A stretch of DNA of 64,000 nucleotides from an uncultured bacterium (GCA_963705505.1 CAVPJU010000010.1:480001-544000); one strand, 5' to 3'. Counted from the first letter of the stretch, positions 1 through 64,000 are shown. Translations and numbers: made by a program. The notes: generated by a model from the letters alone, not told the origin.

Positions 1-2416
1 GGGAGTATTACTATATGACCGATGCCTGCACTGCGGCGAGGCGCTCGATCAATCGAATACGGTTAGATCCAACGGGAAAAGCTTCTGCTGCAACGGCTGC
101 AGGTCGGTTTACGAGCTCTTGAATGTGCTCGGCCTCGACACCTACTACAGGATAAGGGAATCCCAGAACATAATTAAAACCGCCGCGCCGCCCGACCCCG
201 CTACAGAGGAAGACTACGGGTACCTCGACAGCGAGAGCTTCACGGATTTATACACGACGGAAGAGAACCCACTTACGATGAATTTTTATGTGGAGGGGAT
301 AGAATGCGCCGCATGCCTCTGGCTTATCGAGAAAATACCGGCCTTCGTCCCCGATATAGAAACCCTGTCGCTCAACATGTCGGACAACACTGCGACAGTC
401 AGGTTCACACCCACGAGGAAATTCTCCTCCTTTCCCGAAATAATAAAGAAATTCGGCTACAGGGCGCACCCCCTGAAAACCGACGAGGACGTGAGCGGAC
501 TTAAAAAAAGAGAGAATAGAAGGTCGCTCATCAGGCTTTCGGTCGCTGCCGTATGCGCGGGCAACATAATGCTGCTGTCGGCGGCGATATATTCTGGCGC
601 ACGGGGTGTATTCGAAGAGCATTTCATGCTGCTCAATTTTTTTCTGGCGCTGCCTGTAATAACTTATTGCTCTCTCCCGTTCTATAAGAGCGTCATCGGC
701 TCGCTCAGGACAGGGCGGGCTACGGTCGATATACCCATCGTGTTCGTCATACTCGCCGGTTTCTTCATAAGCGCATATAACTACCTCACGGGAAGCCGTG
801 AAGTCTATTTCGATTCCGTAACCATGTTCGTATTCCTGCTCCTCGCGAGCAGGTATTTCCTGAGATCGGTCCAGGAGCGCCTTAGCGGCAGAGAGCCTCT
901 CGGGAGAAGCCTCTTTTCATCGAACCGCGTCCTCGTGAGGGACGACGAGGCAAAGCAGTTCTTTTACAGGCCCGTGGAAACCCTCGAAGCCGGACAAAAG
1001 ATCAAGCTCGCGAGGGGCGACCGTTTCCCCGCCGACGGCAGGCTGCTCTCCTCCGTTGCCGAAGTCAATCTCTCGGTCCTCACCGGTGAGAACATACCCC
1101 GCACGGTTTCGAGGGGGGAGAGCGTTTACGCTGGCTCGATACTCGATTCCGACGAGGCCGTCCTCGAGGTGACCGGGACCGGCAGCAGGACGAGGATCGG
1201 AAGGGTACTCGAGGATGTGGAGAATAATTACCGGAGCAAAATCAGCCTCTCCACTTACAGCGATAAATACGCGACTGTTTTCACCATCGCCGTAGGCGTT
1301 ATCGCGGCCGCCTCGTTCTTTGCAGTCTCGGCGATCTATAACACGTCCCAGGCGCTCGAAAGGACTATCGCATTCATACTCATTTCATGCCCCTGCGCCT
1401 TCGTGTTCGTGCTGCCGCTCTCATTCGGACTTTTCCTCAAATCCGCCTCCGATAACGGGATACTGATAAAGGACGCGAGGATTTTCGATAAGCTTCCGGG
1501 AATTAAAAACATATTCTTCGACAAGACCGGCACCTTGACGAACGGGGTGTACAGGATACTCGGCTGGGATACCGGCGGACTCTCCGCAGAGGACCGCGCG
1601 GCGGTCCTCGCAATCGAGCGCGAGTCGGAGCACCCGGTAGCAAGGGCGATCGTTACACGCCTCTCCGGGGAGGATCTCCTCCTTCCGGAAGTGAGCGGCT
1701 TCAGGCATATATATTCGAAAGGCGTGGAAGCCCGTGCCGGCGGACACCTCTACACGCTCACAGCGGAGAGGGACGAATCGGCTCCCAACGAAATCAACGA
1801 AATCATAGCCACAAGGATCGTAATACGCAAAGACGGGGAACAGTTGTCAGAGATACTACTCGGAGATTCGCTCAAAACGGACGCAAAGTTCGTAGCGGAC
1901 GAGCTCAAAAAGAGGGGTTTTCGGCTCTACGTACTCTCGGGGGATAAGGAAACCAACGTCAGGCAGGTCGCGGAGAAGCTTCAAATACCCCCGGGGAATG
2001 TTTACTGGGAGGTGACGCCCGAGCGGAAGTCGGAGATAGTCCGGCAGCACGGCCGCTCCATGATGATAGGGGACGGACTTAACGACGCCGGAGCGCTCTC
2101 GTCGTCCGAGGTCGGAGTCGCTATACAGGGGAGCGTCGGTGAGAGCATGAAGGTATCGGACGCCTATATATTAAACAACGACCTCTTCACAATCCTCGAC
2201 CTCATCGATCACGGCAGGGTGATACGCGAAACGGTAAGGAGGAATACGGCCTTTTCCGTCACGTACAACGTTACGGCCGGAGCTTTCGCGCTCCTGGGTT
2301 TCATAAACCCCCTCGCCGCCGCGGTGCTCATGCCGCTCAGCTCGGTGCTGCTCATAGTCTCCTCGCTATACGGTCAGAACAAAATGAGGCTCGGGGAAAG
2401 GAAGGCGCACGTATGA
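1..2416 (+). CDS. ccoI: cbb3-associated heavy-metal (Cu) P1B-type ATPase CcoI/FixI; start probably just left of the window
   Basis: Frame is open from nt 2 (GVLLYDRCLHCG...FCCNGCRSVY, typical CcoI N-terminal metal domain). Also has HMA-like CAAC, TGE, CPC, DKTGTLT, HP and GDGLND motifs. Lies directly upstream of ccoS/ccoN. Confidence 0.93.
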   Translation, partial: GVLLYDRCLHCGEALDQSNTVRSNGKSFCCNGCRSVYELLNVLGLDTYYRIRESQNIIKTAAPPDPATEEDYGYLDSESFTDLYTTEENPLTMNFYVEGIECAACLWLIEKIPAFVPDIETLSLNMSDNTATVRFTPTRKFSSFPEIIKKFGYRAHPLKTDEDVSGLKKRENRRSLIRLSVAAVCAGNIMLLSAAIYSGARGVFEEHFMLLNFFLALPVITYCSLPFYKSVIGSLRTGRATVDIPIVFVILAGFFISAYNYLTGSREVYFDSVTMFVFLLLASRYFLRSVQERLSGREPLGRSLFSSNRVLVRDDEAKQFFYRPVETLEAGQKIKLARGDRFPADGRLLSSVAEVNLSVLTGENIPRTVSRGESVYAGSILDSDEAVLEVTGTGSRTRIGRVLEDVENNYRSKISLSTYSDKYATVFTIAVGVIAAASFFAVSAIYNTSQALERTIAFILISCPCAFVFVLPLSFGLFLKSASDNGILIKDARIFDKLPGIKNIFFDKTGTLTNGVYRILGWDTGGLSAEDRAAVLAIERESEHPVARAIVTRLSGEDLLLPEVSGFRHIYSKGVEARAGGHLYTLTAERDESAPNEINEIIATRIVIRKDGEQLSEILLGDSLKTDAKFVADELKKRGFRLYVLSGDKETNVRQVAEKLQIPPGNVYWEVTPERKSEIVRQHGRSMMIGDGLNDAGALSSSEVGVAIQGSVGESMKVSDAYILNNDLFTILDLIDHGRVIRETVRRNTAFSVTYNVTAGAFALLGFINPLAAAVLMPLSSVLLIVSSLYGQNKMRLGERKAHV

Positions 2417-2598
2417 ATATTATTTTTCTTACACTCGGGGTGTCGATCGCAATCGCGCTCATTTTCCTCTCCGCTTTCATATGGGCGGCGGGAAAGGGGC
2501 AATACGACGACCTCAAAACCCCGGGACACAGAATGCTGCTCGATGATTATGAAACGGATACAAAGAATGATAACGCTAAGGAGGATACGGATAAATGA
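2413..2598 (+). CDS. ccoS: cbb3-type oxidase maturation protein CcoS
   Basis: 61 aa, one TM helix followed by FIWAAGKGQYDDLKTP; ATGA overlaps at both ends. Confidence 0.93.
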   Translation: MNIIFLTLGVSIAIALIFLSAFIWAAGKGQYDDLKTPGHRMLLDDYETDTKNDNAKEDTDK

Positions 2599-4760
2599 GT
2601 GACGTCAGAGCGGGAAGCGCCGCTATCACGGAAAAGATTTATTACGATGACGACATCGTTAAAAAATTTATTTATGCCACGATATTCTGGGGAGCCGCGG
2701 CTTTCATAGTCGGACTCCTCGCAGCGCTCGAGCTTGCGTACTGGCCTGCGAACCTGGAGCTCCCCTGGCTCACATTCGGGAGGATAAGACCGCTTCATAC
2801 GAATGCAGCCATATTCGCATTCGCCGGAAATATCATTTTCGCGGGCATATACCACTCGACGCAGCGGCTGTTGAAAACACGGAACTTCTCGGATTTCCTT
2901 TCCAATTTTCATTTCTGGGGATGGCAGCTTATCATAGTGGGCGCGCTGGTGACGCTCCCCCTCGGGTATTCCCACGGAAAGGAGTATGCAGAGCTCGAGT
3001 GGCCGCTGGACATCGCAATAGCGGTTGTGTGGGTGGTCTTCGCGGTCAACTTCTTCGGCACTATAGCGATCAGAAGGGTAAAGCACCTCTATGTGGCGAT
3101 ATGGTTTTACATCGCTACGATCGTGACCGTCGCCCTCCTTCATATCGTTAACTCGATCGAGATTCCGGTCGCCATGTTCAAAAGCTATCCGGTCTATGCG
3201 GGCGTGCAGGACGCGCTCGTCCAGTGGTGGTACGGTCATAACGCGGTCGCCTTCTTCCTGACGACGCCCTTCCTCGGACTCATGTACTACTACGTGCCCA
3301 AAGCAGCGAACAGGCCTATATACAGCTACAGGCTCTCGATAGTCCATTTCTGGTCGCTCGTTTTCATATACATATGGGCGGGCCCCCACCATCTCCTGAA
3401 CTCAGCACTGCCCGACTGGGCGCAAACCCTGGGGATGGTATTCAGCCTGATGCTCTGGGCGCCGAGCTGGGGAGGTATGATAAACGGTCTTCTCACACTG
3501 AGAGGGGCGTGGACGAAGCTCCGCACTGACCCCATAATCAAGTTCCTCGCCGTGGCTGTAACGTTTTACGGGATGACGACGTTCGAAGGCCCACTGCTAT
3601 CCATAAAATCGGTGAACTCGCTTGCGCACTACACCGACTGGATAATCGGACACGTGCACGGCGGGACACTCGGCTGGAACGGTTTCCTGACATTCGGAAT
3701 CATCTATTACCTCGTGCCCAGGCTCTGGAATACGAAAATGTACAGCGAGAGGCTAATGAACTGGCATTTCTGGATAGGCCTTCTCGGCATACTGATCTAC
3801 TATATTTCGATGTGGGCCAGCGGAATTACGCAGGGTCTCATGTGGAGGGCTATAGGTGAGAACGGCCAGCTCGTTTATCCCGACTTCGTCGAGACGGTAA
3901 TAAGGATAGCCCCTCTCTATTATGTGCGGTTCGCGGGCGGCGCGCTCTTTCTCACGGGTTTCCTACTCCTCATCTACAACGTATGGGTGACAATAGCAAG
4001 AGCTCCCAAAGGACAGAAGGCTCAGGCTGTCGAGGTCCCCGCGCGCTCAGCAGCCGACACGACGGCAATCGGGACGGGGCATAGAAAGCTCGAAGCCCTT
4101 TCCGCGATCTTCACCGTTCTCCTGTTCATAGCGGTTATCGTGGGATCGATCATAGAAATCATCCCCACGCTCGCGATCTACAAATACCTCCCGACGACGA
4201 CAAAGACCGAGCCTTACACACCGCTTGAGCTCGCCGGCAGGGACGTATACATCAAAGAGGGCTGTTACGTATGCCATTCGCAGATGATCAGGAAGCTACC
4301 GTACGACGTTCTCAGGTTCGGACCCAGCTCCACCATCGAGGAATCCATGTACGACCACCCGTTCCAGTGGGGGTCGAAGAGGACGGGTCCCGACCTCGCG
4401 AGGGTCGGAGGGAAATACCCCGATATGTGGCACCTCCGTCATATGATGAACCCGCGCGAGATCACACCCAGGTCTATAATGCCCGCATACCCTTGGCTCG
4501 CGACGACGAAGATCGACTACAACATCCTGAGGAAGAAGCTGAGCGTAATGAAAATGCTCGGCGTGCCCTATAAACAAGAAGACGTTGCAAACGCCGACAT
4601 AAACGCCGAAAAACAGGCGGCCGTTATATACGAGGGTCTCCTGAGCCAGGACCCGTCGCTGAGCTCCGTCAAGGACACGGAAGTGATCGCGATTATCGCA
4701 TATCTCCAGAGTCTGGGTAAGAAGACGTCCCAGCAGGGGGTCGCATCATCAACCAGATAG
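2595..4760 (+). CDS. ccoN: cbb3-type cytochrome c oxidase fused subunits I/II (CcoNO)
   Basis: RPLHTN, WWYGHNAV, GPHH and GHVH motifs of CcoN; C-terminal CcoO domain with GCYVCHSQMIR and WGSKRTGPDL. Confidence 0.97.
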   Translation: MSDVRAGSAAITEKIYYDDDIVKKFIYATIFWGAAAFIVGLLAALELAYWPANLELPWLTFGRIRPLHTNAAIFAFAGNIIFAGIYHSTQRLLKTRNFSDFLSNFHFWGWQLIIVGALVTLPLGYSHGKEYAELEWPLDIAIAVVWVVFAVNFFGTIAIRRVKHLYVAIWFYIATIVTVALLHIVNSIEIPVAMFKSYPVYAGVQDALVQWWYGHNAVAFFLTTPFLGLMYYYVPKAANRPIYSYRLSIVHFWSLVFIYIWAGPHHLLNSALPDWAQTLGMVFSLMLWAPSWGGMINGLLTLRGAWTKLRTDPIIKFLAVAVTFYGMTTFEGPLLSIKSVNSLAHYTDWIIGHVHGGTLGWNGFLTFGIIYYLVPRLWNTKMYSERLMNWHFWIGLLGILIYYISMWASGITQGLMWRAIGENGQLVYPDFVETVIRIAPLYYVRFAGGALFLTGFLLLIYNVWVTIARAPKGQKAQAVEVPARSAADTTAIGTGHRKLEALSAIFTVLLFIAVIVGSIIEIIPTLAIYKYLPTTTKTEPYTPLELAGRDVYIKEGCYVCHSQMIRKLPYDVLRFGPSSTIEESMYDHPFQWGSKRTGPDLARVGGKYPDMWHLRHMMNPREITPRSIMPAYPWLATTKIDYNILRKKLSVMKMLGVPYKQEDVANADINAEKQAAVIYEGLLSQDPSLSSVKDTEVIAIIAYLQSLGKKTSQQGVASSTR

Positions 4761-4936
4761 CTCTATCTTATTTCACGGATATTGAGATCATCATCGTAGC
4801 CCTCGTAATATTCCTTACGGCTTTCGTGGCGATCGTGCTCTGGGCACTCAGAAAGCCGAAGGCGGAGATCGAGGAAATGGAGCGACTTCCCCTCGAGGAC
4901 GAGGGCGTCAAAATAAAGGAGAATGTCAATGACTGA
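4745..4936 (+). CDS. ccoQ: cbb3 oxidase subunit CcoQ (absent from the ORF track; no canonical start codon)
   Basis: Open frame (I)INQIALSYFTDIEIIIVALVIFLTAFVAIVLWALRKPKAEIEEMERLPLEDEG...TGA between ccoNO and ccoP: one TM helix plus an LPLED tail. First plausible start is ATC at 4745. Confidence 0.8.
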   Translation: MINQIALSYFTDIEIIIVALVIFLTAFVAIVLWALRKPKAEIEEMERLPLEDEGVKIKENVND

Positions 4937-5498
4937 TAAAGATAAACTTATTCAGGACCACGATTACGACGGAATCAGGGAGCTAAACAACCCGCTTCCC
5001 GGCTGGTGGCTTATGACATTTTATATCACGGTGATATTCGCCGTAATATATTTCGCATATTACCAGCTCTTCGGAGGGCCGACTCTCGACAAGGAGCTCG
5101 CAACCGAGATGGGCGCTATCAAAGCGGCGCAGCACAAGACCGAGGAAGCGGCGGAGGGAAAAACCCAGCAGGACTATCTGGCCCTGGTATCGAATCCGGA
5201 AGCCATTGCAAAGGGCAAGGCGGAGTTCCTCGCAAAATGTATACCCTGCCACGGCGACAAGGGCCAGGGAATTATAGGACCCAACCTTACGGACGATTAC
5301 TGGATACACGGGGACGGGTCGATACCTGCTATACTTAAAGTTATGAACTCCGGGGTTGCCGATAAGGGAATGCCTTCCTGGAAAGGAGTCATACCGCCCG
5401 ACCTCCAGGCCGACGTCGCGGCTTACGTTTACAGCATCCATGGCTCGAACCCGCCGGGAGCGAAAGCGCCTCAGGGGCAAATGATAGAACGCAGATGA
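4929..5498 (+). CDS. ccoP: cbb3 oxidase subunit III CcoP (single-heme form)
   Basis: HDYDGIRELNNPLPGWW, one CIPCH, GPNLTD, GMPSW. AAGGAG RBS spacing favours ATG 4929 over 4923. Confidence 0.93.
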   Translation: MTDKDKLIQDHDYDGIRELNNPLPGWWLMTFYITVIFAVIYFAYYQLFGGPTLDKELATEMGAIKAAQHKTEEAAEGKTQQDYLALVSNPEAIAKGKAEFLAKCIPCHGDKGQGIIGPNLTDDYWIHGDGSIPAILKVMNSGVADKGMPSWKGVIPPDLQADVAAYVYSIHGSNPPGAKAPQGQMIERR

Positions 5499-6922
5499 AG
5501 GTACTGGATCAAAGACACCTTCCGGACGAGCGTCCGGCCACCATGGACGAAAAGGGGAAACGGGTTTTTATATTCCCCGCGCAGGTTAAGGGCTTCTGGC
5601 GGAGTCTGAGGACGATCACCGAGATATTCCTCGTTATTTTCTTCCTCGTGCTCCCGTGGATCAAGATCGGAGGACACCAGGCGCTCCTTCTCAACATTGG
5701 GGAGAGGAAATTCTCCATATTCGGCCTCACCTTCTGGGCGCACGACGCTCCTCTGATTTTCTTCATACTGGCGTTCCTCACCATAGGCCTCGCTTTCGTA
5801 ACCGCTGTATGGGGGAGGATATGGTGCGGATGGGCGTGCCCTCAGACCGTATTCATCGACGGCATATTCAGGAGGCTCGAATACCTTATTATCGGGAGCC
5901 ACTTACAGCAGCGGAACCTCGCGCAGGCCCCGTGGGACCTGAGAAAATTTTTCAAATTGTCCCTCCTCTGGTCTCTTTTCATTATAGTGAGCCTCGTGAT
6001 TGCCCACAGCTTTCTCGCGTATTTCGTGGGCGCCGACAGGCTCGTCGAGATGACCCAGCACAACCCCGGGGAGAACTGGACTATCTTTGTCATAATGGCG
6101 TTCCTCACCGCAGTGTTCCTATTCGACTTCGGATGGTTCAGAGAGCAGTTCTGCATAATCGTATGCCCATACGGCAGGTTCCAATCGGTGCTGCTGGACG
6201 ACGACTCGCTCACGGTCTCATACGACCCCGTGAGGGGTGAGCCACGGAAGGGGAGCGAAGGACCTGGCCAGACCGAAGGCGACTGCATCAACTGCTACAA
6301 GTGCGTAGCCGTATGCCCCACCGGTATAGACATAAGGAACGGCCTCCAGCTCGAGTGCATCGGGTGCACGGCATGCATAGATGCATGCGACGAGGTTATG
6401 GAGAAGATCGAAAAACCCAAAGGCCTGATAAGATACGCGACAGGAATATCTCTAAAAGGGCTAAAAGCGAGGTGGTTCAGGCCCAGGGTGGCCATATATG
6501 TCGTACTTCTCGTCGCTGTTGTCAGCGCACTAATCGTATCAATAAACCGGAGAGAGGATATCGTAGTTACGATCCTCCGCGGAAAGGACACCCCTTTCCA
6601 AGTAGTTAAAAACGATGATGGGAGCGAAGAGATAATAAACCATTTCAAGATGCATATGAAGAATCAAACAATTGATGACGTGAGCCTCAAGATGGTGCTT
6701 CCAGAAGACTTAAAGCGCAAGAATATCGAGATCATCTCCCAGAGCGAATCGTTTGACCTCGGAGCGGGAAAGGACCTCACCGTACATTTCTTCGTCAAAT
6801 TTCCCAAAGACGTTACCGGGAGTAGGGGAAGCGAACCCGTTAAACTCGATTTCATAGATACGAAGAACAACAAAATAGAGTCCGAGGAGGACCTCGAGCT
6901 TGTCGGACCTAAGTCAATTTAG
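5495..6922 (+). CDS. ccoG: cytochrome c oxidase accessory protein CcoG/FixG
   Basis: GRIWCGWACPQT, CPYGRFQ and two ferredoxin-type Cys clusters. Confidence 0.96.
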   Translation: MKVLDQRHLPDERPATMDEKGKRVFIFPAQVKGFWRSLRTITEIFLVIFFLVLPWIKIGGHQALLLNIGERKFSIFGLTFWAHDAPLIFFILAFLTIGLAFVTAVWGRIWCGWACPQTVFIDGIFRRLEYLIIGSHLQQRNLAQAPWDLRKFFKLSLLWSLFIIVSLVIAHSFLAYFVGADRLVEMTQHNPGENWTIFVIMAFLTAVFLFDFGWFREQFCIIVCPYGRFQSVLLDDDSLTVSYDPVRGEPRKGSEGPGQTEGDCINCYKCVAVCPTGIDIRNGLQLECIGCTACIDACDEVMEKIEKPKGLIRYATGISLKGLKARWFRPRVAIYVVLLVAVVSALIVSINRREDIVVTILRGKDTPFQVVKNDDGSEEIINHFKMHMKNQTIDDVSLKMVLPEDLKRKNIEIISQSESFDLGAGKDLTVHFFVKFPKDVTGSRGSEPVKLDFIDTKNNKIESEEDLELVGPKSI

Positions 6923-7655
6923 CGAGATCATAAGCCGCTGGTCATATCTTTCGGTGCCGGTCGGAGTATTCATAGCGAGCCTTGCGGGAAGCTCCCACTG
7001 CGTCGCGATGTGCGGTCCTATAGCCGTAACCGTGAACAATAAGATCGGATATCTCCCCCTCTACCACGTGGGCAGGCTCTTCAGCTACCTCTCACTCGGA
7101 GTATTAGCGGGACTCCTCGGGGAAAAGTTTCTGAGCAACAACTATCCGCTTATTTCTACCGTGTCATTGATTCTTCTTTCACTATTCCTCATCTATACCG
7201 GCTACAACCTCGTAAGAGGAAAACATCTCGAACTAATACCGGGAAGATTCGTCACATCCCTTCTGACAGTCCCCGCCCGCTGGTCCCTCGCACAAAAAAG
7301 ACCCGTGGCGGCGTTCACTCTCGGTCTCGTGAACGGGTTCATACCGTGCGGCTGGGTATATATATTCGTCATTGGGGCTCTGGCGGCGAAAACCCCTCTT
7401 TTCGGCGCACTCATGCTCTTTATATTCTGGCTCGGCACAGTTCCGGCATTGTCTTTTATCCCGGTCATATACAAGAGATCGATGAATATAGCGCCCAGGA
7501 AGCTGAGCGTTATAGCGGGGGTAATATTGATCCTTGTCGGGCTCGCCAATTTCGCCCTCCACATGATACCGTCGGAAAAAATGGACCACGGCAAATCGAT
7601 ATGCGCCGTGACGAGCGGTGTATCCAGAAGCGACCCGGCTCACGGAAATAAATAA
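6900..7655 (+). CDS. DsbD_2 / TauE-like membrane protein of cco loci
   Basis: SHCVAMCGP, YHVGRLFSY and GFIPCGWVY motifs; multi-TM. Confidence 0.85.
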   Translation: MSDLSQFSEIISRWSYLSVPVGVFIASLAGSSHCVAMCGPIAVTVNNKIGYLPLYHVGRLFSYLSLGVLAGLLGEKFLSNNYPLISTVSLILLSLFLIYTGYNLVRGKHLELIPGRFVTSLLTVPARWSLAQKRPVAAFTLGLVNGFIPCGWVYIFVIGALAAKTPLFGALMLFIFWLGTVPALSFIPVIYKRSMNIAPRKLSVIAGVILILVGLANFALHMIPSEKMDHGKSICAVTSGVSRSDPAHGNK

Positions 7656-7726
7656 TCTCCGCCAGGTTTCAATAATGTTTTAACTCTGTGGATTTATCCG
7701 ATTTGAGTTTTCGAAGACGCCCGCCT

Positions 7727-9082
7727 CTACTCCACACCGTACTGCTTAAGTTTTCTGTAAAGTGTGTCTCTCGAGATGCCGAGGATGTCGGCCGCTTTAG
7801 ACTTATTGCCCTTGCACTCTCTTAAAGCCTGCTCGAGCGCGAATTTCTCCAGCCTGTCGAGCGCGAGGATCTGGTGCTCGGAGCTCTTGGGCTGCTGCCA
7901 GAGGAGGTGCTCTTTTAGCTCTCTTTCCGTTATCGTGTTCTTACTCATAGGCATGACGGCGATTATGCCTTCGATAAGGTTCTCGAGCTCCCTGATATTT
8001 CCGGGGAAGTGGTAGTTGTAGAGCGAGCTGAAAGCCCCTTCCGAGAGCCCCTTGACCCTCTTCGAATATTTTTTGTTGAACCTCCCTATGAAGTGCTCTA
8101 TGAGAAGAGGTATGTCCCCCCTGCGCTCCCTTAACGGCGGAAGCTCGATCACTATTACGGCAAGTCTGAAGAACAGGTCCTCCCTCAGGTAAGTTTTCTT
8201 GAGCTCCTCTATCGGATGGTTGCTCGCGGAGATCACTCTCACGTCAAGCGATATTTCCTGAGTATGCCCTATCGGCCTCACCTTATATTCCTCGAGCACC
8301 CTCAGGAGCCTCACCTGGAGCTCCTTCGGCATTTCCCCTATCTCATCGAGGAAGATTGTACCCTTCTCGGCTGCGACGAATAGCCCCTCGTGGTCCCTTA
8401 TAGCCCCGGTGAATGCGCCTTTCCTGTACCCGAATAGCTCCGACTCGAGAAGGTCCCTCGGTATCGCCCCGCAGTTGACCCCTATGAACGGTTTCCCCGC
8501 CCTCTCGCCCCGGAGGTGTATTGCTTTTGCAAGGAGTTCCTTTCCTGTGCCCGTCTCTCCCACTATGAACACGGGAGCGTTGCTGTAAGCGGCCGCGGAT
8601 GCCCTTTCGAAAACGGTCTTCATCAGCTTCGAGCCGCTGATGATGTTGTCGAAACCGTATTTCTCGGAAAGTAGAACGCTCAGGCTGCTGACTTTATCCT
8701 CAAGCTCCTCCGCTTTCCTGATCACGTCCAGCTTATTCAGTAAAATGTCCTTATCGAAGGGCTTCGTGATGAAATCCTTTGCGCCCCGCTTTATCGCCTC
8801 GACGGCTGTCTGTACCGTCCCCTGACCTGTAACCATGATGACCATTGTTTCCGGTGTCAGCTCCACGAGCTTCTCGAGGAGCGTGAAACCGTCCATGAGC
8901 GGCATCACCAGATCCAGGAGCACGAGCCCTATTCCGCCGTCCTCAGCCGCCCTTTCCAGAGCCTCCTTTCCCGAATATGCGGTTATCACGTCATAGTTAT
9001 TACGCTCTAAAAGCTCCTTCACGGCTTCAACGTATTCCTGGTCATCGTCGACGACAAGCACTTTGAATTTTTCATGGCTCAC
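7727..9082 (-). CDS. sigma54-dependent response regulator (NtrC/AtoC family)
   Basis: Receiver domain, GETGTGKE, GAFTGA, FPGNIREL and C-terminal Fis HTH. Confidence 0.96.
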   Translation of the reverse strand: MSHEKFKVLVVDDDQEYVEAVKELLERNNYDVITAYSGKEALERAAEDGGIGLVLLDLVMPLMDGFTLLEKLVELTPETMVIMVTGQGTVQTAVEAIKRGAKDFITKPFDKDILLNKLDVIRKAEELEDKVSSLSVLLSEKYGFDNIISGSKLMKTVFERASAAAYSNAPVFIVGETGTGKELLAKAIHLRGERAGKPFIGVNCGAIPRDLLESELFGYRKGAFTGAIRDHEGLFVAAEKGTIFLDEIGEMPKELQVRLLRVLEEYKVRPIGHTQEISLDVRVISASNHPIEELKKTYLREDLFFRLAVIVIELPPLRERRGDIPLLIEHFIGRFNKKYSKRVKGLSEGAFSSLYNYHFPGNIRELENLIEGIIAVMPMSKNTITERELKEHLLWQQPKSSEHQILALDRLEKFALEQALRECKGNKSKAADILGISRDTLYRKLKQYGVE

Positions 9083-10632
9083 GATAATAGCTCCTCCGAA
9101 GATATTGGAAGTTTGATAGTGACTGTAGTCCCCTCCCCTTCCTTGCTTTTCAGGGATATCTCACCGCCGTGGTCACTTATGATTCGTTTTGCTACCGAGA
9201 GGCCGAGCCCCGTGCCCTTGCCCGCGGGCTTTGTCGTAAAAAAGGGCTCGAATACATACGGAATAATCTCTTTGGGGATACCGGCCCCACTATCTCTTAT
9301 AGTTATGACGGCTAACCCCGACACTGTGTCGCCCGAAGCTTTTAAAGTGAGCGCGCCCCCTTCGGGCATAGCGTCGACTGCGTTCATTATGGTATCGGTG
9401 AACACGAGATGAAGGAGGTTTGTATCGGTAAGTATTATCAAATTATCCTCCGTTTCCACCCTCACATCTATAACTCTTTTCTTGAGAAGGGGCCTGATGA
9501 GGTCGACCGACTCGACGAGTATGGACGACACATCCTCGGGACTCTGCTCGCTCCGGGGGTTGCCCACGAACTTAAGGAGCCTCTGTATGACCTTCTGGCC
9601 GTAGAGTATCTGTCTTTCCACAGAATCCATTTTTTCAAGCAGCCCCTCGCATTCCGGGATAGACGACAGGTCTTCCTTAAGCATCTGCACCCTCAGCAGC
9701 ATGGATGCGAGCGGCGTGCCCATGTGGTGGGCGAAGCCCTCGGCCATCCTCCCAACGATCTGAGACTTCTCGATCTCGATGATTTTCTTCCTCATCGCCA
9801 CCCTCGCGGAAATATCTCTCACGGTCTCGATGAACTTCCCGCCGCCCTGGCTCATATGAACGAGGCTTATGCTTACAGGGACTCTCCTGCCGTCTTTTTT
9901 TATCATTTCCGTCTCGTAGTCGGCAACCGAAACACCCTCTTTAGCGTTTCTCAGCTTTGCCGTAAAGCTTTCCCTGTGCTCAGGCGTGATCATTTCCCAA
10001 ATGTTCCCGATTACCCCGTCCTCGCTCCCGGTAAACAGGATAAGCCCCGCCCTGTTTATAGACTCGATCCGGCCTTCGCCGTCAAAAACGAGCACGGCGT
10101 CAGACGTATTGTCCATTATCCCGCGGAGCCTCTCTTCCCCTTCCCGCAGCAGCCTCTCAGCCAATTTCCTTTCCGTAATATCTACGAGCGTGCTGAGCAC
10201 AACGATCCCGTTCTCCGTCTTCACGGGGTTTAAGCCGATCTCCACGGGGAACTCGGACCCGTCCTTCCTCCGGGCGAAGAGATCCCGTCCTTTTCCCATC
10301 GGCCTTGCGCTCGGGGACGACATGAACGAATCCCTGAATACGGCATGATTCCCACGAAAACGCTCCGGTACGAGGGTGTCTATGCTTTTCCCCAGAAGCT
10401 CACCGGACCCGTATCCGAGCATCCTGTTGACAAGGGAATTCGCGAAAATAATCTTTCCCTTTTCGTCGGTCATAACAATCCCGCTGGGCACGGACTCGAC
10501 TATGAAGCTGTAATTGTTCCTGAATATTCCGCTCTCCTTATCGTCGTCCGCACCTTCGCGATGCTTGACCCTCTCCCTGAGCTCCTCCAATTCCGCAATA
10601 AGCTCTTTCTTCGTCTTTTTCAGATCCTTCAT
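9079..10632 (-). CDS. soluble PAS-PAS sensor histidine kinase
   Basis: Two PAS/PAC domains, H-box AHHMGTPL, NAVDAM, DSGAGI, FFTTK, GTGLGL; no TM helix. Confidence 0.93.
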   Translation of the reverse strand: MKDLKKTKKELIAELEELRERVKHREGADDDKESGIFRNNYSFIVESVPSGIVMTDEKGKIIFANSLVNRMLGYGSGELLGKSIDTLVPERFRGNHAVFRDSFMSSPSARPMGKGRDLFARRKDGSEFPVEIGLNPVKTENGIVVLSTLVDITERKLAERLLREGEERLRGIMDNTSDAVLVFDGEGRIESINRAGLILFTGSEDGVIGNIWEMITPEHRESFTAKLRNAKEGVSVADYETEMIKKDGRRVPVSISLVHMSQGGGKFIETVRDISARVAMRKKIIEIEKSQIVGRMAEGFAHHMGTPLASMLLRVQMLKEDLSSIPECEGLLEKMDSVERQILYGQKVIQRLLKFVGNPRSEQSPEDVSSILVESVDLIRPLLKKRVIDVRVETEDNLIILTDTNLLHLVFTDTIMNAVDAMPEGGALTLKASGDTVSGLAVITIRDSGAGIPKEIIPYVFEPFFTTKPAGKGTGLGLSVAKRIISDHGGEISLKSKEGEGTTVTIKLPISSEELLS

Positions 10633-10735
10633 GCCGAGAATATCCGTGGAACTGTAATTTTGAGTTATTTTTGAATTTAAAATGAGGGTATCATTTTATA
10701 TAGTGGGTTTCAAACGGGGCGTGCAGCGTAGGGGG

Positions 10736-11320
10736 TTACTTGTTTCCGTAAATAAAAGTATAAAACTCGAACCTGCGCTCCCAGTTCTGAAGGTCGTAGG
10801 AAGCTATAACGAGGTCCTTTTGTTCATTCGTAGCCTCGTCCAGCACGTAATAGTTAAGCACGGTTTCGGGCTCGAATCCGTAATGGCCGAGGATCTTCAT
10901 AAAGCTCATGTTGTCCGGGATATACCTGACAATTATCTTCTGGAAATGGTTTTTGAGCCCTTCGTAGAGGAGCATGTTGAACATATGAGAGCCGATCCCC
11001 TGCCCCCTGTATTTCGGATGGACAATCAGCTTCACTTCGGCTGCATGGGGCCAGTAAAGCCCCTGTGTGTGGAGGGTACCCTTTGCGACGACCTCGTTCT
11101 TTTTCAACGTCACGAGCTCGACCACCTTCTTATAATTCGGGTTAGTGAACCAGTTTTCGAGCGATTCCCACTTCGTAACGTCGTCTTTATAAATAAGAAG
11201 GTCTTCCCTCGGGATTTTCGAAAAAAATTTATGCACGAACTTAAAATCCTGTTCAAGCGGGGGCCTGATAGTGACCTTTGTTTTATCTTTAAGCACAAAC
11301 TCTTTCGGATACTCGTTCAT
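10736..11320 (-). CDS. GNAT-family N-acetyltransferase
   Basis: VHPKYRGQGIGS acetyl-CoA motif and YGF. Start moved to ATG 11320 (MNEYPK) behind an AGGGAG RBS. Confidence 0.85.
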   Translation of the reverse strand: MNEYPKEFVLKDKTKVTIRPPLEQDFKFVHKFFSKIPREDLLIYKDDVTKWESLENWFTNPNYKKVVELVTLKKNEVVAKGTLHTQGLYWPHAAEVKLIVHPKYRGQGIGSHMFNMLLYEGLKNHFQKIIVRYIPDNMSFMKILGHYGFEPETVLNYYVLDEATNEQKDLVIASYDLQNWERRFEFYTFIYGNK

Positions 11321-11667
11321 CTCCCTTAACAGCTTGCAAGGAGCATACCATGTGAGTTGAGGGCTCCGGGTGTTGTGCGGATGCAGCTTTAAGCTCACTA
11401 CGTCAGATCACCGATTTCACTGAGATAACGGGTAAATACGCTCATGTTATATCGAGGATGCATATTTTGTACGCTCATGCGAAGGGAGAAGCCCTGCTTG
11501 CCCGAGGTTACTGTTTGCCGATATGGAAATCGTATTGTCATAATTTAAGACATACGACAGGGGGAGTTAATATCCCTCTAAGGAATATTTAAATCAGGTG
11601 ATAGATAGAATCTGCAAAGGCAGTGATTAAATTAGTTCTGAAACAGCCGGGAGGGCTGGAATTGTCG

Positions 11668-13080
11668 TCATCCGTCCTTCTTTCTCCCAGAGCTCAGGGT
11701 TTTAATGTACTCGATGACCTCGGCGCTGTTCTCCCCGGCCCATTCCCAGTCGAAAAACTCGACCTCGTTAAGTGTGACGGGCGCATCGCCGAAGAGGAAA
11801 ACGGCCCGGTATCCGTCCGTCCACCAGGGCTGTTTCATGAAGTTCCTGTGGGGGTTCTCAGGGGTCGCGGGCGCGATACCCTTAACATAACCGAACTTCT
11901 CGACGCCTCCCGAGAAAAGGAGGTCCTGCTCGAGGTAAGTCCTCGCTTCGTCTATGTCAGGGTCGATAGCGTGTGCAGAGAGCCAGGGCGTCCTGATCGT
12001 GAAGTAAGAGCCTACGTCCCGACTCACGGAACCTATCCACACGTCCATGCCCTTATAACGTATAGGCATGAGCCAGAGGCGGAGGTGATTACGCTCGTGT
12101 ATCGTGGACCTCGCTTTCTGAAGCCCTATGTCCTGGGCCCTCCTGAATACGTAGACGCTGCTCATTGGAGAGGTCCTGTACCTCACGCCCGAGAAATAAG
12201 CCTTGAACGCCCTCCAGCCCGAGCCCGCCGAAATAGGCTCCGTGACGTCCCATCCCCTCCTCATGAATGCGGAGATTATGTTGTCCGTATCGCCTATGAC
12301 GAAGAAGTTGAGCGCGTCGTTCTTCCCCGTGCCGTCCTTCCTCGTCGCGCAGCACGGGACGCTCTCGAGCGCCCCGCGGAGCTCCTCCTCGGTCTCGTAG
12401 TTCACATACTCCTCTTTCTTGTACAGTGAGTCCCAGTCCACCCTCTGATAGTCGAGCTTGATTCCGGGTATTACGAAATAGAACATGAAGTTTTTTTCCC
12501 GGTCCTCGCCGTACACGCTTACGTTCAGGTACTTAACCCCCGGGTCCCAGTTCGTATAGAAAAAACCCGAAAGCTCGCCGCCCGCGGGGATCTCCCTCTT
12601 TATGCTATGCCTATTGAAGTAATCCTTTATCTCCTCGTTCACCGGGCTCGCATAGCTGTAGTTCGTGTAGGCGGCCTCGTTAGGCGAGTAGTATCCGGGG
12701 TCGGTCGCGACGTAGATCAGGGTGATCGGCTTGCCCGCCGTGTTCCGGATCTTGAGCCACACGGGCTGAATGCCGTTCCGGGCCAGATTCACACCGAAGA
12801 CCTCCTCGCTCTCGTGATCGCTCAGCACGGCGGCCGTCACGGATATGCCCTCTTCAGTCTGCGTCTCGGCTCTAAGCATGAACGGGACATCCTTCAAAGG
12901 GTCGGGAGAAGGAGAATAGACCTTGCACCCCTTGGCAGGCGGGGTGCTGAACATGCTCGCATCCTCCCCTTCCTGGTTCGCGCAGTAGGACGCGCATCCC
13001 AAAATACCAGCGGGCAGACATGCGGTCAGGACTAGCATGCCGAGCCAAAAAATTTTTCTCTTTCCCGGGAGTCGCTTCAT
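11668..13080 (-). CDS. LssY C-terminal-domain putative lipoprotein (paralog 2)
   Basis: Signal peptide with ILGC; D(A/P)LN, SPMSS, RNHLRLW and IDPDIDEAR motifs; paralog of the adjacent gene. Confidence 0.7.
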   Translation of the reverse strand: MKRLPGKRKIFWLGMLVLTACLPAGILGCASYCANQEGEDASMFSTPPAKGCKVYSPSPDPLKDVPFMLRAETQTEEGISVTAAVLSDHESEEVFGVNLARNGIQPVWLKIRNTAGKPITLIYVATDPGYYSPNEAAYTNYSYASPVNEEIKDYFNRHSIKREIPAGGELSGFFYTNWDPGVKYLNVSVYGEDREKNFMFYFVIPGIKLDYQRVDWDSLYKKEEYVNYETEEELRGALESVPCCATRKDGTGKNDALNFFVIGDTDNIISAFMRRGWDVTEPISAGSGWRAFKAYFSGVRYRTSPMSSVYVFRRAQDIGLQKARSTIHERNHLRLWLMPIRYKGMDVWIGSVSRDVGSYFTIRTPWLSAHAIDPDIDEARTYLEQDLLFSGGVEKFGYVKGIAPATPENPHRNFMKQPWWTDGYRAVFLFGDAPVTLNEVEFFDWEWAGENSAEVIEYIKTLSSGRKKDG

Positions 13081-13084
13081 GACG

Positions 13085-14422
13085 TCATTTCTCCCCGCCG
13101 GACGCGCCGTTATCACCCTTCGCCGGATTCCCTTCGCCGGGCTCACTGTCATAAACGATATCCACATCCTCCCAGTCAAAATATTCCACGCTGCCGAGGT
13201 TAACCTGACTGTCGCCGAACACGAAAACCGCGCGGAAGCCGTCTGACCACCAGGGGAGCTTGTTCAGATTGTAGCGGGGGGTCTCAGGTGTCGCCTCCCC
13301 TACTCCCCTGACGAAGCCGAGCTTGTGAACGCTCTGGGAGAGGACGAGGTCTTCTACGAGATAGTCCCTCGTCTCATCTATATCGGGGTCTATCTCCTGA
13401 GCTGCGAACCAGTATTTTCTGATTCTGAGGTCAGAGCCTATGTCCCTGCTTACGGCTCCGACCCAGACGGTCTTCCCCTTATACCTGAAGGGAGTGAGCC
13501 AGAGCCTGAGAGTATTCCTCTGGCGGAATTCCGCGTCGCCCGTATGTCTGGACTTCTGGAGGCTCACGTCCTGCCTCCGGCCCAGCGTATACAGACTCGC
13601 CATCGGAGAGGTCCTGTAGCTTACCGGAGAGAACGCCTGACTCAGGTCGAGGTTGAATTTTTTTGTCGCGGCCTCGGTTATATCCCATTTCCTGCGTACT
13701 ATTGCCGAAGATATGTCGTCAGGGTCCCCGATGAGCACAATGTTGAGGGGATCACCTCCGCCTGTGCCGCCCTTGCCGGTCGTGCAGCAGGGGAGCCCTT
13801 CCAATGCCGCCCGGAGCTCCTTATCGTCATCTATATCGATTATCTCGTCCTTGGTGTAAAGCGTGGCGAAATCCACGTTCTCATAGTCGGGCTGCGATCC
13901 CGGCACCTCGAAGTAGAAAAAGAAATTCTCCGTGCCGCTTATCTGGTAGAGCGTCACATTGACGAACTTCATTCCGGGGTCGAGATTCGTGTAGACGAAC
14001 CCCCTGTCCCTCTCACCCGGCATTATGAACTCTATCTGGATGCCGTATTTCGAGAACTGCTCGTCCATTGTTTTGTTGGCCGAGCTGTTGAACTTGAAAT
14101 GGTTCATGAAGGCGACTTCCTTGGGCGAGAAATAACCGGGGTCGAGAGCAATTGGCATGAACAGGTACGGGACGCCGGTTTTGTTCTCCACATCGAGCCA
14201 CACAGGCTGGACGCCGTTGGCCGAGAGGTCTACGCCGAATACCTCCTGGCTCTCCTCGCGGCTCAGTACCGCGACTGTAACCGTGAGGCCGTTACGGCTC
14301 TGGGTCTGGGCCCTGTCGAGGAAAGACACCTCTTCCGGAGGTTTCGGCGAATAGCTCCCGCCGCAGGCCAGTAGGCTCGTTACAATAATACTTCCGGCGA
14401 TCAGCCATAATGATTTCAGCAT
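13085..14422 (-). CDS. LssY C-terminal-domain putative lipoprotein (paralog 1)
   Basis: LLAC lipobox after MLKSLWL start; GDPLNIV, RNTLRLW and IDPDIDETRD motifs. Confidence 0.7.
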   Translation of the reverse strand: MLKSLWLIAGSIIVTSLLACGGSYSPKPPEEVSFLDRAQTQSRNGLTVTVAVLSREESQEVFGVDLSANGVQPVWLDVENKTGVPYLFMPIALDPGYFSPKEVAFMNHFKFNSSANKTMDEQFSKYGIQIEFIMPGERDRGFVYTNLDPGMKFVNVTLYQISGTENFFFYFEVPGSQPDYENVDFATLYTKDEIIDIDDDKELRAALEGLPCCTTGKGGTGGGDPLNIVLIGDPDDISSAIVRRKWDITEAATKKFNLDLSQAFSPVSYRTSPMASLYTLGRRQDVSLQKSRHTGDAEFRQRNTLRLWLTPFRYKGKTVWVGAVSRDIGSDLRIRKYWFAAQEIDPDIDETRDYLVEDLVLSQSVHKLGFVRGVGEATPETPRYNLNKLPWWSDGFRAVFVFGDSQVNLGSVEYFDWEDVDIVYDSEPGEGNPAKGDNGASGGEK

Positions 14423-14687
14423 CCTTTCACTACATCCGTCCGTAATTCCGAAACAAGTCCCGTGCTGCGACATGGGATCCACTCAGAATCCGTTAAAGGC
14501 CATTATTATAATGTGATACACGCAACGATAGGGCGCCCTAACAAGCTTCCCCGTAATTTTATTGCTTACACAGAAATTATTCAATATTTTTAAGACATGA
14601 ACGGAGTGTTTATAAAAAACCGGAACGTCTGATTCGGCTATCGGCGAGACCCGCATCGAGGAATGGAGTCGACCTCTACAGGAACGG

Positions 14688-15086
14688 CTACTGAACCCTG
14701 CCCCACTCGACCTTCTTAGACCTGAGACCCGCATCCACTGTCATTGTGAATTTAGTGCTGTCGCTCATCCTGATTTCCACGTCGTAGTCTTTTTGTCTCT
14801 TTACGGAGTAGACCTTCCCTTCCCAAATGCCTTTCGCGCCGTCGTATACTAGGTTCTTGAAAATTACCGTGGAAACAACACCCGGGTTCTCCGAGTCTTC
14901 CACGATAACACCCTCGTAGTAGCTTCCTTTATTCTGAATTTCCACAATTGCCGGGTTATCAGTGTCCTTCCACTTTCCGGTAATGCTGTCGGCATTGATA
15001 TCGCCCGCATATGCAGTTGTAAGATTCATCGCGGCTACAGCCGTCAGAGCAAAAGCCATTAGAAAAAGATTTTTCAGTATCTTCAT
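14688..15086 (-). CDS. DUF2147-like exported protein
   Basis: Signal peptide, ITGKWK, WEGKVYS, terminal WGRV. Confidence 0.7.
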   Translation of the reverse strand: MKILKNLFLMAFALTAVAAMNLTTAYAGDINADSITGKWKDTDNPAIVEIQNKGSYYEGVIVEDSENPGVVSTVIFKNLVYDGAKGIWEGKVYSVKRQKDYDVEIRMSDSTKFTMTVDAGLRSKKVEWGRVQ

Positions 15087-15122
15087 GATCACCCCTCTGA
15101 TCGCTTCTCCCAAACGAAGCGC

Positions 15123-15716
15123 TTATTGTTCGCTCGCCGTCAGGATAATTATATCGTCGTATTTGTCGTCGATCGCCACAGTACCGCAGGCTGTAGGATT
15201 GCCCGTAGCATCGAATTTGCAGCCCCAGAGTCCCGCTTCCTCGGCACCGCATTCGTCCTTGTCGAGAGAGACAGCGTAGAAACCCGAGCCCGCCGGTCTG
15301 CTTCTCGTATTGCCCTTGCCGTTCACACCGATAAGCACCGCACCCGACCCCATTTTCCCGTTCTTACACTTGAAGTCACCCTCGTAGTAGAAGTAGAGAA
15401 TCTTGTCCTCGTCGTCCCAGATAAGGTTGACGGACTCCACGTTTCCGTCGCCGTCAGCGTCCACCTGCTGGACCCAAAACGAGTCTGTGTCTCCCGGGGA
15501 GTTCCCGGTGCTCACCTTCATACCGTCATTGCCTATCGAAGTCTTCTGTTGCGCATCAGCAGGCGGCGCGGGATTTTGCGCTTTGTTTATGACATCAGAA
15601 GAGGGCTTCAACACGACCCCTGTCTCGTTTCCCTGCTGCGCCATACATGGGATCGCGGAGAGGATAATCGCGAAAGCCAAAAACAACATGACTTTCATCT
15701 GTGGTTGTATTTTCAT
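15123..15716 (-). CDS. exported hypothetical protein
   Basis: AAGGAG RBS, signal peptide ending CMA, DADGDG acidic loop, four Cys in the mature part. Confidence 0.65.
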   Translation of the reverse strand: MKIQPQMKVMLFLAFAIILSAIPCMAQQGNETGVVLKPSSDVINKAQNPAPPADAQQKTSIGNDGMKVSTGNSPGDTDSFWVQQVDADGDGNVESVNLIWDDEDKILYFYYEGDFKCKNGKMGSGAVLIGVNGKGNTRSRPAGSGFYAVSLDKDECGAEEAGLWGCKFDATGNPTACGTVAIDDKYDDIIILTASEQ

Positions 15717-15910
15717 CTCTTGCTCCTTTGCCCCAAATTTTAATGCTACTTCAATATTTATCAACATTTCCCAAATAATGCACGAAGAAAAGAGCAAAAC
15801 AGAGCATATTGTAAGTGAAGGTACATCAAGTTACTCGTTAGATGGGAGCATCTCTTATTTCGCATAGGACTGCGGCCGCTATAACGAGTTTCTATACGTC
15901 ATGCTTCATT

Positions 15911-16949
15911 TCAGAATTTGAAAGCAACTCCGATCTGTGGGCCGTACATCCACGCGTCCCACAAAAAGCGGTTATCGCCGCTCCCGTGGGAGTACTTATC
16001 ATATAGACCTCTATAACCGATGATGGGAGTGATCTTGTACCAGGGGAGCTCGTAACCGATGTATCCCGCTATGTTCCAGGAGATGTCCGAAGAAAAGCCC
16101 AAACCGAAACCGCCTACGTCGCTCCTCACTTGAACGAAGAACTTGTTAATAGCCAGATTGACGCGCCCGCCGACGATAAAGTCAAACCAGCTCTCGCTCC
16201 CGCTGAATTGCGGGTTTACTCCAAGCGGACCTTTCAAATCAATCTCATCTTTGAGCCACCAATAACGCCCACCTCCAATCAAATCGAGGGTAAGCGAAGT
16301 GTTTGTCTTACTTTGATAACTCCCCATCCCGCTCCCTATCGGCCATGTGCCCACCCTGTAGAATCCTCCGAATTCACCGAGAAAGAACTGGACTCACGTT
16401 TTTGATATTGAGAGTGCGGTCCTGTCTCAGCTGCACATTATCCGTCAATGATATTTTCGAGTAAGTGGTGTCGATAAAGAACCCGAATCTATCCCTCCAG
16501 GCCTCTATGTGTACCTCGGCCGCGAAATCAAGGTTCTTCAAAATATCGGAAAAAGAAACATCGGCATCAGCAGTCCGGCCCTTAACTCCGACTTTCCCGT
16601 TTATCCCCATCATCCAAAGGTACGGAATAACGGCGAAATGCCATTTATTCGACGGAGCTTCGATATAGGTGGTCTCTGTCTCCGTGTCATTCGCCGCCGG
16701 CTGTAGAGAATTGTCATCTCCCGCTGCTTCAGTGTAATAACTATCGTTAATGGCGACCTCATAAGAAGGTCCGAGCAATAACCCCGATTCGTTTGCGTCA
16801 AACGAACCCGCTACAGGGTTGCCCCGTTCATGCATGCACAACACATTGCACTGACTGTATGCACGCTCAGCTCCGGAGATGGAAAAAAGCAGAGCGATAG
16901 GAAAAATGACAAATATGGATCGGAATATATATGACCTCGACATATCCAC
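15911..16949 (-). pseudogene. outer-membrane beta-barrel protein split by a +1 frameshift near 16390
   Basis: ORFs 16374-16949 and 15911-16354 join into one frame (..KNVSQFFLGEFGGFYRVGTW..) if one G at 16390-16391 is removed. WHFAVIPYLW N-terminal strand and C-terminal GPQIGVAFKF. Confidence 0.75.
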
Positions 16950-17029
16950 CTTCCTTTACGATAATCAAACAATTTACCGAAGCCGAAGCATGCTTTCCGA
17001 TTCACATACTCCGGCCTGTTGCGTTTACG

Positions 17030-19573
17030 TCACTCACTCGCCTTATTGTTCCGCTGGCCCTGTTCCATGAGAGCTTTTTCCTCGGCAGGGGTGAGCTTGT
17101 GCGGCTCTAGTTTTACTGTCAGTTTATCAAGATTCCCGGTGAATTTGAATGGCACTTGATAATCCTTGTCGTCCACGGGCGTTCCGGTATCGGCCCCTAC
17201 GTCGAAGGTCTCGTCCCACTGAAGGATGAGCGGGATAGTAGTGCTCCATTTTCTGTGTGTCGACTACCTTGCCGTCAACCTTGAGCACTCCCGGTGCCGC
17301 CCTGCCCGATTCCGCTCATATTATTGAACGCCAGGGTTCCCATACCGAGTCCGTCGTATTTGAAGTCGAACTCAAGAGTATGTTTGCCGGGCGAGAGGGC
17401 TTCCTGACCTTCCCAGCGGGCACGCTTGAGATTAAAGAAATTCCATACGAAGACAGGCTTATTTTTTAGCAGATAGAATCCGAAACCGCGAAACGGCCGC
17501 CTTCGTTAAGTATCACTCCCTCGGCGCCGCCCTTGGGTATCTCGACATCCGCAGTGATTGTGTATGATTTGTCGAGCAAACTTGGAGCGTCGCCATACGG
17601 GATTCCAGTCAGCCCACCGGAGTAGGTAAAGACTGTTCTCCCCGCGGTAATATTGGGCCTAGGGGCGACGAGGCGTGCAGCCACTGTCGCGTCGAGAGGA
17701 AGGACCTCGTACTTCTCAGCCTCCTGCCAGAAGAGCTTCTGCATCTCTTTTAACTTCTCTGGATTCTGTGCCGCCAGGTCGTTATTCTGAGTCCAGTCCT
17801 TGGTGAGGTCGAAGAGCTCCCACTTGTAAGCATTTGCCGGGTCCTGTGTGACCGGCCCGGCTACGTCCCAGGGTGCTCTTGTTGGAACGGTGCTGGCAAT
17901 CCATCCGTCGTGGTAGATCCCATGGACGCCCATCATCTCGAAGTACTGTGTATGGTGAGTCGAGGGCGCGTCAGCATTGGCCTTATCAAAGGTATAGGCC
18001 ATGCTAACGCCTTCTATAGGCTTCTGCTGCTATCCCGTTTACAGTCTCAGGAGCCCTGATGCCCGTGACTTCGAGGATAGTAGGCACGATGTCTATAACA
18101 TGGTGGAACTGGTTACGTATACCGCCTGCATCCGTGATATGGCCGGGCCAGGCGATTGCCATGCCCTGTCGCACACCGCCGAAATAGGAAGGTATCTGCT
18201 TCGTCCATTTAAAAGGCGTGTCGAAAGCCCATGTCCATGCTACAGCCATGTGCGGATATGTCTGGTCAGTGCCCCATACGTCGTAAAAATATTTCAACTG
18301 GTCCTCGACCGGTACGTTTACGCCGTTGAACATAGCAACCTCATTTGGTGTACCGATAGGTGTCCCTTCGGCGCTCGAACCGTTGTCCCCGCTTATATAG
18401 ATTATTAGCGTGTTGTCGAGCTTTCCCATGTCATCGACCGCCTGTATGACACGGCCGATTTCGTGGTCGGTATAGGCGAGGTATGCGGCATAGACCTCCG
18501 CCTGACGTATGAACATCTTTTGCTCGTCCGGAGTAAGAGTATCCCACTCTTTTAGCAGATCTTTCGGCCAGGGCGTGAGCTCCGCGTCCTGAGGGATGAC
18601 ACCCAGCTTCTTCTGATTGGCGAATATCTGATCACGGAGCGCGTTCCAGCCATTGTCGAAAAGGTGCATGTTGTGGATCTTCTCGATCCACTCCTCAGTC
18701 GGATGGTGAGGCGCGTGTGTTCCGCCGGGAACATAATAGACAAGAAACGGCTGAGCGGGATTGATTTCGTTGACCTGATTCATCCATTGAATGGCCTCGT
18801 CAGCCATTGCGGTGGTAAGGTTCCAGCCCGGGGTTGCCGACATAGGGGTATATAGCAGTTGTGTTTCGGAAGAGGTTCGGCTGCCACTGGCTCGTATCCC
18901 CGCCCACAAAACCGTAGAAGTATTGAAAGCCCATTCCTATAGGCCACTGGTCGAAAGGACCCAGCTGGCTCGCCTCGAATGTCGGTGTATTGTGGTCCTT
19001 GCCGAACCAGGACGTGCTGTAGCCGTTCTCTTTTAATATTTCACCAATGGTTGCCGAGTCTTCCGGGATGATGCTGTCGTAGCCCGGAAAGCCCGTCGAT
19101 TGCTCAGATACCACTCCGAAGCCTTCGGAGTGGTGGTTACGGCCCGTGATCAAGGCAGCCCGAGTCGGCGAACAGAGTGAGGTGGAGTGGAAATTAGTAT
19201 AGCGGAGCCCCATCTTCGCAATGCGGTCAAGAGCAGGGGTAGGTATCACGCCCCCGAATGTGCTCGGGGCGGCGAATCCGACGTCGTCCGTCATGATGAG
19301 CAGTATGTTCGGTGCGCCCTTGGGCGGCACGATTCGCGGCGGCCACCAGGGCTTGGACTGTGAAGCGTTCTCCTTAATCACACCGCCGAACGGCAGCGGA
19401 GGCGCCGGGAGCTCCTTTCCATCTATAGTGCGGGTCGCGTCGGGCGAACCCGGCACGCCGGTTATATCCTGGGCCATGACAGATACGGTTGCGGAATGAA
19501 CTCCGAGGGCCGATAAAATGAGAGCTGCGGCCAAGCTAACAAATACAGAGCTATATATAAATAATCTCGACAT
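17030..19573 (-). pseudogene. arylsulfatase paralog with four single-base frameshifts (pseudogene or assembly error)
   Basis: CSPTRAALITGR motif; collinear with 19665-22139. Indels near 18830 (+1), 18027 (+1), 17488 (-1) and 17240 (+1); corrected frame ends ..NNKASE-TGA at 17030. Confidence 0.85.
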
Positions 19574-19664
19574 ATTGACCTCCCTTAAGAACAATCAAGC
19601 AACCTATTGAAGCCGGAGCTTGTATATGAATTTGCATGCTCCGGCTGATTGTGTATGCCATAAT

Positions 19665-22139
19665 TTACTTGCTTTTCCGCATTGGTGCCGGTGGTTCGAG
19701 CTTGACAGTCAGCTTGTCGATCTTGCCGGTGAACTTGAACGGAACATCGTAGCGATACTCCAGCAGAGCGACGCCGGTGCGCGTGTCCTGGCCGATGTCG
19801 AAGGTTTCGTCCTCCGGGAACGTGATCGGTGTGGCGTGTTCCATGGAATTTTTGGCCACTTCCTTGCCGTCCACGGAGAGCACGCCCGTCCCTCCCTTGC
19901 CCAGACCTGGACCATCGGACTTGAAGTCGAAGACAATGGTGTGCTTGCCGGCGCCCAATTCAGGCCCTTCCCACGTTGTGCGCTTGAGGTCGAGCAGGTT
20001 GTAGAGGAATACCACCTTGCCCCGACCAACTCCGAGCTCGCCCTTACTCAGGAAAAGTCCATAGCCGCCGAAGCGCCCGCCCTCGGTGACGATCATGCCT
20101 TCTGCCCCGCCCTCGGGTATCTCGACCTCGGCAGTGATGGTGTACGACTTATTGAGAATGTTTGGCGCACCGCTCGCCGGCACGCCGGTCAGTACTCCCG
20201 AGTAGGTGAAGACCTTGCGTCCCGCCGTCAGGTTCGGGCGCGGCGTGTTCCAGCGCGCGAGCGACGAGTTGTCGAGCGGCAGGACATCATGCTTCTGCGC
20301 CTCGGCATAGAACAGGTCCTTCATCTCCTTGAGCTTTTCCGGCATCTCGGCGGCCAGGTCGTTGGACTCAGCGGGGTCCTCTTGGACGTTATAAAGCTCC
20401 CATTTGTAGCCGTTGATCACATCAGGAGGCGTAGCCGTGTTCAGCTCCCAGGGAAGCGTTGCTGGCGTCGTGGCTGCCACCCATCCGTCGTGATAGATGG
20501 CGCGATTGCCGAGCATCTCGAAATATTGCGTCGTGCGCCGAGACGGCGCATTGGCGTTCGCCTTGTCCCACGTATACGTCATGCTCACGCCGTCCATCGG
20601 ACGCTGCTCGATGCCGTTGATCATCTCGGGTTGTGGAATGCCGGTCGCTTCAAGGATCGTCGGGGCAATGTCGATGACGTGGTGGAACTGACGGCGGATA
20701 CCGCCCACGTCGTTGATGTGGCCGGGCCAGGACATGGCCACGCCCTGGGCCGTCCCGCCGAAGTGCGACGCGACCTGCTTCACCCACTTGAACGGGGTGT
20801 CCATCGCCCACGCCCATTCTGCCGCAAAATGCGGGAAGGTCCGGTCCGATCCCCAGAACTCGTACCAGAGAAACTGGTCCTTGACCGGCACGGAAATGCC
20901 GTTGAAGGTGGTGAACTCGTTCGGTGTACCGTTGAGCATACCTTCGGCGCTGGCACCGTTATCCCCGCTTATATAGATTATGAGCGTGTTGTCGAGCTCG
21001 CCGAGGTCTTCGACGGCCTGGATGACCCGACCGATCTCATGGTCGGTGTATGCGAGGTAAGCCCCATAAATATCCGCCTGCTTGATGAATAGCTTCTTCT
21101 CGTCCAAACTGAGGGAGTCCCACTCCGGCAATTCCTTCGGCCAGGCCGTCAGCTTGGCATTTTCAGGCATGATGCCAAGCCGCTTCTGATTGGCGAAGAT
21201 CGTCTCGCGCAACTTGTTCCAGCCGTCGTCGAAGAGATGCATGTCGCTGATCTTCTTGATCCACTCCGGCGTCGGATTATGCGGCGCGTGGGTGCCGCCG
21301 GGTACGTAATAGACAAAGAACGGTTTGTCGGGCGCGATCTCCTTCAGTTGTTTCATGTACTGGATGGCCTCGTCGGCCATCGCTGTTGTGAGATTCCAGC
21401 CGGGATTGCCCTGGAAGGGATAGATCGCGGACGTATTGCGAAAGAGGTTCGGTTCCCACTGGCTGGTGTCGCCGCCGACAAAGCCGTAGAAATACTCGAA
21501 GCCCATTCCAATCGGCCACTGGTCGAACGGCCCAGCCTGGGTCGCCTGATAGGAGGGCGTGTTGTGGTCCTTGCCGAACCACGAGGTCGCGTACCCGTTC
21601 TCCTTTAGAATGGTGCCAATGGTGCCGTTCGCTTTCAAAATGATCGAGTCGTAGCCCGGATACCCCGTGGCAATTTCCGCCACGACCCCAAAGCCGGCGA
21701 CGTGGTGATTGCGACCCGTGATCAAGGCAGCTCGCGTCGGTGAGCACAACGACGTGGAGTGGAAATTAGTATAGCGGAGTCCCGCCTTAGCAATGCGGTC
21801 AAGAGCAGGGGTGGGGATCACGCCCCCGAATGTGCTCGGGGCGGCGAAGCCGACGTCGTCAGTCATGATGAGCAATATGTTCGGTGCGCCCTTCGGCGGT
21901 ACGACGCGCGGGGCCCACCAGGGCGTCGACTCCGAGGCCCTCTCCTTGATCACCCCGCCGAATTTCGGATCGGGTGGCGGAAGTTGTTTTCCGCTGATAG
22001 TGGTGGTGGCGCTGGGCGAACCCAACTCGCCGGTTATTTCCTGTGCTATGACAGATACGGCTGAGGATAGAATGAACGTCGTGATGATTAAATAGGAAAA
22101 TCCACGGATTAAATTCAAAAACCTGAAGTAAATTTTCAT
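19665..22139 (-). CDS. arylsulfatase (Cys-type, formylglycine-dependent), exported
   Basis: MTDDVG, CSPTRAALITGRNHH, GKDH, GDNG motifs; signal peptide; C-terminal lectin-like extension. Confidence 0.95.
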   Translation of the reverse strand: MKIYFRFLNLIRGFSYLIITTFILSSAVSVIAQEITGELGSPSATTTISGKQLPPPDPKFGGVIKERASESTPWWAPRVVPPKGAPNILLIMTDDVGFAAPSTFGGVIPTPALDRIAKAGLRYTNFHSTSLCSPTRAALITGRNHHVAGFGVVAEIATGYPGYDSIILKANGTIGTILKENGYATSWFGKDHNTPSYQATQAGPFDQWPIGMGFEYFYGFVGGDTSQWEPNLFRNTSAIYPFQGNPGWNLTTAMADEAIQYMKQLKEIAPDKPFFVYYVPGGTHAPHNPTPEWIKKISDMHLFDDGWNKLRETIFANQKRLGIMPENAKLTAWPKELPEWDSLSLDEKKLFIKQADIYGAYLAYTDHEIGRVIQAVEDLGELDNTLIIYISGDNGASAEGMLNGTPNEFTTFNGISVPVKDQFLWYEFWGSDRTFPHFAAEWAWAMDTPFKWVKQVASHFGGTAQGVAMSWPGHINDVGGIRRQFHHVIDIAPTILEATGIPQPEMINGIEQRPMDGVSMTYTWDKANANAPSRRTTQYFEMLGNRAIYHDGWVAATTPATLPWELNTATPPDVINGYKWELYNVQEDPAESNDLAAEMPEKLKEMKDLFYAEAQKHDVLPLDNSSLARWNTPRPNLTAGRKVFTYSGVLTGVPASGAPNILNKSYTITAEVEIPEGGAEGMIVTEGGRFGGYGLFLSKGELGVGRGKVVFLYNLLDLKRTTWEGPELGAGKHTIVFDFKSDGPGLGKGGTGVLSVDGKEVAKNSMEHATPITFPEDETFDIGQDTRTGVALLEYRYDVPFKFTGKIDKLTVKLEPPAPMRKSK

Positions 22140-22228
22140 ATCTCCCCCTGTGGCGTTACATTGTACAAAATACCAATAACGGTCAGGTCATATATGGATT
22201 GCCGACCTGACCTTTTGGAACTGCAGGC

Positions 22229-22257
22229 TATTCCCCATGACCGGATCATGGGGAATA
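22229..22257. other. perfect 12-bp stem-loop upstream of the sulfatase
   Basis: TATTCCCCATGA-ccgga-TCATGGGGAATA. Confidence 0.6.
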
Positions 22258-22476
22258 AAGGTATGGGCATCATAAATATCATACGACTTTTCACCTGCAA
22301 TAACGAATTGATCTTCATATATTTTATTAATTTTTCGCAATCACAGCCAGCAGATTCACAAATTCACGACGAGCGTTATCTTCTCGGGCAGGTCATGACT
22401 CGTAAACAATAAAACCAGACGTCAGGCATAGGCTGCCGCTTTTACAATTCCTAAAAATAATTCACTACCTAGCCGC

Positions 22477-23112
22477 TCATTGCGGCGGTTGGACCACGAT
22501 ATACGTAACTCCGTCCCCCTGGGTTACGGGCTGATAATATGTCGTACCTACCTGATAATACGTCGTGCTGCCCACCACAACCGGGGTCGCCTGAGCCGAC
22601 ATAGCACTGAACTGAGAGGCGGTAATTGCAGTGCCAATAACAGCCCCAGTTACAGCCCCCGCCGCGAATGCGCCGGCAGTGGAAGGGGGAGGATAATAGG
22701 CACCTGGGGGATGGTAATAATCCCCATAGCCGGGCGGATGGTAATAGTCCCCGTATCCATTCGCCGGATGATAATCGTCATAATTGGAGGCGTAGTTCTG
22801 TCTGCTTTGCTGCTGTTGCTGCCCGTAGTTCTGCCTGCTTTGCTGCTGTTGCTGCCCATAGCTCTGTCTGTTTTGTTGTTGCTGTTCCCCGTAGCTTTGG
22901 TGGCTTGACTGCATTGATTCCGCAGAAGACTGCCGACTCGATTGCATACTTGAGCGATTGGATTGCCAATTCCCGCTGCTAGCGTCACTGCTCCGGGAAA
23001 AACCGCCGCCGTCACCCCCAAACCCCCTTGCATAAACCTGTGCAGCTACGAATATGCATAACAAAATCAGAACACTTGATGCTGTCCAGTGTTTCCATCT
23101 ACTTTGTCTCAT
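22477..23112 (-). CDS. exported low-complexity Gln/Tyr/Pro-rich protein
   Basis: Signal peptide, S/Q-rich repeats, GYGDYYHPP repeats, AAGAVTGAVIG segment, C-terminal YYQ..YIVVQPP. Confidence 0.75.
   Translation of the reverse strand: MRQSRWKHWTASSVLILLCIFVAAQVYARGFGGDGGGFSRSSDASSGNWQSNRSSMQSSRQSSAESMQSSHQSYGEQQQQNRQSYGQQQQQSRQNYGQQQQQSRQNYASNYDDYHPANGYGDYYHPPGYGDYYHPPGAYYPPPSTAGAFAAGAVTGAVIGTAITASQFSAMSAQATPVVVGSTTYYQVGTTYYQPVTQGDGVTYIVVQPPQ
22791..22896. repeat. 33-bp tandem repeat (3 copies plus a partial) encoding Q(S/N)YG(E/Q)QQQQ(S/N)R
   Basis: Units at 22791, 22824 and 22857, e.g. cgtagttctg(t/c)ctgctttgctgctgttgctgcc. Confidence 0.85.
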
Positions 23113-23114
23113 GG

Positions 23115-23918
23115 TTATTTCGCTCCATTCGTTTCAGATGCGCCGGGCTGCAACATTTGTTGGGCGGCAAATGCGATTTTTACCGCTCCCTTGGGCGGTG
23201 TAACACTGAATAATTTGTCGGACACCTTCGGTTTCAGGTTCCAGTCGCTGAATTGAGCCCAAAACTGAGGCCTTCCATCGAGCTTTTTGTAGGTTATGAC
23301 TACGCGCTGAGGTAATGGTTGAGCGCCTTGCGCGACCCATAACTGCATATCCGCATCCGCCCCACGCAGAGCGATTTGGTCACAGGGAACGCCCGCAATA
23401 GATGATTGCTCGACATAGGCTGCGGAACGGACCTGCGACGGCAAATTAGCAGCCATCTGGCGGTCAATCAACTGTGAGAGAGGCAGACGCATGCCGAGAT
23501 CATTGACAAAATACGAAACGGCATCGTCCAGTGTGCCGGGTCTGTCCGCCACAGCGTAGACGTTATCTTTAGCATAATAGATCATTATAGTTTTGCCGTC
23601 GAACACTAATTCGCTCGTCGATCCGTTACGTTTGGTCTCTTCGACTCGGAGATGGTCGGGGCGGTCGAGCAATATCTTGCGGGTTTCTCCAAATTCAATC
23701 TTCTGGCCGTCGTCCTGCACTGCATCGAATCCTATGTCGACGGAAACACTGAAACGCTGGGCCTGCGAAAGGAAATCGACCATCCGTTTCGCCACAGCCA
23801 TCGCCTGTTCATTACTTTTATTCAGATCAGTGGGGCTAGCATCCTGAGCACTGACGCGTCCCCCCGCCAATAATAGCGCAAGAGCCCAAGCAAATGCCAC
23901 CAAAGAAACTCGCTTCAT
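23115..23918 (-). CDS. DUF2092 periplasmic protein (LolA-like fold inferred)
   Basis: GQKIEF, RPDHLR, FDGK, QLWV..G..PLP, FSDWN motifs. Confidence 0.85.
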   Translation of the reverse strand: MKRVSLVAFAWALALLLAGGRVSAQDASPTDLNKSNEQAMAVAKRMVDFLSQAQRFSVSVDIGFDAVQDDGQKIEFGETRKILLDRPDHLRVEETKRNGSTSELVFDGKTIMIYYAKDNVYAVADRPGTLDDAVSYFVNDLGMRLPLSQLIDRQMAANLPSQVRSAAYVEQSSIAGVPCDQIALRGADADMQLWVAQGAQPLPQRVVITYKKLDGRPQFWAQFSDWNLKPKVSDKLFSVTPPKGAVKIAFAAQQMLQPGASETNGAK

Positions 23919-24037
23919 TGTAAGCCTCCTAATTTCTGTAATTCATTCTGACGACACGATAAATCTAGTTACACTGTACGCAAAGAAAAACCAGCGAAGC
24001 GCATTAACTTAAGTTGCAGGGAAGGCCAATCCCGATA

Positions 24038-24430
24038 TCAGTATCCCGTTGCCTCCGCGATTGTGGCCTTGCACTCCGGAGAAAGGAGGGCCATATTTGC
24101 CTTGAGACATGCAGCAATCCTGCCGCCGCCAGGCTGAATACCGGGACAGAACCACAATATATCGTCCTGACAGGCCTGATTAACCTCGGCTAACTGTGTC
24201 GCTACCTCCAAAATCCTGACCTTACAATCCGGCGATAGCGATTCTTTGTTTTGTTTAAGGCATTGAACTACCCTGCCTTGCCCGGGTTGAACCGTGCTGC
24301 AGAATGTCTGCACATCACCCGCGCAGGCACCTGTTCCTTGGGCACTCGCATTTATACCGCCCGATAAAGAAACGCAAAGTATTACTGCTACGACGAATAC
24401 AAGCACTAAAACTGATCTCACGATCTTCAT
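24038..24430 (-). CDS. cysteine-rich repeat (GLG1-like) exported protein
   Basis: Two C..D...FC..VQPG.GR...CLK.N...LSP.C repeats. Confidence 0.8.
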   Translation of the reverse strand: MKIVRSVLVLVFVVAVILCVSLSGGINASAQGTGACAGDVQTFCSTVQPGQGRVVQCLKQNKESLSPDCKVRILEVATQLAEVNQACQDDILWFCPGIQPGGGRIAACLKANMALLSPECKATIAEATGY

Positions 24431-24521
24431 TGCAGTCTCCTCTAGCTATCATTAGTTTTTTTTCATGTATTTTCTATCGATGCACTAAAAACTTTCTATA
24501 TCATGCCGAGAGCCAGCTAAG

Positions 24522-25082
24522 TTAGTAGACTCCGGGACCACGGGCACCGACACCGACACCGTGGAAGCCGGCCCCAACACCGCCGCCGACCCCGATCCAA
24601 TCGATAAACAGCGCGGTTGCGCCGCCCGAGGCGGGCATCTTGCCGTTTATTACCTTGTAGTTGTAAACGAGGTCCGCGCCGTCGACAACCGGGTTGGAGA
24701 TCTCGACTACGGCAACCGTATTGTCAGGTTGTCCCGGCTCATAGACGGATAGCGTGGCATTCGGCGGGTCCGCGTGAAAATTGTCCTTTCCGGCTTTCGC
24801 TGTCCATTCCTTGAGATAGTCGGCCATCTTGAGATGCCCGGCGATACGCTGCGGCCGATCCGAGAAGTACAAAGTCTGCTGGTCTACTTTCACAAGGCGC
24901 AGAGTATTCGCTGCTGGGTCCACTTTGAGATCTTCGGCAATCTGCACGAACATGAACTGGGGCGCTTCCGAAGTAGTGGTCGAAGTCTTGGCAGACGCCG
25001 CTATTGACAGCACTAATACCACAAAGAAAAATGCTAGTACAGTGTGGTTCAAGCGCTTATAGAATTCATTAAAGACTTTCAT
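24522..25082 (-). CDS. exported hypothetical protein
   Basis: Signal peptide; MFVQ, YFSDRPQRIAGH, DPPNATLS, LFID motifs; Gly-rich tail. Confidence 0.75.
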   Translation of the reverse strand: MKVFNEFYKRLNHTVLAFFFVVLVLSIAASAKTSTTTSEAPQFMFVQIAEDLKVDPAANTLRLVKVDQQTLYFSDRPQRIAGHLKMADYLKEWTAKAGKDNFHADPPNATLSVYEPGQPDNTVAVVEISNPVVDGADLVYNYKVINGKMPASGGATALFIDWIGVGGGVGAGFHGVGVGARGPGVY

Positions 25083-25443
25083 CGCTAGTTTTCTCCTTTC
25101 TTGCTCCCTGTCTCAAGAACAGGAAGGTTATTTGTAATCAATACCGACTTTACTGATGATGAAACTCTCAAACAGTCCGTACTTAATCGAAAAAGATCAA
25201 TAAACAAGAGTGTATTATGAGTACCGCAAGTTCTATGCATGGCATGTGCTAAACAAAATTTGGTTCAAAACACGCAACCTATTGATAAAATTCAGCAATC
25301 AATGATCAACCAATATCAACAATTTTATAGCTTATACCCCACAATTTCGATTATAATCAATTCGAATCTCTGTGTCTATCCGAATATTGCAATATGATTA
25401 AATATATGAAAAATGTTAGTAGTAGGAGGTAATCAGGTAGGCA

Positions 25444-26427
25444 ATGAAAGCTGTAGAACCCCGGTTTTTTTCTTGCGGATCTGTTACGCGGCTGGAAACT
25501 CATGATATCGATGAGCTGGCGCAGTATATGAAACATGCCGACATCGAGCTTATACAGATTGGCCGAGCTCAATCTCCTTCAAGCCTCACACAAGTCTCCT
25601 TCGATAATATAAACCTGCAGGTAGGACACTACGGAGCCGCATACATCTCGAACGCCACAACCGATAAGGTGAGGAGCGGCATGGTTTATAAGATTAACAG
25701 GGATTATCCCACAACCTGTAACGGTTATGAGATCGACAGCGCCTCATTCATGTTTTATGGAAAAAACTCAGAGCATATAGCTATAAACAATGGAATCTGC
25801 AGATGGATATACATATCGTTCAAGCCCGATTATCTAGAGGAGTCTCTTATCGAACCGCTCTGCGCAAAATTGGATACAAGGAGAAGCATATCTTCATGCC
25901 TAAGATGTCAGGAACAGGCATCTCTTGATGCGTTGTACGATTCCGTAAATGAAATTGCCGAGTTAGCAAATATAAATCCCCGGATATTTCAGGACACGAA
26001 TATCATCAAGGGAATGGAGTGGTCTCTCCTCGATTCGCAAATACTGGTCCTGAGCAACACTTTAAATTCTCCCGGGAAGGGTATAGATAGAAGTAAAAGA
26101 TCCCGCGAGTCTATCATAAAACAATCGATCGATTTCCTTAAGGCCAATTCATATGAACCTATCCATGTGCTCGACCTCTGTAGCGCGCTGAATGTGGGAC
26201 TGAGGTCTCTATATTACGCTTTTCAGGAATTTTACGGCATCAGTCCTATCCGGTACCTACGGCTGCTGAGGTATTCAAAAGCCAGGATAGATCTGTTAAA
26301 AGCGGACCCTAAACGAACAACGGTGACCGATATCGCCGCCAAATGGCGCTTTTGGCACTTCGGGAGGTTCTCCATCGAATATAAGAGTCTTTATAGTGAG
26401 TCGCCTTCTGAGACTTTGAATAAATGA
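25444..26427 (+). CDS. AraC-family transcriptional regulator
   Basis: C-terminal double HTH (RSLYYAF..GISP; FWHFGRFS.EYK.LY.ESPSETL). Confidence 0.9.
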   Translation: MKAVEPRFFSCGSVTRLETHDIDELAQYMKHADIELIQIGRAQSPSSLTQVSFDNINLQVGHYGAAYISNATTDKVRSGMVYKINRDYPTTCNGYEIDSASFMFYGKNSEHIAINNGICRWIYISFKPDYLEESLIEPLCAKLDTRRSISSCLRCQEQASLDALYDSVNEIAELANINPRIFQDTNIIKGMEWSLLDSQILVLSNTLNSPGKGIDRSKRSRESIIKQSIDFLKANSYEPIHVLDLCSALNVGLRSLYYAFQEFYGISPIRYLRLLRYSKARIDLLKADPKRTTVTDIAAKWRFWHFGRFSIEYKSLYSESPSETLNK

Positions 26428-27876
26428 TTATTTCTTGACCAGCGTAACTGGCGGCGGACTCCACTTCCCGTCGAGCGCCTCTTTCTTCGGCCAGTAGAGC
26501 CTCATTACCATATAAAACCGGCCGTCTGGCGCAGGAAGCCAGTTGGACTCCTTATCTTTACCGGGCGAGTCTTTCTGCACATAGATCGTGAGCGATCCGT
26601 CCGGGTTCTTTTTCAGCTCAGGGAGCATAGGCGAATTTATGAGATATCGCTTAATCGGATTTGCAACGAGGAGCTGTGTCTTGCCGTTATACATCGTAAC
26701 GGACCAGAAGGCATTTACAGGGGGCAATTCGCCTGCAGGAAAGGTTATCGTGTAGCTCGATTTGTTCCCGTCAAGCTTGGCGCCCGTGCCGTCGGTGTAT
26801 GCGATAGGGTACAGAGCCTCGACCGCATCGTTGCCGTAAATCCCTGCCATCGCCGCAGCCGCTCTCAAGGTCCAGTTACCCTTATAAAATTTTCGGTCGC
26901 CGAATGCTCTCGTAATCCGCCACCCGTTCACACCTTTACCGAGTGTAAGCCGCTTTTGCTTAATATGATCGTATCCCTCCTTGATTCCGAGCGCGATTGC
27001 AGCCCTGTCCTCCACTGAAAGCTTGTCCGGTTCAAAAGGCTTTCCCGGCTCGATTCCTATCTGTGCGAATACCGCACGGAGCGGCTTTTCCTGGGGTATC
27101 GGGGGGCAGAACTGAAAGAGAAAATTAAGATAGCCGAAGGGATCGGTCTCGAACGCCTGCTTCTTCGTGAATTTCAGGAAATCGATCTTTGGCGGCTCGG
27201 GAGGAGCGGGCTTTTTCGTGAACTCCGAGAGAGTGTAAACTTTATAACCCGCCTGTATCTTCTTTACGTTATCTATGTCTCCGGGATTAAAGAGCTGTGT
27301 ACGGTAAATCGCAAAGCCAAAATCCGTCTCTACCGGGAAGACTTTCGCGACGCCCGCGGGCGTTTCGCCCTTCCAATTCGGTCCCGAGACCATGTAGCAC
27401 CCCGCGCCGTTCCCCGTCGCGCGGCTTCCTATGTAACCGATATTGTATGTGTACATATCAACCAGCTGAACGGAGTAATAGCGGCCTTTCTCCACTTCCG
27501 GCACACAGAGGACTATGGGCTCCGCACGGAGGTCCATGCCCACGAAGGAGTACGGTGTGTCGCTGTTAGGTGTGATCACCGCCGTGTCCTCGGGCGTGTA
27601 CACTCGCGCGGTGTTATAAATCTGGTTGAAGGGGGCTTTATATTGAGACGAAGACCGGTCGACAGCATATTCGTACATCGTCCCATAGTTCATGATCATA
27701 GGGAAGCCGTATATGTATGCTCCTTCCGCGACCTGTTTTGTCTCTATGGCACCGGGCTCTTTAGCCCCGGCTGTGAAGGATGTGACGGAAATACCCGATA
27801 AAAGGATCAAAGGTATGGATAATACCGCAGCAAATATAATGACTCCTCGAATCGGATTCCTATTAATAATTCTCAT
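26428..27876 (-). CDS. DUF1254/DUF1214 exported protein
   Basis: AYIYGFP, TPNSDTPYS, FWSVTMY, NWLPAP, MRLYWP; start ATG 27876 behind GGAGG. Confidence 0.9.
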   Translation of the reverse strand: MRIINRNPIRGVIIFAAVLSIPLILLSGISVTSFTAGAKEPGAIETKQVAEGAYIYGFPMIMNYGTMYEYAVDRSSSQYKAPFNQIYNTARVYTPEDTAVITPNSDTPYSFVGMDLRAEPIVLCVPEVEKGRYYSVQLVDMYTYNIGYIGSRATGNGAGCYMVSGPNWKGETPAGVAKVFPVETDFGFAIYRTQLFNPGDIDNVKKIQAGYKVYTLSEFTKKPAPPEPPKIDFLKFTKKQAFETDPFGYLNFLFQFCPPIPQEKPLRAVFAQIGIEPGKPFEPDKLSVEDRAAIALGIKEGYDHIKQKRLTLGKGVNGWRITRAFGDRKFYKGNWTLRAAAAMAGIYGNDAVEALYPIAYTDGTGAKLDGNKSSYTITFPAGELPPVNAFWSVTMYNGKTQLLVANPIKRYLINSPMLPELKKNPDGSLTIYVQKDSPGKDKESNWLPAPDGRFYMVMRLYWPKKEALDGKWSPPPVTLVKK

Positions 27877-27930
27877 AAACTCCTCCGAACTCCTTGATGT
27901 GCTGCCCAAAGTTTACGTCACATTAGAGAG

Positions 27931-29349
27931 TTATTCCACCTTCCTCACAGGCGGCGGGGTCCATGAGCCGTCGAGTATAGAGGGAGGTGTCTCGTTCGGC
28001 CAATACAAGCGCAGCATGAGTACGAAATTGTCTTTCGGCGCAGGAAGCCAGTTGGATTCCTTGTCAGCGCCGGGGGATTCATTCTGAATGTAGAGGTCAA
28101 GAGAGCCGTCCGCGTTGTATTTGAGATCATTACGCGGGCTCACAGTATAACGGTGAAGCGGATTATTCACGAAGAAATACCTGTGGTTATACATGGTCAG
28201 AGACCAGAAGCCTTTAACGGGCGGGGTCTGCCCTTTCGGGAAAGTAATCATATATTTATTTGCCCCGTTGAGCTTGTTTCCCTCACTGTCCACCTGTGTT
28301 TTGGGATAAACGGCATCCTGGGACAGGTTCGCGCCAAGGCCAATTGCGGTCACGACGGCGCGGAGCACATAGTGCGTCCCGTAACTACCCAGATTGGTAA
28401 TTACTGCCCAGCCGTTCACGAGTTTTCCCGGTTTCTTTGCGACGGTCATTATCTTTTCCTGAGCCGCCTTTGGAGCGCCTTCGATACCCTTCGCAACACT
28501 CGGGTCGAGCTTGGAAATGTCGAAGTCCTGACCGGGGACGATCCCGATCAGCGCAAGTTTTTCAATCATCGGGGCGTCTTCGGGAGAGGGCGGGTTAGTC
28601 TTCATCAGCTCCGCAAGGAGCTTAAAGTATGCCCCCGCATCGAGTGCGTTAACCTGATCCCGTACCGCGGTTTTCGTATCTATCGACGGATCGACCTTTC
28701 CCGCAGGCGGCGTGTAAGGCTTTCCGTATGCGCTCAGGGGAACGAGCTTGTACTCGTCCTGGATCGCATGCACGGCCTTATAATCATCGGGGGTCCCCGT
28801 GCAATAGGTGCGGCCTATAATCCACACCATGCTCGTTGGCGACTTGATCTCCTTTACACCGTCCGGGAGAGCGCCCTTCCATCCGGGACCGGTTATGGCA
28901 TAAGTCCGAGCCCCGGTGCCCGTTGTGCGCGTCCCCGGGTCCGCGAACACGTTTGTCCACCCGGAGAGCATGGGCATGAGATAGTAGCGGCTCCCCTCGG
29001 CAGGAAGACTCAGAACATAAGGTTCGTTTGAAAGATCAAGCCAGGCAGCCGAATAAAGGGTGTCCGCATTCGGAGCAGTAACGTCCTTGAAGCTGGCGTT
29101 GGGATATTGCCTAAGATTGGCGAACTGGTACATGGGCGCGTGTGTACCCTTGGGCGCCTCAACATTGGTCATGACGCGCCTCGTCATCTCCATAGTGACG
29201 AGCGGATAACCGTATATGTAGGCTTCGGTGCCCAGTGTTAATGCCGCTTGCTCGCTGAGCTTCCGGGCTTGGGCGGCGGTCGGAATCGCTAGAGGCAGTG
29301 CCGCGACTACCAATAATAAAACAAGAGCTATCGATTTTCTCAGATCCAT
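27931..29349 (-). CDS. DUF1254/DUF1214 exported protein
   Basis: AYIYGYPLV, PNADTLYS, FWSLTMY, NWLPAP, LRLYWP; likely start MDLRK. Confidence 0.9.
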   Translation of the reverse strand: MDLRKSIALVLLLVVAALPLAIPTAAQARKLSEQAALTLGTEAYIYGYPLVTMEMTRRVMTNVEAPKGTHAPMYQFANLRQYPNASFKDVTAPNADTLYSAAWLDLSNEPYVLSLPAEGSRYYLMPMLSGWTNVFADPGTRTTGTGARTYAITGPGWKGALPDGVKEIKSPTSMVWIIGRTYCTGTPDDYKAVHAIQDEYKLVPLSAYGKPYTPPAGKVDPSIDTKTAVRDQVNALDAGAYFKLLAELMKTNPPSPEDAPMIEKLALIGIVPGQDFDISKLDPSVAKGIEGAPKAAQEKIMTVAKKPGKLVNGWAVITNLGSYGTHYVLRAVVTAIGLGANLSQDAVYPKTQVDSEGNKLNGANKYMITFPKGQTPPVKGFWSLTMYNHRYFFVNNPLHRYTVSPRNDLKYNADGSLDLYIQNESPGADKESNWLPAPKDNFVLMLRLYWPNETPPSILDGSWTPPPVRKVE

Positions 29350-29685
29350 ATTACCCCCGATTTGGTTATAGTTACTCCCTGATTTCGCGCAATAAGACCG
29401 GCTACAAAATTTTATACCGATCATTAAATACTTTATGAGGTATCTCAACGAATGTCTATCAAAATTTCGCAAGAAAACAAAAAATCAAACCTTTATTAAT
29501 GATAAGAGGATATGATAAAGAATGAAAGAAGATAAACTTTCGGTCGGGGCCTCGATTTTCTTACAAAATCAGAAACGGCGGAATATATTTCCGGGACCGA
29601 CTCCGATTCGTATCCGTTCCGCTAATAAACCCCTTATGCCGCTTTAAGGTCGGCAGTTCATAAGAGATTCGAAGAAGAATAGCCG

Positions 29686-30729
29686 TCATGAAATCTTTAC
29701 AACCGTCCCGGCGTCAAACGGCTCGAGCTCTATCCTTCTGTCGATGAACTGTCCGATGACCCAGATATTCGTAGTCGTGTGTTCCCGGATTTCAGAGACT
29801 GTGAATAAGGACTCTCCTCCCGCCAGGGACAAATAGGGAAGGACCTGGTCGGCCGCGTGCGCGTCGAGACTCGCGCCCGAATTAAACTCATCGATGAACA
29901 TCCCGGCTGCCTCCCTTCCGACGGCTTCAGCCCTTTTACCCGGCCTGCCCAGGGAATCCGAGCCTATCGCGGTATTCTCAAAATCGCCGACGATGGTGAT
30001 GGTGCTCCCTGCCGATAGTGCGGGAAAGTATTCGATTACGCTCTCGATAGGAATTTCGGGACCGAACCCGAGCGCATCCTTGACGGATTCCGCCTGACGC
30101 TCGGCGACACGCCTTGCTTTCAGTATATCGGCAGCCCCCGACATAATGAGAATCCTTCGTAGCCGCCCCCGCTCCGTACATCTCCAATTCGAAACGCTCC
30201 CCGGGGTCACCTCGACTCCGACTTCGGCGCCGCCTCTGGGGTAAAAACCGCGCCTTGTAATACTGGTCACCGACTTGAGCCCCATCCTTTCGATTATGTT
30301 TGAAAAGACAAACCTGTGGTAATCGATGACGGGCGCAAAGAATGTGTCCGTCGCCCCGCCGTGAAAGTTCATCCTTACCGGGCCGGGAGCGAAAAATGCC
30401 GGAAGTAGTAGGGTCTGGAGGAGAAGGGTAATGCTCCCGGCTGTCTTTATTTCGACATCGAGTGACTTAGCTTCAATCCGGCCCGGAAAGAGTGATATCT
30501 CGGTCGATCCCTGCTCGTCACCTGTAAGCTCGCCGCCGCAAAGCCGGGCGAGCGCCCTCAAGCCGAGCACATGCTGGTGTCCGAGACCAGGGTTCTTCCG
30601 GTTCTTTCTGATATTGTGGATACGGCACGGAACGCCTGTTACCGCGGATAAGGCAGTCGCAGTCCTCACTATCTGTCCGCCGCCTTCCCCATAGGAACCG
30701 TCGATCGAAATCTCTTTTTTTCGGTTCAT
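29686..30729 (-). CDS. rtcA: RNA 3'-terminal phosphate cyclase
   Basis: IDGSYGEGGGQIVR, TAGSITLLLQ, RRGFYPRGG, H.ADQ motifs; start moved to MNRKK. Confidence 0.93.
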   Translation of the reverse strand: MNRKKEISIDGSYGEGGGQIVRTATALSAVTGVPCRIHNIRKNRKNPGLGHQHVLGLRALARLCGGELTGDEQGSTEISLFPGRIEAKSLDVEIKTAGSITLLLQTLLLPAFFAPGPVRMNFHGGATDTFFAPVIDYHRFVFSNIIERMGLKSVTSITRRGFYPRGGAEVGVEVTPGSVSNWRCTERGRLRRILIMSGAADILKARRVAERQAESVKDALGFGPEIPIESVIEYFPALSAGSTITIVGDFENTAIGSDSLGRPGKRAEAVGREAAGMFIDEFNSGASLDAHAADQVLPYLSLAGGESLFTVSEIREHTTTNIWVIGQFIDRRIELEPFDAGTVVKIS

Positions 30730-30749
30730 TGTACGATCCCGCAACGGGC

Positions 30750-31139
30750 TCAATTTACGACTCCCGCTATACTGAGGATGAGCACGGCAAGCACGATCGA
30801 GGTTACTAAAGCATACATATAATCGCGCTGAATCATGAATGCGAATACCGAAAATATTACGCGTGCGACGGGTGTGGCGATGAGCAGTAAAAGGCCAAGC
30901 TGTATTATCCCCACGCTCCTGATCTGCCATGCGATATCTATAATCTCCCTCAGGTCGCGGAGGTTCCTGGGCACACCGCTGAAGACGCTGTACTCGGGCA
31001 TCTCGAAGCCGTGCCGCATCAGGTAAATCACGCTGCCCGTAAGCACGAACGCAGCCGATATTATTACGGCCACCCTGAGAAGGTTCCCGATTATCTGATC
31101 CATCTTCTCGTCGCTCATTATATTCTTATTATCTCGCAT
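30750..31139 (-). CDS. DUF1634 membrane protein
   Basis: GLLLLIATPVARV motif; usual partner of TauE genes. Confidence 0.85.
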   Translation of the reverse strand: MRDNKNIMSDEKMDQIIGNLLRVAVIISAAFVLTGSVIYLMRHGFEMPEYSVFSGVPRNLRDLREIIDIAWQIRSVGIIQLGLLLLIATPVARVIFSVFAFMIQRDYMYALVTSIVLAVLILSIAGVVN

Positions 31140-31140
31140 A

Positions 31141-31977
31141 TCAAAAGCCCCCGGTCAGACCCTTATACAGCATCTCTATCGCCAGCGCGAAAATAACGAC
31201 CGCAAACACGATCCGGAGAAGCCGCGTCGATACGCTTAACAGAAAATGAGTGCCGAGCAGGGAGCCGAAAAGCACCCCGAGCATTACAGGCATAGAGAGA
31301 CCCGGGTCGATATACCCGCGGTTGAGGAAAACCCCCGCGCTTGCGGCTGCGGTCACGCCTATCATGAAGTTACTCGTGGTAGTCGATACCTTAAACGGCA
31401 GGCGCATGACCTGATCCATCGCGATCACTTTGAGAGCTCCGGACCCTATCCCGAGGAGACCGGATAACGCGCCCGCTATAAACATGACACCGAAGCCCTC
31501 AGGGACAGCGCGGACATAGTACTTCTCGGGGCCGTCAGCCGTCGGGTATTCGGAATTCATCCTGAGACGGGTCGCGAGCTTATCGGGCTCGGCCGGGGGA
31601 GCGTCCCTGTGACGCGAGATACCGGATTGGTAGGATGAATAGAGGAGCACAAGGCCGAAGACTACGGCGATCGCCGAAGGAGAGACGCTCGTCGCGACGG
31701 CGGCTCCGACAACGGCGCCGATAGTAGTCGCGATCTCAAGAAACATCCCCACTCTGATATTGCTGAACCCCTCCTTCACATAAGCGGACGCTGCGGCTGA
31801 AGACGTCGCTATGACGGATACGAGCGACGCGCCCATGGCGTAGCGGATATCGACACCGAAGCCTAGCACGAGGAGGGGCACTATCACAACCCCACCCCCA
31901 AGCCCCGTCGCCGCTCCGAGGAAGCCCGCCAGGAGAGACCCGAGAAAAACCAGTGTGGAGAATTCAAGTATATTCAT
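31141..31977 (-). CDS. sulfite exporter TauE/SafE family protein
   Basis: GLGGGVVIVP, SGLLGIGSG, STTTSNFMIG; start MNILEF. Confidence 0.9.
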   Translation of the reverse strand: MNILEFSTLVFLGSLLAGFLGAATGLGGGVVIVPLLVLGFGVDIRYAMGASLVSVIATSSAAASAYVKEGFSNIRVGMFLEIATTIGAVVGAAVATSVSPSAIAVVFGLVLLYSSYQSGISRHRDAPPAEPDKLATRLRMNSEYPTADGPEKYYVRAVPEGFGVMFIAGALSGLLGIGSGALKVIAMDQVMRLPFKVSTTTSNFMIGVTAAASAGVFLNRGYIDPGLSMPVMLGVLFGSLLGTHFLLSVSTRLLRIVFAVVIFALAIEMLYKGLTGGF

Positions 31978-32308
31978 CTGACCGGGCTCTGAATTTGTCG
32001 TGAGCTTCGAGAATAATTGCTTCTCTTGCACACAAATTGTACAACACAACCAAACGAGCCATTTGCCGATACAGATAGAGCTTACATTTTTTATTATAAA
32101 GCACATAATGGGTTTTCTCGTTTAATTCGGCTGATAAAACATGCGGGGCTGATGGTCGGCACCTCACACAAAATACATATGACATCACCACAGCGACCCG
32201 GATCGATTTCCGTTGTTTTGACAATCAGGGAACGGATTGTAAAGGCATTATGTACAATAACAGACAAACAAGAACAGAAATTCGCTCAAAAGAATAAGGA
32301 GTTTTTTT

Positions 32309-33193
32309 ATGAAAATTCACACCATAGACCATAACTTCTTTACGCAGAGGGTAATAGCTTCATATCTTATTGAAAACGGCGGCGAACCTGTATTAATAGA
32401 AACCGGCCCCGATACGACATTTCATAAACTGGAAAGGAGTCTAAACGAGCATGGTTACTCCATAGAAGACATAAGAAATGTTTTTGTCACACACATACAC
32501 CTGGACCACTCCGGGGCAGCCTGGCGCTTCGCTGAAGCAGGCGCCAAAATCTATGTTCACCCTTTTGGAGCCAAACATCTGGCCGATCCCATAAAGCTCG
32601 TAGCATCCGCAAGACGAATTTATAACGATCAAATGGAAACACTATGGGGTGAAATCCGGCCTATAGAAAGGGAAAACATCTATGAAATCCGGGATGGGGA
32701 AAAGATAACAATCGGCAGTATCAATATTCAGGCTATTGAAACCCTCGGGCATGCATCCCATCATCATTCCTTTCTCGTAGACGATCTCTTATTTACGGGA
32801 GACGTGGCCGGCGTATGTATAGAAAACGGTCCGGTATTGCCGCCTACCCCTCCGCCCGAGATCAATGTCGAACTCTGGCAGGAGTCAATACGAAAGATTT
32901 TGAGCTTGAAACCGCAAGCCCTGTATCTTACTCATTTCGGCAAGTCAGGCGATGTCAAAGAGCACATGACAGAACTCGAAAACAGGCTTCTCGAAGTTAC
33001 CGAATGGACGGGAGAGAGACTGAAACAAGGAAAAACCGAAGAGGCAATGATAATTGAACTGGAAAGTATGTTCAGAGAGATACTTGTGAAAGCAGGAGCG
33101 GATAAACAATTAGTCGAAGCTTATGAGCTGGCAGACCCGTTTTGGATGAACGTAGCGGGACTGGTGCGCTACTGGAAAAAGTTTCGAATGTGA
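32309..33193 (+). CDS. MBL-fold metallo-hydrolase
   Basis: THIHLDHSG, GHASHH, FTGD, LTHFG. Confidence 0.92.
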   Translation: MKIHTIDHNFFTQRVIASYLIENGGEPVLIETGPDTTFHKLERSLNEHGYSIEDIRNVFVTHIHLDHSGAAWRFAEAGAKIYVHPFGAKHLADPIKLVASARRIYNDQMETLWGEIRPIERENIYEIRDGEKITIGSINIQAIETLGHASHHHSFLVDDLLFTGDVAGVCIENGPVLPPTPPPEINVELWQESIRKILSLKPQALYLTHFGKSGDVKEHMTELENRLLEVTEWTGERLKQGKTEEAMIIELESMFREILVKAGADKQLVEAYELADPFWMNVAGLVRYWKKFRM

Positions 33194-33278
33194 ACTCGCT
33201 CCGACGGGTCCGATTTTGCGGAAACCCTAAACCGTGCGAACACACAAAGACCAATCCTAGACGAAAGAAAAAATTAAG

Positions 33279-34058
33279 ATGGAACTCAATATTATTAAAT
33301 CCGGCAGTTCCGGCCCCGAAGTCGTTATCCTGCACGGGCTCTTGGGGTCTTCACGTAACTGGCAGCGCATTATGCGGGAGCTGTCAGCCGACTGCCGTGT
33401 GATCATCCCGGATTTGCGCAATCACGGCGATTCGCCGCACGGCCCTCACAGCATCGCGGCGATGCGGGATGACATCGTGAGACTCATCGAGACAAACTGC
33501 GATGAGCCCCCTCATCTGGTAGGCCATTCCATGGGCGGGCTTGCGGCTATGGCGGTATCAACCACCGATGCTTCGGCGATTGCGAGCCTTATAGTGGTCG
33601 ACATAGCCCCGGTTCGCCGGACGGAGGGGCTCCTGAAAATACTCGATGCCCTGATGGAGCTCAACCTGAAATCCATAAATTCCCGAACTGACGCCGACAG
33701 GGCTCTGTCAGAGAAGATCCCGGACCCCGGGGTACGCCAGTTTTTACTTCAGAATCTCAAAAGGGAGAACACGGGAGAGCTTGCCTGGCGCTGCAACCTT
33801 CCCGAGCTTCGCAGGTTCGTAGAGGAAGAAACATTCGAGCTACCTCGCCAGGCGGTTTACGAAGGGCCGACACTGGTGATCGCCGGAGGCAGATCCGAAT
33901 ATAAAGTCTGGGAGCACGAGAAGCTCCTCAGGACGCATTTCCCCGCCATGATTCTCGAGATATTCGAGGACGCCGCCCACTGGGTTCACATGGACGCGCC
34001 CAACCGTTTCGTATACCGGTTACTGGAATGGCTGGGCGTGCACGCCTCCAAAGCCTGA
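33279..34058 (+). CDS. alpha/beta hydrolase (YbfF-like esterase)
   Basis: HGLLGS, DLRNHG, GHSMGG, AHWVH. Confidence 0.9.
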   Translation: MELNIIKSGSSGPEVVILHGLLGSSRNWQRIMRELSADCRVIIPDLRNHGDSPHGPHSIAAMRDDIVRLIETNCDEPPHLVGHSMGGLAAMAVSTTDASAIASLIVVDIAPVRRTEGLLKILDALMELNLKSINSRTDADRALSEKIPDPGVRQFLLQNLKRENTGELAWRCNLPELRRFVEEETFELPRQAVYEGPTLVIAGGRSEYKVWEHEKLLRTHFPAMILEIFEDAAHWVHMDAPNRFVYRLLEWLGVHASKA

Positions 34059-34156
34059 GGTATTCCCAATGAGATTTACCAAGCTTAAATGAAACAGTGT
34101 GATTACCCACACGGCTAAGTACAAACGGACATCATTTGGTTAATACAGCAAGCTTT

Positions 34157-35029
34157 TCATGGGCCGCAGTCAACGACTTCGGGCGACTCGTTATGAACGC
34201 TCCACTCGGCGCAGAGGCCGTCCTCGCCCACTTCATCGCAGGAACAGAAGCAGCTGTTAAACTTGACCTCACTGCCGGGACCGAGCAAGGTGCAGGTAAG
34301 TAGATTGCCGACTCCTGTCGCCGATCCCACGGTAATATCATCCTGAATCCCTATAAAGCTCAAAGGATTACCTGACTCGCACTGTAGATCGGTTACGGCG
34401 CCGGCATCGCATTTGGCGCATACGCTCGGATCACACCCCGACTCGCTGTCGTAAGGTCCCGAAATCTGGTGTCCGTCAAGGTTAGCGCTCGATTTTTCAC
34501 AGTTGGTGGCTATCGGGCACGAGCAAATGACCTCTTTTTTCCCCAGCTTCCCAAAGGTCGGGAATTGATTGCCTTTGGTGCTGGTAAAACACAGGCCTCC
34601 GTCACATTGGGCGTAGGACCCTTTCGCAGCCGAAACGCCGCCGTATTTACCTTTGTTGAGTTCGCCGGGACACGTGTAAGCGGCGAAATCACCGTCCGGA
34701 TACGTGGCCTGCTCAGGGACACTATATGTGCTCACCAGGTAGCCGTTTCCGGGCCCTTCTTCGTTTACGGTGCAAACATCCTCGCCATCTCCGAAGTCGA
34801 AGGGCAGGCTGATGCTATCGCCTTTCAGGATATCGCACCCGCAATATGCGACCTGGTTGAATGTCAAGCAGCTCGCAAGGGCGCAGAGCGCGTATTTCTG
34901 ATTTTTCAATATCAAAAAATCACCCGCTGCTTCACACCCTTCAGGTTTGGCAGCACGTGTAGTACTACCCTCCGCCGATAACACCATAAATGCACAGGCA
35001 AGAATAAATATTGTCTTCGTTATCTTCAT
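34157..35029 (-). CDS. exported cysteine-rich hypothetical protein
   Basis: Signal peptide, 22 Cys in the mature region, AAGGAG RBS. Confidence 0.75.
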   Translation of the reverse strand: MKITKTIFILACAFMVLSAEGSTTRAAKPEGCEAAGDFLILKNQKYALCALASCLTFNQVAYCGCDILKGDSISLPFDFGDGEDVCTVNEEGPGNGYLVSTYSVPEQATYPDGDFAAYTCPGELNKGKYGGVSAAKGSYAQCDGGLCFTSTKGNQFPTFGKLGKKEVICSCPIATNCEKSSANLDGHQISGPYDSESGCDPSVCAKCDAGAVTDLQCESGNPLSFIGIQDDITVGSATGVGNLLTCTLLGPGSEVKFNSCFCSCDEVGEDGLCAEWSVHNESPEVVDCGP

Positions 35030-35241
35030 GCTGGCACTCGCTCCTTTAGACAGTCGTATGGACGGCTTTATTTCAAAAAATTCAATTTTCCATTAATTAT
35101 AGTCCCTTCTCCCGGAAACTGTGGCGTGTGTTTTTCAATCTCCCTACATACACATATGCGCGTTCCGGAATTATATGTCAGGCTTTCGACCGTGGTTAAT
35201 GCACGCGAGACGAAGGGGTTATAATTAATCGCCTTTCAATT

Positions 35242-35269
35242 TTGACATGGCATAAGATGGGATTAAATT
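35242..35269 (+). promoter_or_regulatory. candidate sigma70 promoter for the decarboxylase
   Basis: TTGACA-N16-TAAATT. Confidence 0.45.
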
Positions 35270-35285
35270 TAGTCTAGCGAAATTT

Positions 35286-36944
35286 ATGGTGTCCGGAGAA
35301 CCCCGCATGTCAAAGCAAATGACCGTCGGCCAATATCTTATAAAAAGACTTTACGACCTGGGTGTCCGGCACGTGTTCGGGGTTCCCGGCGATTACGCTC
35401 TCAGCATGTTTAAGGAAATCGAAGAGAGCAGGCTGAAATTAATAAACACCTGCGACGAGCAGGGCGCCGGATTTGCCGCGGATGCCTATGCCAGGGTCAG
35501 GGGATTAGGCGCGGTCTGCATTACGTACTGTGTCGGAGGTTTAAAAGTAGCCAATACGACCGCTCAGGCCTTTGCGGAAAAATCACCCGTCGTGGTCATA
35601 AGCGGAGCCCCCGGAATAAAAGAGCGCCTCAAGAACCCCCTTCTCCACCACAAGGTCAGAGAGTTCGACACTCAGCTCAAGGTCTTCCGGGAGCTGACCA
35701 TAGATTCCGTACTTATAGACGACCCCCGGACTGCGGCCCCCGAGATCGACAGGGTCTTGGGCTCGGCCTTAAGATATAAACGGCCGGTATATATAGAGCT
35801 GCCGCGGGATATTGTATCCCTTCCGATCAAGTCATATAAACTCTCACGCCCCGTGACCCGCGTCAGTGATGCCGGAACGCTTACAGAAGCGCTCGGGGAA
35901 GCATTAACGATGATCAACAAATCAAGAAAGCCAGTCATAATTGCGGGAGTCGAGATACACCGTTTCGGTCTCCAGGATAGGCTGCTGGAGATCCTCGACA
36001 ATACGAACATACCCTTCGCGACCACAATTTTAAGCAAATCCGTTATCAGCGAAACTCACCCCCTGTACCTCGGCGTGTATGAAGGGGCCATGGGAAGGGA
36101 ATCGGTCCGTGAATACGTGGAGTCAAGCGACTGTTTGATCCTTCTCGGCGCTATCATGACCGACGTCAATCTCGGCATATACACGGCACACATCGAGCGG
36201 GCCAATTCGATATACGCCACGAGCGAAAAGGTATACATCAAATACCATGAGTATGAAGACATAACCATGGACGATTTCATGGAAGGACTGTCGAAAAGAG
36301 GTTTGCGCCGCCGGAAAAGCGCCAGGATACCGGCTCCTCCCATTCCGAAACATCCCCGCCCCGTTAAGAACAGGAAAGTCAGCGTGAGTTACCTGTTCAG
36401 GACCCTTAATTCATTCCTGGACGATAAAACGGTCGTAATCGCGGACCCCGGAGACGCTATGCTCGGGGCTCTCGATATGGTCATTCAAAGAGAAACGGAA
36501 TTTTTATGCCCCGCATATTATTGCTCTCTCGGCTTCGCAGTCCCGGCGAGCCTGGGAGTGCAGATGGCAAGGCCGGATCTTCGCCCCCTGGTTCTGGTCG
36601 GGGACGGCGCATTTCAGATGTCGGGGATGGAGCTCTCGACAATTGCCAGGTTTAAACAGAATCCGATCATAATCGTGCTTAACAATAGAGGCTACGGGAC
36701 AGAGCGGCCCATGATCGACGGGAAATTCAATGACGTCCAGCTCTGGAATTACAGCCGTATACCCGATGTGCTCAACAGCGGCATCGGCTTCGATATCGAA
36801 ACGGAGGAAGAGCTTGAAGAGGCGCTGACTAAAGCCGTTAAGAACACGGGCAGCCTTTACATTCTCGATGTCCACATAGACCCTGAAGACAGGTCGGAGG
36901 CGCACAAACGGCTTACCAGCGCATTATCTAAGAGAGTGAGATAA
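35286..36944 (+). CDS. ThDP-dependent alpha-keto acid decarboxylase (pyruvate/indolepyruvate decarboxylase family)
   Basis: FGVPGDY, E.GAGFAADAYAR, LLHH, GDGAFQM...NNRGY; start may be ATG 35307. Confidence 0.92.
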   Translation: MVSGEPRMSKQMTVGQYLIKRLYDLGVRHVFGVPGDYALSMFKEIEESRLKLINTCDEQGAGFAADAYARVRGLGAVCITYCVGGLKVANTTAQAFAEKSPVVVISGAPGIKERLKNPLLHHKVREFDTQLKVFRELTIDSVLIDDPRTAAPEIDRVLGSALRYKRPVYIELPRDIVSLPIKSYKLSRPVTRVSDAGTLTEALGEALTMINKSRKPVIIAGVEIHRFGLQDRLLEILDNTNIPFATTILSKSVISETHPLYLGVYEGAMGRESVREYVESSDCLILLGAIMTDVNLGIYTAHIERANSIYATSEKVYIKYHEYEDITMDDFMEGLSKRGLRRRKSARIPAPPIPKHPRPVKNRKVSVSYLFRTLNSFLDDKTVVIADPGDAMLGALDMVIQRETEFLCPAYYCSLGFAVPASLGVQMARPDLRPLVLVGDGAFQMSGMELSTIARFKQNPIIIVLNNRGYGTERPMIDGKFNDVQLWNYSRIPDVLNSGIGFDIETEEELEEALTKAVKNTGSLYILDVHIDPEDRSEAHKRLTSALSKRVR

Positions 36945-36998
36945 AAGGCGAAACTTCCAACTATAAAATACTGAAATTTAATCAATTTTAATTGCCAA

Positions 36999-37027
36999 TT
37001 GACTATTTTATAATTTTATGCTATATT
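36999..37027 (+). promoter_or_regulatory. sigma70 promoter of the csp gene (extended -10), implying an ~100 nt 5' UTR
   Basis: TTGACT-N17-TATATT with TG at the extended -10 position. Confidence 0.65.
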
Positions 37028-37131
37028 AATTTCAGAGTTTGCAGTAGTTCTAGTCTAAATTGAGATATCCATCCGAAATTGATTTTGAACCACTAGCACA
37101 ACCCAATTCAACAAAAGGAGGTTAATCCGAC

Positions 37132-37341
37132 ATGTCAGAACGTAAAATTGGCTTAGTTAAGTGGTTCAATTCTGCGAAAGGCTTCGGCTTCATAGAGCTC
37201 GACGGTGAAAAAGATGTTTTTGTTCACTTCAGCGAAATAAGCGCTACCGGCTATCGTTCTCTCGAAGAAGGACAGAGAGTAGAGTTTACAGTCGTCGATG
37301 GACAAAAAGGCCCACAAGCTCAGAACGTAGTTCTAGCTTAA
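37132..37341 (+). CDS. cspA: cold-shock protein
   Basis: VKWFN, KGFGFI, VFVHFS, GPQAQNV; AGGAGG RBS. Confidence 0.96.
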
Positions 37342-37354
37342 GATTTGAATATCA

Positions 37355-37395
37355 AAAGTGCGCTGAAGTGATTCAGCGCACTTTCCCTTCTTTTG
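37355..37395 (+). terminator. intrinsic terminator after csp
   Basis: AAAGTGCGCTGAA-gtga-TTCAGCGCACTTT, 13-bp stem followed by a pyrimidine tract. Confidence 0.8.
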
Positions 37396-37529
37396 AACAT
37401 AATTACAAAATCCTGATTACCCCCTGATTTAAAATAAACCGAGTTTACAGAATAGGTTCCGATATTATGGATCGCTCTATAATGTCAGTTGAAATCTCAT
37501 CCGACCAGTTCGTTTTTTTATATATGGGA

Positions 37530-37608
37530 TGGGGTGAGTGACGGGACTTGAACCCGCGACCTCTGGGGCCACAACCCAGTGCTCTAACCAAGCTGAGCTA
37601 CACCCACC
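37530..37608 (-). tRNA. tRNA-His (GUG) with G-1 and encoded CCA
   Basis: GGTGGGTGTAGCTCAGCTTGGTTAGAGCACTGGGTTGTGGCCCCAGAGGTCGCGGGTTCAAGTCCCGTCACTCACCCCA folds as a cloverleaf with anticodon GTG and discriminator C. Confidence 0.96.
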
Positions 37609-37722
37609 ATTGATTTATTTCGGATTGGACAGGAAAAGAAATAGTACCATATAAAAAAGAGGAGACAAATACTCCCGCCACCCCCGTCATTGGGGGCGGA
37701 GTCAGAACATATTTACTCATTT

Positions 37723-38361
37723 TCATGAACCCCACGCGGCGCCGATGAAGAAAAATCTCCCGAGCCCCACAGTGAAGATCAGGCACCCGTAAAGGGCGTG
37801 CTCGATAGAGACGAGGCCGAGCGATCTGTGCCGGGCATAATTCCATGCAAAGAGCGACCCGCCGAGGACGGACATCAGGACAGCAACGGAATTAATAAAA
37901 ATTATGTGCATATATCCGAAGGCGAGCGCCGATGCCAGGATATACCCTCCCCCGACGCCGAAGAGCGGCCTATAGCGGTTATATACAAATGCCCGGTAGA
38001 TCATTTCCTGAGGCCAGACGGAGAGAACCGGGTACAGGACCATAACGAGAGCCCATATCCCGGGCCGCTCGCGGGGGAATGATAAGAACGACTCGGGCAT
38101 CGTTATCCACGCCGCTGCGGTGATTATCGGAGCGAGGACGGCGAACCGGATAAGGACATATTTTATTTTTCCACGAAGGTTCGCGTCTTCAGGCGCTTTA
38201 TCATCGTTAAATCGACGGCTGTACATGTACGTCCCCGCCGCTCCTGCCCAGAGGATACCGACCATAAGCCACCTGTCTTTTACTAAGAGGATCAGAAGGG
38301 GCGCACCCGCAAAAATCAGGATGAATTCGATCCAGAGCGCGGGCCTCCGCCGCTGATTCAC
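37723..38361 (-). CDS. CPBP/Abi-family intramembrane protease-like protein
   Basis: QEMIYRAF, FGYMH, EHALYG motifs; overlaps the OMF stop codon. Confidence 0.85.
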   Translation of the reverse strand: MNQRRRPALWIEFILIFAGAPLLILLVKDRWLMVGILWAGAAGTYMYSRRFNDDKAPEDANLRGKIKYVLIRFAVLAPIITAAAWITMPESFLSFPRERPGIWALVMVLYPVLSVWPQEMIYRAFVYNRYRPLFGVGGGYILASALAFGYMHIIFINSVAVLMSVLGGSLFAWNYARHRSLGLVSIEHALYGCLIFTVGLGRFFFIGAAWGS

Positions 38362-39785
38362 GAGCTCTGCTCCTGCCAGCCTCCTCCGAGAGCCCGGTAA
38401 ATCTGGACCAGAGCGAGTAATTCATTCAGCCGGGCCTGCGCCAGCCCGAGCTCAGCCGAGAAATAATTCGTCTCGTTCGTCAGCACCTCGAGATAATCCG
38501 TCTCGCCGCTGCTGAACCGGAGATTGGAAAGCCTCGCTGAGTCCTGTGCCGCATTCCTCAACTTTTCCTGCTCGACACGGAACTCCCGGTTCTTGCCGTA
38601 GGCGACGAGCGCATCGGAAACGTCCCGGAACGCGCCCTGTATCGTCTGCTTATAGGTGAGGAGCATTTCCTGCTTCTGCGCCTCGGCAAGCTTGACGCCC
38701 GAGCTTATCCTGCCCGCTTCGAAGATGGGCTGCGCGAGCGCTCCGACAACGCTCCATATACCCGCAGGGCCGCTGAACAGGTCAGACAGCTGCTCGCTCT
38801 GAAAACCGGCTGACCCCGTGAGGGATATCTGCGGGAAGTAAGCAGCCTTTGCGACGCCTATCCGGGCGTTGGCCGCGATAAGGCTAGCCTCCGCCTGACG
38901 TATGTCGGGCCGCCTCTCGAGCAAAGATGAAGGAAGCCCTGCCGGGACGTCGGGCGCATGAGGCTGCTCCGTTAAGGGCAGCCCGCGGGGTATATCCCCC
39001 GGGTTTTTACCAAGGAGAGTACTGAGAAAATTCTCCTCTTGTGCGATTTGCCTTTCAAGGTCAGGGACCTGAGTGGATGCGGTGTAAACGAGCTGCTCAG
39101 ACTGTCTGACATCGAGCATAGAGTTAAATCCGCGCGTTTCGAGCAGACTTGTGAGCTTGAGCGACTCCTGCCGGGACGAAAGCGTACTCTTCGAAATTTC
39201 AAGCTCGAGGTCGAGCTCCCGGAGCTGAAAATAGCTGGCCGCCACGTTCGCCACAAGGGTTGAAATTACCTCCTGGCGGGCCCATTCGCTTGCCAGGAGA
39301 TCGGCTCTGGCTGCTTCGGTCGCCCTCCGGTACTGCCCCCAGAAATCGAGTGTCCAGGACCCGGAGAGACCGACCTCTTCCTGCGTGACCTCAAAAGCAG
39401 GTATCGGGCCTGACTGTGAGTACCGCTGGTTCGTGACGTTAGCGCCCGCACTGATAGTGGGGAATTGATCCGCCCGAGTTATCCCAAGCTGCGCCTGCGC
39501 CTGTAAGATCCGCGCGGCCGCGATCTGCACGTCGTAGTTCTGCTCGAGCGCGGTGGTTATAAGTTTCTGGAGCTCGGGGTCCTTGAAAACCTCCCACCAT
39601 TTCTCGCTGCCCAGGGATACGGCTTCCGACTCGGCCTTAGTGGAACCGCGATAGGTCTCAGGCACGTCCACACTGGGCTTCTTATAGTCAGGTCCGACCA
39701 TGCAGCCGCTGAGCGTGATTAAAACCAGAGATAAAAAGAGCGATAGTAATATAGCGGTATATCCGGTGTCGTTAATTCTCTTCAT
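38358..39785 (-). CDS. RND efflux outer-membrane factor lipoprotein (NodT/OprM family)
   Basis: LSGC lipobox, VGPDY, LLERRPDI, YRALGGGW. Confidence 0.95.
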   Translation of the reverse strand: MKRINDTGYTAILLSLFLSLVLITLSGCMVGPDYKKPSVDVPETYRGSTKAESEAVSLGSEKWWEVFKDPELQKLITTALEQNYDVQIAAARILQAQAQLGITRADQFPTISAGANVTNQRYSQSGPIPAFEVTQEEVGLSGSWTLDFWGQYRRATEAARADLLASEWARQEVISTLVANVAASYFQLRELDLELEISKSTLSSRQESLKLTSLLETRGFNSMLDVRQSEQLVYTASTQVPDLERQIAQEENFLSTLLGKNPGDIPRGLPLTEQPHAPDVPAGLPSSLLERRPDIRQAEASLIAANARIGVAKAAYFPQISLTGSAGFQSEQLSDLFSGPAGIWSVVGALAQPIFEAGRISSGVKLAEAQKQEMLLTYKQTIQGAFRDVSDALVAYGKNREFRVEQEKLRNAAQDSARLSNLRFSSGETDYLEVLTNETNYFSAELGLAQARLNELLALVQIYRALGGGWQEQSS

Positions 39786-42700
39786 GTCGTCTTGGCTCCT
39801 GCGTCGCCCCCCGTTACGACAGGAGGGATGCGCGTGTGTCCCGCGCGGAAGAAGGACACCCGGTCGAGCACCTTCTCCTGGAACTCTTCGAGATAGAGAT
39901 AGATGACGGGCGTGATGTAGAGTGTGATGAACTGCGATACTACGAGGCCGCCTACGATGACGAGTCCCAGAGGTCTGCGTGAGGATCCGTCCGCGCCGTA
40001 CCCGAGAGCAATAGGGACCGCGCCGATCACGGCTGCGAGCGTCGTCATAATAATGGGGCGGAACCGCTCCATGCTCGCGTCGTGGATGGCGTCATATGCG
40101 CTCTCGCCCGCTTCGACATGCTGGCGGGCGAAATCCACTATCATGATCCCGTTTTTCTTGACGATGCCCATCAGCATGAACATTCCGACAAACGCGTAGA
40201 GCGACGCCTCCGCTCCGAAGAGATAAAGAGCGAGGAGTCCCCCGACGAGGGCCGTCGGAAGGGTCGATAGGACCGTGAGAGGGTGCACGTAGCTCTCGTA
40301 AAGTATCGCCAGTATGACATACATCACGAACACGGCGAGCGCCATCAGGACAGTCAGGTCGTGGACGGTGTTCTGGAACGTGAGGGCCTCGCCCTGGAGG
40401 CTCGCGCGCACACTCGGCGGGACGATATCCGAAGCCGCTTTATATATGTAATCGGTCGCGTCCCCGATAGCCACGCCGGGCTTGAGGTTAAAGAAGATCG
40501 TGACGCTAGTGAACTGATTGATGTGATTCACCGACTGCGGACCCAAAGTCGTCTTCCATGTGACAAGCTCTTTAAGCGGGACAAGGTTCTTGCCGTCATC
40601 CGACCTAATATACAGAAGAGACAGGTCCTCAGGGTGCGAGCGCGCTGAGTCCTTTGTTTCGAGAATGACCTGATACTGGTCGGTCGGCTTTTTTATAAGA
40701 TATAGATAATTCTGCGAATATGCATTCCTGAGCAGGTTGAGTATCCGTGTCTCGGAAACGCCGCGGACCCTCGCCTGTTCCCTGCGAATGTCTATGTTGA
40801 GGCTCGGTGTATTGTTGTAAAAATCTGAGGATACGGTTGCGAAACCGGGGAATTCCATTAGCTTGCCCATAAGCTTCGTCGACACGTCGTACACCTCATG
40901 AGGATTCACGCCGGATAATGAAAATGCGTACTGTCCCTGGTTCTGGTTAGTCGCGCCAGTGCTTATCTCGAGAACGGGGAACGGCCTCAGGAATGCGAAC
41001 ATCCCGGGGATAGCAAATAGCCTGCCCATCATCTGACCGGCCTCGTATTGTATAGGCAGACGTTCCTTGGGCGACTTGAGGAAAATAAAAGTCAGCCCCT
41101 GGTTGGACGCTATGAACTGGCCTCCTCCGGTCATGGTGAAGTCCATAAGAACGCTCGGGTCCTGATGGAGTGTGTCATCAACCTGATCCTGGAGTGCGCG
41201 CATCTGCTTGGGCGAAGAGCCTTCCGGCCCGATGAAGACTCCCTGAATTACGCTGCTGTCCCCCACGGGAAGGAAGGCTTTGGGAACGAGCATGAAGAGA
41301 CCAATAGTACCCGCAAGACATATAACCCATATGATCGCGGATACCCACCTGTGCCTGAGAAACCACCATAACGACTTGCCGTATACCCCAAGCACACGTT
41401 TCTCAGCCCCGCCGATCACCCGTTCCATCCAAGTCTGCTTCACTCCGTGTCCTCTGTCCTTGAGAAGCCTTGCGCACATGAGCGGCGTTAGCGTTAGTGA
41501 TACGAGACCCGAGGCAAGAATCGCTACTACTATAGTGATCGCGAACTCGCGGAAAATCCGGCCTACGAGCCCGGACATGAAGACGAGCGGGATGAATACA
41601 GCCGCAAGAGAGATAGTCATGGAAAGTATGGTAAAGCTAATCTCCTTCGAGCTGTTAAGGGCGGCTTCGAAAGCGCGCTCCCCGTTCTCCATCCTTCGCA
41701 CGGTGTTCTCGAGGAACACTATCGCGTCGTCCACCAGGAATCCGACTGCAAGCGTTAGCGCCATAAGAGAGAGGTTGTCGAGGCTGTATCCCAGCATCCG
41801 CATCACTATGAAAGTGAGGAGCAGCGATAGCGGTAGCGCGACAACTGGGATGAGTGTGTCCGTAGCACGACCGAGGAACATAAAAATTACGATTACGACG
41901 AGGACGAAGGCTATGACCAGCGTCTGCTGGACGTCCGCAACGGAATGGACTATAGTCTGCGAGCGGTCGTAGACCGGCGTAATACGAATAGATGCCGGAA
42001 GCTCCGAGCTGACCAGCGGCAGGAGTTTCTTCACGTTTCCCGCGACTTCGACGGCGTTAGCCCCGGCCTGACGGAAAACGGCAACGACAACAGTTGCGCT
42101 AGGCTCCGGATAACCCCGTATCCAGAACCGCATGTTGATCCTCTCGTCCTGCACCGTGTCCTGCACCTGTGCGACGTCGCGCAGGTAAACGGGAGCGCCG
42201 TTTACACTCTTCACTATGAGATTACCGTAGGATTCGGCACTTTCGAGCTGTCCCTGAGGGCGAAGAAGCGCTGTCCCTGTCGCAGAGTCGAACTGTCCGG
42301 CGCCGGCGTAGCTCGTCCCGTTTATGACCGCATCAGACAAGTCGTCGACCGATATCCCGCGCGCCCACATCGCGGACGGATCCGCTTTTATCCGTATCGC
42401 GGATTTTGTTCCGTACACGTCCACGCGGCTCACGCCGGGCACGATGCTTATCCTCTGGCCCAGTTGGGTGCTCGCGTAGTCGTAGAGCTCGCCGCGTGTA
42501 ATGGAGTCGCTTGTGAGGGCGATGTAGAGTATCGGCTGGTCGTTGGGATTCGTCTTAGTGAGTGTCGGAGGCGAAGGCAGATCGACGGGTAGGCTCCCGG
42601 TCGCCTGAGAGATAGCGGTCTCTACGTCCGTCGCCGCCGCGTCCAGGCTCTTATCGAGGGAGAACTGGAGAGTGAGGCTCACGAAGCCCTGAGTGCTCTG

Positions 42701-42946
42701 TGACGTGACAAGCTGAAGCCCGTTTATCTGCATGAACTGACGCTCGAGCGGTGTCGCGATATTATTCGCCATAGTCTCGGGGCTTGCGCCCGGATAGGAA
42801 GCGGTCACGTTGATGACAGGGTAATCCACCGCAGGCAGATCGTTCACCGGGAGCTGGAAATAGCAGAGCACGCCGAAGAGAATGACCGAAGCGGTGAGTA
42901 CCGCCGTCATAACCGGACGGCGGATAAAACGTTCCGAGAGACTCAC
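39782..42946 (-). CDS. RND efflux permease (MdtB/MdtC-like)
   Basis: FIRRPV, PGASPE, GFLVDDAIV, GIVKKNGIM, RFRPIIMTT. Confidence 0.96.
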   Translation of the reverse strand: MSLSERFIRRPVMTAVLTASVILFGVLCYFQLPVNDLPAVDYPVINVTASYPGASPETMANNIATPLERQFMQINGLQLVTSQSTQGFVSLTLQFSLDKSLDAAATDVETAISQATGSLPVDLPSPPTLTKTNPNDQPILYIALTSDSITRGELYDYASTQLGQRISIVPGVSRVDVYGTKSAIRIKADPSAMWARGISVDDLSDAVINGTSYAGAGQFDSATGTALLRPQGQLESAESYGNLIVKSVNGAPVYLRDVAQVQDTVQDERINMRFWIRGYPEPSATVVVAVFRQAGANAVEVAGNVKKLLPLVSSELPASIRITPVYDRSQTIVHSVADVQQTLVIAFVLVVIVIFMFLGRATDTLIPVVALPLSLLLTFIVMRMLGYSLDNLSLMALTLAVGFLVDDAIVFLENTVRRMENGERAFEAALNSSKEISFTILSMTISLAAVFIPLVFMSGLVGRIFREFAITIVVAILASGLVSLTLTPLMCARLLKDRGHGVKQTWMERVIGGAEKRVLGVYGKSLWWFLRHRWVSAIIWVICLAGTIGLFMLVPKAFLPVGDSSVIQGVFIGPEGSSPKQMRALQDQVDDTLHQDPSVLMDFTMTGGGQFIASNQGLTFIFLKSPKERLPIQYEAGQMMGRLFAIPGMFAFLRPFPVLEISTGATNQNQGQYAFSLSGVNPHEVYDVSTKLMGKLMEFPGFATVSSDFYNNTPSLNIDIRREQARVRGVSETRILNLLRNAYSQNYLYLIKKPTDQYQVILETKDSARSHPEDLSLLYIRSDDGKNLVPLKELVTWKTTLGPQSVNHINQFTSVTIFFNLKPGVAIGDATDYIYKAASDIVPPSVRASLQGEALTFQNTVHDLTVLMALAVFVMYVILAILYESYVHPLTVLSTLPTALVGGLLALYLFGAEASLYAFVGMFMLMGIVKKNGIMIVDFARQHVEAGESAYDAIHDASMERFRPIIMTTLAAVIGAVPIALGYGADGSSRRPLGLVIVGGLVVSQFITLYITPVIYLYLEEFQEKVLDRVSFFRAGHTRIPPVVTGGDAGAKTT

Positions 42947-44151
42947 GATTCACCCCCGGGCTGAGCCTTAGGGTGTTTCTCGGCAACGCTGCTATTTCCG
43001 ACGTTTACCTTACCCCCGGGCATGACCCCCAGCTGTCCGTTGACGACAACGCGCTCTCCGGGCTTGAGTCCTTCCGCAATAACAACCATATCACCCTGCC
43101 TCTGACCCGTCTTCACGGGCCTTAGCTCTGCTGTCGAGTCCTCTTTCACCACGTAGACGAATGTGCCTCTCGCCGACGACTGGAGGGCAGGCGCCGGTAC
43201 GAGCACCGCATCCGGCATCGTGGCGAGCACGAGCCTCACCTTGACGAAACGTCCCGGCCACAGCGTGTGGTCGGGGTTCGGGACAGTAGCGCGGAGCGTC
43301 ACGGTCCCGGTGGGGTCCTGCACTGCGTTGTCGAGAAACGTAAGTTCACCCGCGAGCGGCTGACCGCTCCCGTCGGGCAGGCTCACTTCGGCTTTCAGCG
43401 ACCCCTCCGCCATGTGCTGCTGCACGGCCGTGAGGTCGTTCTCGGTGACGGTGAATTCGGCGTATATCGGGTCCACACGCTGTATGGTCAGAAGCGAACC
43501 GTTGTTCGCGGTCACCACGTTCCCTATATCGACGAGCCTGTGCCCCGCGCGTCCGTCGATCGGTGAGGAGATGGACGTGTATTCAAGATTGATGCGGGCG
43601 GTCTCGACCTCGGCCTCGTTCTGCGCGACCGCGGCCGCAGCCACATCGACGGCGTTCTCCCTCGTATCGTATTCCTGCTTCGAGATCGCCTTCGCGTCCA
43701 CGAGGCCGTCCGCCCGCGCAAACTGTATTTTCGCCAGGTCGAGCCGCGCCCTCGCCTGAGCGAGGTTCGCCTCGGCAAGGTCGAGAGCGGCCTTATACGG
43801 GCGCGGGTCTATCGTAAAAAGGGGGTCGCCCTTCTTGAGCTCGGCTCCGTCCTCGAAATGGATCTGCGTTATACGCCCCGATACCTGCGGCTGGATCGAT
43901 ACGGCCTCGCGAGCGACGCACTTACCGACCTCGTCAAGATACACAGGGACTTCCCGGCTGACAGCAGGGGTGACGGTTACGTTGGCGGGCGGACGCTCGG
44001 GCAGCGCCGCGCCGTTATTCCCACAGCCCGCCAGAACGAAGGCCGAGAGGAAGGCGGCACAAAGCACGCTCATAGCAAATACGCTGACAAATCGCCTGTG
44101 AATCCGGTGCGCGGCTGCGCCTCTTGACTGTACTGATCTTTGTTCGCTCAT
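42943..44151 (-). CDS. RND periplasmic adaptor (MdtA-like)
   Basis: LAGC lipobox, PQVSGRI, SPIDGRAG, LWPGRFV. Confidence 0.95.
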   Translation of the reverse strand: MSEQRSVQSRGAAAHRIHRRFVSVFAMSVLCAAFLSAFVLAGCGNNGAALPERPPANVTVTPAVSREVPVYLDEVGKCVAREAVSIQPQVSGRITQIHFEDGAELKKGDPLFTIDPRPYKAALDLAEANLAQARARLDLAKIQFARADGLVDAKAISKQEYDTRENAVDVAAAAVAQNEAEVETARINLEYTSISSPIDGRAGHRLVDIGNVVTANNGSLLTIQRVDPIYAEFTVTENDLTAVQQHMAEGSLKAEVSLPDGSGQPLAGELTFLDNAVQDPTGTVTLRATVPNPDHTLWPGRFVKVRLVLATMPDAVLVPAPALQSSARGTFVYVVKEDSTAELRPVKTGQRQGDMVVIAEGLKPGERVVVNGQLGVMPGGKVNVGNSSVAEKHPKAQPGGES

Positions 44152-44243
44152 AAAATCCTCCCCGCAAGATTCGGCTTGTCCGTACGAGTTATCATATTAA
44201 TTTTCCTTCCGCATAAGTTTTGGATTAATGGCATAATCAAGAT

Positions 44244-45017
44244 TCAAAGTCCCTCGTGACAAGAGGGATACAAATCATCTTTTCCGCTCATAAAGAAATA
44301 ATCAGAAAGCTTGTCCCTCAAAAAAAGCCTCGCCCTGCGAATCCTGGACTTCACATTCGGAAGCGAGAGATTCAATATGTCCGCAACTTCCCGATTCGAA
44401 AGACCTTCCACGTCCCTTAGATGGAAGACGACTCTGTGGGCTGCCGGAAGCTCATTCAACGCCTTTTCTATTGTCTCCATCACCTCTTTCCTGAAAAGCA
44501 CCTCATCCGGTCTGCCGCTCCAGTCCTTTATCCGGACCCCTTCGAGTACACCATACTCATTGTATGAGACGTGGTCCTCAAGACTCACTTCATTTTCGTA
44601 TATCCGTTTTTTGGCTCTCAGGCTCATGTAGCCCGCGTTCGCCGCGACTCTATAGAGCCATGTTGAAAATTTGGACTCCCCGCGAAACGTGTCGAGCTTC
44701 TCCATGGTGAGGAACACTTCCTGCATAATGTCTTCCGCATCACGGGGATCATGCGTGATGCGGAGCGCGAGCCTGAATATCTTGTCCGCGTACCGGTTTA
44801 CGATCTCATTAAAAGCCTCTTCGTCCTGTGTCCCCACTATCTTCACGACAAGCTCTTCGTCCGACAACACTTTATGGTTTAATATTCCGTCCTTACTCGG
44901 TTGTGTTATTTCCCGAGAATCGGGTGTGGCGGCGGCTTTGTTCCCGTCGGCGGAAGAAAGCCGTTGCTCTTCCGGGACAGGCGATGTTTCAATGCCTTCC
45001 GTGACCGATTTATACAT
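44244..45017 (-). CDS. ECF RNA polymerase sigma factor
   Basis: DAEDIMQEVF, FSTWLYRVA, VKSRIRRAR. Confidence 0.92.
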   Translation of the reverse strand: MYKSVTEGIETSPVPEEQRLSSADGNKAAATPDSREITQPSKDGILNHKVLSDEELVVKIVGTQDEEAFNEIVNRYADKIFRLALRITHDPRDAEDIMQEVFLTMEKLDTFRGESKFSTWLYRVAANAGYMSLRAKKRIYENEVSLEDHVSYNEYGVLEGVRIKDWSGRPDEVLFRKEVMETIEKALNELPAAHRVVFHLRDVEGLSNREVADILNLSLPNVKSRIRRARLFLRDKLSDYFFMSGKDDLYPSCHEGL

Positions 45018-45100
45018 CGCGACCTCCTTTTATAAGTACAAGTCTGTATTATTCCGTATTTAATTATTCATCAGTGAACGATCGTGATAAAAAAAACGCC

Positions 45101-45553
45101 TCACCCGTTCTCTAATCTGCCCAATAAACCGATAATCAGTCCCCTCTCATCATCACTGAAAGGCTTGAGCAATTCCTCCACTATCTCCGTCAGCGCACGA
45201 TCCCCTTCTTCGTAGCGGCTCCGGCCTTTATCAGTAATCACGGCCAGAACGCTGCGGCGGTCTTCGGGACAGTCCTTCCTCTCCACAAGACCGTCCGCTT
45301 CCAACCTGTCCACTAGCTGCGTGATATTCGATTTCACGCACAGAAGCTCCTGGGCAAGACGGGTAAGAAGTATCGGCGCTCCTGCTTTTATTAGACGATC
45401 GAGGGCCACGTATTTGGACAACGAGAGTCCGGTAACGGCAAGCGCTTCCTCGACGCGCTGCTCCACAATGTCCGAAGCACGTCTGATTCTCTTAAGGACG
45501 AGGATTTTAGCTTCCCTTTCTTTATCAGAATCTTTATCACATGAATTATTCAT
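45101..45553 (-). CDS. MarR-family regulator
   Basis: SNITQLVDRLEADGLVER, DRRSV..IT.KG. Confidence 0.92.
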   Translation of the reverse strand: MNNSCDKDSDKEREAKILVLKRIRRASDIVEQRVEEALAVTGLSLSKYVALDRLIKAGAPILLTRLAQELLCVKSNITQLVDRLEADGLVERKDCPEDRRSVLAVITDKGRSRYEEGDRALTEIVEELLKPFSDDERGLIIGLLGRLENG

Positions 45554-45559
45554 ATATGA

Positions 45560-45588
45560 AATATACTTGAGTGAACTAATACCGTCAA
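45560..45588 (-). promoter_or_regulatory. sigma70 promoter directly in front of the marR ATG (leaderless candidate)
   Basis: TTGACG-N17-TATATT-N6-ATG; no SD sequence. Confidence 0.6.
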
Positions 45589-45595
45589 GGGACCG

Positions 45596-46492
45596 CTATA
45601 TTCCGGCAACAGCCGGGATAACTTCACGGCCTATTACCTCGATAGGCGTGATCTCATGCGTGTTCGGCATACTGAATATGAAGTGCTGAATACCTATTCC
45701 GGCAAGCCCCCTGCATTGGGCTATAAGGTCGGACGGGGCCGCACCGCCCTCCCCTACATTAACGACACCCAGAACGGTGCGCTCTATCTCATCGTAGGGG
45801 CGGCCGATTTCATCGCAATGACGCCTGAGCACGTCTAATTTTTTTGCTATCTCATCGATGCCGCCTAACGGAGGACCGAACAGGTTGCACGCGTCCGCAT
45901 ACCGGGCAACGAGCCTGAGGGTCTTCTTCTCACCCATGCCGCCCACAAGAATCGGCGGGTGGGGTTTTGAGAGCGGCAGAGGATTGTTTATAGGCTCCGC
46001 CAGCCGATAGTGCTTCCCGTTATAGGGCTTCACCTCACCCGACCACATGAGCTTCGCGATATCAAGCGTTTCCTCGAGACGCTCCATGCGCTCCTTGAGC
46101 GGCGGGAAAGGCAGCCCGAGACCTTGAGCCTCACGCTCGTACCACGCGGCGCCTATGCCGAGGTTTGCCCGTCCGCCGGAGAGGACATCGAGTGTCGTTA
46201 CTGTTTTTATAAGGTAGCCCGGATGGCGGTAGAGTGCGGACGTCACCATAACACCGAGACGCACCCTGCTCGTAAGGGGAGCCAGGTAGCCGAGAGCCGT
46301 GTAAGCTTCAAGCATGGGGTCATGAGGCTCAAGCCCCATCTGAGCCATATCGATTTGAAAGAGGTGGTCCATCACCCAAAGGCTGCTGAAACCCGCCTTA
46401 TCGGCTGCCTCCGCTATCTCACGGAGCTTTTTGCCCGTATTTTGAGGGCTGCCCGGCCAGTCGAAACGTATAACCTGTAATCCTATCTTCAC
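45596..46492 (-). CDS. LLM-class putative F420-dependent oxidoreductase
   Basis: WVMDH, TLDVLSGGR, GIGAAW, PPILVGG.GEKKTL.LVARYADACN. Confidence 0.88.
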   Translation of the reverse strand: MKIGLQVIRFDWPGSPQNTGKKLREIAEAADKAGFSSLWVMDHLFQIDMAQMGLEPHDPMLEAYTALGYLAPLTSRVRLGVMVTSALYRHPGYLIKTVTTLDVLSGGRANLGIGAAWYEREAQGLGLPFPPLKERMERLEETLDIAKLMWSGEVKPYNGKHYRLAEPINNPLPLSKPHPPILVGGMGEKKTLRLVARYADACNLFGPPLGGIDEIAKKLDVLRRHCDEIGRPYDEIERTVLGVVNVGEGGAAPSDLIAQCRGLAGIGIQHFIFSMPNTHEITPIEVIGREVIPAVAGI

Positions 46493-46865
46493 ATTCCTCT
46501 ACCTCCGCGAGTGTTTTTTAATTACGCATTCCCTAGATAATTATGATGAAAATCACGGTGGAGGGGATGCTTATAATTACATCCGCCGGTGAATTTAGGT
46601 GAATATACATGTCAGATGATTGGTGATGCAGAGGTGAAATCAGGCACGCAGTGATAATCCCACAGGGCGGATACGGCAAAATTTGAAACCGCATACCCCT
46701 ACCCCGCCGGATTGTTATAGAATTAGAAAATTATCTCGGATTTACCCGGATATATAATGACGGATTTATTCAGATACATAGCTCATGCTTCGTGACAGAA
46801 TTATGCACGAAAAAAGCCCGCGATACTCCTCATCATCGGCATACGCCCCCGGGATTTAATCCCGC

Positions 46866-47261
46866 CTACGCGGTGAGCCGCATCCCTTTCTTACGTCTCC
46901 CGAAGGAATAATTAAGACCGCAGGACTCTACCGCCCTCCTCCACGAGCCGAAATGATACTCGGCCGCGGATACGAGTGTCGTCATACCGTTCTTTCTGAG
47001 GATAGAGGGCCTCAGACAATCGCCTTCCGCCCGGAGCCTGTTTATCTCGTTTCTAATCCTCTCCCTCGTCCACTTCCTGTTGTTCCTCGAGCTCTCATAA
47101 TCAATACCGCACGCTTCGAGAGCACTCCTCCATGAGCCGAATGCCTTGCACGCTTTTACATAAAGTGAGGTATGCTCCTTTGCGATATTAGCGGGCTTTT
47201 CCGCATCGGGACTGAAAATCCTGGTTATTTCTCTTTTCACTCTTTCCGCTCGCTTGGTCAT
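46866..47261 (-). CDS. small basic protein with two FGSW..A...CG..Y repeats (homing-endonuclease-associated-repeat-like)
   Basis: LYVKACKAFGSWRSALEACGIDY and LVSAAEYHFGSWRRAVESCGLNY. Confidence 0.7.
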   Translation of the reverse strand: MTKRAERVKREITRIFSPDAEKPANIAKEHTSLYVKACKAFGSWRSALEACGIDYESSRNNRKWTRERIRNEINRLRAEGDCLRPSILRKNGMTTLVSAAEYHFGSWRRAVESCGLNYSFGRRKKGMRLTA

Positions 47262-47615
47262 GACAATCCATATAACAATATTTATGCCATACGTAAATGT
47301 CTGTTATCACGGGAGATATTGAGGATTCGTCCGCGGGAAATGTGTCTTGTTATCTGACACAGGACACTGGAAGAGTCGGAATTCCGCCCGTCTTTTTATT
47401 ATACAACGGAAATAATCCCCATTGCAATGACCGGACGTACCCGGAAGTCCGGTCACCCGGGCATCCGGGACCATACCGAAGGCTTATGATTCCGGACCCC
47501 TCACCCGCTGCAAATATCTCTCCGCTCGCTAATATAACTTATCATGAAAATTAGCTCTTTATTGTTGTTGTATTCCATGTTAGTTAATATCTAACAAGAG
47601 TCATTCTTAAAGGAG

Positions 47616-49856
47616 ATGACCATGAAGGGTAGGGTGAGCATACTAAGCAAGGTAGTATTCCGTTCTTTTCTGTTCCGGGCTTTTATTTTTTCTTTCCTGC
47701 TGATATCAGTTTACGGTGGATGTAGCGGAGGTGGAGGAGGAGTGGTTCCCCCGCCGCCACCGCCGACTATAGAGGGAAACAAGCTCAATATCCAGATACT
47801 CAACGCTATCATAGGTCCGGACAACCATCCTGTAGCAACAATTAAAATCACAGATGAAAGGGGAAACCCTTTGCAACCTACCGACCTAGATCAATTACGC
47901 CTCATAATCGCGAGGATTGTGGACTCGGGTGAATACATAGACTACATAACGACTAACGAGGATGGAGCCATTCTGCCGTACCGTGAGGATAGTTCCTTGG
48001 GCACGTTCAACGGCCAGGGGGGAGGCGTTTATACCTATACGTTTGCATTTATGCTTCCGCAGGGCTATGACGGCAGCCAGACACACACGGTAGCACTTTA
48101 CGGGTCAAGAAAGGTAGGAAGCCAGACCTGGGTCTCAAACGCTACTTTCGACTTCGTGCCCAACGGGGGCGAAGTCAGGACAATAAGGGACATCGTGAGC
48201 GTCAACTCATGCAATAATTGCCATGACCCTCTTGCCGTACACGGAGGACGCAGGAGAGACCCGAAGCTCTGTATAACATGCCACACATCAAAGATAATCA
48301 ATCCCGATACAGGTCAAGAAGAGGATCTGGTCGACCCCGCTACAGGGAATAGTATCGCCTTTAAGGTTATGATACACAAGATACACATGGGCGAGAGCCT
48401 ACCGAGCGTTATGGACGGCTTTCCCTATATGATAGGTAATAGCGACTTCTCGAGCGTAGTGTTCCCCCAGGACATAAGAAATTGCACGAAGTGCCACGAC
48501 GAGTCCCAAGCGTCCCAGGCTGACGACTATAAGAACGTCCCCACCAGGGCTGCCTGCGGCTCGTGCCACGACAACGTCGACTTCGCCACAGCTACCAATC
48601 ACCCCACGGTGCAGCTCAACGACAACAACTGCTCGGGATGTCATATACCGAGCTCGGGGAACGAATTCGATATATCGGTTACCGGAGCACATACAATACC
48701 GCTTAAATCAAAGACCCTCCCCGGAGTCGTTTTCGATATAGTGAGCGTGACTTCCGCGGAGACAGGCTCGAACAGGGTAGCCCCCGGTGAGCATGCCCAG
48801 GTGCTATTCAGCGTCAGAAACAATAATGGAGATGTTGTAAACCCTCAGGATCTCAATAGACTGTCTCTGACGATAGCGGGTCCCACTACAGATTACGATA
48901 TACAGGACTACCACGGCACAGGAGCGGTTCCGGGAGTAGATAACGTGCTCACAGAGAACGCCTTGAAAGCTTCAGACGGCCCCGACGCCGACGGCAACTT
49001 CGTTTACACATTTAAAGGCATGATCCCGTTGAACGGCTCAGGCACCTACGCGGTCGGCATAGAGGGCTACAAGACCGAGACGGTGGGCGGTGAGAACCAG
49101 ATACTAATCGAGGACGTAAGAGACGCGGGGCATAACGTAGTCAGCTACTTTGCCGTTACGGACCCGGTCCCGGTCCCGCGGAGGACGGTCGTCGACAACA
49201 ATACCGAAGACCAGTACTGCAACTCATGCCACGGGGAGTTCTCAAAGGACTTCAGCATCCACGGAGGCATCCGCAACAACACCCAATACTGCGTCCTCTG
49301 CCACAACCCTTCGAACGACGATATAAGCGTGAGGCCGGTCCCCGACTGGACGGGAAGCGACACTCCTACAACGACCTCGATCAATTTCAGGCAGATGATA
49401 CACAAGATACATACGGGCGAGAACCTTACCGTAACGCCTTACATAATCTACGGGTTCGGGGGAAGCCTGAATGACTTCAGCGACGTCCTCTTCCCGGGCA
49501 AGACGAATGACTGCGCCGATTGCCACGTGCCCAACACGAACATACTCGACCCGGGTATGGGCATACTGGGCCCTGGAATTTTACCGACCATCACCAGGGA
49601 GTTTACGAAGGTGGACGACGAGAACGTCGTTCTGAATACGTTCTCCTTGCAGCCGGTTATTACGGTCTGCACGTCCTGTCATGACGATGTAGGTGTAAAC
49701 GTCGCGGGGAATGCCCTTACGGGCGTGAACCACCTGGGAGGACCGCAGCCTGAGGGAGCGTGCATAAATTGCCACGCCGCGGGCGACCCTCTTGGCGCGG
49801 CGGAAGTGCATCTGGTTCCGCTCCCGTTTGATGAGCGTATAAACCGTCCCCAATAG
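47616..49856 (+). CDS. OmcA/MtrC-family decaheme c-type cytochrome lipoprotein
   Basis: 10 CxxCH in two pentaheme blocks, each with HGG.R and MIHKIH.G, preceded by YTYTF/FVYTF beta domains; YGGC lipobox followed by a Gly/Pro linker. Confidence 0.88.
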   Translation: MTMKGRVSILSKVVFRSFLFRAFIFSFLLISVYGGCSGGGGGVVPPPPPPTIEGNKLNIQILNAIIGPDNHPVATIKITDERGNPLQPTDLDQLRLIIARIVDSGEYIDYITTNEDGAILPYREDSSLGTFNGQGGGVYTYTFAFMLPQGYDGSQTHTVALYGSRKVGSQTWVSNATFDFVPNGGEVRTIRDIVSVNSCNNCHDPLAVHGGRRRDPKLCITCHTSKIINPDTGQEEDLVDPATGNSIAFKVMIHKIHMGESLPSVMDGFPYMIGNSDFSSVVFPQDIRNCTKCHDESQASQADDYKNVPTRAACGSCHDNVDFATATNHPTVQLNDNNCSGCHIPSSGNEFDISVTGAHTIPLKSKTLPGVVFDIVSVTSAETGSNRVAPGEHAQVLFSVRNNNGDVVNPQDLNRLSLTIAGPTTDYDIQDYHGTGAVPGVDNVLTENALKASDGPDADGNFVYTFKGMIPLNGSGTYAVGIEGYKTETVGGENQILIEDVRDAGHNVVSYFAVTDPVPVPRRTVVDNNTEDQYCNSCHGEFSKDFSIHGGIRNNTQYCVLCHNPSNDDISVRPVPDWTGSDTPTTTSINFRQMIHKIHTGENLTVTPYIIYGFGGSLNDFSDVLFPGKTNDCADCHVPNTNILDPGMGILGPGILPTITREFTKVDDENVVLNTFSLQPVITVCTSCHDDVGVNVAGNALTGVNHLGGPQPEGACINCHAAGDPLGAAEVHLVPLPFDERINRPQ

Positions 49857-49881
49857 GAATAGACCTAAGGACGAACCGAAT

Positions 49882-50202
49882 ATGAAAATGCTTGTCATGG
49901 TTATTCTGATGTCCTCACTGCTCACGCTAGTCTCGTGTGTGAGCAGTGAGGACGAGGGTCAGGACTGGGGCAATATACTTGCCGGCGTCGAGGGATTACA
50001 GCTGACTGAGCAAGACCACCCCGACGGATGGCAAAGGGAAGATTGTTTCGCGTGTCACCCGCTCGAGGTGATACACCAGGAAGACCGCTCGGGGCTGGGG
50101 GTCCTGCTGCTTCAGGACATACGTGAATTTACCGTACAGGAAGGGCTTTCGAGCTGTCCGATATGTCACGGAGATAATGGCGTACCAGCACTTATGGAGT
50201 AG
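49882..50202 (+). CDS. small diheme c-type cytochrome lipoprotein
   Basis: LVSC lipobox; CFACH and CPICH. Confidence 0.8.
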   Translation: MKMLVMVILMSSLLTLVSCVSSEDEGQDWGNILAGVEGLQLTEQDHPDGWQREDCFACHPLEVIHQEDRSGLGVLLLQDIREFTVQEGLSSCPICHGDNGVPALME

Positions 50203-50210
50203 TCTTTCAA

Positions 50211-51512
50211 ATGTCAAAACAGATTTTAGGTGCCGCAATAATATTGCTGCTCTCGGCGATGGGGGAGATTGCGGTATACGGGCAGGAGGAGATGATACGC
50301 CCGAGGAGCCTGGGCCTTTACGGAAACACCTTCTTGCTCTTTCAGGCTCCGACGCCGCTCCTCAACGCGGACGGCGATAAAAAGTACGTCTACCCTTTTT
50401 ATCAATACTTGGACTTAAGCTCCAACTATCCGGATCATAATGTGTACTTCAACACATACCTGAGAGGGAGAGAGATCTTTAACGGGGACCAGGATTCGCT
50501 CGACGTATATAACGCGTTCGTCGATATCTCGAACACCCCCGGCACGTACGAGATAAGGCTCGGCAGACAGACCATGACCGAAGGTATCAATTACATACTG
50601 ATGGACGGAGCCCTCGTCAGAATAAAGCCCCTGAAGGGGCTTGAGTTAACGGCCTACGCCGGATACCAGGAAAAAGACATTCAGCCCGATCCCGAAAGAC
50701 CCACTAACAACTTTGGAGTATTCGGAATAAAACTTAAAACGGACGCCATACTCGGCTCGATAATTTCAGTAGGGTATGAGCTCTACGACCCGCAAGACTT
50801 CTCATCGAGGCAGTTCATAAACCTGGCCTTCAACAGGGCCGTGCCATTCACTGATTACGCCGACGTGTACGCGCTCGCTGAGATCGATGTAGGGGAAGGG
50901 AACCTGGGCCTTCTCACGACAGGAGTGGGTATTGCCGTATTGAGGTCACTTTACCTCAACCTCGAATACGATAACTACAACCTGGACCAGGAGAGAGACC
51001 AGTTCAGACTCGATCCGATCTTCGATTTGTTTTCGGTCGGCAGGCTCCAGCAAGCAAGGGTCGGATTAACGTTCACACCCGCATCATTCCTTGAGATAAA
51101 CGGGAGTTACGCCTATTCACACTACGATCCCTCGGATGACAACGGTACGAACGGGAACATCGCAAAGCTCGGCTACATGTTCAATTTCTGGAAGGAGATC
51201 GGGCTCAGGGCGTTCCAGGGGTTTTACTATATCGACGGGAGCGGCAACACCGATTACGCGGTTGGTGTCAATACGAGCCTCTATGAAGAAATAAGGAATG
51301 GATGGCAGCTTGAGTTCGCTTTCGCATATGCTTACTATAACAAGATTACGAACCAGAGCGGAAACGCATTCAGCTACATAGTCGGCAACGAGTATGTGCT
51401 GAAGAAAGACCTCGTTTTGAGAACAGCGGTTGAGTTCAATACAAACCAGGATTTCCATAAAGACATAAGGGTGGATTTGGGATTAAGTTATTTCTTTTCG
51501 ACGAGCCTGTGA
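50211..51512 (+). CDS. outer-membrane beta-barrel protein (putative cytochrome porin)
   Basis: Signal peptide; Tyr/Phe/Gly-rich alternating strands; RLGRQ; C-terminal VDLGLSYFF; embedded among multiheme genes. Confidence 0.75.
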   Translation: MSKQILGAAIILLLSAMGEIAVYGQEEMIRPRSLGLYGNTFLLFQAPTPLLNADGDKKYVYPFYQYLDLSSNYPDHNVYFNTYLRGREIFNGDQDSLDVYNAFVDISNTPGTYEIRLGRQTMTEGINYILMDGALVRIKPLKGLELTAYAGYQEKDIQPDPERPTNNFGVFGIKLKTDAILGSIISVGYELYDPQDFSSRQFINLAFNRAVPFTDYADVYALAEIDVGEGNLGLLTTGVGIAVLRSLYLNLEYDNYNLDQERDQFRLDPIFDLFSVGRLQQARVGLTFTPASFLEINGSYAYSHYDPSDDNGTNGNIAKLGYMFNFWKEIGLRAFQGFYYIDGSGNTDYAVGVNTSLYEEIRNGWQLEFAFAYAYYNKITNQSGNAFSYIVGNEYVLKKDLVLRTAVEFNTNQDFHKDIRVDLGLSYFFSTSL

Positions 51513-52132
51513 TGAAAAGAGCACAATTGATTGTATTCATGCTCGCGGCAGCGCTTGCTGCGTGCGGAGCTCAGAACAAGGAACATGACGCCTCGGGGGC
51601 GAAGCCCAAGGTGCCGCTCGACGTGAGGATGAACTTCTCGCACGAGACGCATAAGAAGGTAATGGAGAAAGAGGGATTCCAATGTTTCGTATGCCATCCG
51701 ATGAACGTCAAGCCGAAAGACGAAAAGAGCATAGAAGAGGCCATAAAGATGTCGAAGCAGGCATTTTTCCCCGGAAAGGAGACTTGCCACTTCTGCCATT
51801 ATAACCCCGAGGCCGGCAACATTGCCCCGGGCCAATGCAGCTTATGCCATTTCAACATGGCCGAGATCGAGCCCAAGAACCACAACTTCAACTGGAGTGA
51901 AAAACACGCCATATTCGCGAAAGCCGACGAGGAATCGTGCCAGAACTGCCACGCGCCTAGATTCTGCGAGGACTGCCACAAGAGAAGAGACCTCCCTACC
52001 ATCATGGTCCACGACAGGAATTGGAGGTTCGTCCATGGAATAGAGGCTCGTGCGAACCCCAGGGAGTGCGGTAATTGTCACGAGATTACGTTCTGCAATA
52101 CCTGTCATACGAAGGGCGGATATGATTATTAG
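51509..52132 (+). CDS. heptaheme c-type cytochrome lipoprotein
   Basis: LAAC lipobox; FSHETH; CFVCH, CHFCH, CSLCH, CQNCH, CEDCH, CGNCH, CNTCH. Confidence 0.88.
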   Translation: MMKRAQLIVFMLAAALAACGAQNKEHDASGAKPKVPLDVRMNFSHETHKKVMEKEGFQCFVCHPMNVKPKDEKSIEEAIKMSKQAFFPGKETCHFCHYNPEAGNIAPGQCSLCHFNMAEIEPKNHNFNWSEKHAIFAKADEESCQNCHAPRFCEDCHKRRDLPTIMVHDRNWRFVHGIEARANPRECGNCHEITFCNTCHTKGGYDY

Positions 52133-52703
52133 GTACATTCTTACAGCTATGTTGATAGTGCTCCTCCCAACTGTCCTTCTGTCGAAGGAAAAAGAAAAAG
52201 AGGAAGAGGAGGAAAACCCTCATACCGCTATGGTTGGCAACGAGTTCGGATGCCTCGACTGCCATACGGAGGTGCCCAAGGAGGGGATGAAGAGCCCGAC
52301 GTATTTCCTCGTGGACGCGCCCTCGGAGAACTGCCTCGGGTGCCACGACGAGACGATGCACCCGGGGTCGAAGGAGCACGAGGGGAAGGAAGCGAAACCG
52401 CTCCCCGGGGACGAGAACGGCAAGATAGCGTGCTTCACCTGCCACGACCCGCACCCGGAGGGGGTGATAAAGGGGAGGAAGGTGTACGGGGCTGAGCTCG
52501 ACCAGAGGAGCATGGATTTCATGAGACTCATAGTGGGGCCCGAGCTCGGGAAAGAGCTGGGTACATCGATAGAGTTCGATCCCGACAAAAAGGTCTATCT
52601 CAGGGAGCCGATGAACAAGGTATGCAGCACATGTCATGAAACAATAAAATACAAGGGGGTCTATACACCATGGTACAAATTTTCAGAAATGTTTACGTAT
52701 TAG
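52122..52703 (+). CDS. tetraheme periplasmic c-type cytochrome
   Basis: Signal peptide from MIIRYIL; CLDCH, CLGCH, CFTCHDPH, CSTCH. Confidence 0.85.
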   Translation: MIIRYILTAMLIVLLPTVLLSKEKEKEEEEENPHTAMVGNEFGCLDCHTEVPKEGMKSPTYFLVDAPSENCLGCHDETMHPGSKEHEGKEAKPLPGDENGKIACFTCHDPHPEGVIKGRKVYGAELDQRSMDFMRLIVGPELGKELGTSIEFDPDKKVYLREPMNKVCSTCHETIKYKGVYTPWYKFSEMFTY

Positions 52704-53146
52704 CTTTAATGCTCATAATCCCCGCGGCGGCTTTCGCTCAGGACACGAGCGTACAGCAGAAGGGGATAGAGATATTCGTCGAGCATAGGTGTTATACCTG
52801 CCATACAGTTAAGGCGGAAGCCGCGCAGATAGACGCGGCAAAAGTCGCCTTTGCCAAAACGAAGGGAGTCGAATCCAAGGAGACTGCAGAAGAGAAGGAA
52901 GAGCCCAAAGGCGGCGACCTCTCCAACATAGGGACCGACAGGACTCAGGAATGGCTTACTAAATTTCTGAAAGACCCGAAGGATTATTTCAAGGACACTC
53001 CTGACTGCAAGAAACTCGCGAAGAAGAAGGAGAGGAAGAAGTTCAAGGGCACGGACGCTGAATTCCAGGATCTCCTGGCATGGCTCTCATCACTCAAATA
53101 CGGCGACAAGCAGGAAGCGGGCTTCAAGTCGTGCTTAAAAGAATAA
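52670..53146 (+). CDS. monoheme c-type cytochrome (paralog A)
   Basis: AFA signal peptide, CYTCH, GGDLSNIG, FLKDP. Confidence 0.85.
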   Translation: MVQIFRNVYVLALMLIIPAAAFAQDTSVQQKGIEIFVEHRCYTCHTVKAEAAQIDAAKVAFAKTKGVESKETAEEKEEPKGGDLSNIGTDRTQEWLTKFLKDPKDYFKDTPDCKKLAKKKERKKFKGTDAEFQDLLAWLSSLKYGDKQEAGFKSCLKE

Positions 53147-53218
53147 GTGTGTGACGATGACTACTTCGAATCGATTAAGCTTAAATTTAACGAACATCTT
53201 CAATATATTTGCAGTAAG

Positions 53219-53270
53219 AATCTATGTAAGGTGTCATAACATATGACACCTTACATAGATTTTAATTTTC
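53219..53270 (+). terminator. perfect 20-bp inverted repeat followed by a T-rich tract
   Basis: AATCTATGTAAGGTGTCATA-aca-TATGACACCTTACATAGATT-ttaattttc. Confidence 0.65.
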
Positions 53271-53318
53271 TCAAGAATAAATAGATAGTACATACGGGTA
53301 GTTATCGTAATACGAATG

Positions 53319-53334
53319 TGGCCTAAAATATGCA
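53319..53334 (+). promoter_or_regulatory. candidate sigma54 promoter for the monoheme-B/Rieske/cytb/HAO unit
   Basis: TGGCCT-AAAAT-ATGCA (GG-N10-GC), about 40 nt before ATG 53375. Confidence 0.55.
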
Positions 53335-53374
53335 CACTAAATTATAGTGAATGAATAATCGAGAGGTGTATATC

Positions 53375-53851
53375 ATGGTACATATTTACAGATATGTTTA
53401 CGCATTGGTACTGATATTAGCGGTATCCGCGTTAGCGCACGCCCAGGAAAGTAGTGTACAACAGAAAGGAATAGAGATATTCGTCGAACATAGGTGTTAT
53501 ACCTGCCACCAGATAAAAGCCGATCAGGATGCTATTCTAAAAGCAAAAGAAGCCTTAGCAAAGTCAAAAGGAGTTGAATTCAAACCAGAAGAAGAAAAAG
53601 GAGAAAAAGGGATAGCGCCCGACCTTTCGGATGTCGGCAAAAGATGGGATGCGAAATCACTTGAACCCTTTCTAAAAGATCCAAGACCTTACTTCAAGGA
53701 CACACCTGAATGTCAGAGTAATGCAAAGAAATTTTATAGAAAAAGATTTAAAGGAACACAAGACGACTTCAATGCTCTTATAGCCTACCTTACGAGCCTA
53801 AAATATGATTCATACAATAAAGATTTTGTATCATGCTTGAAGGAGCATTAA
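53375..53851 (+). CDS. monoheme c-type cytochrome (paralog B)
   Basis: GAGAGG RBS, AHA signal peptide, VQQKGIEIFVEHRCYTCH identical to paralog A. Confidence 0.85.
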   Translation: MVHIYRYVYALVLILAVSALAHAQESSVQQKGIEIFVEHRCYTCHQIKADQDAILKAKEALAKSKGVEFKPEEEKGEKGIAPDLSDVGKRWDAKSLEPFLKDPRPYFKDTPECQSNAKKFYRKRFKGTQDDFNALIAYLTSLKYDSYNKDFVSCLKEH

Positions 53852-53986
53852 TAACATTCTGGAGCAAGATTAGAAGTTTATTTTTTTCACGGCAAAAAAT
53901 TTAATTTCTCAGCAAGAAAACGTTTATCAATTAATTTAAGAGTATGAAATCTACGGCTTATACTCCTTCTCTTCGCGGGGATTGTT

Positions 53987-54502
53987 ATGGAAAAAGAAGA
54001 CGTCACATTAGATTCTTCCGAATCCACAAATGACAATCTGAAAGGAAACTCAAAGCGCGAATTTCTTTCCCAAATATTCCTAATACTTGGTGCTGTATTA
54101 GCTTATGGTCTGTTTGCGCTCGAAGGTATGTTATTTATCGTCCCGAAAAGAAGAGAAACAGAAAAAATAAAGATATACGGAGGCCGGCTGAGCCAATACA
54201 AGTTGGGCAGTGTGAAGGCATTTTATGATCTCGAAGGCAATGAAATTTTGATAATGCGGGACGAATCGGGACTCAAGGCTTTTAGCACAGTCTGTCCACA
54301 CTTGGGATGCAGAGTGCATTGGGAAAGCGACAAGAATGAATTTTTCTGTCCCTGTCATAAAGGGGTTTTTAACACAAACGGAGTTGCAATTTCCGGCCCG
54401 CCGGCGAAAGCCGGTCAAAGCCTGAGAAAAGTGTCCATAAGCGTCGATGAAAATAGTCAAATAGTGTATATAGAGGTAAATAAACCAAGGATCAAAGCCT
54501 GA
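53987..54502 (+). CDS. Rieske [2Fe-2S] subunit of a Rieske/cytochrome b complex
   Basis: Tat-like KREFL plus TM helix; CPHLGC and CPCHKG; SGPP. Confidence 0.92.
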   Translation: MEKEDVTLDSSESTNDNLKGNSKREFLSQIFLILGAVLAYGLFALEGMLFIVPKRRETEKIKIYGGRLSQYKLGSVKAFYDLEGNEILIMRDESGLKAFSTVCPHLGCRVHWESDKNEFFCPCHKGVFNTNGVAISGPPAKAGQSLRKVSISVDENSQIVYIEVNKPRIKA

Positions 54503-54504
54503 TA

Positions 54505-55581
54505 ATGAAGGGTAAATCCATACTATCCATAAATGGTCTCGTTAAAAAGTTAGACGAGATGTTTCCCTTTGATTGGGAAATACTGAGACAGGCAGGCGCA
54601 GAGCCTGTACCGCACCATTTAAAGAAATGGTGGTTTTGCCTGGGCGGTACGGTTCTTTACCTATTTATAATTCAGGTTTTAACAGGCATCGCGCTTACTT
54701 TTTACTACATTCCATACCCTCAGGAAGCCTTTCAGAGCATTGCCAGAATCACACAGGAGATAAGATTCGGATGGTTCATCCGTTCTTTGCACAGGTGGGC
54801 TTCTAATTTTTTAATTGTTGCGTTGTTCTTCCATATGTTCCGCGTCTATTTTACCGGTGCTTACCGACACCCCAGACAACTCAACTGGTTAATAGGATTC
54901 ATGCTTTTATTCATCGTTCTAACATTCGGTTTTACAGGATACTCGCTTATTTTCGAGCAACAAAGTTTCTGGGGTGCTACGGTTGCGACTAATCTCACGG
55001 ATGCCGTGCCGTTTGTTGGACATACCATCGCGTACTTTTTACGCGGAGGATCGGTTATCGGCGATAACACCCTGACAAGGTTCTTCATGCTCCATATAGG
55101 AGTCCTTCCGACATTAGCTTTCATTCTAATCGGACTCCACATTCTTTTAATCCGCCTTCACGGCGTTACGGAATTATACTTCGAGGGCGAAATTGTGCCG
55201 GATGAGAAGCGTTTTTTCCGTTTTTTGCCCGACCACGTAATTAACGAACTCATGCTCGGCGTACTGCTTCTTTACCTGCTTACAATTCTGGCATTAACTT
55301 TTCCTGTCGGTCTCGGCACACCCGCGGACCCAACCGTCACCCCGGAGCACATAAAGCCGGAATGGTATTTCTACTTCAATTTCCGTCTTCTTAAACTAAC
55401 CTCTCTTAACGTCAGTGTTGTCTTCACATTGTTTCTCTGCTTAGCGATTTTTTTATGGCCATTTATCGAAGAATTTTTGCGAAAAAAAATTAAATTCCCC
55501 GATGTTCTGTCGGTTATGCTCGGTCTTGTTTTTGTTCTGATATTTTTGCTTTTTACAGTGTGGGAAAGCTTTGCACCATAG
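54505..55581 (+). CDS. cytochrome b (fused b6 + subunit IV type)
   Basis: CLGG (heme ci Cys), RSLHRW, HMFRV, SFWGATV, RFFMLH...LH, KPEWY. Confidence 0.93.
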   Translation: MKGKSILSINGLVKKLDEMFPFDWEILRQAGAEPVPHHLKKWWFCLGGTVLYLFIIQVLTGIALTFYYIPYPQEAFQSIARITQEIRFGWFIRSLHRWASNFLIVALFFHMFRVYFTGAYRHPRQLNWLIGFMLLFIVLTFGFTGYSLIFEQQSFWGATVATNLTDAVPFVGHTIAYFLRGGSVIGDNTLTRFFMLHIGVLPTLAFILIGLHILLIRLHGVTELYFEGEIVPDEKRFFRFLPDHVINELMLGVLLLYLLTILALTFPVGLGTPADPTVTPEHIKPEWYFYFNFRLLKLTSLNVSVVFTLFLCLAIFLWPFIEEFLRKKIKFPDVLSVMLGLVFVLIFLLFTVWESFAP

Positions 55582-55607
55582 CAAATATATACTTGTGAGA
55601 GGCTATA

Positions 55608-57206
55608 ATGTCACTTAATGCAAAAAGATGGATCGTAGCTGGACTGTCATTTTTTCTGTTAGCAGCTCTTCTAATAGTTTCATATAGGGAATCGCAGCGA
55701 AAGCTCGTAGAAGAGAGGCAGGTTGCCATCGTAACAGCTGATAGCAGAGCATGCGTAGATTGTCATAAGACCGATCACCCCGCATTAGTGAAGGAATGGG
55801 AGTACTCCAAGCACGCTAGAGTCGGAATAGGTTGCGTCGAGTGTCATGCCGCTAATAGAAATGATACCGATGCCTGGAAACATGAAGGAGTATACATATC
55901 AGCCCTGGTTACCCCCCTTCGTTGTGCAAAATGCCACGAAAAGGAATATAAGGAGTTCGCTAACTCTCCCCATGCGAGAGCGGCAGAACTTATTTTTAAC
56001 CCGGATAACGCGCTAGCGGGAAAAACAGTTAAAGTTGCCGGACAAGGTAATGTTTCAAATATCGCAAGAAGTTGTCAGGAATGTCACGGAAGTATTATCA
56101 AGTTTCTAAGAGACGAAAAAGGCCAAATAGTCCGTACCGGCTCTCAGAAAAAGCCTTTTATAGATCCTGATACATGGCCTAACAGCGGCATTGGCAGGTT
56201 TAATCCCGACGGCTCCAAAGGCTCGTGTCATGCATGTCACTCACGCCATGCGTTCCAGGCTGAGCTCTCCCGCTCACCCCAGACCTGTGGTAAATGTCAT
56301 ATGGGACCGGATTATACAGAGATTGAGACCTATAATGAATCGAAACACGGCATTCTATTTTACCCAAACCGTGAAAGGATGGACCTTGACAAGAGAGGCG
56401 AATGGGTATTGGGACGGGATTATTCGGCCGCTCCTACCTGTGCAACCTGCCATATTAGTTCTTACATGTCGGCTCAAGGATTTGTTCAGAGTGGTTCTCA
56501 TAATGTAGGCGAACGAATAAGCTGGAACCTTTTACCTGTAATAAGTACGAAAGTAAATCTTGTTGTTTATGAAGACGGTTATAGTGAGGACTATCCCGAA
56601 ACAAAGGAAACACCGAATATAGGCGATGAAATCATTACAACCGAGACAGTGGTTGAGAATGAAAAGGTTGTAAACAAACAAGTGAGAAGAAAAGTTTCAG
56701 ATGTTATAAGTTCGGATGATAGAAGAGAAAAGATGATAGGGGTTTGTCTGAACTGCCACAACGACACGTATATAGATAATTTTTACAATCAGTACGATAA
56801 GTTTGTCGAGTATTATAACAATATATTCGCTGAACCGGCACAGAATCTCATGGACAGTTTACAAGCCGACGGCTTAATAAACCCGGGAGCTCCACTTGAA
56901 AGCCAGGTACAATGGGCGTTCTGGGACTTATTGCATCGTGGGGGAAGACAAGCAAGGATTGGCGCAAGCATGATGGGGCCGAGTATAACACGACAGGGTA
57001 TGTATCAAGTTTCAGAAACCTTTTATTCGAAATTCCTCCCTGCAGTAATAAACGCAGCAGCACAGAAAGGTCCTGATATGGAGAAAAAATATCGCATGAT
57101 GGTGGATAAAGAGCTTTCGCGTCAAGATCGTACGTGGATTGAGGAACCACTGCTGAATAAAACAAAATCGCCCAAAAAAACTGATAAACAAGGCTATGAG
57201 AAATAG
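55608..57206 (+). CDS. hydroxylamine-oxidoreductase (HAO)-family octaheme cytochrome c, N-terminally anchored
   Basis: 8 CxxCH; WPNSGIGR.NPDGS.GSC, CH.RH.F, ESKHG, APTCATCH, H.VGERISW, GASMMGP. Confidence 0.87.
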   Translation: MSLNAKRWIVAGLSFFLLAALLIVSYRESQRKLVEERQVAIVTADSRACVDCHKTDHPALVKEWEYSKHARVGIGCVECHAANRNDTDAWKHEGVYISALVTPLRCAKCHEKEYKEFANSPHARAAELIFNPDNALAGKTVKVAGQGNVSNIARSCQECHGSIIKFLRDEKGQIVRTGSQKKPFIDPDTWPNSGIGRFNPDGSKGSCHACHSRHAFQAELSRSPQTCGKCHMGPDYTEIETYNESKHGILFYPNRERMDLDKRGEWVLGRDYSAAPTCATCHISSYMSAQGFVQSGSHNVGERISWNLLPVISTKVNLVVYEDGYSEDYPETKETPNIGDEIITTETVVENEKVVNKQVRRKVSDVISSDDRREKMIGVCLNCHNDTYIDNFYNQYDKFVEYYNNIFAEPAQNLMDSLQADGLINPGAPLESQVQWAFWDLLHRGGRQARIGASMMGPSITRQGMYQVSETFYSKFLPAVINAAAQKGPDMEKKYRMMVDKELSRQDRTWIEEPLLNKTKSPKKTDKQGYEK

Positions 57207-57390
57207 AGCGCTCTCGGCGTGGCATGGTATTATTATAACTCTATTTCTGGTGATGCCCGGAATAATTATTCCGGATTTATAAACAGGGATTCAAAATATT
57301 ATGAGGGTAAAAAACAATAAGAATTATGGACATTTATAACACACACTTCCGTATTTAAAAATAAACGTCTAAAGGAGAAGAAATCCAGTC

Positions 57391-58107
57391 ATGTTCAAAG
57401 AGATAACAGATCTATTTGGAGTTACTGCGTCCAATGCCACAGGTTTAGTAAAAGGACTTAATGGGGGGATTGTTTCAGAAGATCCGGGAATGAGGCTTAT
57501 ATCATTCGTGGCTCTCGGTCTATGCCTCTTAACAATAGTTCTTGTCGTGTACAAACTTATATTCTTGCGAAGGGATTCTTCAATAGGTGTAACAACCAGA
57601 TGGATTTTTTTGATCACGTTTATAATCCTTTCCCCGCTGACTTATTTCATTAGTTTCGGCATTGGAATTGAAAAATCAAAGCCCGTTGAATTCTGTAACA
57701 ACTGCCATATAATGAACAGTCACGTGGAAGACATGAAGGACCCCGATAGCGAAAGCATTGCTTCCCTTCATTATAATAATCGCTGGATTTCCGACGACCA
57801 ATGTTACACCTGTCATTCGGATTACGGGCTTTATGGAGCAGTCGGAGCAAAATTTGACGGCATCAGGCACATAATGGATTACTACGTTATGGGTTATCCG
57901 AAGAAACTAAAGATACGGGGCACCTATAACAACGAGAGATGTCTTTTCTGCCATGCCCCTGTCGCATCTTATCAAGAAGTTAAAGAACATCAAGATTATG
58001 CGGCGGAAATCAAATCGAGTAAACAGTCTTGTTTCGGTTTAGACTGTCACGTTTCTCCCCACCCTGATGAAACAAAGGAAATAGAGGAAACCTGGAGGAC
58101 GAAATGA
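57391..58107 (+). CDS. NapC/NirT-like membrane-anchored tetraheme cytochrome
   Basis: Two TM helices; EFCNNCHIM, CYTCH, K.DGIRH, CLFCH and atypical CFGLDCH. Confidence 0.78.
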   Translation: MFKEITDLFGVTASNATGLVKGLNGGIVSEDPGMRLISFVALGLCLLTIVLVVYKLIFLRRDSSIGVTTRWIFLITFIILSPLTYFISFGIGIEKSKPVEFCNNCHIMNSHVEDMKDPDSESIASLHYNNRWISDDQCYTCHSDYGLYGAVGAKFDGIRHIMDYYVMGYPKKLKIRGTYNNERCLFCHAPVASYQEVKEHQDYAAEIKSSKQSCFGLDCHVSPHPDETKEIEETWRTK

Positions 58108-58316
58108 ATTCAAAAACAAATTATTTTAATGTATTTGTAATAATTGCCGGCACGCTAAACATCTTGGGAATGATTTTAATCATTATTCCTGTAGTTGAAC
58201 TTACCCCGCTTACACTGATTATCTCTGCAGTTTTTGGGGGAGGTTTAGTGATACTTTCAATTGCTATATACGCCGCAGTTGTAACAAGGGATCTTATAAG
58301 ACGTGGCATCCTCTAG
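58104..58316 (+). CDS. small 2-TM membrane protein
   Basis: 70 hydrophobic aa; ATGA-coupled to the NapC-like gene. Confidence 0.7.
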   Translation: MNSKTNYFNVFVIIAGTLNILGMILIIIPVVELTPLTLIISAVFGGGLVILSIAIYAAVVTRDLIRRGIL

Positions 58317-58372
58317 CAGAGGATCTCCGCTCATATACGGGTTCTGCACTAATCCTCCGCTCCTTATGAATT

Positions 58373-58410
58373 TCCTCCCCCTTCAAGGGGGAGGACTAAG
58401 GTGGGGGTGA
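58373..58410. repeat. REP-like palindrome between convergent genes
   Basis: TCCTCCCCCTT-c-AAGGGGGAGGA followed by ctaaggtgggggtga. Confidence 0.55.
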
Positions 58411-58546
58411 TGAATCCCCCTTCATCCTCACACGCTTGGCGTGTTTTTACGATTTCTGCGGGGCTTCGTGAATTTCAGAGGGCGCAATACAGACCATAAC
58501 CGCTGAGGGTCTCTGATTGAAGATACCGGACCTCTCTCAAGTCATA

Positions 58547-58969
58547 TCATTCGATATTTTTATAGAGGAACCTGACGAGGTCGGTAGTGGTTACTATCCC
58601 TGTGAGGTCGCCTTTTGCGTTAACGATCATGATGGAATGAAGGGAGCTGTCCGAGAGAATCTTCGCAGCGTCCTTGAGTGAAGAGTCCTCATCGAATATG
58701 ACGAGCTTGCCGGTCATGACGTCCTTGATGTTATAGGTGTGGTCGAGGAGCGTGTCGAGCATCCTCGTGTCGGTGGAATCGAAATCGAATATCAGCTTGA
58801 ATATGTCCTGCGTCGAGATAATCCCCACCGGCTTCTTACCCTTGAGCACAGGGACGTGGTGTATTGTGTTCTCCCTGAATATCCTCGCCACGGCACTCAG
58901 GTTCTGGTTATCGTGCACGGAAATGACATCCGCGCTCATTATCTCCTTTACCTTAACGTTCTCAATCAT
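58547..58969 (-). CDS. CBS-domain pair protein
   Basis: VKEIMS, IHHVPV, VGIIS..D, GIVTTTDL. Confidence 0.9.
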   Translation of the reverse strand: MIENVKVKEIMSADVISVHDNQNLSAVARIFRENTIHHVPVLKGKKPVGIISTQDIFKLIFDFDSTDTRMLDTLLDHTYNIKDVMTGKLVIFDEDSSLKDAAKILSDSSLHSIMIVNAKGDLTGIVTTTDLVRFLYKNIE

Positions 58970-59169
58970 AATCCGTCCCTCGCATCTTATTTTTTGCTAT
59001 GGATTATACACACTCGACGACACCGGTAAACAAGCGCCGGGGCGAAAAACCCCTTATCACTAAAATTATACTGCCCGCTCCGTTGAGATGAAAGATAAGT
59101 ATATTATCTTTCCCTGATGAGGTCGCTTCGGGCACGACATATGTGTGATCTCAGCTCCGAAGAATAACA

Positions 59170-59346
59170 ATGAGCAGAATCGTAATCAGCGGCTCAGGCA
59201 TCTACACACCCACGGATTCCATTTCCAATGACGAGCTTGTCGCTTCTTTCAACTCCTATGTCGAACAATATAACGGCAGCCGCGAAAAAGAAATCATGCG
59301 TGGAGAGATAGAGCCGCTTAAAAAATCGAGCGCCGGATACAGCTGA
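59170..59346 (+). pseudogene. truncated N-terminus of a beta-ketoacyl-ACP synthase III-like gene
   Basis: MSRIVISGSGIYTPTDSISNDELVASFNSYVEQYN...GEIEPLKKSS then TGA; the rest of the enzyme is absent. Confidence 0.7.
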
Positions 59347-59405
59347 AGCGGGTCTTATCAAACAATAGCGCGCCGGAATTATCATACGTATACGAAGCGG
59401 GAAGA

Positions 59406-59849
59406 TCACATGAGCATCTCAGCCCTGTATCCGAAATATACCCCGTTATCTATGAACCTTAAGGTTTCGGGAACAACTTTGAAGAAGGCGTAATACCCGG
59501 CCCCCCGAGGCAGTTTGTCGCTCCCCATAAGCTCGGTCAGGAAGGGATACTTTTTCTCGAAAACATTTCTCGCCAGCTCCGCTTCCTCTTCGCGCACCTC
59601 ATAAGCTCTCCCCATTATCTGCAGCCCCCGGACAGTCCTCCAGTCGGCATGATCCGTGCTTATAGTGACGGCGACTTTGGGGTTGATCGATATATTGAGC
59701 GAGTGCTCAGAATCCGGGTTTGAAAGGAAATACAAGGTAAGTCCGTCACTCGCATAAAACAGGGACGCCGCATAAGGGTAGTTATCTCTCGATGTTGCGA
59801 GGCTCATCGTATTATGTCCGTGTAGAAACTCGGTGACTATATCTTCCAT
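59406..59849 (-). CDS. pyridoxamine 5'-phosphate oxidase-like (split-barrel flavin-binding) protein
   Basis: MSLAT, PYAASLFYA, S.HS.N..INP.VAVTI, RGLQ. Confidence 0.85.
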   Translation of the reverse strand: MEDIVTEFLHGHNTMSLATSRDNYPYAASLFYASDGLTLYFLSNPDSEHSLNISINPKVAVTISTDHADWRTVRGLQIMGRAYEVREEEAELARNVFEKKYPFLTELMGSDKLPRGAGYYAFFKVVPETLRFIDNGVYFGYRAEMLM

Positions 59850-59939
59850 TTCATAAACCGTTTGCTTAAAAGAATTCTGAGCCCGTGCCCGGAAAGACCG
59901 GGACGGTTTTCTCGGTGAAGCGGCGGCCCGGATTGTCAC

Positions 59940-60215
59940 TCACCACCTCATAACTGTTTTCCACTCGCCTGCGGTGTGCTCCCCCGTCATCTCTATCCAT
60001 TCCATGTGAATAGCATCATCGGGACAGGACTCGACGCAGTGTCCCTCGCTGCCGCACGTATCGGCGCGGACAAGAAGCGCAAAATCGTTATTCACGATCT
60101 TGAGGGATTTCGGAGTGCATGCTTCGACACACTTCCCGCAGCCCGTGCACTTTTCAAGGTCTATGTCAGGAAGCCATTTGTAGCTGCCTTCTCTCATGCC
60201 TTTATATACTTCCAT
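59940..60215 (-). CDS. ferredoxin (one canonical and one atypical Fe-S motif)
   Basis: CTGCGKCVEAC and CGSEGHCVESCP; GGAGG RBS before MEVYKG. Confidence 0.82.
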   Translation of the reverse strand: MEVYKGMREGSYKWLPDIDLEKCTGCGKCVEACTPKSLKIVNNDFALLVRADTCGSEGHCVESCPDDAIHMEWIEMTGEHTAGEWKTVMRW

Positions 60216-60368
60216 TTTTTCCTCCGTATATCGTATTAATCCCATCCCCACTTTCCGCCAGCACGGATTCAATTCCCATATCAGAGCCGCTCGTTCGGCA
60301 TTCCGGTTGCGCCTCTTTAAATTATCAGTTCCTGGTGGCAATTACGTCAAGGACAGAAGTCGCACTGA

Positions 60369-60390
60369 GATTGAGACAAATGTCTCAATC
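60369..60390. promoter_or_regulatory. Crp/Fnr-like palindromic operator
   Basis: GATTGAGACA-aa-TGTCTCAATC (TGAGA-N6-TCTCA core), between the Crp/Fnr gene and the ferredoxin. Confidence 0.55.
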
Positions 60391-60445
60391 ACCGCGGCAT
60401 GTTCTTTTGATAACTCCTGTAAGCGGGGGTCGGGAGAAAAAATTT

Positions 60446-61159
60446 TCAGGCGAGGAGATTTTGAAGCGCGGATTTGTCCCTAATAACGGTAGTACGACGG
60501 CCGCAATCAATCAACTCCATTTTTTTGAACAGCTGAAGAGCCCTGCTGAGCGTTCTTCTCGACATGCCGGCCATATCCGCCATCTCCTCCTGACTCAGGC
60601 TGAGCTTTATAACGATCCCTTCCGGGGAGGGTTCGCCGAACTCATCGCAAAGCCTCAGGAGGAGCGAAGCGAGGCGCTCCTCGGACGTCGCTAGGGCTAT
60701 GTTCCTGAAACCTTCGTATGCTTTTGAGAGCTCTTCTCCGAGAGTCTCCGCCAGCCTCAGACATACGGGCCCGTTCTTTTTAAGCAGGCCCAGGAAATCC
60801 TCTTTATCTATAAAGCTCAATTGAGATTCCTCGACGGTCCTCGCGGTAAAATCATGGGGCTTTCCCGACAACGCCGCTCTCGCTCCGATCACGTTGCCGG
60901 CCGATGCGTAACCCAATACTGCACTTCTGCCGTCCTGGGAATGAATGTAAAGTTTGACGCGCCCGGAGCACACACAATAAACGCCGCGCGGTTTTTCTCC
61001 CTTCAGGAATAAGACGAAGCCCTCGGGATAAACGAGTCTCTGGAGCAAGCCTTCGAGCTCCAGAACGCCCGAATTATCGAGACCCGAAAAGATGCCGCCT
61101 GCCCTCAAGCTGCACGTATGACAGGTGTTATATTTCTGACGGGTTGGCGTTTTCCTCAT
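60446..61159 (-). CDS. Crp/Fnr-family transcriptional regulator
   Basis: N-terminal CHTC, cNMP-like beta-roll, ERLA, LSQEEMADMAGMSRRTLSR HTH. Confidence 0.92.
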   Translation of the reverse strand: MRKTPTRQKYNTCHTCSLRAGGIFSGLDNSGVLELEGLLQRLVYPEGFVLFLKGEKPRGVYCVCSGRVKLYIHSQDGRSAVLGYASAGNVIGARAALSGKPHDFTARTVEESQLSFIDKEDFLGLLKKNGPVCLRLAETLGEELSKAYEGFRNIALATSEERLASLLLRLCDEFGEPSPEGIVIKLSLSQEEMADMAGMSRRTLSRALQLFKKMELIDCGRRTTVIRDKSALQNLLA

Positions 61160-62267
61160 CGGATTGTCCCGCTACGTATTTCCTCGGCACGTAAACACAG
61201 TAGGGCTCGGACTCCATGTAATCCCCGGTCACTGCATATGACCTCGCCCTCGAGCCTCCGCATATGTTTTTGAACTCGCACACGCCGCACTTGCCCTCGA
61301 GCCTGTCGTAGTCCCTGATCTCTATGAATAAAGGGGAGCTCCTGTAGATATCGACTATGCTCTCGTTCTTTACATTGCCTCCCGACAACGGCAGGAATCC
61401 GCTCGGATACACCTCGCCCCTGTGCGAGATGAAGACGAAGCCCTTCCCGTCGTTTATACCGCGGGGCGCCCTGCCTATCGTGTCCTGCTTCCTCTCCGCT
61501 CCAACGTCGGGCGTACGTTTGCCCGCCCTCGATTCCCTCACCCTCGCCTGGGCGACGTATCTCCTGTAATGGGGCGCTTCCGTGGACTTGATGTCGTAAG
61601 GCATCACCTTCGAGAGCTCATACATCCTCGCGAAGACCTCTTCAAACTCCTCGGCGCTCGGTTCGTCCTCCACCCTCCCCCTCCCCGTCGGGACGAGGAA
61701 GAATACGCTCCAGAGGACGGGGTTGAACCCGCTAATGAGCTTGGCAATGTTGTCGAAGTCGCCGATATTGTATCTCGTCACGGTCGTGTTGACCTGAAGC
61801 GGGATACCGAGTTCAGCACACTCGGACAAGACCTCGAGAGTCCTTGAGAAACTCCCTTTAACTCCCCTGAATGAATCATGAATTTCGGAAGTTGAGCCGT
61901 CGAGGCTCACGGCCATTCTCGATATGCCGGCCTCTTTAAGCCTTCGGATAGACTCATTTGTGAGAAGCGGCGTCACGCTCGGGGACACGGTCGTCCGCAG
62001 CCCTTTCTTCACGCTGTGAGCGATGAGGTCGTAAATATCCTCCCTTTTGAGGGGGTCCCCGCCCGTAAACACAAGGAGGGGCGAGCCGAATTCACTGATA
62101 TCATCTATGAGGTTTTGCCCCTGGTACGTAGTGAGCTCAAAAGGGTCACTGCATGTCCTCGCATCCGCCCTGCAGTGCAGGCACGCGAGGTCGCATGACT
62201 GCGTAACCTCCCATATCACTATGAATGGGGAAAGGTCAAAGTCTATATTCGATCTTTCATTACTCAT
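61128..62267 (-). CDS. radical SAM/SPASM protein (AhbD/NirJ-related, TIGR04053-like), paralog 2
   Basis: WEVTQSCDLACLHCRA, TGGDP, TEAPHYRR, YPSGFLP, CGVCEFKNICGGSRAR...PYC. Confidence 0.88.
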   Translation of the reverse strand: MSNERSNIDFDLSPFIVIWEVTQSCDLACLHCRADARTCSDPFELTTYQGQNLIDDISEFGSPLLVFTGGDPLKREDIYDLIAHSVKKGLRTTVSPSVTPLLTNESIRRLKEAGISRMAVSLDGSTSEIHDSFRGVKGSFSRTLEVLSECAELGIPLQVNTTVTRYNIGDFDNIAKLISGFNPVLWSVFFLVPTGRGRVEDEPSAEEFEEVFARMYELSKVMPYDIKSTEAPHYRRYVAQARVRESRAGKRTPDVGAERKQDTIGRAPRGINDGKGFVFISHRGEVYPSGFLPLSGGNVKNESIVDIYRSSPLFIEIRDYDRLEGKCGVCEFKNICGGSRARSYAVTGDYMESEPYCVYVPRKYVAGQSDEENANPSEI

Positions 62268-62417
62268 GGATGTCTGCCATCGTCACGAACTAATACAATC
62301 GCATACTTCATGTCACACTGAATATATTATACGTCCACACCGCAATTGCTTTAAATAAATTTTACGCGGTAAACACCCGAAACGCCGGTGTCCTCAGGCT
62401 CGCTCGACGTGCGGGTT

Positions 62418-63575
62418 CTAAAGATCGGCATGCCGGATACCCTCTCCTTCCAGAGACCCCCGTTTGAAGTCTTCGGGAACAAAGGCGCAGTAGGGCTCTG
62501 ACTCCATGTAGTCCCCTGTCATGGCGTAAGCCCTTGCCCTCGAGCCTCCGCAGATGTTTTTGAATTCGCACACACCGCACTTGCCCTTGAGCCTGTCGTA
62601 GTCCCTGATCTCCACGAAAATTGGAGATTCCCTGTAAATATCGACAATGCTTTCGTTTCTCACGTTCCCGCCGGATATGGGTAAAAACCCGCTGGGAAAG
62701 ACCTCCCCGGTGTGAGAAATAAACACAAAACCGTTGCCCGAATTGACCCCCTTGGGAGCCAGCCCGATACTACCCCCGGGTCCGAAATCGCGCGTGAGGC
62801 GCTCTGGCAGTCTCACTTCAAGGGGATTCCCGCCGGCTGATCCCTTTTTTGTCTCCCGCTCGACCACATACCGCCTGTAATGCTGAGCCTCCGTAATTTT
62901 GACTATGAAATCGACCTCTCTCGAAAAGCTGTAAAGCTTCTCAAAAAGCCTTTCATACTGGTAAGCTTTCATCTGTTTCAAAAGCCTCCCTCTGCCCACG
63001 GGCACGAGGAAAAACACCTCCCAGAAGACGACCCCGAGATCCCGCACGAGCCTGGCAATTTCTTCGAAACAATCGATATTGTGCGTGCCGAGCGTCGTGT
63101 TGATTTGAAGCGGAATCCCCGCGGAATGGGCGTATTGAGCGCCCCTCATCGTCAAATCGAAAGCTCCGGGAATCCCCCTAAACGTGTCGTGTATCTCCTT
63201 GTCAGGCCCGTCCAGGCTGAGTGCCATCTGAGCGAGACCCGCCTCTTTCAGCCTCCCAACCACCTCCGGCGTCAGGCTCGGCGTGGCGGCAGGAATTGTG
63301 GCCATACGCAAACCCTGTCGAGCCCCATACCTTATCAGATCGAAAATATCCTCTCTCTTTATCGGATCTCCGCCGCTCAGTATCATAATCTGCGTCCCCA
63401 TCGAGCGGACCTTATCAATCAGGTCAAACCCCTCCTCCGTTGAAAGCTCTCCGGGGCTGCGCACATTGACCGCTTCCGCCCTACAATGCCGGCACGCTAG
63501 GTCGCATGCCTGTGTAACCTCCCAGATTACGACAAATGGGGTTAAGGAAAAATCCATGTCCTTTATGCTCTTCAT
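62418..63575 (-). CDS. radical SAM/SPASM protein (AhbD/NirJ-related, TIGR04053-like), paralog 1
   Basis: WEVTQACDLACRHCRA, SGGDP, TEAQHYRR, FPSGFLP, CGVCEFKNICGGSRAR...PYC. Confidence 0.88.
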   Translation of the reverse strand: MKSIKDMDFSLTPFVVIWEVTQACDLACRHCRAEAVNVRSPGELSTEEGFDLIDKVRSMGTQIMILSGGDPIKREDIFDLIRYGARQGLRMATIPAATPSLTPEVVGRLKEAGLAQMALSLDGPDKEIHDTFRGIPGAFDLTMRGAQYAHSAGIPLQINTTLGTHNIDCFEEIARLVRDLGVVFWEVFFLVPVGRGRLLKQMKAYQYERLFEKLYSFSREVDFIVKITEAQHYRRYVVERETKKGSAGGNPLEVRLPERLTRDFGPGGSIGLAPKGVNSGNGFVFISHTGEVFPSGFLPISGGNVRNESIVDIYRESPIFVEIRDYDRLKGKCGVCEFKNICGGSRARAYAMTGDYMESEPYCAFVPEDFKRGSLEGEGIRHADL

Positions 63576-63611
63576 AGCCGGGGCTCCTCACTTAATACTG
63601 AGCAAATTTGG

Positions 63612-63627
63612 TGCAACTCCCATGCCA
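63612..63627 (-). promoter_or_regulatory. sigma54 promoter for the radical SAM operon
   Basis: TGGCAT-GGGAG-TTGCA on the minus strand, 36 nt before ATG 63575. Confidence 0.7.
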
Positions 63628-63823
63628 TAAGGGCCCACTGCCGAGGCTCCGGGCGAATATGCAGACATTTATAAAAATTTGCCTATTGCAGAGAGGGTTA
63701 CAGCAGGGATAACCGCCGAATCCCAACTTGTAAGGCCCGGAATTTGCCGAAAGAATGCGTAAGACTTTCTGACACCTTACACCCTGCCGCGATCCGCCAT
63801 GCCCCAAATATTTGAGAATACTC

Positions 63824-63839
63824 TGGCACCATAATTGCT
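63824..63839 (+). promoter_or_regulatory. sigma54 promoter for the rightward gene
   Basis: TGGCAC-CATAA-TTGCT, a consensus -24/-12 match. Confidence 0.72.
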
Positions 63840-63949
63840 TTTTCCATGTAGGATACGGCTCCGAGGGTCATAAATGCCTGGTAACAGAGAACCGCTTAGC
63901 ATGACCGATGCATCCGATGAATAAAAAGTCACCTCGTTTAGGGAAAGTA

Positions 63950-64000
63950 ATGCCGCGTATAATCGTGATTGGCGCGGGCATTACGGGTCTGAGCGCGGCT
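63950..64000 (+). CDS. 5' end of an FAD-dependent oxidoreductase (possibly HemY/HemG-type porphyrinogen oxidase), runs off the window
   Basis: MPRIIVIGAGITGLSAA Rossmann GxGxxG motif; the heme context is inference. Confidence 0.6.
   Translation, partial: MPRIIVIGAGITGLSAA

Follow-up and report, generated by a model that had tools for sequence, protein, structure and literature searches.

The locus at 47616-58316 of the 64,000-nt stretch of DNA analysed here (the window) is best read, with about even confidence, as a composite predicted operon of two respiratory modules with two anaerobic branches. Module A (genes 1-6 and 11-12) would be a self-sufficient porin-cytochrome-type pathway for extracellular electron transfer. 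Module B (genes 7-10) would consist of a duplicated monoheme cytochrome and a Rieske/cytochrome b6-type complex with an octaheme cytochrome in place of a c1 subunit. The trio of Rieske protein, cytochrome b and octaheme appears to have been inserted into module A, between the monoheme and NrfH genes, in this family.

The original prediction of 12 plus-strand genes with 37 heme c motifs, one of them CX4CH, proved exact on recount. All 12 co-directional ORFs lie on the plus strand at the positions it gave, and the motif count yielded 36 CXXCH (10+2+0+7+4+1+1+0+0+8+3 in genes 1-11) and one CX4CH (CFGLDCH, in gene 11). This density is far beyond chance: the whole 2.88-Mb genome holds 12 ORFs with at least two CXXCH motifs, and 6 of them are at the locus. 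The locus also encodes Rieske and cytochrome b proteins and a barrel for the outer membrane, and the Pfam assignments above cut-off are PF00355, PF00033 with PF00032, PF13447 and PF03264. Parts for every layer are present at one locus, as proposed, from inner-membrane quinol enzymes and periplasmic cytochromes to an outer-membrane barrel and an MtrC-type lipoprotein. The combination was also said to be uncharacterised, and no description of a conduit joined to a Rieske/cytochrome b/octaheme set was found in the literature searched. The cbb3 oxidase placed in the same region does lie within the window (2595-7655) but does not adjoin the locus, from which it is separated by ~40 kb and some 35 unrelated ORFs.

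The conduit genes and their short form

Gene 1 (47616-49856, 746 aa, 10 CXXCH) encodes an OmcA/MtrC-family decaheme cytochrome c. It scores 425.5 bits against NCBIfam TIGR03507 (OmcA/MtrC decaheme; cut-off 209.3), matches PF22113 (MtrC/MtrF domains II/IV) at E 8e-50, and its PDB sequence matches are MtrF, MtrC, OmcA and UndA. The N-terminus is of the lipoprotein type and is followed by a Gly/Pro-rich linker; (V/I)(Y/S)GGC and the poly-Gly/Pro linker are kept in 8 of 9 decaheme orthologues, the ninth having SLGC. The protein is presumed to be the surface terminal of the conduit. Gene 2 (49882-50202, 106 aa, two CXXCH) encodes a diheme cytochrome c lipoprotein with no family above cut-off in Pfam or NCBIfam; its lipobox (LVSC, LASC, IIGC or ALGC) and both heme motifs are kept in all 7 orthologues.

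The outer-membrane β-barrel (gene 3, 50211-51512, 433 aa) likewise matched no Pfam or NCBIfam family above cut-off. Its AlphaFold2 model has 22 strands (mean pLDDT 83.7, pTM 0.71), and the best Foldseek matches are the usher barrels FimD and PapC (TMq 0.53-0.56). The family is rare, with 78 matches at E<=1e-3 among 1.84 billion representatives. Gene 4 (51509-52132, 207 aa) encodes a heptaheme cytochrome c lipoprotein whose seven CXXCH motifs and lipobox Cys do not vary among all 11 sequences aligned; the full lipobox is seen in 10 of these (the row for L015 is N-terminally incomplete).

Modelling of the two proteins together, the kind of complex prediction originally suggested as a check, gave an interface with an ipSAE of 0.80 (runs 0.77-0.81) against 0.00 for the best of three controls, in a model that contains no hemes and may lean on the solved MtrAB complex. 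Of 157 solved complexes, 116 reach the mark set by the tool, as do 2 of 215 mismatched pairs; this calibration holds only roughly here, as our own alignments were used. Runs share at least 65% of contacts (partner pLDDT 60-62), and heptaheme residues 123-199 touch alternate, lumen-facing residues of the barrel. In this model the barrel is presumed to be the sheath of the conduit and the heptaheme the trans-barrel wire inside its 22 strands.

The tetraheme cytochrome c (gene 5, 52122-52703, 193 aa, signal peptide, four CXXCH) is presumed to be a periplasmic carrier. Its start was revised from 52050 and is probably 52122, since five of six printed orthologues begin at the corresponding Met; the N-terminus of the sixth (G036) has diverged. 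With this start, the overlap is 11 nt with gene 4 and 34 nt with gene 6. Gene 6 (52670-53146, 158 aa; PF00034, E 8e-8) encodes monoheme cytochrome c number 1, of class I fold. Its predicted axial ligand set is unusual: CYTCH, C113 and C155 do not vary across 15 sequences, and the mature protein offers neither a conserved Met nor a second conserved His. In profile alignments to PDB entries, Met80 of mitochondrial cytochrome c falls at residue 112, beside C113.

At the far end of the locus, gene 11 (57391-58107, 238 aa) encodes a tetraheme protein of the NrfH/NapC family that resembles a quinol dehydrogenase and is predicted to have two N-terminal membrane helices. It scores 37.9 bits against PF03264 (cut-off 24.1) and 45.8 against the NrfH model TIGR03153, below that model's cut-off of 134. 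CXXCHxM, two more CXXCH and the CX4CH are kept in all 11 full-length orthologues. Gene 12 (58104-58316) overlaps it by 4 nt and encodes a 70-aa hydrophobic protein with two membrane helices by eye.

Eight of these genes form a locus of their own in six relatives (G003, G007, G017, G020, G023 and G013), in the order decaheme, diheme, barrel, heptaheme, tetraheme, monoheme, NrfH, 70-aa gene. Judged by gene content, this short form is already a complete predicted quinol-to-surface pathway, and none of the six loci has a Rieske, cytochrome b or octaheme gene. The 70-aa gene follows NrfH in all six, as well as in G009 and L103. The original grouping of a "Rieske/cytb-HAO-NapC module" is contradicted here, as the NrfH and 70-aa genes close the operon in relatives that lack the Rieske, cytochrome b and HAO genes. 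Because the short form has NrfH without the trio, the NapC/NrfH gene belongs to the conduit and not to the HAO-like protein.

The Rieske/cytochrome b/octaheme trio and the 3' block

The trio begins with a Rieske [2Fe-2S] protein with an N-terminal membrane anchor (gene 8, 53987-54502, 171 aa; PF00355, E 2e-11). Its translation contains CPHLGC and CPCH, and in NCBIfam it comes closest to Rieske models of the b6f type, without reaching their cut-offs. The cytochrome b (gene 9, 54505-55581, 358 aa; PF00033, E 7.5e-55; PF00032, E 4e-10) fuses a b6-like and a subunit-IV-like part and scores 219.8 bits against the ExtP model NF040969 (under the cut-off of 290) and 211 bits against the cytochrome b6 model. 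Gene 10 (55608-57206, 532 aa, eight CXXCH; PF13447, E 4e-23) encodes a membrane-anchored octaheme cytochrome c of the HAO/IhOCC clade with a hydrophobic N-terminus, and occupies the position that cytochrome c1 holds in the gene order of bc1 operons. Its best solved relative is IhOCC (4qo5; E 1.5e-46, or 4e-58 with a profile), whereas classical HAO matches only over residues ~204-310, which carry the fifth to seventh CXXCH motifs. Tyrosines 466, 473 and 495 are conserved, and a cross-linking tyrosine may be among them. IhOCC is an octaheme nitrite reductase without the P460 cross-link, according to the part of PMC9250108 consulted. The substrate proposed for gene 10 would be taken from this relative, to which similarity is weak outside the core.

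Among the best 80 octaheme loci from other genomes, the Rieske and cytochrome b genes lie directly upstream of the octaheme at 38, and a further 3, each at a contig edge, show only cytochrome b there; the other 39 have lone octahemes. No tblastn match to the decaheme, diheme, barrel, heptaheme, tetraheme, monoheme or 70-aa gene was found at these 80 loci, and an NrfH-like gene was found at one (L021). No further multiheme ORF lies within about 4-6 kb at 11 of the 13 loci inspected, and in other phyla genes for Crp/Fnr regulators, a NapA-type molybdoenzyme and Alginate_exp-type porins are among those found nearby. From these contexts the trio is a stand-alone unit spread over many phyla, and the absence of conduit genes beside it implies that its usual job needs no conduit. 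The stand-alone trio most likely carries out quinol oxidation via a Q-cycle and reduction of nitrite, NO or hydroxylamine at the octaheme.

In the long form, found in a few genomes of the family, a second monoheme gene and the trio sit between monoheme 1 and NrfH. The halves were expected to be syntenic elsewhere, and conduit genes do lie beside an orthologous octaheme in all six further assemblies examined. The long-form order recurs in G009 (all 12 genes), L102, L103, L101, G016 and L021; G001 agrees as far as its contig runs, to just past the second monoheme, and a contig from another run (X5 record 29) spans the junction of the two monohemes. This order is common to two genera with different NrfH types and to three metagenome contigs. 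The monoheme paralogue accompanies the trio in every long-form case, and NrfH is kept in all five long-form assemblies whose sequence extends to it. Apart from this genome, G009 alone among the species representatives has all 12 genes, and its barrel gene is split over two frames with a TGA. Decaheme genes occur in 15 of the 41 genomes searched and the barrel in 16, while an octaheme orthologue (at least 75% identity) occurs in 3 of the 41, in 4 of 33 of the family and in 4 of 120 of the phylum.

The second monoheme (gene 7, 53375-53851) is the first gene of the block that appears to have been acquired. It is a paralogue of monoheme 1 (55% identity by tblastn), and its start is probably at 53375 because relatives carry a stop codon upstream. 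Composition changes abruptly at this point. GC3 is 0.61-0.72 in genes 1-6 and 0.31-0.48 in genes 7-12, against 0.62-0.77 in 14 other window genes; it falls from 0.62 in monoheme 1 to 0.34 in monoheme 2. The same break is seen in all four other long-form loci of the genus, and the block 53375-58316 is compositionally foreign in this genus. NrfH in the short-form loci of the genus is host-like in composition; the cassette NrfH is only 47-53% identical to short-form NrfH and adds a 19-aa N-terminal extension. These features suggest that the 3' block, from monoheme 2 to the 70-aa gene, was acquired horizontally and replaced the native NrfH end. With the trio standing alone in many phyla and its block apparently acquired in this genus, the locus would be composite rather than one evolved system, and the idea of a single ancestral system is not borne out.

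A hairpin found by terminator scan (53217-53263, plus strand), a perfect 20-bp stem with a T-rich run after it, lies in the spacer (228 nt) that separates the two monoheme genes and coincides exactly with the composition break. The folding z of the spacer is -5.97 against shuffles. The spacer is kept with a shorter stem in G009, G001, L102 and L103, and in G016 it is replaced by about 20 nt without a hairpin. The element is a possible attenuator, terminator or protein-binding palindrome, and the hairpin and T-run could end transcription between the two halves.

Relation to known systems

Three precedents come closest: the Geobacter ext cluster, the Rieske/cytochrome b-eHao locus of Caldithrix and the anammox R/b-3 complex. 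The part of PMC5877670 consulted describes Geobacter sulfurreducens extHIJKLMNOPQS as one cluster in which a Rieske/cytochrome b pair (ExtO and ExtP) occurs with a porin-like outer-membrane protein and several multiheme cytochromes, and ExtP is the best-scoring named model for the locus cytochrome b, at the sub-threshold score given above. The locus differs in its 358-aa cytochrome b with a subunit-IV-like fusion (ExtP is 23 kDa) and in having neither a rhodanese nor the ExtKL selenoprotein. No HAO-like octaheme or MtrC-like decaheme is named in the gene list of that paper, as far as it was seen.

In Caldithrix abyssi, Rieske and cytochrome b genes, unaccompanied by a monoheme c1, are neighbours of the HAO-family octaheme eHao in the Nap locus, and a quinol to Rieske/cytochrome b to eHao route has been proposed for nitrite reduction (PMC5317091, in excerpt). 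At a Calditrichaceae locus (L024), a NapA-type gene lies downstream of the trio. This genome, however, lacks nap genes (ActB and NuoG are the only molybdopterin enzymes found), and the trio sits within an extracellular electron-transfer operon.

The anammox R/b-3 complex (kuste4569-4574) is encoded with the HAO-like Kuste4574, for which NO production from nitrite has been suggested, not demonstrated, in the portion of PMC12485887 available. At 12 loci labelled as anammox genera or Brocadiaceae, the octaheme is 51-58% identical to gene 10, yet no tblastn match to Rieske or cytochrome b was found in the fetched flanks, and the neighbours at the two loci scanned with Pfam are ClC channels and hemerythrin. 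The anammox parallel drawn in the original prediction is an analogy. IhOCC of Ignicoccus hospitalis, the closest solved relative, aligns from heme 2 to the C-terminal helices and is also membrane-associated, but it is archaeal and its physiological role is described as hypothetical (PMC4429474, in excerpt).

On the conduit side, the locus shares with Shewanella MtrCAB/OmcA and CymA a surface decaheme lipoprotein from one family (gene 1 exceeds the TIGR03507 cut-off), a cytochrome inside an outer-membrane barrel (here modelled) and an inner-membrane tetraheme of the NapC/NrfH family. Unlike Mtr, it has no MtrA/DmsE-type decaheme; the inner wire is the 207-aa heptaheme lipoprotein, which has no match to TIGR03508, a model that weakly matches other genes. 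Its 433-aa barrel with 22 modelled strands has no MtrB_PioB match, diheme, tetraheme and monoheme genes are added, and the quinol enzyme lies within the same operon.

Electron flow in the proposed composite operon

Electrons might instead run inwards, with the conduit drawing them from Fe(II), reduced humics, minerals or a partner cell and the monohemes passing them to the octaheme, for nitrite or NO reduction, or to oxidases. We consider this unlikely. Its genome marks the bacterium as an aerobe or microaerobe, with three heme-copper oxidases (cbb3 and two A-type), and near-identical DNA occurs in soil and freshwater-sediment runs, with 90-99% likeness in wetland and groundwater runs; the sequencing-run search found the locus in no RNA runs. 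Such habitats commonly have redox gradients. The short form also resembles the Sideroxydans Mto set (MtoA, MtoB, MtoD and the NapC/NirT protein ImoA), likewise a conduit with a class I monoheme and a NapC/NirT tetraheme in the parts of the sources consulted (10.1101/2022.01.10.475773; PMC13390432). However, the wire is a heptaheme where Mto has the decaheme MtoA, the surface decaheme is MtrC-like, from a family best known in metal reducers, and the monoheme, with its two invariant Cys, offers neither Met nor His as a candidate ligand. Neither RuBisCO in the genome nor Cyc2 or an MtoA-type decaheme among its 12 multiheme ORFs was found, and sequence leaves the direction of flow unfixed.

A single integrated outward pathway, the idea originally put forward, in which the Rieske/cytochrome b complex would run a Q-cycle on menaquinol and the octaheme, purely a wire in place of cytochrome c1, would hand electrons on by way of monohemes, tetraheme and heptaheme to the decaheme at the surface, appears improbable. 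Retention of NrfH, duplication of the monoheme and joint transfer of the block fit it equally well. The membrane-anchored octaheme follows cytochrome b in the c1 gene position at 41 of the best 80 loci, the monoheme paralogue came with the trio, and the insertion is within the operon. Two quinol enzymes for different potentials would parallel Geobacter, where different inner-membrane cytochromes serve different potentials. The ext cluster also couples similar parts (PMC5877670, in excerpt). Against this, the trio has no nearby conduit gene at 79 of the best 80 loci, an enzyme-type octaheme with a penta-coordinate heme would be a costly wire, and the monohemes lack a Met ligand; if His/Cys-ligated, they would probably be low-potential and poor acceptors from the Rieske protein. 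Were this pathway real, reduction of high-potential acceptors outside the cell, Mn(IV) or chelated Fe(III) for example, would be proton-motive, with NrfH serving lower-potential acceptors.

It is just as doubtful that the halves are functionally unconnected and share a transcript at most, the trio lying in a permissive spot or hitch-hiking with a replacement NrfH end: they are separable (six short-form loci; 38 stand-alone trios and 39 lone octahemes among the best 80 loci) and meet at a sharp composition break with a strong hairpin precisely at the joint, but the order is the same in two genera with different NrfH types and in three metagenome contigs, the trio always comes with the monoheme paralogue, the monoheme genes of G016 are only ~20 nt apart without a hairpin, and NrfH 3' of the insert would rely on read-through transcription.

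The composite operon remains the preferred reading. The genome separately carries a housekeeping Rieske/cytochrome b complex, so module B is an extra; ACIII and complex I are also present. Searches of the genome (93.6% complete) detected neither a nitrate reductase nor NrfA or NirS, and any nitrite would need an extracellular source. The analysis shows directly which genes the locus holds, their synteny, the break in composition, the fold of the barrel and its modelled interface with the heptaheme; for substrates, direction of flow and electron exchange between modules A and B, we infer the following scheme. The NrfH-type tetraheme and its 70-aa membrane partner would exchange electrons with menaquinol, and the monoheme and tetraheme would ferry them over the periplasm. 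The heptaheme lipoprotein would pass its C-terminal half through the 22-strand barrel, with the OmcA/MtrC-family decaheme and the small diheme lipoprotein forming the surface end. One operon would thus serve two co-regulated anaerobic branches, surface reduction of metals or humics and reduction of nitrite or NO, between which the paralogous monohemes could exchange electrons.

Layout of the cluster and its outer-membrane conduit

Twelve co-directional ORFs lie within 47616-58316 of the window, encoding in order a decaheme, a diheme, a barrel, a heptaheme, a tetraheme, monoheme 1, monoheme 2, a Rieske protein, cytochrome b, an octaheme, an NrfH-like protein and a 70-aa membrane protein. A script count of heme motifs gave 10, 2, 0, 7, 4, 1, 1, 0, 0, 8, 3+1 and 0 for genes 1-12 (36 CXXCH and one CX4CH), matching exactly the motif counts and the 12-gene tally of the original prediction. 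The entire 2.88-Mb genome, in which the window spans 480001-544000 of contig C10, has 12 ORFs with at least two CXXCH motifs, six of them inside this cluster. Adjacent genes overlap by 4 nt (3/4), 11 nt (4/5), 34 nt (5/6) and 4 nt (11/12) or are 2 nt apart (8/9), and gaps of 228, 135 and 184 nt precede monoheme 2, the Rieske gene and the NrfH-like gene, respectively. The start sites of the tetraheme (52122) and monoheme 2 (53375) were revised from orthologues.

The product of gene 1, with 10 CXXCH motifs, matches TIGR03507 (OmcA/MtrC decaheme) at 425.5 bits against a cut-off of 209.3 (residues 71-732) and PF22113 in two stretches (E 8e-50); its matches among solved structures are MtrF, MtrC, OmcA and UndA. 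An N-terminal GGC lipobox-like motif, followed by a poly-Gly/poly-Pro stretch, is kept in orthologues, 9/9 of which carry GGC or LGC with an atypical residue (Y or S) at position -3. By sequence, the decaheme is a member of the OmcA/MtrC family and a predicted surface lipoprotein. Lipoboxes are also conserved in the diheme (gene 2) and the heptaheme (gene 4).

The remaining parts differ from MtrCAB. In place of an MtrA/DmsE-type decaheme there is the heptaheme (7 CXXCH), which gave no match to TIGR03508, the model for that decaheme type; weak sub-threshold matches fell on other cluster genes. The barrel (gene 3) likewise lacks an MtrB/PioB match, and no Pfam or NCBIfam family exceeded its cut-off, the sole match being Alginate_exp (20 bits, cut-off 25.2). 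Its family is rare: of 1.84 billion representatives, 78 match it at E<=1e-3, and at 1e-30 the number is 9. An AlphaFold2 model built from an alignment of 39 relatives is a barrel of 22 strands (pLDDT 83.7), whereas the MtrB barrel has 26; the top fold matches by TM-score are the usher barrels FimD and PapC.

Modelling of subcomplexes, proposed originally as a check, was informative for the barrel-heptaheme pair, which reached an ipSAE of 0.80 (runs 0.77, 0.81 and 0.80) against 0.00 for the best of three controls, in a model without hemes. The runs agreed in at least 65% of contacts, with a partner pLDDT of 60-62. The ipSAE mark is passed by 116/157 solved complexes and 2/215 mismatched pairs, counts that apply only roughly here, where our own alignments were used. 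In the modelled interface, heptaheme residues 123-199 touch alternate strand residues all round the barrel lumen. This heme-free model, which may lean on the solved Mtr complex, supports but does not show a cytochrome-in-barrel arrangement, the predicted likeness being to porin-cytochrome conduits generally, with a multiheme cytochrome inside an outer-membrane barrel.

Short and long forms of the operon

To place the cluster among its relatives, 41 genomes (the window's own and 40 of the same order) were searched, and 12 fetched loci were compared by tblastn with the full set of 12 proteins. Of the 41 genomes, 15 have the decaheme and 16 the barrel; an octaheme orthologue (at least 75% identity) was found in only three, the window's genome (G000), G009 and G016. 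As sampled, the octaheme orthologue is present in 4/33 genomes of the family and 4/120 of the phylum, the fourth being G042.

Six genomes (G003, G007, G017, G020, G023 and G013) carry a short form that runs from decaheme, diheme, barrel, heptaheme and tetraheme through a single monoheme straight to the NrfH-like gene and the 70-aa gene. Since both the NrfH-like and the 70-aa gene are present in this form, they are part of the conduit operon; and since nothing lies there between monoheme and NrfH, monoheme 2, Rieske, cytochrome b and octaheme (genes 7-10) constitute an insert. The NrfH-like gene had originally been grouped with the Rieske, cytochrome b and HAO-type genes; the six short-form genomes, which lack the Rieske/cytochrome b/octaheme trio, assign it to the conduit instead. 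Partial conduits in G033 and G036, from other families, have conduit genes with NrfH undetected.

The long form, with the insert, is complete and in the window's order in G009. A 6-kb contig of G016, from another genus, carries the tetraheme, two monohemes, Rieske, cytochrome b, octaheme and NrfH, and the G001 contig ends just past monoheme 2. Three metagenome contigs (L101, L102 and L103) have the long form with octaheme identities of 81-89%; these are the 3 close loci used of the 9 from the metagenome scan, the other 6 being weak matches that were left out. A MAG contig labelled Thermodesulfobacteriales (L021) carries cytochrome b, octaheme and NrfH. The two halves are thus joined elsewhere, in G009, G016 and L101-L103, as had been anticipated. 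The prediction of one complete electron-transfer system is borne out for all 12 genes and their parts; it is not supported for a single unit, the insert being separable from the conduit. Three octaheme/decaheme cluster pairs share their longest-contig size (18497, 37826 and 27877), a circumstantial hint of more distant joined clusters.

Some conduit genes are broken in relatives. The barrel of G009 (L009 6759-8058) has a frame change and one TGA, and the decaheme is in two pieces at G007:C9 2217406-2219534 (one TGA) and G036:C7 600619-602740. These may reflect decay, recoding or assembly errors.

Codon composition changes within the window's operon. GC3 is 0.61-0.72 in genes 1-6 and 0.62-0.77 in 14 other window genes, and falls to 0.34 in monoheme 2, 0.42 in Rieske, 0.48 in cytochrome b, 0.40 in octaheme, 0.42 in the NrfH-like gene and 0.31 in the 70-aa gene. 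The break lies at the same joint in G009, G001, L102 and L103. The short-form loci of the genus have host-like NrfH and 70-aa genes (GC3 0.57-0.81), and the G016 locus is uniform at 0.45-0.55. The NrfH of the low-GC3 block is 47-53% identical to short-form NrfH, against 64-86% for conduit genes (decaheme 64-72%, the others 63-85%), and has a 19-aa N-terminal extension; the NrfH of G016 and L021 is the family's ordinary type. Judged by sequence, the 3' block (genes 7-12) is of foreign origin in this genus. In a proposed history of two steps, the trio and a duplicated monoheme would have been inserted into a conduit operon in some lineage, and the entire 3' end later transferred into this genus, replacing the native NrfH end. 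An assembly chimera at the composition break was ruled out, the same joint and a conserved 228-nt spacer being found in G009, G001, L102 and L103. Because the joint recurs in these four other assemblies and is bridged by a contig of another run (the only one to span the monoheme 1/monoheme 2 junction among short contigs from 4 DNA runs), it is not an assembly artefact.

Among relatives of the genus, the spacer is better conserved than its flanking genes. Exactly where GC3 breaks, it contains a perfect inverted repeat of 20 bp (53217-53263; core GTGTCATAACATATGACAC) with a T-rich tail; relatives have a shorter stem, and G016 lacks the spacer. Attenuation, RNA stabilisation and operator function are possible roles of this hairpin. 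Promoter and terminator scans gave counts not above those of shuffled sequence (20 versus 18.8 and 13 versus 12.2), with only the long hairpin standing out, and an Rfam scan of the window returned one tRNA only.

The inner-membrane components and their relatives

Gene 11 passes PF03264 (NapC/NirT; 37.9 bits, cut-off 24.1) and falls under the cut-off of TIGR03153, the NrfH equivalog (45.8 bits, cut-off 134), and is therefore a member of the NrfH/NapC/NirT family and not an NrfH equivalog. Its motifs, kept in 11/11 full-length orthologues, are a first CNNCHIM, two more CXXCH and one CX4CH; CXXCHxM as first heme motif is an NrfH signature. Two N-terminal hydrophobic helices are visible by eye; NrfH has a single one. 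Gene 12 encodes a hydrophobic protein of 70 aa with apparently two membrane helices.

The Rieske protein (gene 8) contains CPHLGC (CxHxGC) and CPCH (CxCH) and scores above the PF00355 cut-off. Cytochrome b (gene 9, 54505-55581) consists of b6-like and subunit-IV-like parts, with PF00033 and PF00032 above their cut-offs; among named models it scores best with ExtP from the Geobacter ext cluster (NF040969; 219.8 bits, under the equivalog cut-off of 290). Near its N-terminus it has the sequence WWFCLGG. In cytochrome b6 the Cys of the CLGG motif binds heme ci; if it does so here too, the complex would by analogy be b6f-like on the n-side. The c-type subunit after cytochrome b, beginning 26 nt downstream, is the octaheme and not a monoheme c1; elsewhere the octaheme takes that place in 41/80 loci (the best 80 of at least 580).

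The octaheme (gene 10) has 8 CXXCH motifs, a predicted membrane anchor and a match to PF13447 (HAO family; E 4e-23). Among solved structures, its nearest relative is IhOCC (4qo5; E 1.5e-46, with profile 4e-58), aligned over residues 40-471 in three stretches and described as an octaheme nitrite reductase without P460 (PMC9250108). Against classical HAO, the alignment covers the middle hemes only. The profile alignment with N. europaea HAO ends about 60 residues short of the cross-linking tyrosine, and sequence and profile searches with solved HAOs left the C-terminal region unaligned; conserved tyrosines lie at 466, 473 and 495.

The octaheme family is large, with 4552 matches at E<=1e-3 among 8000 candidates scored. 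Its loci were scanned with an alignment of 26 members, one genome per species, and the best 80 of at least 580 confirmed relatives were compared. Among these 80, 38 have Rieske and cytochrome b immediately before the octaheme, 3 show cytochrome b only, at the contig edge, and 39 have neither, 36 of them with 1.7 kb or more of sequence upstream. The MAG labels of the 38 trio loci include Zixibacteria, Calditrichaceae, KSB1, Binatia, Latescibacterota, Ignavibacteria, Acidobacteriota, Gemmatimonadota and Bacteroidota. In the same 80 loci, tblastn (E<=1e-4) found no match to the decaheme, diheme, barrel, heptaheme, tetraheme, either monoheme or the 70-aa protein, and the NrfH-like gene occurs in one, L021. 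By ORF inspection and heme count, 11 of 13 loci have no second multiheme ORF within about 4-6 kb.

Trio neighbours in other phyla include Crp/Fnr regulators (directly upstream of the trio in L022 and L023), Alginate_exp-type porins and a protoglobin sensor kinase, with a NapA-type molybdoenzyme in the Calditrichaceae locus. In the window, the minus strand at 60446-61159, 2 kb downstream of the cluster, encodes a Crp/Fnr-type regulator beside a ferredoxin and two radical-SAM genes. A conserved ORF of about 205 aa directly follows the octaheme in 16 of the best 80 of at least 580 loci, including L022, L023, L024, L043 and L055 (about 11600-12300). It belongs to no Pfam family, shows no obvious N-terminal hydrophobic stretch by eye and is apparently soluble; it has no counterpart in the window's genome and may be a fourth partner of the trio.

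Caldithrix and anammox bacteria provide precedents for a Rieske/cytochrome b complex joined to an HAO-family octaheme (PMC5317091, PMC12485887). The anammox parallel drawn originally did not extend to the loci compared here: in 12 loci labelled as anammox genera or Brocadiaceae, relatives and not Kuste4574 itself, the octaheme is 51-58% identical to gene 10 and the fetched flanks of all 12 gave no Rieske or cytochrome b match. Two of them with Pfam-scanned neighbours carry ClC channels and hemerythrin.

Monohemes 1 and 2 (52670-53146 and 53375-53851) are class I cytochromes with 55% mutual identity. Across 15 aligned sequences (both and 13 orthologues), CYTCH is invariant, as are RK.FKG and two extra cysteines, C113 (TP[DE]C motif) and C155 (SCLKE); neither a Met nor a second His is conserved in the mature part. 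Profile alignments place Met80 of mitochondrial cytochrome c at residue 112, adjoining C113; for R. rubrum c2, the Met ligand aligns with K123. These alignments make a His/Cys or His/Lys heme a reasonable guess. If His/Cys-ligated, the monohemes would be low-potential carriers, well matched to passing electrons to an MtrC-type wire or a reductase and ill suited to taking them from a Rieske centre.

Function of the joined locus

The conduit genes alone (genes 1-6, 11 and 12) would make a quinol-to-surface path, from quinol through the NrfH-like protein to monoheme and tetraheme, on to the heptaheme in the barrel and to the decaheme at the cell surface; the short form would therefore be the basic machine. 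In the insert, Rieske and cytochrome b are followed by a c-type subunit, a position taken by an octaheme of enzyme type. For Caldithrix, a path from quinol through Rieske/cytb to eHao has been proposed, and the same paper cites the idea of multihemes as Rieske acceptors in early bc complexes (PMC5317091); the anammox R/b-3 octaheme Kuste4574 is described as possibly making NO, a proposal given there as untested (PMC12485887). Because the octaheme takes the c-subunit place, and in the light of these reports and that on IhOCC, the insert may be read as a quinol:nitrite (or NO, or hydroxylamine) reductase conserving energy via a Q-cycle, which in this family would have been placed under the control of the conduit operon. 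This two-branch reading, with surface reduction and nitrite/NO reduction predicted from one operon, is given an even chance.

The host genome encodes complex I, alternative complex III, two A-type oxidases and a cbb3 oxidase (2595-7655). Next to one A-type oxidase is a second Rieske/cytochrome b complex that carries a fused c domain, and ActB and NuoG are the only molybdopterin proteins. In this 93.6% complete genome, DsrA, NrfA, NirS and RuBisCO gave no match over cut-off. A sulfate reducer was ruled out by the lack of DsrA over cut-off, and a nitrate ammonifier by the lack of NrfA over cut-off and of a Nap/Nar-type molybdoenzyme. Public relatives are labelled as Thermodesulfobacteriota or Deltaproteobacteria MAGs. 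Sequencing runs from soil and freshwater sediment contain pieces of nearly identical DNA, and those from wetland and groundwater contain pieces at 90-99% likeness; no RNA run was listed with a match to 49000-58316. From its gene content, the host looks like an aerobe or microaerobe keeping anaerobic options.

Further features of the window were recorded. The cbb3 cluster (119-7655), preceded by a heavy-metal P-type ATPase, comprises fused subunits I+II (721 aa, COX1 and FixO), FixP, a FixG-like ferredoxin and a DsbD_2-type protein. Two overlapping ORFs at 18004-19594 (minus strand) match halves of a sulfatase domain (profile 1-137 and 138-301), in what looks like a sulfatase split by a frameshift or sequencing error, and an intact 824-aa sulfatase adjoins them (19665-22139). 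Tandem paralogue pairs lie at 11668-14482 and 26428-29472 (minus strand), with two LssY_C-domain and two DUF1254/DUF1214 proteins.

Uptake of electrons from outside, to supply the octaheme or the oxidases, is an unlikely alternative to the two-branch reading; the cbb3 oxidase originally noted in the same region does lie within the window, though some 40 kb from the cytochrome cluster. The integrated wire of the original prediction, in which the Q-cycle complex feeds the surface conduit, has the joined long form in its favour; given an insert separable from the conduit and monohemes that, if His/Cys-ligated, would accept poorly from a Rieske centre, it appears distinctly improbable. NrfH is kept downstream of the insert in all five long-form assemblies reaching that far; the duplication of the monoheme, this retention of NrfH and the movement of the block as one piece suggest more than an accidental joining. 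Plain co-location without a functional link, compatible with the trio standing alone in other phyla, is accordingly a poor prospect, and would amount to ordinary operon mosaicism.

Each part of the locus is of a known kind. The conduit is, by its sequence matches, a new variant, with an MtrC-family surface protein and no MtrA or MtrB; divergent porin-multiheme conduits have been reported from many phyla (e.g. preprint 10.64898/2026.05.27.727921), and the Geobacter ext cluster is a precedent for Rieske/cytochrome b with a porin-like protein and multihemes (PMC5877670). Full-text literature searches, covering main texts and few subscription journals, turned up no account of the joined arrangement, of a 3' end resembling a cassette or of monohemes without the Met ligand, in keeping with the original statement that the combination was not known to be characterised.

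The significance of the locus rests on genomics and models. It presents a conduit type unmatched by MtrA/MtrB models (MtrC-like decaheme, rare-family 22-strand barrel and heptaheme lipoprotein), a Rieske/cytochrome b/IhOCC-like octaheme trio that is a common unit across many phyla, and a monoheme cytochrome family with an unusual predicted ligand set. How extracellular electron-transfer pathways connect to energy-conserving quinol enzymes, and how outside electrons reach soluble acceptors such as nitrite, are open questions. On these the family offers a natural experiment: one outer-membrane conduit with two inner-membrane ends, NrfH alone or NrfH with the Rieske/cytochrome b/octaheme complex, the second sitting on a transferable block. 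A bolder and rather doubtful proposal is that the long form is a hybrid machine in which a bc-type complex bearing a catalytic octaheme would be wired to an MtrC-type conduit by Met-less (possibly His/Cys) monohemes; the 3' block would then serve as a mobile and exchangeable adaptor at the inner membrane, re-plugging a conduit already resident. If true, such a machine would allow nitrite/NO reduction by outside electrons from Fe(II), reduced humics, minerals or partner cells; in the inward mode the Rieske/cytochrome b complex or NrfH would feed the quinone pool in reverse, and in the other mode a Q-cycle would draw proton-motive force from the reduction of extracellular acceptors.
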